A stretch of DNA of 64,000 nt. It comes from Octopus vulgaris. Its lineage: Eukaryota. How positions within the stretch are numbered: the stretch's first letter is position 1; the number at the start of each line of letters is the position of its first letter. The notes beneath the pieces were generated by a model. The model had not been told where the DNA came from. It did not search any database and saw only the letters and a program-made list of their open reading frames with translations. The position numbers and the translations under genes were made by a program. Of the stretch, positions 1-64,000 are shown piece after piece. The stretch covers positions 115,878,001-115,942,000 of the forward strand of contig OX597814.1 in the NCBI GenBank assembly GCA_951406725.2, given 5' to 3'.

Positions 1-95
1 TGTAGCTGGCTGTGCATTAGTATTATCTGAAGAGTTCATCATTACTATTCTAACTTTATATAGCTCAGATTTTGTCAAACCTTTTTTTTTTTCAG

Positions 96-127
96 ATTCT
101 TTTAAATCACTCGAAACACAAAATCAG
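96..127 (+). CDS. Internal coding exon of host gene (ILLNHSKHKI-R)
   Basis: Poly-T tract plus CAG acceptor at 93-95 and GT donor at 128. The 32-nt exon ends in phase 2 and joins the next exon in frame. Confidence 0.6.
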
Positions 128-231
128 GTTGTGGCTATAATTTTAATTTCTCTTCTATTAAGCTAATCTCTACTGAACTAATTAAAACTCTTTGTAAATT
201 GATATTTACCTAAGTTCAAATTTCTTGGCAG

Positions 232-316
232 ACAATTTAAAGATGCTTCAGAGATATCGATGTTACAAATGGATGTGTTTGAACGGTTTTCTGACAGCAA
301 CGAACAATTTTGCATG
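232..316 (+). CDS. Internal coding exon (R-QFKDASEISMLQMDVFERFSDSNEQFCM)
   Basis: tttcttggcAG acceptor and consensus GTAAGT donor. The open frame is compatible with the flanking exons. Confidence 0.7.
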
Positions 317-939
317 GTAAGTTGTCTACTTTTGTCAGGTGACTGGCATGTTACCTAACAGTAACTAGGATTATTAGTTTCTACTAAGAAATTGTACTAG
401 GAGTTAAGACCATCATAGTTATGGTTAAGCAAAATGAAAGCATCTAAAATCATTTTCTTGATCTAACATTAGTTTATGCATGCATCCATATTCTCATCCC
501 AAATTTCCTTAAGGGTTGTGAGGGTAGACTTCAGATCTCACCCATAAGGCCTTATGAGAAACAACCTTCATTACACTTTGTGGCTGGATTCCCTATCGTT
601 ACAAACTGAGATTATGGATAATATCCAATCACCTCGTTCTTAGTTTATCCTTTAGGTCTCTCGTCGATTGGTTCTGCTTGGAAACTCCGTCTTGTAACTC
701 AAGTCCGTTTTATCGGAGCTATGATCTCTCACTGCGGAGAAGTAGAGGTTCAATCTGGAGAAACTCCTTAATCTTGGAGCTACAGACCTAGATGAGTAGT
801 TACCAGCTGAATTTGAATCGGAAGACAGTGTCAGAAAAAGTGCTGATGGGCACTTTGTTCGACGTACTAACGAATCTGCTAGTTTGCTACTTCATGTTTA
901 TAAGATCTTGCTGGACTAAATCCTTACCACATTATGCTT

Positions 940-1750
940 GCACTCAGGAGGATAAAATTAGAAAGCTTTTCATTGCAGATCACTTTAAGAAATCTGTCCA
1001 AATCTGTTTTCATATATTTTAATACACCACAACGAATGGTCTCCTTTGATCAAAATCCTTTGCAATATATTTTAAAACTGAAGTAAGAATAGACTTCAGA
1101 TTTTAAGTAACTGTAGCTTCCATAAAATTACATCCGTGTTATTGGGTATAATACAAATGGCAGCCGTTTTGTTGCAGTTGTTGGACAGCTTGAAAGATTG
1201 CGATGATGCTGTGGAAATAAATACATTGGCAAAAGTATTAAGCAGCAATGTAAGTAAAACCGTTAGATTCATCTTTCTTTACTCATCCCTGCACTACACA
1301 ATATTTTGACTTGGTTGTGATGTAAATAGTTGCATCTGAGATCCATATGGAAAAAGATCTGATCAGCTGCGAAGTTCAACTATTTCCGAAAACCATAGAC
1401 TGCACTGCTAAAGGATCGCTCACCAACACTCGTCAAGCATTAGCCCTACTTCCTGTCAGTCCTGAACCAGCATGTGATGTACTGAATGTTGTATGTCCTT
1501 TATACTTACTGTCCTTACTATCTTAACTGTCTATGTACCAAACCGTTTTCCAAGAGTTGGAGCATGTTGTTCCTCCACTCATCTTAAGAATGAACAGTTA
1601 ATGTTCAGTTTCATGCTTTATCACAAGCTTGGACAGACGTAAAATATTCACTGCCATTGTCAAATTAGAAGTAGAAATCAGTACTTTGACGCAAAAAGCT
1701 CTGTTTGTCTATCAAACTTCATTGAAAGCATTAATCAACTTGTCGAAGGA
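940..1750 (-). mobile_element. Highly decayed CR1/L2-group LINE fragment (intronic)
   Basis: The minus strand gives KTDLDRFLKV, matching the K..LDRF(L/I) C-terminal motif of the better-preserved LINEs in this window. The rest is degenerate. Confidence 0.35.
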
Positions 1751-2645
1751 ATAGACTATTGACGAAGGTGCAACGCCATGGGTTCGCAGTCGTAAGGACA
1801 TGGTTACTAAGCGAACATTTTTATGCACACAGCCGCCATGCCCGCGTCTATATAACTGATATTTTACAATAACACGCAATGTGTGACTCCCTGGTCAGGC
1901 AAATGGAGAGAAGAGTAAAACAACAAACGGAGTGGGTGACCATCATAAACTCTGAAGGCAGGCGAATATCATTCAAAGACTTTTCTCGCGAGTCATTGGT
2001 ATCTCTACTAAATTGGAGGAAGCTGCTTATTAATTAGGTATACACAATTACTAAAAGTACTACGAGCAATTATTTCATGGTTGACCCATCTGAGAACATT
2101 TTTATAAATTCATGTTCTAAGAAATTTCCTGTAATTTCGATTTCTGAAGTTTCTTGAATGTTTAAATTCCAATTTCTCGCAAATTTAAATATTCATGCGT
2201 CCAATTCACAAATTTAAATATTCATTGCATTCACTGCAGAGTAATACATTCTCATTTGCAAAGTCTCTCAATTTCTCTTACAAGTTTTCATTCGCTATTT
2301 GGGAAACCGTCAGCTTATTCTATTAATGTATACGTAATAAATTATTATCTTAACGTATACGCAATTTATTATTTATCGAATGAAAAATTTTAAAATACTC
2401 GTATAATTTTTGAGCGCGTGATAGCTATAAGAGCCTAGAAAGTTGGGTAATTACTATTAGACGAGGAGAAAAAAAGTTACCGACAAGTACTCGAAACTTG
2501 CACCTTGTTCAGTTTCTAAACACTCTGTACCACTAAGCCAATATATACACAAACAAGTTGCACGAGCGACTTCAACAGTGACACACTCTCGCGAACACAC
2601 ATAGATACACTTACACACAAATGAAAGGCAATGAATGTGTGTTTG

Positions 2646-3030
2646 CTGTTCATTGACAAAATTTCGTGCTGCATTACTTCTGCGAAGTTTTGTCAGTGAA
2701 CAGGTTTCGAAGCGAAGAAAATATTTCGAGACAAATGAAATTTTAATGTTGAAGTGAAACTGGTACTACTTAAAAACAGGTGTTACGTCCAAAATATTTT
2801 AAATGTACGTTGTATGGAAGTGTAATGACACGCTAACTAGCCCTACCCTAAAACTGACCGTCCCCTTCATGTCGTTACGTAGATGCATCGGGACCTCTTT
2901 ATTTAAGTAGTGCAGTGAAACTAACGGTTTTTGTGTGTTCTTGAATGGCATACAAACACCTACGCTGCAATTTTTGTCTCAGCACACGATCTCGGATCAA
3001 GTCACTTGCTATTCAAGTACATCTCCGTAA
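2646..3030. mobile_element. Palindromic interspersed repeat (same family as 61561-61888), interrupted by a MITE
   Basis: Hairpin ctgttcattgacaaaatttcg...cgaagttttgtcagtgaacag. The downstream sequence matches 61700-61888. Confidence 0.65.
2762..2913. mobile_element. Small MITE with 9-bp TSD (Mutator-like)
   Basis: Short TIRs (tactacttaaa / tttaagtagtg) flanked by direct repeat agtgaaact (2753-2761, 2914-2922). The empty site is seen in the 61.7-kb paralogue. Confidence 0.65.
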
Positions 3031-3359
3031 TTTTAAAAACAAATCACTGTGGTTAAATGCCAGCAATGACCTCAGTCTCTCCAATATTTTGATTTCTGAA
3101 AAGAAACACTCGGAGGTAGGGAGTGAGGTTGCAAAAAAAAATTCATTGCTTAAATTTTCTTTATAGCATATTAATGTATTTATGGGGGAAAAATATTGAA
3201 AAACATCAATGCATGCGAGAGTGATAAAGAAACGAGGACGGTTGTCTTTAGATATGCTAGAAACAACAGCCAAATCGCCCTTAAGTCACTCACTTTTCCG
3301 TCTGAAAATATTAACAATTTAAAAAAAAAATTACTGAAAATGCTCTTCCCATAGTTTTG

Positions 3360-3440
<81 letters not shown>

Positions 3441-3446
3441 TTTGTT

Positions 3447-3635
3447 TTTACTCTCTTTTATTTGTCATTTGACTGCGGCCATGCTGGAGCACCACCTTTA
3501 ATCGAGCAACTCGACCCCGGGACTTCTTTGTAAGCCCAGTACTTATTCTATCGGTCTTTTTTGCCGAACCGCTAAATTACGTAGACATAAACACACCAGC
3601 ATCGGTTGTCAAGCAATGCTAGGGACACACACACA

Positions 3636-3666
<31 letters not shown>

Positions 3667-3831
3667 CACGACGGGCTTCTTTCAGTTTCCGTCTACCAAA
3701 TCCACTCACAAGGCTTTGGTCGGCCCGAAGCTATAGCAGGAAAAGACACTTGCCCAAGGTGCCACGCAGTGGGACTGAACCCGGAACCATGTGGTTGGTA
3801 AAGAAGTTACTTACCACACAGCCACTCCTGC

Positions 3832-3833
<2 letters not shown>
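3447..3833 (-). mobile_element. tRNA-derived SINE with CORE-like segment, internal microsatellite and LINE-like 3' tail (family A)
   Basis: Minus-strand A box (tggctgtgtgg) and B box (gggttcagtccc), segment ggcaccttgggcaagtgtctt, tail ggtgctccagcatggccgcagtcaaatgac. Many related partial copies occur at about 6205-6517, 10680-10970, 12170-12460, 12825-13120, 28478-28850, 43575-43980, 53850-54010 and 63240-63800. Confidence 0.85.
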
Positions 3834-3871
<38 letters not shown>

Positions 3872-3872
<1 letters not shown>

Positions 3873-4557
3873 CTTATTATAAAGGCAGATTTTATCTGCC
3901 TCCCTTTGTATCTTATAGAAATCTACAATATAGGATTTCTTCAATTACAATTTACCTAGCATTTTTAAGAGTAGAATGCATCGGGTCGTGCCAGGTCCAC
4001 TTTTTAAAATTTCAACCCCAATTAAGCAAAATTTACAGAAAACTCACATTGTGGTGTATATGTCAAATGTTTTTCTTAGTGTGGCTTACACCACACGCAA
4101 ACGCACACACACACAAACGGAGCGAATTGTTTCACTGACGCTATCACCCTTCTCCTCCTTTGTCTTTGCAAGTTGGCAGCTATTTAAGTGAAAACAGTGA
4201 ATCCGACAGCGATTAAGAAAATGAATTGGTACCTGAATGGAGTGAAAATTTAAAAACTGTTTCTTTCGGTGATTTTTCTGAAGAAACTGCACCAAGCCAC
4301 AGACTTTCCCAGAAGAGTAAAGCCTTAAACTATTTCTATTTACTTTTTCGAATGAGCCCATTTGAAATCATTACGGCAGAAACGAAACGTTACGCTAAAC
4401 GTAAACAAAACGAAAGAAAGGATAGTTTATTTCCCACAACCTTAAATGAAATTAAGGCCTATTTTGCCATAAATATTATTATGGGTATCAGAAAGTTACC
4501 CAGAATAACAAATTCTATCGTAAAATTTTGTTGTATACCCAATTGAATATTAGCTAA
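3872..4557 (+). mobile_element. Probable non-autonomous Helitron carrying a piggyBac transposase fragment
   Basis: A|TC start (tcttattataaa) and a degenerate CTAG-like end (gctaat). The internal ORF gives FEIITAETKRYA...TTLNEIKAYFAINIIMGIRKLP. Confidence 0.5.
4300..4510 (+). pseudogene. piggyBac (PGBD-like) transposase fragment
   Basis: ET.RYA and EIKAYF.I.I.MGI.KLP motifs are typical of the piggyBac transposase N-terminal core. Confidence 0.75.
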
Positions 4558-4919
4558 TAACCCATTTTCTATAGCGATGTTTGAACAAAATTTTAATAAT
4601 TTTATATTTTGAATTTAACTGTATCTATCTGCAATTAGAGTCACTTTGTGACAAAAATGATAGTATAGAATTGGTTGAGGACATTTCATTAAATTATCTT
4701 CCAAAAATCACATTAATATATTGATAAATAAAAAAGTTATTGTTGTTTAATGAAACCAGACTAAATTTATGATTATGTTAGAAATTAATTGAAACACATT
4801 TTGGTCAGAAATATAGTAACGAAAGGGTTAAGAAAAACCAAAAAATATTTTATTCTTTATAAATGTTGTGTTCAAAATAACATTTTCTTTTAAGAATGTG
4901 TATATAACTACGTGACATA

Positions 4920-5316
4920 TCTTTATATATAAGAGTGAAGTTGTGTGTCTGTCTCCTACGATTTAGATTCCTAACTACTCCCACATTTTGCGGTGCAGTG
5001 TAACCAAAACCGGGTATCTTATAGTCGTGAGCCATATCGAGCCCTTCTGGGTATTAGCGCGCGTCTACGATGAGTCTACGATTTAAAAAAATTTACCATG
5101 ATATTTTTCCATTTTAATGCATTTTTTTCGCTATTATATAAGGGAAGTAACTCTCTAAAAATATCTACGATGTGTCAACGATTTAAAAAGAAATTTACCT
5201 TAATTTTTTTTCCATTTTTAATGCATTTTTTCCCTATTTTTTGGCTATAACTCTCTAAAAATGCTTATATAGTTATTTCCCTTACAAACCCGAGCCACGC
5301 CGGGTGATACTGCTAG
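4920..5316 (+). mobile_element. Non-autonomous Helitron
   Basis: 5' TC after A, subterminal hairpin cccgagccacgccggg, 3' CTAG before T. Homologous to 52569-53079. Confidence 0.8.
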
Positions 5317-5833
5317 TATATATATATATATATATATATATGGCCAAAACAGGTCTGGAGAGGAATGCGGGAGGGGGTGTAAAAAAAAAAAGGCGTTTAC
5401 AAAACTTTTTTCAAAGATAGTTCCCATCATTTCGAAGGCTGTGGTTTAAAAAAAGAGGAAAATCTCCGAAAGAATTTTCCCCACAAATTTCTTTATAATC
5501 GTAATCTATGCCGTTTGAAAGGATTTGTATAAATTTTCATTAAAAGATACCTATCTCGAAAGTTATGAGGGGAAAAAATTCAGATCGGGTGAATTTTCAA
5601 AAACTCCCCTCTCCAACCGCTCGCAAAAATTCTTTCTCATAAATTCCTATATATTCTGATGCCACAACATCTAAGCGGTATTTGTAGAAAATTTTGTCAA
5701 TAAGTAACTTTTCTGGAGATCATGAGGCAACAAAGCCGGGGGCATATACATCTGTACTAATGCCCTTTTATTTATACAAATTTTTCATTTCGTTTTTATT
5801 TCATTCATTGTTTGCAACGTTCCCTCTCCCTCC

Positions 5834-6120
<287 letters not shown>

Positions 6121-6534
6121 CCTCTTTCTCTCTCTCTCTGTTGGTCTCTCTTATACACACATACTGTTTTCAAACTGTTTACATATTGATAAGTATATTT
6201 TATATATATTGCTTCAGTCATTTGATTGCGGCCATGCTGGAGCACCGCCTTTACTCGAACAAATCGAGCCCCAAGACTTAAGCCAAGTACTTACACTACC
6301 GGTCTCTTTTGCCGGACTGCTAAGTTGGGGGACGGAGACAAACCAGCATCGGTTGTCAGGCGATGGTAGGGGGATAAACTCGCGTTATATATATATATAT
6401 ATGATAGCCTTGTTTCCGTCTACCAAATCCAATCAGTCAGCCTGAGGCTATAGAAGACACTTGCCCAAGGTGCCACGCAATGGGACTGAATCCGAAACCA
6501 CATACACTCCTGCGCCTATATATATGTGCCACCA

Positions 6535-6980
6535 AACAGTGGCTCGTGAGCAGCGCACTGCAAGTGCAGATAAGACGATAGGAGACCAAAGCTAGGCTGA
6601 AAATTAGTGCTGAGGATACAGAAGCAAATGAGTTTACTGCGAGAAGACAATCCCAAGAGGCACAAGCAAAGTGTCCAAAAATCAAATTCCCTTCAGCAAG
6701 CAGTGAAGGGGCCTGGGAGATAATTTACAAAGAAATCTGCAAGGCTTTGTACAAGAACCTAGAAGTTTGTGGTGAAGTAATGTATAGTATTTGAAAAGAG
6801 CACTTTAGTATTAAAGAGATCAAGCAAACAGCCAGAAAGAAAAAGCAGCTAAGGAAGTTGGAGTCCATAAGATATAGGAAGAAATGCTTGAAGAAACAGT
6901 TGCGGACCTCGAGTCCCGAGGAGAAGGACAGTCTGAAGATTTGGAAAGACCTCAAAGAAAAGCACAGCACCCACAGCAGA
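6535..6980 (+). mobile_element. Fragment of HERO/NeSL-like non-LTR retrotransposon (pre-RT region)
   Basis: Translation PKIKFPSASSEGAWEII...QLRTSSPEEKDSLKIWKDLKEKH resembles the I.WP...W and S.EEK..L region upstream of RT in HERO-type elements. It contains a stop. Confidence 0.55.
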
Positions 6981-7223
6981 ACACAACTCTGATAACCAAA
7001 CACAACTCTGATAACCAAACACAACTCTGATAACCAAACACAACTCTGATAACCAAACACAACTCTGATAACCAAACACAACTCTGATAACCAAACACAA
7101 CTCTGATAACCAAACACAACTCTGATAACCAAACACAACTCTGATAACCAAACACAACTCTGATAACCAAACACAACTCTGATAACCAAACACAACTCTG
7201 ATAACCAAACAACTCTGATAACC
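6981..7223. repeat. 19-bp minisatellite (ACACAACTCTGATAACCAA)n, about 12-13 copies
   Basis: Perfect tandem period of 19 with no spacers. Confidence 0.95.
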
Positions 7224-7299
7224 GAGTTCTTACGGATTCATTTTCCTGTCCAAATCAATCTCCCATTTTTATTAGTTTCCTAAATGTCTTTTGTCTTAG

Positions 7300-7404
7300 G
7301 AATGTTTGAGTGCCACGGAAAAAGAAGTCCTGTTTGGAACTGCGATGATCAGTGAAGCCGAGTGCGCTGAATTCTTAAATAAGATAAGTAATGGAAATGA
7401 TATG
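7300..7404 (+). CDS. Internal coding exon (ECLSATEKEVLFGTAMISEAECAEFLNKISNGNDM)
   Basis: ttttgtcttAG acceptor, GTGAGT donor, 105 nt, phase 0-0, no stop in this frame. Confidence 0.7.
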
Positions 7405-8240
7405 GTGAGTAACGTTCTATGACGTTATATTCGATAACTTATGTTTTGTAATCAATTCAAGCATATGAGTTCAATTGATTGGTGCAATTTCTTTTCAAGT
7501 TGGCCGTCTCAGATATGGAGAATCTCTTGGAGAGTAAAAACTGGGCGCTATACAGCCAATGCTTATGCAGTGAAAAGATTGAAATAACCAACCACTTTTG
7601 TTACTGGGGAGTTATAGCGAATGTTTTACACAGCGGTACCAGTAAAGTCTTGGTAAGTAACCAGACATATAGTTCATTGTCACTTTAGCGTGAAGTCTCT
7701 CACCTTAATCGTAACCCTGAATAAGTTATTTCATAGCTTTCACTACGTCTATTGCGTTAGGCCTCAGCTTTAATTCTCGACGCTTATTTGCCGCTAGGAT
7801 TTGTTTAGAAATGCTTTATCGTTTGTAGATATTTAACTTGAAAATTTGGCCAGGAATTGCTCTATGAAATGATTATTGTTGAGGCGGATCATCTGTTACA
7901 TCGGATTTGTATCATAAACTTAGATTTACATAACTTAGAACTGTATGTGTGGAGGTGCGTGACTCAGTGGTTAGGACGTTGCCCCACTGTTCGTAAGATT
8001 GTTTCGATTGCTGGGCGATGCGTTGCGTCGTTGAACGAAACACTTCGTTCTACGTTGCTCGTCGAACAAAAGTGAGTAATCCTGCGATGGACCAGCGTCC
8101 CGTCCAAGAGGGGAATATGTACACCACAATCTGGCGAACTGGTCTTATGAGCCCTTGGCTTGGGAAGGACCTGTGATCTCTATTTTGTTTTTGATATATG
8201 TGTGTATTTTAGGAACTAGTTTGCTTAATTTTTCTTGCAG

Positions 8241-8336
8241 AAGGACAATCTTGATAGGACTGTTGGTGTATACACTGGATATATCGACAACAGCACACTT
8301 CATCTCGAAGAAGCTGACGAATGTTATCTCATTCAG
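8241..8336 (+). CDS. Coding exon (KDNLDRTVGVYTGYIDNSTLHLEEADECYLIQ), tentatively the C-terminal part of a patatin-like phospholipase-family protein
   Basis: tttttcttgcAG acceptor, CAG/GTGAAT donor, 96 nt, phase 0. The RTVG.(Y/N)TGY...LE..D...L.QQG.N pattern recalls patatin-like C-termini (from memory, not searched). Confidence 0.65.
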
Positions 8337-8428
8337 GTGAATATGAATTTCACAAATTTTACTCATTGCTCGACATTTATACACTGTCTAAATGCTTGAA
8401 TTATTTTGTATATTTAATATATGTATAG

Positions 8429-8476
8429 CAAGGATGGAACTGTACTGTGTCTTATCTGCGGCAACTTACCATGTGA
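8429..8476 (+). CDS. Terminal coding exon (QGWNCTVSYLRQLTM*)
   Basis: TAG acceptor at 8426-8428 after a 92-nt intron, in-frame TGA, and AATAAA at about 8552. Confidence 0.55.
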   Translation, partial: QGWNCTVSYLRQLTM

Positions 8477-9661
8477 ACCGAACGTACTGAAGTGAATCGA
8501 AAACCGGCTGATTAATTAACAAGGAATGTCTCAATAATTGTAAAATATATAAATAAACTGAGTTTCTTGAGAAAGTATTTTCGTACTTTGTACTTCGGAA
8601 GAGACCTTATGCTAATAATGAACACACACATTGGTTCTATTTCACTTCATTTGTTTATTAACCAATCAACTGATCGTTTGCTGAATCGAACAATAAGGTT
8701 TGTCTGTCTTATCGTCACCATGCAACCTTATCAATGCTTCGGGTTTGGCTTAATTTATGGATTTATAATTTTATAGGGATGCATATCGTAATTTTCTAGT
8801 TTGTTGACTCGAAAACTTATTTACTGAATATTTATAAGTTGATGCACAACTGAATTAAGATCCTCTGTTCTCTTCTAAATTTGACAATTGAACTTTAGTA
8901 ATGCCAGTCTAGCTGGCTGGCTGTAGCAAATCAGGCTGGTGCACTCGCGTGCCTGTGCTTATATATAGTCATGTTGAAAGTGAAATGGCCAGCTCGAAGT
9001 ACTGGGAATGTTTTGTGGGGAAAATGAGCTGGTAACCCATAAAAAACTTCGGAAAGGAAGATGCAATAAAAGTGGATGCAGCTGTTCGTGGGAAGTTATT
9101 TTTTTTTTGGGAGGGGGGAGGTAAGACGAAACGAAAATGGCGGATGTGGTGTGGAGAGAAATACGAATACAAAACCTCGTAGATGGCGTGAAGAGAGAGG
9201 TCAGAACAATCACAAGTGGCGGTGGTAGTGCTGAAGACGAAATACTACAAAGAAAACGCAAGTGGCGGTGGCGGCTGATAGCAGTGTGCAAGACTGCGTC
9301 CGGCTCAAAGTGAAAGAATATGAGAATAGAAAGTCTATGAGCTGTTCTAATCTTTTTCAGACCGTCCCGTTTTCCGTAAGGTACTGCGAAAAATGTTATT
9401 CCTCCTCCTTACAACAAATGTATTAAGTGTTTGAAATTTATTAATAAATTGACTGAGTTTAACACCATAAACTGGACATTAGATTTTCCAGTTTGCCAAA
9501 ACTAATTTTTTTTAAACCAAAAGTAGTCGGTTCTTAATATTTTGTTAGTTTACCATAAACCATGGCAAAGTATTCATACCATTAGTTAGGTACCTAGTGA
9601 ATCACGGACTAAGAAAACGTCCGATAACATGCTCTAACATTTAAAGCAAAGTTCTTTATTT

Positions 9662-10042
9662 GGATCTTTTCGGTTTGAACGGCAGTTTTTAAAATAATTT
9701 CTTGGTAACTAAAAATTTTAAACTTCGTATACTAGTAGAATATGTTTATAAAACATCTTTTTCTCTTGGCTTTATTGAGAAAATTCTATAGTTTGTATAT
9801 TTTTTTTTCTTCAATTTCAACCAATCAGTGACGTCCATTGAGTTAAAAAACATTCTGTGCCGTATGAATATGTCCCTCGTTTAAGAAACAGATTGGGTTT
9901 ATTTACATTTTGAAGAAAAAAAGATAATCTTCCCCTAACCCTAAAAGAGACTGAAATACAATAAATCGATTCTAGGGTCATAATTATGGGTGACAATTTC
10001 ATATACCGCTAGAAAAAACTGCCGTTCAAACCGAAAAGATCC
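9662..10042. mobile_element. MITE with about 29-bp terminal inverted repeats
   Basis: ggatcttttcggtttgaacggcagttttt ... aaaaactgccgttcaaaccgaaaagatcc. The TSD is not clean. Confidence 0.85.
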
Positions 10043-11028
10043 CTTATTTTCAATTTCAACAACGGAAATTAAATCGGTTATTCAATGAGATTTGTTGTGA
10101 AGAAAAGACAAATCTTACTGGCAATTACATTTACCCACATATAAAACCCAAAATAGATTTAAACTTAATGTTCGAAGAATCAATGTTACTGTCCCGTCTT
10201 TGCACTATGCTCAAACGGCCTTAACATCAAATTCACAACTCATTCAAGGCTTGTATATTATGCCATATCCTCCCCCCCTACAACAAACCAGTATCTTAAC
10301 ACAACCACACTGCAACACAACTCTTCAAGTCCTGCTTTAATGTTATTGCATTATTATTTCTCTAAACGAATTTACTACTCACCTGGAAATTTAATTGAAG
10401 AACATCGAACAATTCCCGGTGTTTGTAATAATTTTAAAAGACTTTCTTCTTTCAAAGAGAATTCGTAGTAGGTGTAGCTTATATGTGTGACCTAAAGAAT
10501 ATATTAAAAATCGAGATTATTTTTAGCTGCATAAAATGTATTTAAGAACTGTACAAAAACGCTGTTCGACTTAAAAAGTCGACAGTTTCTTTCTTTACAG
10601 TTAACTTTAAAATTACAGTATTTGTTAAAGGGGGAATCAATATCTGCGTAAGTGACTGCACATTTTAATTTAGTTCTTAGCTGTTTCAGTCAGTGGATTG
10701 CGGCCATGCTAGGGCACTGCATACACGGGTTTAGTCGAACAAATAGATCCCCGGATATATTTTTTTCCAGTCTGGTACTTATTCTATCATTCACCAACCA
10801 ACACCGGTTGTCAAGTTGTGTTGATATGGGACACACATTCACACACGAGTTTCCGTTTAAACCCAACTCAAGAGGATTTGCTCATCTCGTTATAGAATAC
10901 TAGGTACTCCGCAGTGGAACTGAACCCAAGATCACATATTTGGGAAGCAAAGTTAGCCACGCCTGCGCCTATATACAATTATAAACTCTAACACGGACAT
11001 ACTAGTAACTTAATAATAATAATAATAA

Positions 11029-11064
<36 letters not shown>

Positions 11065-11094
11065 CATTACGATATTGTGGTTGGTAGGGCGGTG

Positions 11095-11918
11095 TTTCTT
11101 TTCTACTCTAGGCACAACGCCCAAAATTTGTTTGGGGGAGCCAGCCGATTAGATCGACCCAGTAAGCAACTAGTACTTAGTTTATAGACCTCGAAATGGT
11201 GAAAGACAGCTGGCCTCGGCGGAATTTGAACTCAGAACGTAACGACAGACGAAATACCGCGAAGCATTTCACCTGGTGTGCTAACGTTGCTGCCAGCTCG
11301 CCTCCTTGGCGGTGTTTATCATTTCGAAGGCGGCAAGCTGGCAGAATGGTTTGGACGCGGAGTTGAATTTCCACCGAGGTCGACTTTGCCTTTCATCCTT
11401 CCGGGGTCGATAAATTAAGTACTAGCTGCGTACTGGGGTCGATGTAATCGACTATCTCCTGTCCCCAAGTTTCAAGCCTTGTGCCTATAATAGAATGGAT
11501 TATCTATTATGTAGGCGGCGGGTTGGCAGAACCGTTAGCACGCTGGACGAAATGCTTAGCGGTATTTTGCCCGTTGCTACATTCTAAGTTCAAATTCCGC
11601 CGAGGTCGACTTTGCCATTCATCCTTTCGTGGTCAAATCAGTACCACCTACGCACTGGGGTCGATATAATCGACTTAATCCGTTTGTCTATCCTTGTTTG
11701 TCGCCTCTGTGTTTAGCCCCTTGTGGGCAGTAAAGAAATAGGTATTTCGCCCGTTGCTACATTCTGAGTTCAAATTCCGTCGAGGTCGTCTTTGCCTTTC
11801 ATCCTTCCGGCGTCGATAAATTAAGTACCAGTTGCATACTGGGATCGATGTAACTGATTAGCCCCCCCCCCCCCCCAAAAAAATCTGAGGCCTCGTGCCT
11901 CCAGTAGAAAGGATTATT
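11095..11918. mobile_element. Cluster of tRNA-derived SINEs (family B) in both orientations, including a tandem unit with a Tx1-type tail
   Basis: Heads ggcggcgagctggcagaa...gagttcaaattcc (A/B boxes) and the tail tttagccccttgtgggcagtaaagaaat at about 11710-11740. Confidence 0.85.
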
Positions 11919-13139
11919 ACGACGATAGTCTCAAAATCATTTAAAGGTACATACCTCAGTAACGGTCCAATCGTATATAACTAAAACTGCGTTGAAGTTT
12001 GGCCAGGCGTCTACCCAGACTTCCAGCAAATAATTTTTGGGTTTAGGTGAGGATAACTGGATTATATTTTTGATCTGAAATGGAGTTTTAAATATTTAAC
12101 TAAATGCTGGCATAGATAATTTATGTATTAAAAATATGAAGCTCGAGTATAAGCATAAATTGTCGTAAGGGTGTGTGTATATCACATGGTTTCAGGTTCA
12201 GTTCTACTGCGTGGCACCTTGGATAGGTGTCTTCTATTGTAGCGTTGAACCGACCAAGGCCTTGCGATTAGACTTCGTAGTAGCAAACTGAAAGCCCGTC
12301 GTCTGTGTGTGTGTGTGTTTCTCCATCACCTCTTAGTGGTTCAGCAAAAGTCTGACAGAATAAGTACTAGGCTCAGTCCTGGGTTCGATTTGTTCGACTA
12401 AAACCAGCCCCCGAAGGCGGTGCTCCAGCATGGCCGAAGTCGAATGCCTAAAACAAGAGAATGTGTGACCGCGCAAATACTCTGGTCAAATGACGGAAAT
12501 AAGACAAGCGAATTTCAATTTTTTTGGTTTTTTATTTTGTTTTGGAGAATTCGTGTCGAGGTGGGAAGTCGGATCTTCATACTGTTTAAAAATCGGGTTT
12601 ATCGTAGGGTTACTCGTTTACAGTGAGTGGATTGGAGCGACAAGAAACGAAGGTTTTCTGGTTCAAGTACAAAACACATTGCTCGTTTCGGTTTCAAGCT
12701 CGGCTACGAAAGGAGATTGCCAGAACCAGGAAACGGGGGGGGGGGGGACCCTAGCAAGAAACCGTATTAATAGTGGACAACTATTGTCGTATATACGAAT
12801 AAATATACACACAAACGCACATTCTTTTTTACTTTTGTCATTGGATACGGGCCATGTTGGAGCACTGCCTTGAAGTATTTCAATCGAATGTATCGGCTCT
12901 AGAACTAATGTTTTTAAAGCCTGGTACTTATTCTATCGGTCTCATGTGCTGAACTGTTATATTACAGGGAACATAAACCAACCAATATCAAGCGGTGGTT
13001 GGACACACACACGTAAACGACAGGCTTCTTTGAGCCAAATCCACTCAAAAAGCTTTGGTCAGACGGCGGCTATAGAACACACTAGCCCATGGTCCCATGC
13101 AGTGGGACTGAACCCAGAATGTGGGACTGAGCCCAGAAT

Positions 13140-16100
13140 CTGCCTTCGTTCTCTTCTTTATTTCTCTTCTATCATTCTCTTCTTTTCTCACTCGTTCTCT
13201 TGCTCTCCTCTCTCTCGTTCTCTTTCTCTTCTCTCTTCGTTCCCTTCTCTATTTCGTTCTCGTTCTCCTTTTTTCTCTCGTCTATTTTCCTCTTTTCTCT
13301 CGTTCTGATTCTTATTTCTCTCTTCTCTTTTCCTTCTATCTTCTGTCTTCTCTCTTCTCTTTTCCCCCTTGCCTCTTCTATCTTGCCTCTTGTATCTTGC
13401 CCCTTCCTTCTTGCCCCTTCCTTCTTGCCCCTTCTATCTTCTCCCTTCCTTCTTGCCCCTTCTATCTTCTCCCTTCCTTCTTGCTCCTATTTTCTCTCTA
13501 CCTTCTTGCCCCTTCTATCTTCTCCCTTCCTTCTTGCTCCTATTTTCTCTCTACCTTCTTGCCCCTTCTCTCTTCCTTCATGCCCCTTCTATCTTCCTTC
13601 ATGCCCCTTCTCTCTTCCTTCTTTCCCCTTCTCTCTTCCTTCTTTCCCCTTCTATCTTCTCTCTTCCTTCTTTCCCCTTCTATCTTCTCTCTTCCTTCTT
13701 TCCCCTTCTATCTTCTCTCTTCCTTCTTTCCCCTTCTATCTTCTCTCCTTGCTCCTTCTCTCTTCCTTCTTGCTCCTTCTCTCTTCCTTCTTGCTCCTTC
13801 TCTCTTCCTTCTTGCTCCTTCTCTCTTCCTTCTTGCTCCTTCTCTCTTCCTTCTTGCTCCTTCTCTCTTCCTTCTTGCCCCTTTTCTCTTCCTTCTTGCC
13901 CCTTCTCTCTTCTCACTTGCCTCTTCTCTCTTCCTTCTTTCCCCTTCTATCTTCTCTCTTTGCCCCTTCTCTCTTCTCACTTGCCTCTTCTCTCTTCCTT
14001 CTTTCCCCTTCTATCTTCTCTCTTCCTTCTTTCCCCTTCCATCTTCTCTCTTCCTTCTTTCCCCTTCCATCTTCTCTCTTCCTTCTTTCCCCTTCAATCT
14101 TCTCTCTTCCTTCTTTCCCCTTCCATCTTCTCTCTTCCTTCTTTCCCCTTCCATCTTCTCTCTTCCTTCTTTCCCCTTCCATCTTCTCTCTTCCTTCTTT
14201 CCCCTTCCATCTTCTCTCTTCCTTCTTTCCCCTTCCATCTTCTCTCTTCCTTCTTTCCCCTTCCATCTTCTCTTCCTTCTTTCCCCTTCCATCTTTCCCC
14301 TTCCATCTTCTCTCTTCCTTCTTTCCCCTTCCATCTTCTCTCTTCCTTCTTTCCCCTTCCATCTTCTCTCTTCCTTCTTTCCCCTTCCATCTTCTCTCTT
14401 CCTTCTTTCCCCTTCCATCTTCTCTCTTCCTTCTTTCCCCTTCCATCTTCTCTCTTCCTTCTTTCCCCTTCCATCTTCTCTCTTTCTTCTTTCCCCTTCC
14501 ATCTTCTCTCTTCCTTCTTTCCCCTTCCATCTTCTCTCTTCCTTCTTTCCCCTTCCATCTTCTCTCTTCCTTCTTTCCTCTTTCATCTTGCCTCTTCTAT
14601 CTTCTCTCTTTCATCTTGCCTCTTCTATCTTCTCTCTTCCATCTTGCCCCTTCTATCTTCTCTCTTCCATCTTGCCCCTTCTATCTTCTCTCTTCCATCT
14701 TGCCCCTTCTATCTTCTCTCTTTCATCTTGCCCCTTCTATCTTCTCTCTTCCTTCTCCCCCTTCTATCCTTCTTTCCCCTTCTCTCTTCCTTCTTTCCCC
14801 TTCTCTCTTCCTTATTTCCCCTTCTCTCTTCCTTATTTCCCCTTTTCTCTTCCTTTTTTCCCCTTCTCTCTTCCTTCTTTCCCCTTCTCTCTTCCTTCAT
14901 GCCCCTTCTCTCTTCCTTCTTTCCCCTTCCATCTTCTCTCTTTCATCTTGCCCCTTCTATCTTCTCTCTTCCTTCTTGTCTCTTCTATCTTCTCTCTTCC
15001 ATCTTGCCCCTTCTATCGTCTCTCTTCCTTCTCCCCTTCTCTCTTCCTTCTTTCCCCTTCTCTCTTCCTTATTTCCCCTTCTCTCTTTTTTTCCCCTTCT
15101 CTCTTCCTTCTTTCCCCTTCTCTCTTCCTTCTTTCCCCTTCTCTCTTCCTTCTTGCCCTTTCTATCTTCTCTCTTCCTTCTTTCCCCTTCTCTCTTCCTT
15201 CTTTCCCCTTCTCTCTTCCTTCTTTCCCCCCTCTCTCTTCCTTTCCCTCTCTCTCTTCCTTCATGCCCCTTCTCTCTTCCTTCTTTCCCCTTCCATCTTC
15301 TCTCTTCCTTCTTTCCCCTTCTATCTTCTCTTTCATCTTTCCCCTTCTATCTTCTCTCTTTCATCTTGCCCCTTCTATCTTCTCTCTTCCTTCTTGCCTC
15401 TTCTTTCTTCTCTCTTCCATCTTGACCCTTCTATCTTCTCTCTTCCATCTTGACCCTTCTATCTTCTCTCTTCCATCTTGACCCTTCTATCTTCTCTCTT
15501 CCATCTTGACCCTTCTATCTTCTCTCTTCCATCTTGACCCATCTATCTTCTCTCTTCCATCTTGACCCTTCTATCTTCTCTCTTCCATCTTGACCCTTCT
15601 ATCTTCTCTCTTCCATCTTGCCCAATCTATCTTCTCTCTTTCATTTTGCCCATTCTATCTTCTCTCTTTCATTTTGCCCAATCTATCTTCTCTCTTTCAT
15701 TTTGCCCAATCTATCTTCTCTCTTTCATTTTGCCCAATCTATCTTCTCTCTTTCATTTTGCCCAATCTATCTTCTCTCTTTCATCTTGCCCCTTCTATCT
15801 TCTCTCTTTCATCTTGCCCTTTCTATCTTCTCTCTTTCATCTTGCCCTTTCTATCTTCTCTCTTTCATCTTGCCCCTTCTATCTTCTCTCTTCCTTCTTG
15901 CCCTTTCTATCTTCTCTCTTCCTTCTTGCCCCTTCTATCTTCTCTCTTCCTTCTTGCCCCTTCTATCTTCTCTCTTCCTTCTTGCCCCTTCTATCTTCTC
16001 TCTTCCTTCTTGCCCCTTCTATCTTCTCTCTTCCTTCTCCCCCTTCTGTCTTTCTTTCCCCTTCTCTCTTCCTTCTTTCCCCTTCTCTCTTCCTTCTTTC

Positions 16101-18305
16101 CCCTTCTCTCTTCCTTCTTTCCCCTTCTCTCTTCCTTCTTTCCCCTTCTCTCTTCCTTCTTTCCCCTTCTCTCTTCCTTCTTTTCCCTTCTCCCTTCCTT
16201 CTTTTCCCTTCTACCTTCCTTCTTTCCCCTTCTCTCTTCCTTTTTTCCCCTTCTCTCTTCCTTTTTTCCCCTTCTCTCTTCCTTCTTTCCCCTTCTCTCT
16301 TCCTTCTTTCCCCTTCTCTCTTCCTTCTTTCGCCTTCTATCTTCTCTCTTCCTTCTTTCCCCTTCTCTCTTCTCTCTTCCTTCTTTCCTCTTCTATCTTC
16401 TCTCTTCCTTCTCCTCCTTCTATCTTTCTTTTCCCTTCTCTCTTCCTTCTCCCCCTTCTATCTTTCTTTTCCCTTCTCTCTTCCTTCTCCCCCTTCTATC
16501 TTTCTTTTCCCTTCTCTCTTCCTTCTCCCCCTTCTCTCTTCCTTCTTTCCCCTTCTGTCTTCTCTCTTCCATCTTACCCCTTGTATCTTCTCTCTTCCAT
16601 CTTGCCCCTTGTATCTTCTCTCTTCCATCTTGCCCCTTGTATCTTCTCTCTTCCATCTTGCCCCTTGTATCTTCTCTCTTCCATCTTGCCCCTTGTATCT
16701 TCTCTCTTCCATCTTGCCCCTTCTATCTTCTCTCTTCCATCTTGCCCCTTCTATCTTCTCTCTTCCATCTTGACCCTTCTATCTTCTCTCTTCCATCTTG
16801 ACCCTTCTATCTTCTCTCTTCCATCTTGACCCTTCTATCTTCTCTCTTCCATCTTGACCCTTCTATCTTCTCTCTTCCATCTTGACCCTTCTATCTTCTC
16901 TCTTCCATCTTGACCCTTCTATCTTCTCTCTTCCATCTTGACCCTTCTATCTTCTCTCTTCCATCTTGACCCTTCTATCTTCTCTCTTCCATCTTGACCC
17001 TTCTATCTTCTCTCTTCTATCTTGACCCTTCTATCTTCTCTCTTTCATCTTGACCCTTCTATCTTCTCTCTTTCATCTTGACCCTTCTATCTTCTCTCTT
17101 TCATCTTGCCCCTTCTATCTTCTCTCTTCCATCTTGCCCTTTCTATCTTCTCTCTTCCATCTTGACCCTTCTATCTTCTCTCTTCCATCTTGACCCTTCT
17201 ATCTTCTCTCTTCCATCTTGACCCTTCTATCTTCTCTCTTCCATCTTGACCCTTCTATCTTCTCTCTTCCATCTTGCCCCTTCTATCTTCTCTCTTCCAT
17301 CTTGCCCCTTCTATCTTCTCTCTTCCATCTTGCCCCTTCTATCTTCTCTCTTCCATCTTGGCCCTTCTATCTTCTCTCTTCCATCTTGGCCCTTCTATCT
17401 TCTCTCTTCCATCTTGGCCCTTCTATCTTCTCTCTTCCATCTTGGCCCTTCTATCTTCTCTCTTTCATCTTGCCCCTTCTATCTTCTCTCTTCCATCTTG
17501 CCCCTTCTATCTTCTCTTCCATCTTGGCCCTTCTATCTTCTCTCTTCCATCTTGGCCCTTCTATCTTCTCTCTTCCATCTTGGCCCTTCTATCTTCTCTC
17601 TTCCATCTTGGCCCTTCTATCTTCTCTCTTCCATCTTGCCCCTCCTATCTTCTCTCTTTCATCTTGCCCCTTCTATCTTCTCTCTTCCATCTTGCCCCTT
17701 CTATCTTCTTTCTTCCATCTTGACCCTTCTATCTTCTCTCTTCCATCTTGACCCTTCTATCTTCTCTCTTCCATCTTGACCCTTCTATCTCTCTCTTCCA
17801 TCTTGACCCTTCTATCTTCTCTCTTCCATCTTGACCCTTCTATCTTCTCTCTTCTATCTTGACCCTTCTATCTTCTCTCTTCCATCTTGCCCCTTCTATC
17901 TTCTCTTCCATCTTGACCCTTCTATCTTCTCTCTTCCATCTTGCCCCTTCTATCTTCTCTTCCTTCTTGACCCTTCTATCTTCTCTCTTCCATCTTGACC
18001 CTTCTATCTTCTCTCTTCCATCTTGACCCTTCTATCTTCTCTCTTTCATCTTGACCCTTCTATCTTCTCTCTTTCATCTTGCCCCTTCTATCTTCTCTCT
18101 TCCATCTTGCCCCTTCTATCTTCTCTCTTCCATCTTGCCCCTTCTATCTTCTCTCTTCCATCTTGGCCCTTCTATCTTCTCTCTTCCATCTTGGCCCTTC
18201 TATCTTCTCTCTTCCATCTTGGCCCTTCTATCTTCTCTCTTCCATCTTGGCCCTTCTATCTTCTCTCTTTCATCTTGCCCCTTCTATCTTCTCTCTTTTC
18301 CATCT
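13140..18305. repeat. Polypyrimidine/polypurine satellite with 21-bp and 28-bp units built from a 7-mer
   Basis: Units ccttctc-tcttcct-tctttcc and ccttcta-tcttctc-tcttcca-tcttgac. Confidence 0.95.
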
Positions 18306-18921
18306 GATCTGTTTTATGCAAGTCAGGCCTGACGCCAACGAGACTGCAACAATAAAAGAGGAAAATTTCCCGCCACTATTTGCTGAAACTGACTGCTTGA
18401 ACGCCACTGTTTTGTTTCCTCTTTCGCTTCACTCATCTTTTTTCACTCTGTTCTGTTTGTTCTCTCTGGACTGTCTTTGTTGCGGGGCTTGTCTTGTTTC
18501 TTTGAATTTTTCGTTCCCGTCGCTGTCACTCGTACTGTATTAAAAAATTCCCCCGTCGTGCTCTGCCGCTCTAGCGTGCGCACCGCCTATATAGTACATT
18601 TTTAAAATTTCTTTTTTCCTTTCCCTTCTCGTCCTCTGCTGCTGTCGCTTGTACTACATCTTTTCTTGCCGTCGTTTGTTGCTGTCGTTTGCAGATTTTT
18701 GTCTTGTTTCTGTGTGTGCGCGTGCGTGTTAGTCCTGGGTTTGTTCTGTTTGTAGGGCGGCACGTTTGTGTCTCTGTTCGTCCTGTCGTCGTTCGTGGTT
18801 GTTACTTCTCAGCAAACTGACGATTGCACCTCTCTCTCCTCCTCAGACTACAGATATTCCACTTGAAAACGACAGATCCCTCTCCTTATATCAATATGTC
18901 ACCACAGGTGATCATTCTTCT

Positions 18922-18955
<34 letters not shown>

Positions 18956-18956
<1 letters not shown>

Positions 18957-20586
18957 TAACAGTTACCCGGCGTTGCCCGTATTACATGCAATTGAAGAAT
19001 TAGACTTTTCTGTTATATTTTCTGTAATGAACTGGAATACCTATGTTTCGGATTTCACCGAAATTGTTGAGAATTATTTCCCACTTTACGCACCCTAAAA
19101 AAATTGTAATCTTGCCACATGTACCCCATACTACTGATTTGTATGCGCATATTCCAAAATTCCCTTCTTATAGAACCTGAAAAATGGCCGTAATGGAGCT
19201 CTAAAATGTGAAAGTTAAGGCTCCTATTGCAGGTGGGCGTCTTAATGTCAAACAGAAGTTGAATTGTTGAGAATCTCTTTAAGTTGGATCCTATATCTAT
19301 TGTTTGAATTTCTTTCAAATAGGAAATATATGTTCACTGCAAAGCTACAGGAAACCAAAAGACGAATGATCACAATAAGTAGTCAGATACCCTAGTCGTT
19401 ACCACTTCCAATGTAGTATTCCTCACCATCCAGGTGACAGGCACAGCCGTAAGGTGCATTACGAATCTATAGGAATTGGAAGGGCGTGATGCAACTGAAA
19501 TAAACATTAACAACTGTATGACGTGAGGGCTAACGAGAAATAAAAGTTGGAGTTTTCAAATGACTACTATACTGATACGTAACTGGACAGAATAAATTTG
19601 CAATTTATAAATGTCTTTGAATAACTAGTCACTCATCTGGGAAGGCCATGAAATCAATGATACCATGTGGGGACTATGTGTGACTCAGTGATAATAAAAA
19701 GACTGAAAGGAGGTCTGTAATCAAGTAACTTTACTCAACACTTTGCAACTGAATCAGTGGAAGCAAATAGGCTTCTCATTTACTTGACAATTTATGCAGC
19801 ACATTGCAGAAATCACAATCTAAGTGTATGTCAAAGCAAACTCTTACACTGTTGTATCATTGAATTAAAAATAATGCTCATCTTTTATGCTCGGGTGACC
19901 TTACAGCTTCCAAGAGTACAACTATTCATCTTTGCTTAGATAAAATGACAAAATTGTGGGTGTTAAGTCCCCACAAAGAGGTCTTTCTAACTCGTAAGAA
20001 GATGAAATTTTATAAATATTACTTAATTTGTATCGAATATCTATGGTTAAAATTTCATCAACAGCAAAAATATATGAACTGGCATGGGGGTTATGGCCCT
20101 TATGCATAGAATATAATTTCCAAATTTCGTAAAGATCCATTCAGTACTTTTGACCTAGTTTTGGATCATAAAAGAAATGACTAAAATTTGGGAGTTAAGG
20201 TTCCCATTAGGGTGTCTTAGAATTCTCATGTGAAGTGGAAACTTTGAGAATACTTCTTGATGAAATTTCAACCATTGGTAATTGACACACATCAACATCG
20301 AAAATTTATGAATTTTCATGGGGGTTCTGCCCCCTTTAAGCCATCTGAAATTCAAACCAAACATATTGCATTATACCCACCCGCCTTATGCATTGAATAA
20401 GTTTCAAATATTATAAGGATCCATTCAGTAATTTTGGTCCATGAAATTGTATGAAACACACAGCATTACCCTTCTCCATAGTCTTGGATTTTTGTGCTCC
20501 AAATTTCATTATAATCGGTGCAGCAGGTTTGGAATGTATAAGTAACACACGAACACTCATAAAGACATTGACTTTGATATAATAGA
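18956..20586 (-). mobile_element. Non-autonomous Helitron (~1.6 kb)
   Basis: The minus strand begins TCtattatatcaaag and ends with hairpin acgggcaacgccgggt followed by a degenerate CTAG (ttag). Confidence 0.65.
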
Positions 20587-20915
20587 TATGAATGTTCATA
20601 TATACATACGTGTATGTGTGTGTGTGTGTAATACACACGCACACACAAAGTTAAATTGACAGATATAACTGAGTGGGCAAAGAAAAATGAGACACAGCCT
20701 AGTGCTTTTTTATGTTGATAAACCTGGTACTTATTCTATTAGTTTCTTCTTGTGAGACCAGTAAATTATGGGGATGTAAATAAGCGAACAGCAGTGATGA
20801 GGGTGAAACATAGAAACAAAGTCGCACACATACACTTATATATATATATATTTCTATACGACTGATTTCTTTAAGTTTCTGTCTACAAAATCTCTCTTTC
20901 TCTCTCTTTCACTCG

Positions 20916-20967
<52 letters not shown>

Positions 20968-20984
20968 GTATATATGTCCGTCTG

Positions 20985-21075
<91 letters not shown>

Positions 21076-21166
21076 GTGTGTATATATGTGTGTGTGTGTA
21101 TGTGCGTGTGTATATATATATATATGTGTGTGTGTATATGTATGCGTGTGTATATGTATATATGTA

Positions 21167-21804
21167 TGTCAGGTCACTTTCGAATGCTACTGGTAACATG
21201 TAATCCAGTACAACCTGTCGCATGGTCGGGCCGTCGGCGACTAAACTGGCAACCCCACCAAGCTTGCTTAGTGAGGAGGGTGTTTATTGGACACCCTGCG
21301 GGATGAAAAACAAACCCGTCAAAGGGCGGAGGAACTCTTGAGAGCCAACGGCCATCCAATAAATGTCTTAAGGCTGTATCATGCGCAGGGACATAGAAAT
21401 AATCGGACTGAATACCCGATCGCGCGGTAAAACCATTGGGAGTGAAGGACTCCTAGCCTTTGTTAGGGCATCCTTCTAGGAGGAGGTAACTGGGATAACT
21501 CCGACATAAAACCTGCGGCTTAGTGGTTACCGATGATGTTGACTTGTTCTTCTTTTCGGATTATGGCTGCTGTTGCTTAGTGAGTGGGATTGATCAGTGC
21601 ACAGCCTTTCCTCACATTACAAAAATCTTCTTGCACAGGCATTGCACGATAACAATATTGTTCATGATTGTTGATGGTGCTATGAGTCTCAACTGAATGG
21701 CTGGCTGTAGCCTTAAAAAGCAAATAAGTCACATTCGATCACAGCACCAATAACAGTTAAGCTTCGTGCAATGGCCATACTCGATAACGAGGGGGGAGTC
21801 ATCA
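21167..21804. mobile_element. Non-coding interspersed element, possibly RTE-derived
   Basis: GC-richer island inserted in (TA/TG)n. The family assignment is weak. Confidence 0.3.
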
Positions 21805-21944
21805 TGTATATATATATATATGTATGTATGTATGTATCTGTGTGTATATGTATGTATGTATCTGTGTGTATATGTATGTATGTATCTGTGTGTATATGTG
21901 TGTATGTGTGTGTGTGTGTGTATGTATATATATGTATGTATATA

Positions 21945-23215
21945 CGAGGGGCGTTCAATAAGTAATGCCCCTGACCCACTTCCCATAGCAGTAGAGCAAC
22001 GAAACTTGGCACAGTTATTAGTCTTTTCCTACATAGGAACCACCCAGAGTTACGTCTTTCTCCCATTGTTTAATGCAGCTCTGGAGACCGTTTTTGTAGA
22101 AGACCCCAGCTTGGTCCTCCAACCTCGACGTGACTTCAGAAATCAAGGCTGCATCATCTGGGAAACGCTTTCCTTTCAAAAACAACTTCATGGCTGGGAA
22201 GAGATGGAAATCAGAGGGTGCAAGGTCAGGAGAGTTCATAGGGGGCGGAGTTCATAGCCGCACACCTGTGCTTCTGATCTGGCGACACGCGAGTTGTGGC
22301 CCGGAGCGTTGTCCTGCAGGAGGAGGATGCTTTTGCTGATCTTGCCCCGCCTCTTGATTTTGATGGCTTCTCTTAATTTCCTCAAAAGTGAAGCATAATA
22401 GGCTCCTATAATTGTGGTACCCTTTGCCAGGAAATCTGTCATCATTACTCCGTCCTGGTCCCAGAAGACTATGAGCATGATCTTGCAAGTGGAGGGCTGC
22501 ACACTTGCCTTCTTTGGAGGAGGTGAGTCACGGTGCTTCCACTGCATTGACTGGGCTTTGGTCTCTGGATCATCGTGATGGACCCAGGTTTCATCATGTG
22601 TAATCAGTCTTTTGAAAAAGTTAGACACATCTTCTTGGCACATCTCCAAATTCATCCTCGTGCACTCGACGCGTTCTTGCTTCTGGAAAGGTGTGAGCAA
22701 CCTGGAAATCCATCTGGCAGACACCTTTTGCATATGCAAATAGTCATGAATGATAGTGTCCACAGACCCAGTACTAATCTTGACCTCATGGACTATTTCC
22801 CGAATAGTTATGCGTCGATCTTCCAAAATGGCAGCCTCAACTTGACGGACAGATACCTCATCAATGGCAGAAGTAGGGTGACCAGATCTGGGAGCTGTTT
22901 CCACAGAGTTCCGACCATGTTTGAATTCACGATGCCAGCATTTTACAAGGTCATATGATGGGGCATCATCACCATAAGTTATTTTCATTTCAGCAAAAGT
23001 CTCCCGTGGTGTGCGTCCTTTCAAATACAAAAACCGGATCACTGTTCGACACTCAACAAGCTCCATTTCACACTTGACTCAGTTCAAACACCTGTAAATC
23101 AGAAACCACAATTAGTTCACAGCTGTAATTTGCTACTTAATCTATAGAGATATCAATAATTGCACATGCAAAAACTGCAAGTGGGCCAGAGGCGTTACTT
23201 ATTGAACGCCCCTCG
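21945..23215 (-). mobile_element. Near full-length mariner transposon with frameshifted transposase
   Basis: TIRs cgaggggcgttcaataagtaa / ttacttattgaacgcccctcg flanked by TA. ORF 22236-23066 has HTH, DETW and QDNA motifs, and ORF 22018-22239 has SPDLAPSD. Confidence 0.95.
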
Positions 23216-23573
23216 TATATGTATGTGTATATGTATGTATATGTATGTATATATATGTATATGTATGTATATGTATATATATGTATGTTTGTGTATATGT
23301 GTGTATGTGTATATATGTATGTTTGTGTATATGTGTGTATGTGTATATATGTATGTGTATATGTATGTATGTATGTGTGTATGTATGTATGTATGTATAT
23401 ATGTATGTATGTATGTATATATGTGTGTATGTATATATGTGTGTATGTATGTATGTATGTATATATATGTGTGTATGTGTATATATGTGTGTATGTGTAT
23501 ATGTATGTATGTATGTGTATATGTATGTGTATGTATGTATATGTATATGTATATATATGTATGTATGTATATT

Positions 23574-24088
23574 ATCAGAAAAACAAAAAAGATAGATGGC
23601 ATGACAGGCCTCGTCTATTGGGGTCGACTAGAAAAGCTAAAACTTTATTCTCTCCAACGTCGCCGTGAGCGCTACATCATCTGCATGATGTGGAAAATAT
23701 TCCATCAGCATTGCCCAAATGATGTTGGCATCACCTTTAAGGTACATCCAAGGCTTGGGCCCTGTGCCATCCGCCCAAAACAAAAATCGCATTCTCATCT
23801 CATAACAACAATACGGCACAATTATTTCACCTCAATTGGCCCCGCTCTCTTTAACATTACACCAAAACACATTAAAACAGAAACAGACCCTATAGGGTTC
23901 AAGAAGTCTTTGGACAGATTCCTTCAGGAGATCCCGGATAAACCCCCTACACCCGGATATGTCTCTGTAAACAATAACTCTCTACTTGAGTGGGCCATAG
24001 TGCCCAAATTCTGACTTGAAAGAATTCACCAGGTGGTGCTATTAAGTTAGACATGGCCTGGGCCAATAATGGCCGAAACCTATCAAAG
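23574..24088 (+). mobile_element. 3' fragment of CR1/L2-group LINE
   Basis: RLEKLKLYSLQRRRERY...FKKSLDRFL, followed by a structured 3' UTR and a (TATG)n tail. Confidence 0.85.
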
Positions 24089-24747
24089 TATATATGTATG
24101 TGTATATGTATGTATATATATGTATGTGTATATATGTATGTGTAAGTGTATATATGTATGTGTATGTGTATATGTATGTGTGTATATGTATGTGTATATA
24201 TGTATGTGTGTATATGTATGTATATATATGTGTATATGTATGTGTGTATGTATATGTATGTGTATATGTATGTGTATATGTATGTATATATATGTATGTG
24301 TATATGTATGTATATGTATGTATGTGTATATGTATGTGTATATGTATGTATATATATGTATATGTATGCATATATATGTATGCATATATATGTGTGTGTA
24401 TGTGTATATATGTATGTGTATATGTATGTGTGCATATGTATGTGTGCATATGTATGTGTATATATGTATGTGCATATGTATGTGCATATGTGTGTGTATA
24501 TATGTGCATATGTGTGTGTATATATGTGTGTATATATGTGTATGTGTGTGTATGTGTGTATATATGTGTATGTGTGTGTGTATGTGTGTATATGTATGTG
24601 TGTGTGTGTATGTATATGTATGTGTGTGTATGTATATGTATGTATGTGTGTGTATGTATACGTATGTGTATATGTGTGTATGTATATGTATGTATACCTG
24701 TATATGTATGTATACCTGTGTATGTATATGTATGTATATATGTATGT

Positions 24748-25643
24748 ATGATCTATATGCTGTGAGTCAATGGGCAGACAGAAACAAAATGCAACTGAAT
24801 GAGAGAAAATTTGAGCTGATGCATTTTGGAAGAAATTCCTCACTAAAACAACCATACTCTCTTCCTTCAGGGGAACCGCTCACAGCCTCTGGGTGTAATT
24901 GTTGATGACGATCTCAGTTGGAGTGCACACATCAACAAGAAGGTCGATATAGCTCGTAGGATGAATTCCTGGATCTTAAGAACTTTCCGGTCCAGAGAAC
25001 AAGGTGTCATCATACCACTTTTTTCCTCCTTTGTACGGCCACACCTTGAATACAGCTGCCCACTGTGGTCTCCCCATACAAGACAAAACATCTCCAGGAT
25101 TGAGTCACCCCAGAGGGCACTTACTAAACGAATTGAAGGCATGGCTGCTCTCGATTATTGGGATCGCCTTAAAGCCTTGAAACTTTACTCCCTCCAGCGT
25201 CGCCGTGAGCGGTACATCATTTGTACGATGTGGAGAATATACCGCCAACTTTGCCCAAACGACCTTAACATTAGCTTCAAGGTTCATCCAAGACTGGGAC
25301 CACGGGCCATACGTCCCCTGCCCAATTCAAGATCACAACATACAAGTACACTGCAACATAATTTCTTTTCCTCAACAGGCCCTGCCCTATTTAACATTGT
25401 CCCGAGGGAGATCAAAGAGGAAAAGGATCCCATCAACTTTAAATGGAGTCTGGATAGATTCATTCAAAGAATACCAGATAAGCCACCCATAATTGGATAC
25501 AACTCACCCAAAAAGAACTCACTACTTGAACAAAACTTGACTTTAACAAAACTTGATTTAAACAGGATTCCAATAATCCTATCAGGTGGTGCTATTAAGT
25601 TAGACATGGCCTGGACCAATCTTTGGTCGAAACATATCTAAGT
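24748..25643 (+). mobile_element. 3' fragment of CR1/L2-group LINE (post-RT region)
   Basis: DLYAVSQWADRNKMQLN..KF, LGV..D..LSW..HI, VRPHLEYSCPLWSP and YSLQRRRERY motifs. Confidence 0.9.
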
Positions 25644-27367
<1,724 letters not shown>

Positions 27368-27370
27368 TGT

Positions 27371-27736
27371 GGAGGCGCAATGGCCCAGTGGTTAGGGCAG
27401 CGGACTCGCGGTTTCGATTCCCAGACCGGGCGTTGTGAGTGTTTATTGAGCGAAAACACCCAAAGCTCTACGAGGCTCCGGCAGGAATGGTGCTGATCCC
27501 TGCTGTATTCTTTCACCACAACTTTCTCTCACTCTTACTTCATGTTTCTGTTGTACCTGTATTTCAAAGGGCCGGCCTTGTCACTCTCTGTGTCACGCTG
27601 AATATCCCCGGGAACTACGTTAAGGGTACACGTGTCTGTGGAGTGCTCAGCCACTCACATGTCAATTTCACGAGCAGGCTGTTCCGTTGATCGAATCAAC
27701 CGGAACCCTCGTCGTCGTAACCGTCGGAGTGCTTCC
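27371..27736 (+). mobile_element. tRNA-derived SINE (family C)
   Basis: Head ggaggcgcaatggcccagtggttagggcagcggac...ggtttcgattccc. Related heads occur at 39626-39917(-), 42728-43002(-), 46283-46530(+) and 7951-8165(+). Confidence 0.85.
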
Positions 27737-27855
27737 ATGTGTGTATGTATATGTGTATGTGTGTGTATGTGTATGTGTGTGTATGTGTGTGTGTGTATGT
27801 ATGTGTGTGTGTGTGTGTATGTATGTATGTGTATGTATGAATGTATATATGTGTA

Positions 27856-28226
27856 TCTCTCTCTATATAAACGGCAGTTTGTCTGTGTGTCTGTTAGGTT
27901 GTACCCTCACCCTGACCACGACTTTCAACCGATTCTGATGAAACTTAACACACACATAGCCCAATGTCATAATTCAAAACTAACGCAGCGAAAATTTTGA
28001 AAAGTTCCCCCAGTTCTGAAAAAAATCGATAAATTCGACATGGGATCGAGAATCAGAAACACAAACCACAGACTGTCTAGGGGACGCAACTCGACCTTTT
28101 TAACTCTCAAAAAATTTACCATCATTTTTTTTCCCATTTTTTTGCTATTTTTTGGCTATAACTCTCTAAAAATCCTTTATAGTTAATTCCCTTACAAACC
28201 CGAGCAACGCCGGGCGATACTGCTAG
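27856..28226 (+). mobile_element. Non-autonomous Helitron
   Basis: A|TC start, hairpin cccgagcaacgccggg, CTAG|T end. Confidence 0.8.
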
Positions 28227-28230
28227 TATG

Positions 28231-28269
<39 letters not shown>

Positions 28270-28557
28270 GTGTATATATGTATGTATATTTGTGTATATA
28301 TGTATGTATATTTATGTATATATGTATTTATATATATGTATGTTTATGTGCATATGTATATATATATATGTATGTATGTATGTAGATGTATATATGTATG
28401 TATGCATGTATATGTGTATATATGTATGTATGTAGATGTATGTGTATATATGTATGTATGTAGATGTATATGTGTATGTGTCTTCTGCTATAGCCCCGGA
28501 CCGACCAATGCCTTGTGAGTGGATTTGGTAGATGGAAACTGAAAGAAGCCTGTCGTA

Positions 28558-28588
<31 letters not shown>

Positions 28589-28604
28589 GTGTTTGTGTGT
28601 CGTA

Positions 28605-28635
<31 letters not shown>

Positions 28636-28863
28636 GTGTTTGTGTGTCTGTGTTTGTCCCCCTAGCATTGCTTGACAACCGATGCTGGTGTGTTTATGTC
28701 CCCGTTACTTAGCGGTTCGGCAAAAGAGACCGATAGAATAAGTACTGGGCTTGCAAAAGAATAAGTCCTGGGGTCGAGTTGCTCGATTAGAAGGCGGTGC
28801 TCCAGCATGGCCGCAGTCAAATGACTGAAACAGGTAAAAGAGTAAAAGAGATATATTTGTATG

Positions 28864-28903
<40 letters not shown>

Positions 28904-28904
<1 letters not shown>

Positions 28905-30002
28905 GAGGGACGTTCAATAAGTAATGCCCCTGACCCACTTCCCATAGCAGTAGAGCAACGAAACTTGGCACAGCTATTAGTCTTTTTCTACATAGGAACC
29001 ACCCATAGTTACGCATTTCTCCCATTGTTTGATGCAGCTCTGGAGACCGTTTTTGTAGAAGACCCCAGCTTGGTCCTCCAACCTCGACGTGACTTCAGAA
29101 ATCAAGGCTGCATCATCTGGGAAACGCTTTCCTTTCAAAAACAACTTCATGACTGGGAAGAGGTGAAAATCAGAGGGTGCAAGGTCAGGAAAGTAGGGGG
29201 ATGGGGGCGGAGTTCATAGCCGCACACCTGTGCTTCTGATCTGGCGACACGCGAGTTGTGGACCGGAGCGTTGTCCTTGCCTTCTTTGGAGGAGGTGAGT
29301 CACGGTGCTTCCACTGCATTGACTAGGCTTTGGTCTCTGGATCATCGTGATGGACCCAGGTTTCATCCTGTGTAATCAGTCTTTTGAAAAATTTTGACTC
29401 ATCTTCTTGGCACATCTCCAAATTCACCCTCGAGCACTCGACGCGTTCTTGCTTCTGGAAAGGCGTGAGCAACCTGGGCATCCATCTGGCAGACACCTTT
29501 TGCATATGCAAATGGTCATGAATGATAGTTTCCACAGACGCGGTACTAATCTTGACCTCATGGGCTATTTGGCGAATAGTTATGCGTCGATCTTCCAAAA
29601 TGGCAGCCTCAACTTGACGGACAGATGCCTCATCAATGGCAGAAGGGGCGACCAGATCTGGGAGCTGTTTCCACAGAGTTCCGACCATGTTTGAATTCAC
29701 GATGCGAGCGTTTTACAAGGTCATATGATGGGGCATCATCACCATAAGTTACTTTCATTTCATCAAAAGTCTCCCGTGGTGTGCGTCCTTTCAAATACAA
29801 AAACCGGATCACTGTTCGACACTCAACAGGCTCCATTTCACACTTGACTCGGTTCAAACACCTGTAAATCAGAAACCACAATTAATTCAGAGCTGTAATT
29901 TGCCACTTACTCTATAGAGATATAAATGATTGCACATGAAAAATTTCAGCTAGATCAAATAAATGCAAGTGGGTCAGAGGCATTACTTATTGAACGTCCC
30001 TC

Positions 30003-30003
<1 letters not shown>
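28904..30003 (-). mobile_element. Second mariner copy with internal deletion
   Basis: Same TIRs with TA flanks. About 190 bp of the catalytic domain is missing at around 29277 relative to the first copy. Confidence 0.95.
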
Positions 30004-30037
<34 letters not shown>

Positions 30038-30039
<2 letters not shown>

Positions 30040-32394
30040 TTAAGTTTCAGCTCAGCCTGCGGCCATGCTGATGCATCGCCGTTTTGCGCTACACTGTTAT
30101 TACTAGGAACCTCCTCTAATATGTGGCACCTGATGAAGAATAGAGTTTTATATAGCTACCCTCATTTGCACCTCTTGCCGTGAGGTAGGCTCATCTGGGA
30201 CTGTCGACAGGAAGAGATCCAGCTTTGATTTAAAAACCCCTACATCTACTTTGTGCAAGTTCCTCAGACTCTTTGGGAGAATATTAAAAAGCTGTGGGCC
30301 CTTGAAACCTAGGCTGTTACAGTAACTGGTCCTGAAGCGTGATAGCATTGCTGGGATCTTTGGCAACATGCAGTGTCGTCCCTTTCTGGCATTGGTGTAG
30401 CTTACAATGCCAAAATTTGGCACAATTCCTCCCAGGATCTTCCAGATATATATTACTGCCTACCTCTCCCGTCTTCTCTCCAGGGAGTAGAGTCTTAGCT
30501 GTTTCAACCTTTCCCAGTAGCTGAGCTGTTGCAAAGAGACGATCTTCTTTGTAAATTTTCTCTGGATTGCTTCAAGGTCCGCTGTTAATCTCACACTGGT
30601 GGGTGACCATAGCTGTGAGCAGTAATCCAGGCGGCTGAGGACGAATGTCCGCCAGAGGACCATCATGGTTTCCTTATCTCTGGTTCTGAATGTTCTTAGG
30701 ATCCATCCATCCAGTCGTCTGCACTTTGTCGCCATCCTGGTAATGTGCAGTTGGAAAGCGGTATCATCACTCATGTCGATACCCAGGTCCCTCACTGACT
30801 TAGGCTCTGGGATTGAAATTCCATGTGGACCGGTTTACCATGTAGGTTTAATATTCAGTTTTGGATGCTGGTAGCGCAAGGCCTGGAATTTTTCAGCATT
30901 AACCTGCATATTATTATCCTCAGCCCATCTGTAAATTGAGTCCAAATCGTTCAGCAGGTGTGCAACATCGCTGGGGTTCTGTATTTTCTGTGAGACTTTC
31001 GTATCATCTACATAGCTTGCCAGAGTGGCTATCCGGGCATTTGAGGGCATATCTGAGAGGGCCACTATAAAAAGCAGTGATCACAAGACAGTGCCCTGTG
31101 GATCACCGCTCACTATTTGTGTGTTCATTGAGGTGGCTCCATTAGCCACTACTGCCTGACTCCTATCTTTCAGGAAGTCATGTAACCACACTCCAAGTTT
31201 TCCAGCTATGCCGAGGTCACGCAGTTTGTGGCATATCATACCATGATTCACCTTGTCAAAAGCTTTTGCAAAATCAAGGTATATTACATCCACATTTGAT
31301 TTGTTGAGTAACTGCCTCAACACCCAGTCATAATGTTGTAAGAGCTGAGTCAGGCAGCTCCTACCTGGTCGAAAACCATGTTGGGTATCACTTAGCAAGT
31401 TATTTTCTTCAAGGAATGCGATTAATTTCCCTCTGACTATCCGTTCCATGACATTGCTGATGTGTGAAGTCAGAGAGATAGGCCTATAGTTTTTGGCATC
31501 TGCTCTACTTCCCCCTTTATATATTGGGCATATTATTCCCTCCTTCAGCTTGCTTGGCAGTTTGCCATTTGTAAGAATGCTCAGGAAGAGAATCTTGAGG
31601 GGTTTTGCCAGGGCATGTTTACACGCTTTGAGGTGGATTGCTGGGAAACCGCCAGGACCAGCAGTTGAGTTTGTGTCCACTTCATCTATGGCTAGTAGTA
31701 TATCTTCTTCGCTAATGTCAATGTATTCCATTGTAACTGCCTCGCTGGTCATAGGTGAGGCGGCAAAGAAGTCCACTGGTTCGTTCACTTGTCTGTGTTC
31801 CAACGGGGTGGTAAAGACACTTTTGAACTGGTCATTCAGTATCTCATTGATCTTCGTTGGACTGTCTGTGAGGGATCCATCCTTTTCGATGAGGGGACCT
31901 ATCTTGTAGTGCACTGAGGCTGTTTCTTTCGCGTAATGAAAGAAGGCCTTTGGGTTTGACTTAATGTTTTTTATAACCCAGGCTTCTTTGTCTGCTTTCT
32001 CCTTCACATAGGATTGTTGCAGCCTTTTTTCGATCTCTATCAGTGTTGTTTTTAGGCAGGACGTTTCGCTACTTTTGGGATGTTGGTTGAGTCGATTTGC
32101 AACCTTCGTCCGTCGTCTCACGAGGATCTTCCTATCTCTTGGAATCTTACTCCTATTTGTTTTGGTCTTGTGCTCCGGGACGTATTTTTGGCATATGGCT
32201 TGCACAAAAGACATGAAACATTCTAGTTTCATGTCAATGTCTGGTGTGGAGAGAAATTTCGGCCAGTCCTCTCTGAGGATCTCTTTTTAGATTGATTTCC
32301 AATCTGCTTTGTGGAAGTTCAGATTGGAGAGATTTCGGGTGCTTCCTTTAGGCTGTATGTCTCTGGTTACTTTCGGCTCAAGCATAGACAGCTC

Positions 32395-32397
<3 letters not shown>
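30038..32397 (-). mobile_element. 5'-truncated CR1/L2-group LINE, RT pseudogene
   Basis: NYRPISLTS, QHGFRPGRSC, VIYLDFAKAFDKVNH, GDPQGTVL, YVDDTK and RLDYCSQLWSP motifs, with frameshifts and stops. The 3' tail is cagcatggcc...gctgaaac. Confidence 0.93.
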
Positions 32398-32446
<49 letters not shown>

Positions 32447-33114
32447 GTATGAATGTATGTATGTATATATATATATATGTATGTATATATATATGTATGT
32501 ATGTATATATATATGTATGTATATATATATGTATGTATATATATATGTATGTATATATATATATATGTATGTATATATATATGTATGTATATATATATGT
32601 ATGCATGTATATATGTATGCATGTATATATATATGTATGTATATATATATATATATGTATGTATATATATATGTATGTATATATATATATATGTATGTAT
32701 ATATATATATGTCTATGTATGTATATGTATATATAGGTATATGTATATATAGGTATATATATATATATATAGGTATATGTATATATAGGTATATGTATAT
32801 ATAGGTATATATATATATATATATGTATATGTATATATAGGTATATATATATATATGTATGTATATATATATATATGTATGTATATATATATGTATGTAT
32901 GTATGTATATATGTATGTAATACTAAGTAATTAAGGGTTTAGCAACGAATTGCCTCACCAACACACCGAATTTAGAAATAGCAGTCAAAGAGATATAGCT
33001 ATTCCTTCTACTAAAAGGGGGATCTCAGCAAAAACACAGCACTTAAAAGGCAAACACAGACAGGTAAGAAAGAAAGAATGAAATGACGGCAATCCATCAT
33101 GCAATTTTAAGTTA

Positions 33115-33206
33115 CCTACGGACGTACGTTTCGAGATCAAGTTTTAGGATATCATAAGAATTAGAAAATTCTACTTTACCCAGACTTCTTCTCTCATCGG
33201 CGCAGG
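33115..33206 (-). ncRNA. Type I hammerhead ribozyme motif (also 33704-33795, 34293-34384, 34881-34972)
   Basis: CCUGCG-CCGAUGA-GAGA..53 nt..UCUC-GAAA-CGUACG-UC-CGUAGG. Stems I and II pair, stem III is palindromic, and the cleavage triplet is GUC. Confidence 0.8.
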
Positions 33207-36138
33207 ATACTACAATTGTGAATAATTGTATATTAAATTTTGAGATACTAGAATGCGTCATCTCAACTCAGTGTCAGAGCGAGCCAAAGCATGACCAGTA
33301 CCACGAAATTCAAAGTTTGAATGAAAGTTTGTGTCACCAGCCCCCTTCCACCCGCGTGTAGCCAAGACAAAATGCTGTGGTCATTTACTGGGATAAAATA
33401 TGGTTATCAGTAATAATAAAAGGGTGAAATTAATTAATTAGGGATAATTATCAATTACACCAAGTAGATTTCGGTATGTAAAAGCCCCATTCGAGGAAAA
33501 TTTAAGTAATACTAAGTAATTAAGGGTTTAGCAACGAATTGCCTCACCAACACACCGAATTTAGAAATAGCAGTCAAAGAGATATAGCTATTCCTTCTAC
33601 TAAAAGGGGGATCTCAGCAAAAACACAGCACTTAAAAGGCAAACACAGACAGGTAAGAAAGAAAGAATGAAATGACGGCAATCCATCATGCAATTTTAAG
33701 TTACCTACGGACGTACGTTTCGAGATCAAGTTTTAGGATATCATAAGAATTAGAAAATTCTACTTTACCCAGACTTCTTCTCTCATCGGCGCAGGATACT
33801 ACAATTGTGAATAATTGTATATTAAATTTTGAGATACTAGAATGCGTCATCTCAACTCAGTGTCAGAGCGAGCCAAAGCATGACCAGTACCACGAAATTC
33901 AAAGTTTGAATGAAAGTTTGTGTCACCAGCCCCCTTCCACCCGCGTGTAGCCAAGACAAAATGCTGTGGTCATTTACTGGGATAAAATATGGTTATCAGT
34001 AATAATAAAAGGGTGAAATTAATTAATTAGGGATAATTATCAATTACACCAAGTAGATTTCGGTATGTAAAAGACCCATTCGAGGAAAATTTAAGTAATA
34101 CTAAGTAATTAAGGGTTTAGCAACGAATTGCCTCACCAACACACCGAATTTAGAAATAGCAGTCAAAGAGATATAGCTATTCCTTCTACTAAAAGGGGGA
34201 TCTCAGCAAAAACACAGCACGTAAAAGGCAAACACAGACAGGTAAGAAAGAAAGAATGAAATGACGGCAATCCATCATGCAATTTTAAGTTACCTACGGA
34301 CGTACGTTTCGAGATCAAGTTTTAGGATATCATAAGAATTAGAAAATTCTACTTTACCCAGACTTCTTCTCTCATCGGCGCAGGATACTACAATTGTGAA
34401 TAATTGTATATTAAATTTTGAGATACTAGAATGCGTCATCTCAACTCAGTGTCAGAGCGAGCCAAAGCATGACCAGTACCACGAAATTCAAAGTTTGAAT
34501 GAAAGTTTGTGTCACCAGCCCCTTCCACCCGCGTGTAGCCAAGACAAAATGCTGCGGTCATTTACTGGGATAAAATATGGTTATCAGTAATAATAAAAGG
34601 GTGAAATTAATTAATTAGGGATAATTATCAATTACACCAAGTAGATTTCGGTATGTAAAAGCCCCATTCGAGGAAAATTTAAGTAATACTAAGTAATTAA
34701 GGGTTTAGCAACGAATTGCCTCACCAACACACCGAATTTAGAAATAGCAGTCAAAGAGATATAGCTATTCCTTCTACTAAAAGGGGGATCTCAGCAAAAA
34801 CACAGCACTTAAAAGGCAAACACAGACAGGTAAGAAAGAAAGAATGAAATGACGGCAATCCATCATGCAATTTTAAGTTACCTACGGACGTACGTTTCGA
34901 GATCAAGTTTTAGGATATCATAAGAATTAGAAAATTCTACTTTACCCAGACTTCTTCTCTCATCGGCGCAGGATACTACAATTGTGAATAATTGTATATT
35001 AAATTTTGAGATACTAGAATGCGTCATCTCAACTCAGTGTCAGAGCGAGCCAAAGCATGACCAGTACCACGAAATTCAAAGTTTGAATGAAAGTTTGTGT
35101 CACCAGCCCCCTTCCACCCGCGTGTAGCCAAGACAAAATGCTGTGGTCATTTACTGGGATAAAATATGGTTATCAGTAATAATAAAAGGGTGAAATTAAT
35201 TAATGAGGGATAATTATCAATTACACCAAGTAGATTTCGGTATGTAAAAGACCCATTCGAGGAAAATTTAAGTAATACTAAGTAATTAAGGGTTTAGCAA
35301 CGAATTGCCTCACTAACACACCGAATTTAGAAATAGCAGTCAAAGAGATATAGCTATTCCTTCTACTAAAAGGGGGATCTCAGCAAAAACACAGCACTTA
35401 AAAGGCAAACACAGACAGGTAAGAAAGAAATTCATTCAAACTTTGAATTTCGTGGTACTGGTCATGCTTTGGCTCGCTCTGACACTGAGTTGAGATGACG
35501 CATTCTAGTATCTCAAAATTTAATATACAATTATTCACAATTGTAGTATCCTGCGCCGATGAGAGAAGAAGTCTGGGTAAAGTAGAATTTTCTAATTCTT
35601 ATGATATCCTAAAACTTGATCTCGAAACGGACGTCCGTAGGTAACTTAAAATTGCATGATGGATTGCCGTCATTTCATTCTTTCTTTCTTATCTGTCTGT
35701 GTTTGCCTTTTAAGTGCTGTGTTTTTGCTGAGATCCCCCTTTTAGTAGAAGGAATAGCTATATCTCTTTGACTGCTATTTCTAAATTCGGTGTGTTGGTG
35801 AGGCAATTCGTTGCTAGACCCTTAATTACTTAGTATTACTTAAATTTTCCTCGAATGGGGCTTTTACATACCGAAATCTACTTGGTGTAATTGATAATTA
35901 TCCCTAATTAATTAATTTCACCCTTTTATTATTACTGATAACCATATTTTATCCCAGTAAATGACCACAGCATTTTGTCTTGGCTACACGCGGGTGGAAG
36001 GGGGCTGGTGACACAAACTTTCATTCAAACTTTGAATTTCGTGGTACTGGTCATGCTTTGGCTCGCTCTGACACTGAGTTGAGATGACGCATTCTAGTAT
36101 CTCAAAATTTAATATACAATTATTCACAATTGTAGTAT

Positions 36139-36230
36139 CCTGCGCCGATGAGAGAAGAAGTCTGGGTAAAGTAGAATTTTCTAATTCTTATGATATCCTA
36201 AAACTTGATCTCGAAACGTACGTCCGTAGG
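36139..36230 (+). ncRNA. Type I hammerhead ribozyme motif in the inverted arm (also 35550-35641, stem III variant CGGACG)
   Basis: The same motif is read directly on the plus strand. Confidence 0.8.
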
Positions 36231-36309
36231 TAACTTAAAATTGCATGATGGATTGCCGTCATTTCATTCTTTCTTTCTTACCTGTCTGTGTTTGCCTTTT
36301 AAGTGCTGT

Positions 36310-39067
<2,758 letters not shown>

Positions 39068-39356
39068 TATTATGTGAACGATGAAGGGGAAAATAGGAAA
39101 GCTTCTGACAATGCGGCAGGTTTCACAAAACCTTTGTTTCTGGTGCAAAGGCCATCCTTAGAAGAAAAATCAGTCTGGGAGATGTCTATTTAAAAGGTCC
39201 CGTTAACCCATTCAAATCCCTTAGCGTTATCTTAGCAGCAGAAGTCATCCTCTATATTCGTCTAACCGAAGCATCTATTCACAGTGAGTTTTCTTCTCGG
39301 TTGAATTAGAAATCATGGCTGAAAGCAATGTTTATGAGCAGACTACATTTCTAGAG

Positions 39357-39510
39357 ACCACACTCCAGTGTCTACCTCACAGATCTCGGTGAACACTGAC
39401 TGCACCAACAATTTCCTTGTGCAACTCTGTCACCACACTCCATTGTCTACCTCACAGATCTCAGTGAACACTGACTGCACCAACAATTTCCTTGTGCAAC
39501 TCTGTCACCA
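39357..39510. repeat. 75-bp tandem duplication
   Basis: accacactcc..tgtctacctcacagatctc..gcaactctgtc is repeated at 39357 and 39432. Confidence 0.9.
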
Positions 39511-41061
39511 GATATACAGATGCCACAAAATATATCTGGTTGTATCTGCGGCTTTTGCTGTTGAGCGTAGCGGTCTTCGTCCAGTGGGAGAAGTCCGAAA
39601 CGTGGTCCTTTGCTATTCGTAAGACCTGCAGAAGAGAAAGCAGGTCAACTCCCGACACCGAGAGCATCGACGGATGGATGAAAGCGCATCCAGGCTCAAC
39701 GGTTGCGTAGGAAGTCGGGGGCAAGAAACAGGAAAAAGAGTGAGAGAAAGTTGGAGCGAAAGCGTACAACAAGGGTCGCCACCACCCCCTGTCGGAGCCT
39801 CGTGGAACTTTAGGTGTTTTCGCTCAATAAACACACACAACGCCCGGTCTGGGAATCGAAACCGCGATCCTCCGACCGCGAGTCCGCTGCCCTAACTATT
39901 GGGCCATTACGCCTCCACTTGTGTCTGCTGCAGCTCGCGACTGTATAAACACATAAAGCAATTATCAAAAGCTGTGTTACCAAGTTATATTCGCTTGAGA
40001 GTGACGGCAGCAGCACTATATTATAAAGTAAATTATATTTATTCATTTCCTCCAAATATATTTATACTTTGCTTTATCTTCATTCTGTTTCGTACTTTCC
40101 ATACATTAAACAATAATTTTAAAACAACTCTATAATTCTTCTAGCAAATAAAATCAGTTTTTATGATCGTTTTATCGATCTCAGTAGAGTCATTTTTGTT
40201 TTTGAATAGCTCAATGTTACGTCGTTAAAACAAAACAAAACAAAACAAAACGTGACTACTTTTGCTTAACTCAACACAAATGCAAACCAGGCTTTCAGCT
40301 TCAAACGCCCCTACAAACTAAACACAAAACTCTAGTTTTTAAAGGAGAGATAAGTGTGTATTTTTAAAATTTATTTCGAATTATTGTCTAACTTTTTCTT
40401 AGCTCGTGATTTGTAAATAATCGACAAATAATAGGAATTACAACAGTCTGAGAGCTTTCGATATCCAGAACGGTATAACTTAACATGATTTTGAAGATAA
40501 AATAATAGGAAACGGTTACTTACTAATAGTGCCTTTTCTCCGTATTCGTTTAAGATCTTAATCAACTGTAATGTATCAGATTCATTTAACTGTAATGGGG
40601 CCATGACGTTTGTTGCGGAGGTACTGGAACCGTTAAAATAAAATAAATTAAAAAAGTGCCGGCAGTTTATTTCAATTAATACAGTTAAATTTCCACATCG
40701 ATTTGTTTCACAACTTTCTTTAATTTAAGAAAGAAATGACGAGACTTTAGCTGTTTAAGTTTGATAATATAATAAGTACACCGCGTAACTTATAACTTCG
40801 AAGTGGGTTACTAAGGATTGTAGTGACAGCAGAGGTCGGCTAGGGTTAGATAACAGCTTGTATTTACTAAAGTCTCGTGATAATCATTAAAGGCTATCAG
40901 TAAACAACTTAGTTTTCAATTAAATGAAGTTGGTGAAAAATATCTTGTAAGAAACGGATATTGTATTGGCTGTTATTTTATAAAAGTTGAATTTAAAATT
41001 ATTATGCAGAACAATGCATCACTTTATATAAATGCAACGTAATGCATAATTTATATAATAA

Positions 41062-41410
41062 TCTCTCTCTATATAAACGGCAAAATGTCTGTGTGTGTGT
41101 CCTTTATACAAATCCACAATTTTTCAGTTAGAGGGCTCGTACTTTCTATGGTCATTCAAAACCATCCAAGGGTGGTCATGCACATCTTTACATTTCCCCA
41201 TTCGCCCCGCAAGCCATTAAAAATCAATAGAAATGACTTTTTTGTGAATTTTCTATCCAAAACCCAGTCAAAATGCCCGAAACTTGATACGCCAATTGAA
41301 TGCCAGCTAGCTGTATGTGATTGGTCGGAAATTTGGACAGTACTCGCGTGTATGTGCGCACGCACGCACGCAGCTGTATATGCATGCACTATGCCGGGTC
41401 ATAGTGCTAG
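41062..41410 (+). mobile_element. Non-autonomous Helitron
   Basis: A|TCtctctctatataaacggca start (shared with 27856) and CTAG|T end. Confidence 0.75.
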
Positions 41411-41844
41411 TCATTGTTATAAAGATTCATAATACTAGTACAAAATGGCGTCTATATAAGCGAAGGGTGTAATCGATTGAAAAGGTAAGTATACAATTGG
41501 TCCTTATTTTTATCGAAAGGAGGACCCAGATGAATGAACAGCAAAATCACCCGAGCAGGACTAGTACTTAAAATATAGAGACGTAGCTATACACTGCCGG
41601 TAATTTAGTCCGGCGTTCTAACGTTTCTGACATTTATCACAAGCGGCGGCTTCCATAAAGAAAATATGAGGACGTTGCAGGTATTACATTCGCTTTGTAA
41701 TTACTTGGTTTCAGATGCAGACCCACTGCACAGCACCTCGGGCGAGTACCTTCTATTGTCCAGAGTCGAACAATACTTTGTGAGTGAATTTCGTTGACAG
41801 AAACTGTGTGCAAGTCCGTCATACATACATACATACATACATAC

Positions 41845-42310
41845 AGCTGAAGATCAGTGCAAAAGAGAACATCTACGCTGAACTATTGAGAAATCTTCAA
41901 TTACTCTATCCAGATTAGAAGTTCAGGTTTATACCTGTAATTATTGGGACCCTGAGGCATGAAACGCACTGCCTAAACACCAATCTTGAGAAATTACGCT
42001 TCTCAAAACCAGAAAAGAGAAAGCTAATACAGAGACTACGGGTCCAATCCATCACTGGAACTGTAAAAATATGTAAAACTTTCCTGACGTTTATCGTTTA
42101 AATGTATATGTGCATGTCTAGACAAGTAACAATATGCATGAGAATACATACATAAAACATACAAATCTGCACATACATACATACATACATACATACATAC
42201 AAAAATACAGTTGTTGATGTTGAAATTTCAATGAAGGAACTTGGATCTAGGTTAGAAACCTGTTCTTTCTCTATTGGCAAGAAATCTTGAAATAAACTGA
42301 ATAATGACAC
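41845..42310 (+). mobile_element. 3' end of R4/Dong-like non-LTR retrotransposon (REL endonuclease)
   Basis: KISAKENIYAELLRNLQLLYP*KFRFIPVIIGTL...GTVKICKTFL, followed by a 3' UTR with (CATA)n. Confidence 0.7.
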
Positions 42311-42639
42311 ATACACACACACATACAGTGTGCGTGTGCGCGTTTCGAACTTTTTTTTTGTCCGCCCACACTTTGATAATTGGGGTTGGTTTATTTACGT
42401 GTTATTCACTTTGGCGGTTGAGCAAAAGATAAGGATAGAGTAACTATTAGACTGGGTTCGATTTGTTCGACTGAAACCCTTCACAGCGGTGCCCCAGCAG
42501 GATTATAATGCAATCAGTTAAACTAATATGAAAGTAAGAAATAATGAATTTTTAAACAAGTAAAATTCAAAGTTACTTATCAGTGTAACTGTCAAGTTTA
42601 CAATCAACAAAAAGAATGGAACATGAAAACTGGCAACGT

Positions 42640-43220
42640 TTATTACCTCCGCCTTTGCAAAGGAGGAGGTATTGTTTTCAGTCGTGTTTGTTTGTCCGTG
42701 GACAAGATATCTTAAGATCTGCTGGATTGTGTTTTCCTTCTCGAGCCACGCCTGGCTCATAAGGGTCGGTTTCCCGGTTTCCTTGGCGTATAGGTTCCCC
42801 ACCTGGACGGGACGCCGGTCCGTCGCAGGTGAGCTGCAAGATGCAGGAGGAAAGAGTCAGCAGAAGTTCGCCATTACCTTCTGCCGGAGCCGCGTGGAGC
42901 TTAGGTGTTTCGCTCATAAACACACACATCTCCCAGTCTGAGATTCGAATCCGCGATCCCTCGACCGCGAGTCCGCTGCTCTAACCACTAGGCCATGTGC
43001 CTCTATCGCTGGATGGATTCGGATGAAATTTTCAGGGATGTTTGGCCTCGAGACTGGCACGAACTGACTAGATTTTGGGATCGATCCGCTACCGGACAAG
43101 GATTCTGGATTATTTTTCCGTTTTTTTTTTTAAAATTTAACTTTTGAGAGCGGTTTGGTTCATTTTTATTATTCTCGTTTGTGAGAGCAGTCGAGTTTAT
43201 TTCAGATATTCTCATTGATA
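42640..43220 (+). mobile_element. Helentron/DINE-1-like non-autonomous element interrupted by a SINE
   Basis: 5' hairpin acctccgcc..ggaggaggt and (gttt/gtct) repeat. Homologous to 45710-46073. Confidence 0.6.
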
Positions 43221-43984
43221 TTATCATTGATAATATATAAATGATAAACTTCATTTTAATCTTAAATGTCATTATCAGTTTGGAGAAGTAAAGTGCAGAG
43301 TAAATCAGTTCTCCAAACTAATGGATGATATTTTTTACTTTAATTTGTTCCATGAGCTTTTGGCTTTTCAAGTAATTTGAACATTTTTCGAACAATTGCT
43401 TAGGTTCCCTCTCAGAACACCTGCTCCGTTCCTTGAAAAATAACCGTAATTCATAAATAGATGTACTCCTGAACATCAATGTATGTTACTGGTTATTTAG
43501 TGATCTTTTTGTCTATCCTTTTCTGCTTATCTTAATCTTACCCTCTTAGGCAAGATTAGGATAGTTCTTTTTTTTATTCTTTTATTCTCTTACTTGTTTC
43601 ATTCACTTGTCTGCGGCCATGCTAGAGCACCGCCTTAAAGGGTTTTAGTCGAAAAATGTCGATCCCAGGACTTAGTCTTTGTAAGCCTAGTACTTATTCT
43701 ATCGGGTTGTTTTACATCGAAGAGGCCAGGGAACAGAAGAAAGAAGACCTGCACCCAACACCAGAGCTGAAGACACCTCAGAAAGGGGGAGCTCCGCCAC
43801 GTCAAAACTGTAGAGGAGTAGGGGCCGAAACCGGACGTGGTTCCTCCTGATGATGTCTTGAGCTAACTGGATCCTATAAAGGAGCTGTGTTGGTAGCAGA
43901 CCACGAAATACGGTTGTAATTCCTCCGTTAAGTTACGGGGACCTAAACACGCCGACATCAGTTGTCAAGCAATGGTAGGTGCAC

Positions 43985-44052
<68 letters not shown>

Positions 44053-44061
44053 AATACATAC

Positions 44062-44100
<39 letters not shown>

Positions 44101-44173
44101 GGTGAGGGAGTTGGTATGTGAAAGCACGTGGTTGGATGTATAAAAGAGAAAATAGAATAAAAAAACTATTTTG

Positions 44174-45053
44174 TTTATTTTGTTTATCGCTTGCCTAGAC
44201 CGTTATTTGAAAGAACCAATGAAACAAATCCATTTTTAAAGGTGTATCCTTTAGCTAGTTTTGATCAAATTGTTATTTCGCTTCTATTTAAAAAAAACTG
44301 TCCGACGAACGGGAACGTGAAACTCCGAGTAACAGCTTTTGTTATATTTCTGCTGCTTTTAAATAAAGTATATATATATATATATATATGGCAAAAGAGA
44401 ATGAAAAAAAAAACTATAGACGTCTAGTACATATGGTTAAAGAATACACTTAAATCGTCATGTTAAAAAAAGTTATAAATGTTATAGTGACATTACTTTT
44501 GGAGAAATAACCGGTTTCGTATTTTCTTTTCAAATTTCTCAAATTTCCTTACCGGTATTATGTCATTTCTTCGCTATTTTCTAACATTTTTCTAACATGA
44601 TGATTTAAATATATTCTTTAACCATATGTACTAGACATCTATATTTTTTTTTCATTCTATTTTGTCATATATATATACTTTATTTAAAATCAGCAGAAAT
44701 ATAACAAAAGCTGTTACTCGGAGTTTCACGTTCCCGTTCGTCGGACATTTTTGTTAAAATAGAACTGAAATAATTTGATCAAAACTAGTTAAAGGATACA
44801 CCTTTAAAAATGGATTTGTTTCATTGGTTCTTTCAAATAATGGTCTTAGGCAAGCGATAAACAAAATAAATGAGTTCAATATAAATTATAAAAATCGAGG
44901 AAAAACCTTAAATCGAAGAGTTGATTCAAATACATATTGTCATTAATTATATAGAAAATATAATTCGATTAATAAAATTAATACTTAAAAATTAAAATAA
45001 AAATATATTAAAATATTTCACAACAGTATATACTCATACTAAACCATCAATAT

Positions 45054-45055
<2 letters not shown>
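44174..45055. mobile_element. Penelope-like non-autonomous element with ~300-bp inverted duplication, one HHR per arm
   Basis: Arms at about 44174-44480 and 44580-44870 are reverse complements. The element abuts (TA)n. Confidence 0.75.
44298..44335 (+). ncRNA. Minimal type I hammerhead motif (inverted copy at 44711-44747 on minus)
   Basis: CUGU-CCGACGA-ACG-GGAA-CGU-GAAA-CUCCGAG-UA-ACAG. Confidence 0.7.
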
Positions 45056-45110
<55 letters not shown>

Positions 45111-45709
45111 GCTTCTTTCAGTTTTGTCTACCAAATCCATTCACAAGGCTCTGGTCGACCAGCGGCTATAATAGTTGACACATACCCGATGTGTCCCGCA
45201 GTGGGACTGAACCCGCAACCATATGAATACATGAATTTTATCTTTTACTTGGGTTGTAACAGAACTTGTTCAAAAATGATGTTTGCGAACACAAATGACA
45301 GATGCTACTTGTTCAGTTTCCATCTCTGACCACTTACTGTCTAAATTAAACAAAAACGAAGCATGGACGGCATGACATGTAAACATATGCAACGTATATT
45401 GGTCAGACTTTTCAGCTAATGGAGCTGACCGCTATTTCTTCCAGTAACTGCATGAGGTACTGATGTACACTAGACCGAAAGACGAACAGATAGAATTGTT
45501 GTAGTATGGCGACAAATTCTCCTACAGTCTTTACAATTTTTACACAGTCAGTCATTACCAGGTTGGACTAAAGGCTGCAAATAGAAAAGTTTAGGTACAG
45601 TTACCATGAATAGACACAGTTCCGAAAACCTGAATCATGAAAATATTTTTATTCGGTTCATGGTAAGAGATGAACAACCATTGTGAATTTGTTTTACAAT
45701 AACTAGTAA

Positions 45710-46073
45710 CAAGAGCACTCAGAGAGCGCAAACCTCCGCCAAGGCAACACCAATGTCCTCTCAACGATTAGCCAGAGATGATTTTTAAAATGAGAATATT
45801 TTAAATAAACTCGAATGCTCTCATAAACGAGAATACTAAAAATGAACACGACCGCTCTAAAAAATTAAGTAAAAAAACCGGAAAAATAATCCAGAATCCT
45901 AGTCCGGCACCCGATCGATCCCAAAATCTAATCAGTTCGTGCTAGTCACAAGGCTAAACATCCCTGAAAGTTTCATCCGAATCCATCCGGCGGTTCTTGA
46001 GATATCTTATCCACGGACAAACAGACAGACACGACTGAAAATAATACCTCCGCCTTCGCCAAGGCGGAGGTAA
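45710..46073 (-). mobile_element. Helentron/DINE-1-like non-autonomous element
   Basis: Subterminal inverted repeat ACCTCCGCC/GGCGGAGGT at both ends, 5' hairpin, (GTCT) repeat and 3' stem-loop gcgctc-tct-gagtgc. Confidence 0.7.
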
Positions 46074-47607
46074 TAAGTGTTTCTTACACAGGCACAGGGC
46101 CAGAAATTTGAGGTGGAGGAGTAGGGTCAGTCTTTTAAATTGACCTTGGTACCTCGGAAGGACAAAATGCAAAGTTCACCTCAGTGAGATTTGGACTCGG
46201 GCCATACTGGACTCGAGTAAATATCGCATTCTTTTTTAACGTTCTAATGATTCTACCAATGTATCACCGTTTCTTGTAATTAGTGGATGCGCATGGTTTA
46301 GCGGTTAGGGTGTTGGACTCATGATCGTAAGATTGTGCTTTCGGTTCCTGGACCAGGCGGACGCATTGTGTTCTTGAGGAAAACACTTCATTTCATGTTG
46401 TTCCAGTCCACTCAGCTGGCAAAAATGTATAATCTTGTGACGGACTGGCGTCCTGTCCAGGTGGGGAATATATACACCACTGAAACCAGGAAACTGGCCC
46501 TCATGAGCCTGGCTTGGCTCAAGAAGGAAACATCTATTTATTTATTTATTCTTGTAATAATCACTTCCGATTTTGGCACAAGGCCAGCAAAACTTTTGTT
46601 GTTGTTGTGGTGGGTTAGACGATGACATCAAATTTGTACCTCTTCAGTACTTTATTTTGTCGAATGTGAAAGGATAAACGACGGCGACGACGATGATGAA
46701 GTGTAGTTAACTGTCTTTGACGAGGCGTAGTAATGGAGAATGATTAAGATTGTGTTTAACTGCTTTCTTGCGGTTTAATATTTGAACTTGATTACTGAGG
46801 TCGTACAGAACACAGTTTAACCTGATAACTAAAGTGTGAAGTGTCGTATTTTTTGATCAAACTGCTTTTTTCTATGTAATTTTATCAATGCAGTACTTGA
46901 GAATAACACTTAAACTGATAAGGGATGTTATGAGATAATGAGGTTACCTCCACCTGGTTGCTCGATCTTCTAAAATTAGCGCCAAAATCACCTTAATGCC
47001 ACAATATTTGTTTAAAAAAAAGGGACTAGTTGAATACTGTGCTCCATCGCCCCTTACGCTTGAGAACATGCAGGATGGTCATATCTGGAAAACCTTGGAA
47101 CATAGGTCTGTTCAGTCGGGATTCATCATCATCATCGTCGTCGTCGTCGTCATCATCATCAACCCCCGTGGATATTACTGTGTTGAGTTCTAGGAGTCAT
47201 AGGACCAGTTATGCCGTTTCTATGGCGTGTAATTGACCGCGGTGACAACATTCCCCAACCTCTGAACGGGGCGCCAGTCTGTCGCAGAGTTACTGATTTA
47301 TAGCTGAGTAAACGAGAGCAAGGTGAAAAGACAACGCACTGCCCAGTTGAGTATAAATCAAGCCATGGCAGAGTTGGCCAATTTCTACACTGGTTAATAT
47401 GTCAACATAATAAAATCAAAACTGTTAACAACTGGTGTAAACACCACCCCGAAGTTGTAATTGAGGGAGAAAATATAACGATTCGTTGGGACTTTCCAGT
47501 ACACACAGACAGAACCATCAAAGCTAATAAGCCGGTTATTGTTGTGAAAGACCAAAACAATGGAGTTTGTTTGTTGATCGATATGAGTATTCCTTGTGAT
47601 CGTAATA

Positions 47608-47897
47608 TGGCGGCAAGCTGGCAGAAACGTTAGCACGCCGGGCGAAATGCTTAGCGGTATTTCGCCTGCCGCTACGTTCTGAGTTCAAATTCCGCCGAGG
47701 TCGACTTTGCTTTTCATCCTTTCGGGATCGATAAATTAAGTACCAGTTACACACCAGGGTCGATATAATCGACTTAATCCGTTTGTCTGTCCTTGTTTGT
47801 CCCTTCTGTGTTTAGCCCCTTGTGGGTAGTAAAGAAATAGGTATTTGGTCTGCCGTTACGTTTTGTGTTCAAATTCCGCCGAGGTCGACTTTACCTT
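47608..47897 (+). mobile_element. Family B SINE tandem units, 5' side of the Tx1 insertion
   Basis: A/B box head, Tx1-type tail, then a restart at ggtatttgg. Confidence 0.85.
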
Positions 47898-50221
47898 TGT
47901 AAAAATATGAGTCTAAGAGACGTAGAATAGGAGATGGTATAGTTAAGGAACTAGAAGAAGCCTTGAGGACTGGTAATGCGGACCAAGCGAGGATGAAAAG
48001 ACTGGAGTTAAACCAGCATCTTGAAGCCCAACACATAGGAAGTATTGCCAGAGCTAAGTTACGTGCAATGGGAAGTGAAAGAATCAAGGCCGCTGGATGG
48101 GCCCGAGTGGTGGAAACTCGGCAAGGAAATAGTTCCACTATTCGGTCTTTGACGAATCAAAATGGTGTCTTGGTAAACGAAGCCGAGAAAATGTGTGAGG
48201 CCTTTCGGGAGTACTTCGCCCAGCTGTTCGGGAGTAACGGCGGTCCTGGTGGTGGGAGAGCCCTCGAGAACTTTCTTGCCGGGATGCTGTGTCTCTCGCG
48301 GTCGGATGCGGAGTCTTGCAAAGGGCCAATCACGCCTGTGGAGGTAATGGAAGCTTTGCCCAACTGTAAAGCGGGTAAGTCGCCGGGACTTGATGATCTT
48401 CCGTACGAGCTGTATAAATGTATGCCAGACTTGCTCGGGCACCTACTGGCTGACGTGTACGCGAACTGGCAACAGAATGAGTTTATCCCCAGATCTGTGC
48501 ACCGGGGAGTAGTGACGTTGGTCAGAAAGGACCCGCACAAGGGGGACGTTATAGAGAACTTCAGGCCCATCACTCTGTTAAACACAGAAGTGAAGATTTT
48601 GGCCAAGGTCTTAGCAAAAAGGTTGGCGCGTGTCGCGAATGGTATAGTCGGGGAAGCACAGACATGTGCCATCCCAGGAAGAACCATTCAGGATCCCCTA
48701 CATCTTATTCGCTATACCACAGAGAGGGATAGTAATAAATCTGGCAAAGATGGGGCATTGGTACATTTAGACCAGCCTAAAGCTTTTGATAGGGTTGGCC
48801 ATCGATACTTTCAGACAGCGTTGTTTGGTACTGGACGGAGGGATCGGTTAAGTTGCTAGGAGTTTGGTTTGGACCAGGCCTTCAGATAGAGAAGAACTGG
48901 ACGGAGGTATTGAGCAGGATGGCTGCAGTAGTCAAGACCTGGTTTTGGCGGTGGCTATCCCTGAACGGGAGGGCGGAGGTGGCCAATGTGTTTATCGCAT
49001 CGGTCATTACCTGACGCCTGACCGTCGTGCCCTGTCCGGATTCGTGGTTGATTAGGTTGGAGATACAGCTCTTTCGCTTTTTGTGGAAAGGTAGGTCGCC
49101 ACTTGTGAAACGCTCTGTCTGCTGTCAAAAGTCTTTAAAGGGAAGTTTAGGGATGCCTTGGTTAATGATGCGCAGGCATGCGTTGAGGTTGAGTCATCTT
49201 TGGATTCTCCTGGATAGTAAACGGGTCTGGTCTCCGCTAGCCAGACTAATGTTCCCCGAGTTCAAAAGTTTTTGCGAACAGGAAGTGGTCAAGTGAATAG
49301 CATAAATAATGCCGTAACGCCCTCTTGCTATTCCGGCGCTCGGGCAACGCCAGCTGTGGGGGTTCCACACGGATTTTATATAGTGGGTTGGTATAGTCTG
49401 AATGTGACGATGGCCTGGGGGCGACTCTAGGTCTCGGATTTATTCAACTGGACTGCTTGTTTCACCGTACATTCGGGTTGAGAACGTTGGACAACTTTAA
49501 AAAGTCCTTGACCTGGCAATGCTACAGAGGTGCCTTGCTCGTTTGGGATAAGCTCGCAAGACACGGTAAGCGTCAGTCGTCGACCTGTCCAAGATGCAGG
49601 GGCGGGGGGTGGGCAGGGAAACCGTCCCTCACGCTATTGTTCAGTATCCGGAGATATCTGAAATGTGGGCTTATGCTGAACACCTGTTGTCCGGCAAAGG
49701 AAGAGTACAGCTATCGATTGAGTCACTTATAAAAACTGACCCACCGGGAGTTTTAACGAACGAAGGTAAGAATAGTTTTTTCACGGTTGTAGCAATAGCG
49801 AAAGAGGCAGTATGGAAGACTAGGATAAAAGGAATTAAGATAGGCAACTTTATCTCTGGCCACAATTTACGATCATTTTTTTCTTTTCATTTGAAAAGGA
49901 AGGTTTGGCTGGAGAAGAGGTGTCTGTCGGAGTGTACGTTCCAAAAGAGATGGAAGCATGTTGCACGAGTACTGTGCGTGCAAGGAACCGTGTGAATAGA
50001 CGAAAAAAAAAAGAACAAAAAAAGGTACCAGCATTAGATCGGGGCTTGTGGGGTCGTCGCTTCATTTGTGTTGTCCCTGTATTGTTAATTTCATTCGATT
50101 TTCTATATATTGTGTTTAATTTTTAAAAGTCACATTTTATGTAAAATCATACCGCATTACTGATCCCATCAATTTTTCTGTCGATTTCTATGTTTAGCCC
50201 TCGGTGGGCAATAAAGAAATT
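47898..50221 (+). mobile_element. 5'-truncated, internally deleted Tx1-clade (L1 group) LINE
   Basis: KSPGLDDLPYELY, NFRPITLLNTEVKILAKVLAKRL, QTCAIPGRTIQD, LDQPKAFDRVGH, FRFLWKG...GSLGMP and zinc-knuckle CPRC..ETVPH motifs. The 3' UTR ends aataaagaaat. Confidence 0.9.
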
Positions 50222-50572
50222 GGTATTTCGTCTGCCGCTACGTTCTGAGTTCAAATTCCGTCGAGGTCGACTTTGCCTTTCATCCTTTTGGGGTCGATAA
50301 ATTAAGCATCAGTTACGCACTAGGGTCGATGTAATCGACTTAATCTGTTTGTCTGTCCTTGTTTGTCCCCTCTGTGTTTAGCCCCTTGTGGGCAGTAAAG
50401 AAATAGGTATTTCGTCTGCCGTTACGTTTTGAGTTCAAATTCCGCCGAGGTCGACTTTACCTTTTATCCTTTCGGGGGCGATAAATTAGGTACCAGTTGC
50501 GTACTGGGGTCGATCTAATCGACTAGCCCCTTTCCCCGAAATTTTGAGCCTAGTGCCTAGAGTAGAAACGAA
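50222..50572 (+). mobile_element. Family B SINE tandem units, 3' side of the Tx1 insertion
   Basis: Two units that each start at ggtatttcgtctgcc. Confidence 0.85.
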
Positions 50573-50772
50573 TATCTCTGCAAAAGAATCTGCCAAGCTC
50601 AGAAAATATGAAGATTTGCTCATTGAAATCGAAAAAAATGTAGCATCTCAATGCAGTTATGGTATCAGTGATTGTAGGAGCACTTGGAATGATAAAAAAA
50701 AGGAGCTGACAATTATTTGAGAATGATCTCTGGCTGACCATCCCACGAAGAAGTGAAAAAGATTGTTTTAAT
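50573..50772 (+). mobile_element. R4/Dong-like REL endonuclease fragment
   Basis: KLRKYEDLLIEIEK...VIVGALGMIKK motif. Confidence 0.7.
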
Positions 50773-51228
50773 TTGTACGTCACACATTTTGAGATTGTTG
50801 CCATCATGAAAACGGTAGCAAACGATGAAGACATTCGGCGGAATCGACTGGATCTGTATAGTACGAAGAATTGGATTCTTCACAACGATGATGTCCCTGT
50901 TGTCACCTGTCGCCAACCTCTCCTCATTCGTGAGTACTCGCCAAAAAACAACATGGTATCGCTTCAGCACCCGCCCTGAGGTGAAAATGGGGATCAAAGG
51001 TGACTGTTTTAATACCGTTGTTGAGATCAAGAGCAAGTCGCAGAAAGTCCATGACTCGTTTACTGAAAATGACTTCCAGGCCGGATTCCAGAAGTGGCAG
51101 AAATACTGGGGAGGGTGCATTGCTGCGCAAGGTGACTATTTCGAAGAAGATGATGTTAAAATTTGGATAAATAGGTTATTATTTTTATTAAATATAACAG
51201 TCCCGGAACTTTTTGATACCGCGTCGTA
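50773..51228 (+). mobile_element. 3' fragment of a different mariner element
   Basis: WILHNDD..., FQAGFQKWQKYWGGCIAAQGDYFE, and a TIR-like end cccggaactttttgataccgcgtcgTA. Confidence 0.8.
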
Positions 51229-51586
51229 AGATTAATTATTAACAACAAATATGAAGTAATAAAAAAATAAACCCCGTAAAGATCTGTTTTGAAAGAGCGG
51301 AAAATTATGCTAATCAAATGGATGTAATAATGAAAATGAGATGAAAAGGTGAAGGACTGACTGAGAAAGTATCATATAATTACACCTAGCTGAAGAGTGA
51401 TCAGATTTTATTAGCAGCTCGCCCCTTGCATTTCAAATTTAAAACATAAACACACCCATACCGATGTACAGTCATACACATATACACATATTCATGTATA
51501 CACTTGAGCCGGCGTGTATGCTGATATTTGTCGGAGCCAGTTGGTGGGTTGATAGTGGCGATGATGTAGGTTGCATTGGTTTCGAT

Positions 51587-51876
51587 CAGTGGTTCCCAAC
51601 CTTTTCACCGTGGTTCTTTTATTTAAATGAGTTTTCCCACGGACCCCTTTTAATATGCTTAGCCTTGTATATATATATATATATATATATATAGTAAATA
51701 CAAAAAAAGAATACAAAAACGCGAGGACGTGGTACATGTAAAGTATTAGCAGACGCTCAGGGAAGGAAGGAAAGATGGTTTAACGTTTCGAGCAACGCTC
51801 TTCTTCAGAAAAATAGGAACGTCCAATAGAAAGAAAGACGGAGGAAGAAAATCGCCAACGATTCATATGTAGTTAC

Positions 51877-51921
<45 letters not shown>

Positions 51922-52000
51922 TTTTGAATTTAGTTTATGGACCCCCAGTACTACCTTTCCGGACTACCATGGATCCGCGGATCCAGGTTGGGAACCATTG
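51587..52000. mobile_element. hAT (Charlie-like) MITE with nested HHR-bearing fragment
   Basis: TIRs cagtggttcccaacc / ggttgggaaccattg and an 8-bp TSD gtttcgat / gtttagat. Confidence 0.85.
51778..51812 (-). ncRNA. Minimal hammerhead motif in a Penelope-like fragment
   Basis: UUU-CUGAAGA-A-GAGC-GUU-GCUC-GAAA-CG-UU-AAA. Confidence 0.65.
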
Positions 52001-52568
52001 GTTTAGATGTTAGGGATGATGGGTAGGTATTGATGGAGGCGTGATTGTCATATCGTTCTTGCTAATTGTATTATTGTGACTGTTTAGTCTCAAGTCGATC
52101 CTCATTAGCCTAAGATCAAAGACATTTCATTCAACTTTTAAAACACACTAAGATACTGTATTACATGTTTTATAATTCATCTCCTAGTTTGTATATAAAT
52201 CTCCAAATATCCGTTTAAACAGATAATCCACACTCAAGTTTAAAGCGTGAGCACCGTACTTGCTCATCGCTTCTTTCCATCTTCCGCTGCTTTACCTCAG
52301 CCTCTTTCTTTTTCTTTTCTTCTCTCATCTCTCTTCTTTCGTCTTTATTTGTATTTAAATATTTAATAAAGAATACATTTGACTATTTCCTACCTTTTCG
52401 TCTCTATTTTTATTTTGTTGAAAAACTAAAATTTCCCCCAAATAACGTAACAGTTCTGCAAGGGAGGCTACTCAGAATTCGTAACAAAAGTTATTGCCCT
52501 TATATTTCGAGATCTTTTTTAAACGCTTATTGGCGTTATATTATTACTCATACATACCTTATTAATAA

Positions 52569-53079
52569 CTAGCAGTATCGCCCGGCGTTGCTCGGGTTTG
52601 TAAGGGAAATAACTATATAAGCATTTTTAGAGAGTTACTTCCCTTATAGATGCCAATTCGGGCTTTCTTAGCCATTTCTGTTTTGGTGTCTTCAAGCCAT
52701 GAAGTCGTTCTAAAAGAACGCTGGTCTCCTTGACAACGCTTTACGACGTTGATTTCCTTACACTCCCTTCCCCACAGCTTCACGAGGGAGGGAAGAAGGG
52801 GTAGAAGCAACACAGGTGCAGGTGTGACCATGGACGCCAACTCCGCCGCCATCGACACACGAAAAAATATGCATTAAAATGGAATAAAAAATGATGTTAA
52901 ATTATTTTTAAAATCGTAGACTCATCGTAGACGCGCGCTAATACCCAGACGGGCTCGATATGAATCACGACTATAAGATACCCGAATTTGGTTAAACTGC
53001 ACCGCAAAATGTGGGAGTAGTTAGGAATCTAAATCGTAGGAGACAGACACTCACACAACTACAGTTTTATATATATAGA
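52569..53079 (-). mobile_element. Non-autonomous Helitron
   Basis: Minus-strand TC start, hairpin and CTAG end. Homologous to 4920-5316. Confidence 0.8.
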
Positions 53080-53524
53080 TATAATAATCAAATATCGTGG
53101 ATATTTTTTTTAGCGTGACTTTGGTAAATTAAATGAAACTTCATGTAAATGCACAATTATATAAAGCTATAATATGAAATGCATGCCTACGGTTGAAATT
53201 CTTATATTTCTGAGGTGGAAATAAAATATTTGAGGAATTAATCTCACTCTTCAATTCCTACATTAGATTTACTTTAACCAATTCGCTGCTATATTTATTA
53301 TATGATATGCTGTTTTCACCATAGAATACAGAAAGAGAGAAAGCAAACCACAAAAATATCATGATACAGAAAAAAACAAACAAACAACATTTGTCTGTTT
53401 CTTCTCTCACTCAGTTTATATATCGAAACGTTAAAGACTTTTTCACTTCTCGAGCGTGAAAATAATACATCTGTTTGTTGTCTACACCACCTGTCTTCGT
53501 CTTTTTTTTATTGTGAATTCTCCC

Positions 53525-53617
<93 letters not shown>

Positions 53618-53706
53618 GGAAGAGTTTACGAAAACAACAAAAGACGAAGACAGGTGGTGTACAAAACAAACAGATGTATTAGTATAACGCTCAGGAATAG
53701 AAAAAG

Positions 53707-53744
53707 CCTTTTACGTTTCGAGCCTACGCTCTTCTACAGAAAGG
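53707..53744 (-). ncRNA. Minimal hammerhead-like motif (core variant CUGUAGA)
   Basis: CCUUU-CUGUAGA-A-GAGC-GUAG-GCUC-GAAA-CG-UA-AAAGG. An inverted partial copy lies at 53422-53524. Confidence 0.55.
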
Positions 53745-54060
53745 GACACAGAAAAAACAAGGAGAGAAAAAAATGTGTATCATGGCGCTAATATATATAT
53801 TAGGAGAGATTCCCGGCGTTGCTCGGGATTAAAATGGCATAGCTTTTTATTATTTTACTTCTTTCAGTCATGCTGGAGCACCGCCTTTAGTCGAATAAAT
53901 CGACCCCAGGATTTATTCTTTGTAAGCCTAGTACTTATTTTATCGGTGTCTTTTGTCGAACCGTTGGTTACAGGGACGTAAACACACAAATATCGGTTGT
54001 CAACGATGGTAGGAGAACAATCACACACACACACACACACACACAGATACACACACACAG

Positions 54061-54117
<57 letters not shown>

Positions 54118-54121
54118 CATA

Positions 54122-54945
54122 CTAGACTACCCGTGCGTGACCCGTTCGGTCACCAGAAAAGTCTGAATTTCCCAGCAATGTGGGTTATTTTGCATGCTTT
54201 CAACGAATGTGACATCAAAAGTACGTGTAAATAGCTCCTTTCCCTACAAAAGGAAAGATTTGGCTACTATTTCTTGCACGCCCTGCTACTATGATCAAGT
54301 ATTTCGTGTCCTTTATCGCAAATAGCAGTTACGTGGTAGCAGGGCGTGCAAGAAACAACAGCCAAATCTTTGGAATTGAGATACGTTGAATGCACTCGAA
54401 AAAAACCTATTGACAAAAATGATTTCACCCTGAGGTTACGAACGGGTCTTTTACGAAATATTTATACCAAAAAGAATATTTGTAATGGTGTTCACTTGAA
54501 AATAATTTTAAAAACCATTAAAATAGTGTCTGTTAAAATATAAATAATTATTGTACAAACAACTTCGCTTTTTGAAATCACATTTATTTAAAAATATTTC
54601 TAAATGATTACAATATTGTGTTTAACAAAAGTGAAAACAGAAACATTTTTCGTCGTCAAGTCACTGTATAATCGAAAGGTAAGAGTTACTTTCCTTTCAG
54701 GATCATGTTAATTTCGGAAACTTTTCCCACTATGCACCGTTTTGGGTATTCATACCCCGAAAACCCTTAATATCTTCCCAACTACTCATCCAATTTACGC
54801 GAACCTTGTCTCATTCCGCTGATATTTACATTTCAGGGAAGGCTTAATTCATAGTATTTTCCCATTCTGCGCCAGTTTGCCTGAGTAACGTTGCAAGCAA
54901 GGAAGCAAACAAGACAGAATCTGACTTTTGATGTATTTTATATAT
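54122..54945 (-). mobile_element. Probable non-autonomous Helitron
   Basis: CTAG end with nearby hairpin gtgacc..ggtcac at 54122-54155. The other end merges into (TA)n. Confidence 0.5.
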
Positions 54946-54951
54946 ATATAT

Positions 54952-55045
54952 AATTATTAATATTAGGGAAGGTATTTCCGAGATCACAGGGGAGAGTAAT
55001 TCAATTTAGTGGTACTAAAATGAATTTCCCGCTATATTATATACA

Positions 55046-55128
<83 letters not shown>

Positions 55129-55397
55129 ACGTAGATAGGTTTAAGAGACAGAACTACCTTCAAGCAACTCAATCAACATTGAACGACATTATCTATGATA
55201 GATATATATATAATATTAATTTTATCAAAATTAATATCTACAACTACTATTCTGAATCATATATTAAATGATATAGACTACGCACGTTTCTTGACAATAT
55301 ATCTATCGGTATTGTTGAAATAGAAGGTCTCAAAATTCAATGCCAAATCTATCCGTCTATACTGCCAATCTTCAGGTCTGGATTATATAAAACTATT
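54952..55397 (-). mobile_element. HHR-bearing non-coding element (second copy 57291-57736)
   Basis: Two direct copies, each abutting (TA)n, with different internal microsatellites. Confidence 0.8.
55275..55379 (-). ncRNA. Type I hammerhead motif with extended stem II (degenerate copy 57614-57718)
   Basis: AGAC-CUGAAGA-UUGGCAGUAUA...UAUAUUGUCAA-GAAA-CGUGCG-UA-GUCU. Confidence 0.75.
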
Positions 55398-56346
55398 TTA
55401 CTATTTACATCCTATATAAAGACATGACAACTAAAATTATACAACTAGAAATCGTCGAAATAATCTTTCATCACTAAATAAGGAACAAAAATGAGGAATA
55501 AAAATGAGGAATAAAAATGAGGAATAAAAAATAATAAAAATATGAAAAAGAAATATAAACTTATTATATGAGTTTATATTTCTTTTTCTTATTTTTCTTA
55601 TTTTTTATTCCTCATTATCTTATATAAGTTCACTGATATTAAAATATATTGCTTGAATCAGTAAAATAAAAGCATCAATCATGTCATTTAAGCAGTCAAG
55701 TTAAGCAGTTGGAGGAAACAAGAAAAACTGGCAAAAAAATTACTAACTTTGAAAAGTCTGTTAAAAAGCGAAGAATAATGCCAAATGTGGAACATGAGTT
55801 GACTGAACTAACTAGAATCCCCAGAAAATCCAGCATCACTGGAAGGTATAATGCATTAGCAAAAGTTAAAGAATCCAGATATGCAAGAAATCAGCTAATT
55901 GCTCAGGAACTAGAAAATCTATGGGAAAATTTGATTTTCCGTGTATAACATTAAAGTCTATTGTAAAAAAAAAACAACAAAAAAGTAAATACTCTGTTGA
56001 CAGGTTACGCTACCCATTTGAAACGTCTGAACCCAGACCAAAGTTTTGAAGATTTGTTTAACATTACTAATCAACATGGCAGCTGGTTATCTAAAGAAAA
56101 CAAAGACTTTTACAGTACACAAAATTCAAAGTGGCGGTATACTGGCTACACCACGTCTCGGTTAGCTATGGTTCATCCTTCAAACCGAACACCTTCGTCA
56201 AGAGTGTCAGCTTCAACTTCACAAGCGTTTCTCCCATATGCTGAAGCAGGTAAAGTAACGTGCCTAAAAAATTCTCAAATATTACACAGTGTTTTTTTTT
56301 TGTACGCATTGATGTCACTAATATGTGCACAACTTCTTGCAGATAC

Positions 56347-56389
56347 ATCATCATCATCATCATCATCATCATCGTCATCGTCATCATCG

Positions 56390-56441
<52 letters not shown>
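56347..56441. repeat. (CAT)n microsatellite
   Basis: Direct inspection. Confidence 0.97.
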
Positions 56442-56964
56442 AAGAAAACCCTCCTGATTCTGCGAATGAAATCACATTACCAATAGACGAACAAGTTGGC
56501 ATCGCTAAACATCACTCAACTCAGAAGCAATGTACTTGCTGAAAAAAAATAAATAAAAGAATTTAAGCAGCCATAAAGTAGCCAACGTCTGCAAACGGCT
56601 GAGAGAAGAAGGAACCCTTCTCCCGACACTGTTACCACCAGGAGTGTGCAAAGCCGCTATGAGAGAGGCTGCGAAGATGAAGCAGGAACTAAAAGAAACT
56701 ATGAAAAATGACCATATTGATGGAAAGGTTGTGAAAAGTAAAGAAAGACAAGTTGTAATGAAAAATAATACAAGAGAAGTTAGATTAGCAGCACTAACGC
56801 TGAAGAATGGCAGAGCAGATACCATTTTTCAAGGACTAAAGTAAGTTTTAGATGATTACGAATTGTGGCCAGCAATCAAAATAATTATAAAAGACACATG
56901 CAGTGTAAATACAGGAAAGCATAATGGAGTGGTCATTCAACTGCAGAACGAATTTATAAAGCAT

Positions 56965-57005
<41 letters not shown>

Positions 57006-57125
57006 CATATCAAAGGGAAATGGAAATTAATTAAAATTTACATTTCCAGTGGTGGAAATTAATTAAAATTTACATTTCCAGTGGTCTAACGTGTAAAAAA
57101 TTTAGTCAAAAAAAGACTATATATT

Positions 57126-57260
57126 AGTCATACGATATAGTGTATATTTAAACACATAAGGAATCCACTTATAGGAATTCAACACGCTAGCTGTTCTTTC
57201 TAGCGTGTTGAATTCCTATAAGTGGATTCCTTATGTGTTTAAATATACACTATATCATAT

Positions 57261-57264
<4 letters not shown>
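57126..57264. repeat. Near-perfect inverted repeat, 65-bp arms with 9-nt loop
   Basis: agtcatacgatatagtg...acacgctag / ctagcgtgt...cactatatcatatgact, one mismatch. Confidence 0.93.
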
Positions 57265-57291
<27 letters not shown>

Positions 57292-57388
57292 ATTATTAAT
57301 ATTAGGGAAGGTATTTCCGAGTCCACAGGGGAGAGTAATTCAATTTAGTGGTACTAAAATGAATTTCCCGCTGTATTATATACATATA

Positions 57389-57495
<107 letters not shown>

Positions 57496-59479
57496 CATAT
57501 ATATAGGTTTAAGAGACATTGAACGACATTATCTATGATAGAGATATATAAATTTAAATTTTATCAAAATTAATATCTACAATTACTATTCTGAATCCTA
57601 TATTAAATTATATAGACTATGCACGTTTCTTGACAATATATCTATTGGTATTGTTGAAATAGAAGGTCTCGAAATTCAATACCAAATCTATCCGACTATA
57701 CTGCCAATCTCCAGGCCTGGATTATATAAAACTATTGGTTGCCAACATCATGTGTTAGACCGCCTCCTAAAACATGTGATGGATAATACACTGAAAGGAA
57801 AACTGCATCACCAAATATATTATATCCGTTCATAGACAATTTAATTAAAAAGAAATCTACTAGCATTTGGTGGTAGAATGGAAACAATGCGAAGCAAAAC
57901 TTCAAATGGATGATAATCCAGGTTGAAGAGATGACCGTAAATTTTTTATTTGAACTTGGTCATGCTCTCCGATTTTATCAGCAACAAAGCATTTTCCCAG
58001 AAATTAAGTTTAGAAAACTTCCTAGACTTAGCAATGCACGTTGGAATTCAAGAGCAATCTTGGCCATCCGCACATACATGCTTCTACCACAAAGTAGAGA
58101 AAAACTCAACGACGTAAAAATTATAAGGGTAGAACATTTGGAAAACATTTTCATAGCAGTGGTTAGCATGCATAAAAGTCAATAGTCAATATATTTTCAT
58201 ATATTTAACGGCGGTGCATCAGCATGGCCACACCTCTGAGCTGAAACTTTAATTAAAAAAAATGTAAGACTGTATAAGGATTTATAACCAGTGTAGTAAC
58301 TCTTGAAAGAATGCCTTACATGCTAGAAATGGCAGCCAAACCCAAACCACAAGTTTTTGTATTCTGTCTGTCTCTGTCTCTGCCCGTCTCTCTCTCTCTC
58401 TCTCTCCCTCTCTTTTTCTGTCTCTGTCTGTCTGCCTCTCTATCCTGAACAAATACTGCAAAAATAGAGTTGGGATCTGATATACTTGTGCATTTCAAGG
58501 GAAATAACTTTTATTACAAACATTGAGTAACCTCCCTTGAAAACCTTCTACAAGTTATTTTAAGAATAATTGTTGGCATAATCGATAGAACGTCTGGTAT
58601 GATGCCAGGCGGAATTTCTTCCATCTTTACGTTCTGAGTTCAAATTCCGCCGCGGCTGACTGTGCCTTTTATCCTTTCGGGGTTGATGAAATAAATACCA
58701 GTTGAGTACAGGTGGTCGCTATTATCAATTAGGTCCCACCCGTCAAATTTCAGACTTTGTAGGAAGGATTATTAAGCTGGAGTGTGGAACATAAATTAAC
58801 ATAAATTAGCATAAATTACCAGGAAATTTTGCACAAAAGCAAGATCAAGGTTTCGATTTCCGGACCGGGCAGTGCGGTAAGTTCTTGAGCAAGACACTTA
58901 GTTTCACGTTGCCCCAGTCCACCCAGCTGTAAATAAATAACTCTGCAACGGACTGGCACAGTGGAGTGTTGCGATCTTAGCTACTTATGGGCCATGTAAA
59001 CAGAGTAACGGCTGTTATTTCTAGGACTTTAGGAAATTCGAATCATAGACCAGGGCTAGTCTCAAGCAGGATGGTATTAAAAGGGTTAAAATTGGATGAG
59101 GATTATCTATTTAAACTGATAATTGTAGATTTATGTAGAAGCTTATAGTGTTTTGTGGTACATTTTGTAATGTCAATGAAGTGAATACATCCTCCGTCGA
59201 TTTCGATGATGAGTATTGCAGGTGTTCAATTAATTGAACTACCAACTTTTCGGCCTAGCTTGAACTGGAATAAGAAAATTGTGCGAATTTGCTTTTTGTC
59301 CATGCTGTATTCAACGTGTCGGAAAAAAATGGCCTAATTATTCAAACAGAAAATGAGTAATACGATTAGATAGAGCGAAAAACAGGATTTAAAATGATAC
59401 ATAAAGTCAAAGTAACTTAACGAAAATTAATTTGAAAATACATCATTTAAAACCAAAAATTAAAAATTCCGCAAGAACT

Positions 59480-59890
59480 TTTTTATTTCTTTATTGTCCA
59501 CACGGGGCTAAACATAGAAGGGACAAAGAAGGCCAGACAAACGGATTAAGTCGATTACATCGACTTCAGTGCGTAACTGGTGCTTAATTTATCGACCCCG
59601 AAAGGATGAAAGGCAAAGTCGATCTCGGCGGAATTTGAACTCAGAACGTAAAGACAGACGAAATACATATTTCTTTACTACCCACAAGGGGCTAAACATA
59701 GAGAGGACAAACAAGGACAGACAAAGCGAGATTAAGTCGATTATATTGACCCTAGTGCGTAACTGGTACTTATTTAATCGACCCCGAAAGGATGAACGGC
59801 AAAGTCGACCTCAGCAGCATTTGAACTCAGAACTTTAACGGCAGACGAAATACACCCGGCATGCTAACGTTTCTGCCAGCTCGCCGCCTT
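59480..59890 (-). mobile_element. Family B SINE tandem units with Tx1-type tails (similar at 60945-61368)
   Basis: Head, tail and restart structure as at 47608. Confidence 0.85.
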
Positions 59891-61560
59891 ATAACCTGAT
59901 TAAATATTAGATAACTCTAATTGTTGAAGTTGTATGGCTTTTTGTTTGATTTCTTTTCTTTTTTTTTGTAGCCCAAGGTCACTCAATTATTGCTTAACGA
60001 CATGGTTCTAACCACAGATCAGCTGCCTAATTCCTATTTAGTGAGAGATCCTACAGTACGCTTTTATCCTTGTTCCTGTACCAATTTTCCTCATCTATTC
60101 CTAGCACTTCTTTCTGGTATCTCAAAGCTTTATCTGTTACTTTTTGTTTCAGACTGCGACCATGCTGGGGCACAGCCTTGAAGAATTTTTGTCGAATGAA
60201 AGGATCCCAGTACATGTGTGTGTTTGTCTCGGTCTGTGTGTGTGTTTGTCTGCGTGTGTGTGTCTTTGTGTGTGTGTATGGTTTTAACTCTGTATAAGTT
60301 GGATCTATTTTAATATAAATATCTATATATTTATACTTAAATGTTCATCGTCTGAGAGTCTCCACTTTTCGTTTTCTCTCGTTTTGCATGTATACGTACC
60401 CAAGCTGTTATATTTAATACATCTAATTTGTTTATCCGCATAATTGCTTCCATATCTGCTCAACTTGATCCCTCTTATAGCTGTTGATAAACGAAATATA
60501 CGTACATGTCACAATGACATCCTTATAGTATGCGTCATCATACACTGTTCGGTTTCCAGACATTTGTACATTACTGCATATACTTTATACGCACTTTTGA
60601 CAAGTTGTGGTGCACCTGAGCACTGTATACAATAATTTCATTATTATTATAGTATCTATTTACATCTACGTAGTTTTTTTTTGTATACCCGGATGCGTTG
60701 CATGGATTGAATTTTCTTCTAATGATGTCGATTTAAGAGACTTTGTGAAATGGGCTGTTGAAAATTAAGTATCTATGGCCTAGACGCATCAGAAGGTAAT
60801 TGCAGGATATAAAAGCAATAATAGTATCTTTCGTTGAATGGCCACGTTTTTGTTTTAATGTTAATCTCCACGATATTTCTAGATGATCTGTTGCATCTTC
60901 TTGTGAACGAGGGTATGAAACTACACTGTGCAGATATTCTTTTCTGTTCTAAACACAAGGCCCGAAGTTTTTTGGGAGGGGCCCAGTCGATTAGATCGAC
61001 CCCCAGTACGCAACTGGTACTTAATTTATCGACCCCGAAAGGATGAAAGGCAAAGTCGACCTCGGCAGAATTTGAACCCAGAACGTAAAGACAGACGAAA
61101 TACTGCTAAGCATTTCGACCGGCGTACTACCTTTTCTTATTTCTTTATTGCCCACAAGGGGCTACACACAAAGAGGACAAGGAAGGACAGACAAAGGGAT
61201 TAAATCAATTACATCGACACCAGTGCGTAACTGGTACTTAATTTATCTACCCCGAAAGGATGAAAGGCAAAGTCGACCTCGGCGGAATTTGAACTCAGAA
61301 CGTAGCGGCAGACGAATTACCGCTAAGCATTTCGCCCGGCGTGCTAACGTTTCTGCCAACTCGCTGCTTTACACTGTGCAGATATTCAAGTAACAATGAT
61401 TTGCTACTCCAATATTATATTCACTCGTTCATTTCACTCTTCTATACGAACCTATACCAATAACTGCATTAGACTGATGAACTTACCGCTGCAAAAACAA
61501 TCGCTGTTTATTCTATCCAGCAATGATACCAGTTAATAAATTCAACTGTACTTACCTTAT

Positions 61561-61888
61561 AATTGCAGCGTGGAAGGTGTTTATAAGTCATTTAAGAAAC
61601 ACACAAAAACCGTTAGATTCACTTCAACATTTAAATTTAACTTGCCAAAATATTTTCGTCGCTTTGAGACTGCGACCTGTTCACTGACAAAACTTCGTGC
61701 TCAGTGAACAGGTCGCGGTCTCAAAGCGACGAAAATATTTTGACAAATTAAATTTAAATGTTGAAGTCAATCTAACGGTTTTTGTGTGTTTCTTAAATGA
61801 CTTTTAAACACCTTCCACGCTGCAATTGTTTTCGTTCCAACACACGATCTCAGATCAAGTCACTCGCTATGCAAGGACATCTCCGTAA
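61561..61888. mobile_element. Palindromic interspersed repeat (arms of ~125 bp)
   Basis: 61561-61687 is the reverse complement of about 61701-61828. A paralogue lies at 2646-3030. Confidence 0.8.
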
Positions 61889-62857
61889 TACCTTATAATG
61901 TTATTTGTAATTAAGCTGACAGCATCATTTGAGAGTTAATTGTGCTGGTAAAAGGAAGAAAAGGGTGGAGACTGTATTAGCTGTCAACCAGTAGGTACAA
62001 CTGTCGTTTATTTAGTTCACCTACTGTCTTATCAAACAGTTAAGGGTGGCATTAACTTACGTAGCTAAACAATCTGATAAAATCATGGCAAGCTTATTCA
62101 GGCAATAAGACTCAGGACGCCACGATTAGCTGTTATTGTTATTGTTGTGAAGACTCGGTTAACCATGATGGAGAAGAACTATAAGAGGTGGGTAGTGATT
62201 TAAATGATTAGATACAACTCGCTGAACTAGTGCTAGAGATGATATACCGCACTTCTATCGAATTAAGGACCACATTGCGCAGATCAAAATACAGTGGTCA
62301 AATATGTAGGCCGCAATATCTCAGACCAAGCATATTGAAATCTATCCACTCCTGTATTCCTGTACACATGTTGTTGTTTTTTTTTTCATATCGCCAAGTC
62401 AGCTTTGATTAATGAGATTTTAATAAGAAAAATTCCAACAGTGGCCATCTTGTATCTATGAACAGAACATCTATCACATTAATCAACGTTTTTTCATCTT
62501 TAATATGATAAGTTTTATCTGAGGCATATTTCGTGGCTATATTCAGCAGTTCGTTTATTTCCGTGTAGAGACTCCCATGTCATTTTGAACATGCATGCAC
62601 GCTTGCAGATTCTTATGGGAGCCACAGTGGTAACCAGAATGCTGAACTGTTGGGAGCAATTAACTCTCCTCAGCGCTTATTATTGATGTATATCCTAGTA
62701 AGATATTTAGATATGATTAGATCATTTAAGCAAATGCTATTTATTTCTAAATGTCGTTTTGATATATGTCTGGGCAGGGAGGCGGGCCGAGCGAATTTAG
62801 AAAATTGCAACAGACTGTTTTGTGCTGTTGTAACAACAGTGGTTGGTTGCGTTAGAT

Positions 62858-63168
62858 CATCGGTTCTCAAAGCAGGCACTACAGTCCCCTCGGTGGGTGT
62901 TGAGACGGTCCAGGTGGGTGTTGTTGCCTAAGGGGGCGGTTGAGAAAAAAGGAGGCATTGGAAGAGAGGCAGTGGGTTGAGGGCCGCTATGAATCAATTA
63001 TGATATTATTATACAATTGTATACAAATTACATAATGTTATATTAAATATCAAACGATTCGTAGTAAAATATTAAATATTTATTGATACATAAAAATAGG
63101 GGTAGGGGCGCTTAGGGTATTATGAGGCCATGAAGGGGGCAGTGGCTCAAAAAGTTTGAGAACCTCTG
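62858..63168. mobile_element. Old hAT-type MITE
   Basis: TIRs catcggttctcaaa / tttgagaacctctg with a degenerate 8-bp TSD. Confidence 0.55.
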
Positions 63169-63572
63169 CATTACAGCTTGTTGTCAAACACATTCGCTCG
63201 ACCAGATGATCATTTGCATTGGTATCTTTAATTTTTTTCAGTCATTAGATTGCGGCCATGCTGGGGCACCACCTTGAGGAATTCTAGTCGAATGAATCGA
63301 CCCCAGTATTTCTTATTTTGTGTTAAGCCTGGTACCTACTGTATTGACCGAACCGCTAAGTTACTGGGACATAAACACACCAACACCGCTTGTCAGGCTG
63401 TGGTAGGGAACAAATACAGACACACACGCGTGTGTATAATCATATATATATGTCCTTTACTTTCTCTTATCAGTACAATTAACTGATATATATATCAAAA
63501 TGTGACCTCGTGTGTACCGTTGGCGATTTTTTTTCCTCTGTCTTCCCTTCTCTGGATCTTTCCTTCTCCTAT

Positions 63573-63607
63573 GTTTCCGACGAAGAGCTCCGCTCGAAAC
63601 GTTAAAC
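63573..63607 (+). ncRNA. Minimal hammerhead motif (CCGACGA core) in Penelope-like fragment 63495-63710
   Basis: GUUU-CCGACGA-A-GAGC-UCC-GCUC-GAAA-CG-UU-AAAC. It belongs to the same family as the motif at 51778. Confidence 0.65.
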
Positions 63608-64000
63608 CCTCCTTTTCCCCTTCTTTCCTGAGCGTCCAATAATACTATATTTGTTCCACGTCCTCGCGTTGTTGTGTTTTTTTTTTTTTGTTTTCTTGTT
63701 TGGATTAACTATATATATATATATATATATACATATACGACGGGCTTCTTTCAGTTTCCATTTACTAGTCTACCAAATCCACTGACAAAGCTTTGGCCGG
63801 CAATAATTTTTGCTTTCTTGTGTATGAAGTACACATCCTGGCCTGGCTACATCGTGTAAGGACAAGAAGTTCCTTATTTTGGATCCTTTGTTATTGCTAG
63901 TGTTGTTGAAAGCCTCACCAATTAATCCACATCTAGCAGATAAGGATTAATTGCTGAGGCAAGTGAAACTATCTCGTTCGTCTTTTTCGTATACCTGAGA

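Follow-up and report, generated by a model that had tools for sequence, protein, structure and literature searches.

Animal non-LTR retrozymes, as defined by Cervera and de la Pena (2020; PMC7229834), are non-coding tandem repeats with one type I hammerhead ribozyme (HHR) per unit. Circles have been demonstrated for the retrozymes of coral, mussel and axolotl, and it was proposed that they are copied by Penelope-like elements (PLEs) or LINEs (PMC7229834). Li, Clavereau and Pollet (2026; bioRxiv 10.64898/2026.07.22.740005) described families, 51-972 bp in size, with a relationship to PLE termini. In Xenopus, 24 of 57 retrozyme families matched known TEs, nearly all of them PLEs; one of nine retrozyme dimers was cleaved and eight were not, and a local amplification of PLE termini was proposed. 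Both papers call the mobilising enzyme and the template RNA of animal retrozymes open. PLE insertions contain partial tandems, an inverted 5'-truncated copy and a tail of 30-40 bp at one end, and they are biased towards microsatellites (PMC3846280; PMC8557442). Frangieh et al. (2024; PMC11167929) reported in vitro work with a purified PLE protein, which nicked AT-rich DNA on both strands and extended each. Synthesis began behind the HHR at two internal sites, the stretch between them being the genomic tail, and HHR cleavage was dispensable for insertion in vitro. The Chlamys MRC1-type elements (Craig et al. 2021, PMC8557442) are non-autonomous PLE derivatives that form multicopy head-to-tail insertions.

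We analysed a 64,000-nt stretch of the Octopus vulgaris genome (the window). An earlier note, made from the sequence alone, had described about 4.3 near-identical, non-coding 589-bp monomers and about 1.5 inverted ones inside a (TA/TG)n tract. This description was confirmed, with 4.27 minus-strand and 1.49 plus-strand monomers that are 99% alike, TA/TATG repeats on both sides, and no long open reading frame in the array, where the largest frame has 84 codons. The length of 589 was the dominant period, with 1507 of 1926 positions matching, compared with ~550 at most other periods. The two arms are joined head-to-head in the HHR sense, so that their 5' ends lie inside and their 3' ends face the TA tract. 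Numbering the monomer from the base after the predicted cut (position 1 = window 35636), arm 1 has its 5' end at position 46 and its outer 3' end at position ~204. Arm 2 runs from position 385 to position 85, an atypical outer end given the family norm of ~300. The array neither contains nor adjoins an ORF with reverse transcriptase (RT) and GIY-YIG parts, as an autonomous PLE would, and no tRNA gene or tRNA-like part was found. Its tandem non-coding units with a type I HHR each, like its low GC, are those of animal non-LTR retrozymes. The earlier note had held 589 nt to be longer than the metazoan retrozymes of this kind, but the size is unexceptional within the published range of 51-972 bp.

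Table 1. Features of the array and its surroundings (window coordinates).
Feature	Position	Strand	Remarks
Left TA/TATG microsatellite, insertion target	32398..32916	.	repeat tract 32398-32919
Arm 1	32917..35430	-	about 4.27-4.28 tandem 589-nt monomers (BLAST); 99.2% identity to reference monomer
Type I HHR motif	33115..33206	-	predicted cut 3' of 33121
Type I HHR motif	33704..33795	-	predicted cut 3' of 33710
Type I HHR motif	34293..34384	-	predicted cut 3' of 34299
Type I HHR motif	34881..34972	-	predicted cut 3' of 34887
Arm 2, inverted, head-to-head	35431..36309	+	1.49 monomers; 99.8% identity to reference monomer
HHR motif, stem III non-palindromic (one change)	35550..35641	+	predicted cut after 35635
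Most conserved part of the monomer	35740..35940	+	~70% identity to 562-nt sister family
9-bp helix enclosing site 1	35786-35794/35867-35875	+	double and wobble changes in 13 sequences
Site 1 (monomer positions 195-213)	35830..35848	+	preferred outer end, 64/118 outer ends
Site 2 (monomer positions 288-318)	35923..35953	+	second preferred outer end, 41/118 outer ends
Type I HHR motif, CCGAUGA core (U4C), 53-nt stem II insert, palindromic stem III	36139..36230	+	predicted cut after 36224
Right TA/TATG microsatellite, insertion target	36310..39064	.	repeat tract 36309-39064

Other repeats occupy the same window. A broken LINE-type RT element with an RVT_1 match (30148-32397, minus strand) has its 5' part ending at the TA tract. 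Next to it are broken frames (29323-29881, minus strand) that, in our assumption, resemble a mariner-type transposase. A 5-kb pyrimidine-rich satellite with periods of 21, 28 and 42 nt lies at 13332-18297, and a SINE-like repeat of 184-186 nt forms two-copy tandems at 50187-50524 and 59484-59854.

Six HHR motifs of the form CCTGCG-CCGATGA-GAGA-[53]-TCTC-GAAA-CGTACG-TC-CGTAGG were found in the array. Five were identical; the copy at 35550 reads CGGACG, which breaks its stem III palindrome. The claim that every complete monomer carries this motif therefore stood for all six as a description, except that one of them has lost the palindrome. The palindromic stem III was present in the other five, and stem III was short and mostly palindromic across families. 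The 8-nt palindrome has a predicted duplex energy of -9.8 kcal/mol, and HHRs with short palindromic stems III act as dimers (PMC4209133). The HHR skeleton did not occur in any of 5000 shuffled monomers on either strand. An extension of stem I through internal loops, also proposed from the sequence, appeared in the predicted fold (z -2.4). The catalytic core was canonical at every position but one: position 4 is C in 126 of 127 cores of this family (family A), compared with U in 32 of the 36 others. [quoted passage not shown] An Infernal-type scan had been suggested as a check on the ribozyme, and the Rfam scan of the array returned no hammerhead at E<=10, only TA-repeat microRNA noise. This is probably attributable to the 53-nt insert and the C at position 4.

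The stems were also compared among 12 family representatives. Stem I was paired in 66 of 72 cells, including several double changes, compared with 51.5 in shuffles, and stem II pairs 2-4 were formed in 34 of 36 cells compared with 28.5; none of 10000 shuffles reached the observed pairing, although the count is biased towards pairing since the representatives were picked by a script requiring 4 of 5 stem I pairs and the families are related. The conservation of the stems among dispersed copies, on which the ribozyme reading had been made to depend, was thus observed, and the apparent covariation across families serves as support rather than proof.

The array in the window belongs to a family that is dispersed in the genome, and is a young representative of it. 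A DNA search of the genome (2.8 Gb in 227 contigs) gave 201 matches at the best 40 of 2077 candidate places, and most of the full-length ones were 98-100% identical. Exact copies of a 21-mer from the family's HHR numbered 250 genome-wide, those of a 21-mer spanning the cut 443, and a degenerate motif common to sister families occurred 2800 times; the reversed-pattern control gave 0 for each. Copies on many contigs were 97-100% identical, and arrays ranged from less than one to 10.4 units, many insertions being one unit or less. This multi-copy dispersal from monomers to multimers, in a genome in which active PLEs co-exist, resembles that of animal non-LTR retrozymes. The sister families, of 562-594 nt, are older: their units measure 586, 594, ~566 and 562-564 nt, with identities of 88, 84 and ~70%, the last restricted to monomer positions 109-296. 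The earlier note had taken the near-identity of the monomers for a recent event and the whole for a retrozyme-type family; with dispersed copies, arms that are 99% alike, covarying stems and one type I HHR per non-coding tandem unit, both views are upheld. The literature consulted on octopus or cephalopod retrozymes, hammerheads, Penelope elements and internal initiation on retrozymes does not describe the family, which Repbase/Dfam, subscription papers or supplements may contain.

The ends of the insertions were mapped in the 40 best-scoring loci (the window and 39 others) and in another 38 chosen by pattern; these were the ones out of the first 100 matches that were absent from the first set. 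Outer 3' ends fell at site 1 or site 2 in 58 of 67 cases in the first 40 loci, after the viewing of which the site windows (195-213 and 288-318) had been set, and in 47 of 51 cases in the 38 further loci, for which the windows were reused unchanged; 8.5% was expected. Of the 118 outer ends in both sets, 105 belonged to the two sites, which lie ~200 and ~300 nt behind the predicted cut, and the stretch from site 1 to site 2 forms a 100-nt tail. In nearly every case the outer end was fused to (TA)n. Within the monomer, the stretches most resembling (TA)n (positions 127-128, 480-481 and 561) hardly served as ends, and the ends of older families lay at the identical two places. On this distribution, site 1 appears to be a start of reverse transcription.

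Inversions were present at 40 of the 78 loci. Site 1 was paired with site 2 in 27 of them, one combined two site 2 ends, none combined two site 1 ends, and the remaining 12, including the window, had an atypical end. The strict pairing (27 of 28 classifiable inversions) has a probability of ~1e-7 against even chance. Each locus had its own inversion point and a random 5' truncation. Two fixed internal 3' ends with a one-sided tail, head-to-head 5'-truncated inversions and a microsatellite target are the marks of a non-autonomous PLE, and the fixed ends, tail and inversions back the earlier proposal that a Penelope-like enzyme mobilises the monomer. As a separate observation, nearly all insertions had long pure (TA)n on both sides, raising the question of whether the enzyme may lengthen the run.

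The most conserved part of the monomer (Table 1) is likely to be an RNA element bound by the PLE protein. Besides the helix enclosing site 1, a hairpin precedes site 2 in the 13 sequences compared.

Autonomous PLEs were recovered from the same genome. A GIY-YIG family search led to a young family with a 781-aa RT and GIY-YIG frame, a CxxxxCxxC linker and, by its alignment ends, a ~40-nt tail. Its very young copies (L130 at 1930-7172, G000:C16 near 20.84 Mb, and L131-L145) carry a 479-aa frame upstream that matches no Pfam family, and the hammerhead in its pLTR, inspected by eye, is a U3-A8 core variant. A second very young family (L290-L319) encodes 727 aa in a ~3.35-kb unit with a minimal HHR and frequent inversions; its clade has 17048 candidate places in the genome. 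By eye, its copies end in TA 37 nt behind the HHR in ~18 cases, and one visible case ends 73 nt further, giving a 73-nt tail. A third, old family was also recovered. As the young PLEs end in TA behind their HHR, an enzyme of this type exists in the genome and acts in a similar way. The earlier note had called for a search for an autonomous Penelope-like element sharing the ends of the monomer. None with a homologous end was found among 109 PLE loci (20+30+30+29, a small fraction of 6136 and 17048 candidate places), apart from retrozyme scraps in neighbouring TA tracts (L147, L107, L126) and two matches of 24-30 nt. Conversely, tblastn of the 781-aa protein against 58+30+77 retrozyme loci placed PLE ORF pieces near eight of them. 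Those at L229 and L247, the two loci inspected over their whole length, were rejected as helper linkage because a TA run separates them from the repeat, and the PLE end beside L278 was rejected as a partner because no retrozyme sequence follows it in the 12 relatives listed. Pieces of retrozymes and PLE ends accumulate in shared TA runs (L147 at 7085-7440, L108 at 570-630, L229 and L247). There is also a second, unrelated group of hammerhead elements (L108 at 455 and 208; L138, L149, L141; L247 at 2740-2880) with long stem II inserts, a 6-nt palindromic stem III and TA-run ends, one of which has C at core position 4.

Taken together, the array is probably one insertion of a dispersed, HHR-bearing 589-nt family. 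The family is likely a non-autonomous retrozyme that a Penelope-like RT-endonuclease copies in trans, its template being partly cut RNA. At the sequence level this reading draws on the dispersal, the tandem and head-to-head structure, the two fixed ends, the (TA)n flanks, the covarying stems, the helix at site 1 and the 5' ends at the cut. The arrays would be transcribed into multimers, and the HHR would cut some junctions and spare others, likely working as a dimer held by its palindromic stem III and at a rate that U4C likely reduces. A PLE protein, likely a dimer, would bind the conserved 100-300 region and nick both strands of a (TA)n run. One nicked strand would prime cDNA at site 1 and its opposite at site 2, and each cDNA would extend back over uncut junctions until it falls off or reaches a cut 5' end. 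Once the two cDNA ends are joined, the product would be inverted head-to-head and carry a tail on one side only. Further growth of some arrays may follow by unequal crossover or occasional circle copying.

In the classical cycle, the monomers would instead be cut and ligated to circles, and a PLE RT would roll round a single circle from the same two start sites. This cycle is compatible with copying from partly cut RNA and not exclusive of it, and we consider it rather unlikely as the explanation of the arrays. Differences per 100 nt amounted to 0.31 within an arm, 0.46 between opposite arms and 1.2 between loci, and 12 private variants were fixed in every unit of one array (9 of 40 loci), several of them in both arms, which fits an origin from a single monomer. 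The junctions at the cut were seamless, the circular monomer was predicted to be 65% paired (linear fold z -4.3), and circles are known for the coral, mussel and axolotl retrozymes cited above. The contigs of all four sequencing runs inspected contained the monomer and its 589 go-back joint, a joint that tandem DNA gives as well, no run being recorded as RNA. Nonetheless, in 5 of 34 inverted loci both arms shared unit-specific variants in register, one of them an 8-nt insertion, which argues against an origin of these arms from one monomeric circle. Over the 34 loci, six variant states were in register, four were out (three in one noisy copy) and 111 occurred in one arm only; the window had no unit-specific variant common to both arms. 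The many insertions of one unit or less, some of which begin at the cut, also speak against the circle, and some arms at L248, L196 and L044 begin at the cut yet cross further junctions. Imperfect period-2 and period-3 variant patterns in the window, L031 and L058 suggest later duplication of the DNA. Changes at position 1 were considered as a ligation scar and rejected because this base lies in a CpG. Overall, there are weak signs that partly cut linear multimers were a real template, with circles possible.

The HHR might also be a dead passenger in the youngest family, in which U4C is fixed, with uncut read-through RNA as the sole template and 5' ends near the cut left by RT pausing at stem I. 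This is very improbable. The near-fixation of C4 in family A, the lowered in vitro activity of U4C (PMC3088659) and PLE insertion in vitro without cleavage (PMC11167929) would agree with it, but U4C retains enough activity in vivo (PMC3088659), stalling before a helix would be expected further 3', and family-A copies start at or beside the cut (L229 at position 1, L044 at 2 and L063 at 3). The copy at L229 is clean, spans positions 1 to 305 and stands alone in TA. From 58 loci picked by an HHR-independent motif, 36 supplied 56 arms with 85% identity or more and 40 nt or longer; seven of their 5' ends lay at -2..+8 of the cut, where 0.89 would be expected (P 4e-5, hazard ratio 7.9). In the set of 38 further loci, which required an intact junction, 2 of 55 did so compared with 1.9 expected, and a near-cut excess in the 40 best-scoring loci (8/70) was set aside because loci there needed a full-length match. 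The pile-up suggests cleavage in vivo despite the fixed U4C, although these ends could instead reflect RT stalling at a circle's ligation scar or at stem I. A DNA satellite or an orphaned pLTR that recombination or slippage during replication has multiplied in TA tracts, with RNA playing no current part, seems hardly credible to us. The periodic variant patterns do show some duplication at the DNA level, local amplification of PLE termini has been proposed (bioRxiv 10.64898/2026.07.22.740005), and no partner PLE was found among the 109 loci. However, repeated retrotransposition is indicated by copies that are 97-100% identical on many contigs and share two fixed 3' ends, with 5' truncation at random and inversion points particular to each locus, and this end pattern appears already largely to refute the satellite. 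Copying in trans from partly cut RNA is thus preferred; the thin in-register test, the missing excess at the cut in the 38 further loci, the want of a homologous PLE in 109 loci and the atypical right end in the window (position 85) are among the points that count against it, as are the PLE insertion without cleavage in vitro and the uncleaved Xenopus dimers.

The element is a retrozyme of a known class, and the known kind already covers elements of this type. It differs from animal non-LTR retrozymes in the 53-nt stem II insert and the fixed U4C of its HHR, and in the PLE marks at its insertion ends (two sites, tail and inversion), which we did not find analysed in the available sections of PMC7229834 and bioRxiv 10.64898/2026.07.22.740005. 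In contrast to the 24 of 57 Xenopus families that match TEs, the octopus monomer had no homology to the PLE termini tested. With PLE insertions that carry an inverted pLTR it shares partial tandems, 5' truncation, head-to-head inversion, a one-end tail, a pair of starts behind the HHR and a target that is (TA)n or AT-rich, but it lacks an ORF and its start sites lie 200 and 300 nt behind the cut. Its tail of ~100 nt compares with 30-40 nt in published PLEs and with 40 and 73 nt in the two autonomous octopus families. The Chlamys elements are likewise non-autonomous PLE derivatives in multicopy insertions. However, their 3' sequence is generally also found in an autonomous family, and most are without HHRs, whereas the octopus element keeps its HHR and has no matching partner among the 109 PLE loci. 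Its distinctive features are the long tail, the strict pairing of sites, the footprint at the cut site, U4C and the failure to find a homologous helper among these loci; they make the question of mechanism testable.

We tentatively suggest, as a possibility that falls short of likely, that this is a long-lived retrozyme lineage whose sequence no longer resembles its helper's at all and which retains just a folded RNA landing pad where the PLE dimer binds. The two subunits would start at one site each on the same multimeric RNA, and the weakened (U4C) HHR would tune the number of units that stay joined. If so, the genome records ribozyme cleavage in vivo, and the arrays arose from partly cut linear RNA and not by rolling circle. 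The genome-scale footprints tie a retrozyme to the two-site priming reaction of PLEs, and the 200-nt conserved RNA element is a testable candidate for a cis signal. The octopus genome also houses no fewer than two very young autonomous PLE families as candidate helpers, and the retrozyme family offers in vivo evidence on whether PLE-type hammerheads cut.

Follow-up and report, generated by a model that had tools for sequence, protein, structure and literature searches.

Tx1L belongs to the LINEs of the Tx1 clade that insert into specific targets. Keno, Kibi and Koshi are further members of this group in the excerpted account of PMC4494074. In the same excerpts, the crocodilian SINEU-3 and the Tx1-Mar LINEs have common hot spots in Mariner-N4, and 313 of 347 SINEU-3 copies are flanked by Mariner-N4 (Kojima, 2015, PMC4494074). 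SINE/LINE pairs with a shared tail are rare in the L1 clade. The excerpts of PMC3747384 name ZmSINE2/3 of maize and SINEX-3_CR of Chlamydomonas, which have poly(A) ends and for which they describe no target specificity.

The window analysed here, a 64-kb stretch of Octopus vulgaris DNA, is repeat-rich animal sequence with tandem arrays of a SINE. One SINE subfamily, B, shares its tail with a LINE and lies repeatedly inside heads of its own family. The closest precedent is the crocodilian SINEU-3/Tx1-Mar system. As described in the excerpts, a SINE and LINEs share a target in a high-copy repeat with two hot spots, tandem SINE copies sandwich the target-site duplication (TSD), and transcription from the target has been proposed (PMC4494074). 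The crocodilian target is an unrelated DNA transposon, whereas the octopus target is the SINE's own family, and this self-targeting is the new part. The crocodilian SINEs carry snRNA heads and poly(A), in contrast to a tRNA-like head and headless inner units in the octopus; for SINEU-1 no LINE with its 3′ end was found according to these excerpts, while SINE-B has a 35-nt tail in common with a LINE (PMC4494074). SINE-B likewise differs from ZmSINE2/3 and SINEX-3_CR in its end and its target preference. With the Tx1-clade LINEs, the octopus system shares the L1-clade APE-RT-zinc-finger ORF2 of the LINE's relatives and, in one copy, an insertion at a fixed position of a multicopy sequence with a probable TSD. 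It differs in its target, a SINE head, which was not found in the literature searched; the window LINE is placed at the level of the L1 clade.

Octopus OR1 and OR2, tRNA-derived SINEs, were reportedly described by Ohshima and Okada in 1994. Two of the OR1/OR2-type SINEs presumably share their 5′ part, and A and B may be these families. Compared by description, all are octopus SINEs, with tRNA heads in OR1/OR2 and a tRNA-like head in A and B; the passages citing OR1/OR2 mention no self-targeting. No report of a self-targeting octopus SINE was found in the literature searched, and the portions at hand of PMC13282606, PMC8967140, PMC4758252, PMC4824008 and PMC5786205 do not mention one; Repbase, Dfam, SINEBase and Ohshima and Okada (1994) may describe the families, possibly as OR1/OR2.

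Architecture of the SINE arrays

The window contains 13 SINE pieces, alignable over positions 1-167 (47608 is position 1) and then divergent into tail A or tail B. Subfamilies A and B have a common tRNA-like head and body and distinct tails; their bodies also differ at the diagnostic sites 142 and 145, which makes B a family of its own. The features are:

47608..47655, + strand: SINE head, positions 1-48; A-box-like motif about 47619-47629; hot spot 16 inside, at 47622/47623
47656..47839, + strand: B unit u1; body from hot spot 49, B-box-like motif about 47681-47693, LINE-like tail B
47840..47898, + strand: u2, a 59-bp copy of SINE positions 49-107, between u1 and the LINE
47899..50221, + strand: 5′-truncated L1-clade LINE; ORF2 remnant 47903-49995; 3′ UTR 49996-50221, without poly(A)
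50186..50221, + strand: LINE 3′ end in common with SINE tail B; the 4-bp stem is conserved, the loop letters are not
50222..50405, + strand: B unit u3, headless, begins at position 49
50406..50560, + strand: A unit u4, headless, begins at position 49; A-type body variants and A tail
11514..11740, + strand: B unit k1, with head
11741..11905, + strand: A unit k2, begins at position 49
59668..59890, − strand: B unit m1, with head; 13-bp deletion before position 49
59484..59667, − strand: B unit m2, begins at position 49; followed by A-rich non-SINE DNA
61138..61368, − strand: B unit n1, with head
60940..61137, − strand: A unit n2, begins at position 16

The 47.6-kb locus thus reads head, B unit u1, the 59-bp u2, LINE, B unit u3 and A unit u4. 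Units u1 and u3 differ from the B majority at 7/184 and 6/184 positions, respectively. The final unit is A-tailed in three of the four arrays, so the arrays do not consist solely of units with the LINE-like tail. Six SINE loci were inspected for flanking direct repeats: two carry repeats of 10 and 18 bp, one a doubtful 7-mer, and three none. The 18-bp repeat (about 61370-61387 and 60922-60939) encloses the pair n1+n2. With 13 pieces in 64 kb, these direct repeats and the read depth in X21, a run from a related organism, the family is short, interspersed, high-copy and TSD-flanked, as is typical of SINE2 elements. From read depth, about 190,000 SINE bodies are estimated (rough; a 2.8-Gb genome is assumed).

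The suggested tRNA origin of the head goes back to A- and B-box-like motifs, found by eye from the A/B box consensus. ARAGORN predicted no tRNA, and Rfam gave no tRNA or other relevant match. The region 47608-47700 folds into one long hairpin (z −2.9), not a cloverleaf, whose inverted arms (47636-48/47659-71) centre just before site 49; site 16 lies on the same stem. The tails fold no more strongly than shuffled sequence (z −0.2 to −0.7), and a stem-loop there is suggested by the conservation pattern. In tail A (11870-11915; 60940-60975 on the − strand), a similar 5-nt loop on a different stem of 4-5 bp occurs in two to three of six copies. A distant relationship between the two tails is possible. 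Runs of four T are absent from k2, m1, m2, n1 and n2, among ten units examined.

Other tandem arrangements of the family were seen as well. An A tail followed by a full SINE head (joint of 50575 to 47609) occurs in at least 72 X21 reads and in at least 24 X1 and at least 25 X2 contigs. Full SINE copies also stand head to tail, as at 11328-11514 in the window.

The LINE and the tail in common with SINE-B

The LINE copy is dead. It has neither ORF1 nor endonuclease, about 129 codons of the RT are deleted near 48830, and frameshifts occur near 49290 and 49610. Its ORF2 remnant was delimited by tblastn to the relatives P0001, P0006 and P0002 and still matches the RVT_1 profile (E 1.7e-8). The closest named relative is a protein of Argonauta hians (63% identity over 43% of the query), which makes an octopod host probable. 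Three of five scanned relatives contain APE, RT and zf-RVT; the other two, N-terminally shorter, consist of RT and zf-RVT. P0002, 42% identical to the window ORF, matches human L1 ORF2p with E 5e-68 and R2 proteins with E 8e-21 or weaker. These scores of P0002, together with the APE, RT and zf-RVT of the relatives, assign the LINE by sequence comparison to the L1 clade (L1/Tx1). No protein labelled Tx1 was among its database matches. In O. vulgaris, L1-Tx1 occupies 56 Mb and L1 11 Mb, about five to one (PMC13282606 supplement); a Tx1-type element is therefore probable, as a prior. Read depth gives an estimate of 200-600 LINE copies (rough; a 2.8-Gb genome is assumed).

The last 35 nt of the LINE are identical to tail B at 28-31 positions in all six B units. 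Of 100,000 shuffled controls none reached 29, the maximum being 22, which bears out the resemblance of LINE and tandem-unit tails noted in the preliminary description. A 3′ tail in common with a partner LINE, the trait of stringent SINE/LINE pairs, is thus present. The similarity ends abruptly upstream, where the preceding 30 nt are identical at only 6-8 positions. Since the match to tail B is confined to its last 35 nt, the LINE subfamily of the window may be related to, and not itself, the true donor and partner of tail B.

Two hot spots in the SINE head

Tail B matches seven times in the window (expected 0, from 100 shuffles), and the tail pattern gave no match in metagenome, viral and prokaryote contigs. 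Five of the seven tails, ending at 11740, 47839, 50221, 50405 and 59668 (−), are joined directly to position 49. The tail ending at 61138 (−) is joined to position 16, and the one ending at 59484 (−) to A-rich non-SINE DNA; six of the seven lie inside the SINE head. These tails represent only four independent loci, of which three have the position-49 joint. The chance probability of the window pattern is about 6e-10 (rough). Insertion into the SINE's own head is therefore strongly non-random. As the earlier observations had it, five of the tails precede one fixed head position and one lies outside any SINE; the tail seen about 30 bp upstream does have its own joint, at position 16, and its status as an outlier was lost when relatives were included.

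Four of 24 listed runs were mapped to 47560-50620; X21, X1 and X2 were used, and X24 (22/12,895,792 reads) was left out. In X21, 301,292 of 12,895,792 reads map to this region, and at least 2,091 (1,897 + 194) join the end of the B tail exactly to position 16. Loose ends behind 50405 number 5,671; their consensus reads into the head from position 16 with an agreement of only 0.44. By estimate, 15-38% of them represent position 16 and 62-85% do not, so that roughly 3,500-4,800 reads leaving the tail end go elsewhere, library chimeras included. The loose-end consensus is palindromic. From the adapter identity, we take X21 to be a proximity-ligation library by its look, and part of its loose ends accordingly to be artefacts.

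The tail-to-16 joint holds beyond X21, in at least 28 X1 and at least 47 X2 contigs. A tail followed by the start of position 49 was found in at least 16 X1 and at least 25 X2 contigs among the matches listed; in raw reads this joint escapes counting, since the reference runs through it without a break. Summed depth, which is not a copy number, is of the same order for both sites in X1/X2 (1,340/3,438 for site 16 and 1,960/4,130 for site 49). The matches listed comprise 15 for the joint and 19 with loose ends, beside 4,451 and 5,654 further ones, and among those listed none shows the LINE's own 3′ flank. Because reads and contigs of three related organisms carry both joints, position 16 is not an outlier; it is a second hot spot and a major site in relatives. 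Of the earlier single-target picture the own-head preference stands, with two hot spots in place of one and many tails in unrelated DNA. Amplification of ready-made B+A dimers may contribute to the genome-wide joint counts.

Sites 16 and 49 are alike at only five of nine letters, a similarity equalled by 9 of 157 SINE positions, and a common endonuclease motif was rejected on this ground. Two sites with no convincing common motif would be expected if siting were guided by RNA. Read-through transcripts containing downstream target would pair at nicked SINE heads and prime there, each copy remembering the site of its donor, with the endonuclease not being the source of specificity; the hairpin-prone head (z −2.9) may supply the nicks. 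The few terminators in the units agree with this, and target sequence in the RNA helps R1/R2 integration according to excerpts of PMC6895275 and PMC4494074. Going by the titles of papers cited in the literature at hand, however, Tx1-type specificity is attributed to the endonuclease, and the initial insertions would still require some bias. RNA guidance as the source of specificity is considered quite unlikely.

Repeated insertion or duplication

The fragment u2 differs from u4 at 2/59 positions and from u3 at 6/59; the private variants T72 and A102 are common to u2 and u4 alone. The SINE repeat of about 57 bp reported beside the LINE is thus real and measures 59 bp (47840-47898), but its partner is u4 (50406-50464). 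The adjacent unit u3 was rejected as partner on these counts. Likewise rejected was an internally deleted B unit, for which the resemblance of the LINE's first letters to a tail end had spoken, because u2 has u4 variants and the ORF2 alignment reaches 47903. Judged by these variants, u2 is probably a target-site duplication of u4, and u4 probably the original target. Since u2 pairs with u4 and not with u3, the duplication brackets LINE and u3. Either a single read-through RNA carried both to the site, or the LINE inserted first and u3 followed, at the half-site behind it.

The k1/k2 array shows a similar, duplication-like patch. Units k1 and k2 have six common non-majority variants within positions 58-69 (two private, two family-common) and none beyond; the drop in divergence is not significant by itself (Fisher p 0.15), and two of the common variants look like CpG decay. 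T49 is common to m1 and m2, while n1 and n2 have no private variants in common. Independent insertions with target duplication predict array-specific variants past position 49, as are found with T72/A102, positions 58-69 and T49. Repeated insertion with brief duplications of the target would account for these patches; gene conversion might produce the same picture.

Alternatively, the arrays could have grown from one ancestral chimera at the DNA level, neighbouring copies undergoing unequal crossover, gene conversion or local duplication. Conversion could yield the short patches in k1/k2 and u2/u4, and u1/u3 is the closest B pair (7.1%), both units being near the B majority. Over 184 nt, however, u1 and u3 have no non-majority variant in common, and the divergence of m1/m2 (13.0%) is no lower than the mean between arrays (12.2%). 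Adjacent units differ in subfamily and in tail, and the joints lie exactly at the tail end at unlinked loci and in three organisms. Because whole neighbouring units have no more common variants than unrelated ones, DNA duplication is disfavoured. In the window these events are largely refuted and, as a general account, very improbable; the local duplication of an ancestral chimera, raised at the outset as a possible objection, found no support in u1/u3 and m1/m2. Tandem growth by repeated insertion, not by whole-unit duplication, is supported.

The joints could also descend from a few ancient chimeras (B+A from 16, B+A from 49) acting as dimeric or oligomeric SINE masters. Transcription of these would start at the first head and run on across tail B, the partner of tail A would mobilise them whole, and joint frequency would reflect the success of a master, not targeting. 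Read-through is possible where T4 is lacking, in k2, m1, m2, n1 and n2; the pair n1+n2 lies within one 18-bp repeat and has no private variants in common, and an A tail ends three of four arrays. Left unexplained are the LINE at position 49 with its 59-bp duplication, the array-specific shared variants, the B+B arrays and the B tails in non-SINE DNA. Dimer masters are unlikely as the full explanation, but probably contribute to the joint counts, above all at site 16.

Proposed insertion cycle

It is reasonably likely that an octopod L1-clade LINE lineage and SINE-B undergo repeated target-primed insertion into the head of the SINE family, capturing the promoter of the target. Beside the observed anatomy, shared tail, two recurring joints and duplication-like shared variants, we infer the nicking, the identity of the partner, the joining by homology and the promoter capture as follows. 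Subfamily B would have originated when the 3′ end of such a LINE replaced a SINE tail, so that B is moved by the machinery of that LINE and inserts into its own family. An L1-clade, probably Tx1-type, protein would nick the SINE head at 15/16 and 48/49, and LINE or B RNA would be reverse-transcribed at the nick (target-primed reverse transcription). The B cDNA, whose 5′ part is homologous to the target, would then join the target by pairing. The target head would be retained ahead of the new copy, with no second head added, and a little sequence beyond the nick would be duplicated; that every inner unit starts exactly at the hot spot would be explained by this pairing and the retained head. 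The product, [head][B body+tail][rest of target], would rebuild an intact A-box/B-box promoter for B, and each insertion would regenerate the site, allowing the arrays to grow.

Excerpts of PMC6895275 propose that the cDNA of R2 and of some R1 elements pairs with the target DNA, and call homology-guided 5′ joining undetermined for APE LINEs; TSDs of up to 126 bp are on record there. The LINE at position 49 with its 59-bp duplication is one copy, so that the LINE's own site preference is limited to n=1.

Several points count against the insertion cycle. One of the seven tails lies in non-SINE DNA, and no motif is common to both sites. The match of u2 to u4 needs co-transfer of LINE and u3 or reuse of a half-site, and u1/u3 is the closest B pair. 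The n1/n2 pair, with its 18-bp outer repeat and no common private variants, fits a dimer equally well. The initial idea of a SINE-targeting LINE giving rise to a chimeric, self-homing SINE retains the shared 3′ end, the own-head bias and the repeated insertion; it has to be amended to two sites.

A bolder reading is offered tentatively. SINE-B could be a homing parasite of SINEs that, with its LINE tail, converts parent copies to B-producing loci by homology-guided promoter capture, read-through RNA passing on the site. If so, roughly 10^5 SINE heads would be a self-renewing safe harbour for the LINE-SINE pair.

As a principle this is nothing new, since Tx1/SINE pairs that are target-specific and have tandem copies are already known. 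In the octopus, a SINE and an L1-clade LINE would form one of the rare pairs with a common tail in that clade, and target and passenger would come from the same family. With target and donor variants marking thousands of natural insertions, the second-strand nick could be mapped and homology-guided 5′ joining tested for an APE-type LINE. Repeated insertion would also account for the headless tandem SINE units of octopod genomes, which may be split or miscounted in repeat annotation.

Other repeats in the window

A Mariner transposase remnant lies at 22236-23078 (−) (Transposase_1 E 2e-22, HTH_48). Two further stretches, 29323-29712 (−) and about 50819-51229 (+), are similar to it by eye and gave no Pfam hit. 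Fragments of another non-LTR family occur at 30460-32286 (−) and 24847-25641 (+), with RVT_1 (E 2e-14) at 31084-32286; identity between this family and the L1-clade relatives is low, about 24%. Multi-kb simple repeats (13100-17800, 23100-27500 and 36200-39000) consist of CT-rich arrays and TA/CA microsatellites and contain long stop-free frames. A piece of an apparently different SINE family at 58840-58960 (−) may resemble Deu/Nin-type bodies. An inverted repeat at 61561-61827, MITE- or foldback-like, has arms of 127 nt that are 96% complementary and a 13-nt spacer.
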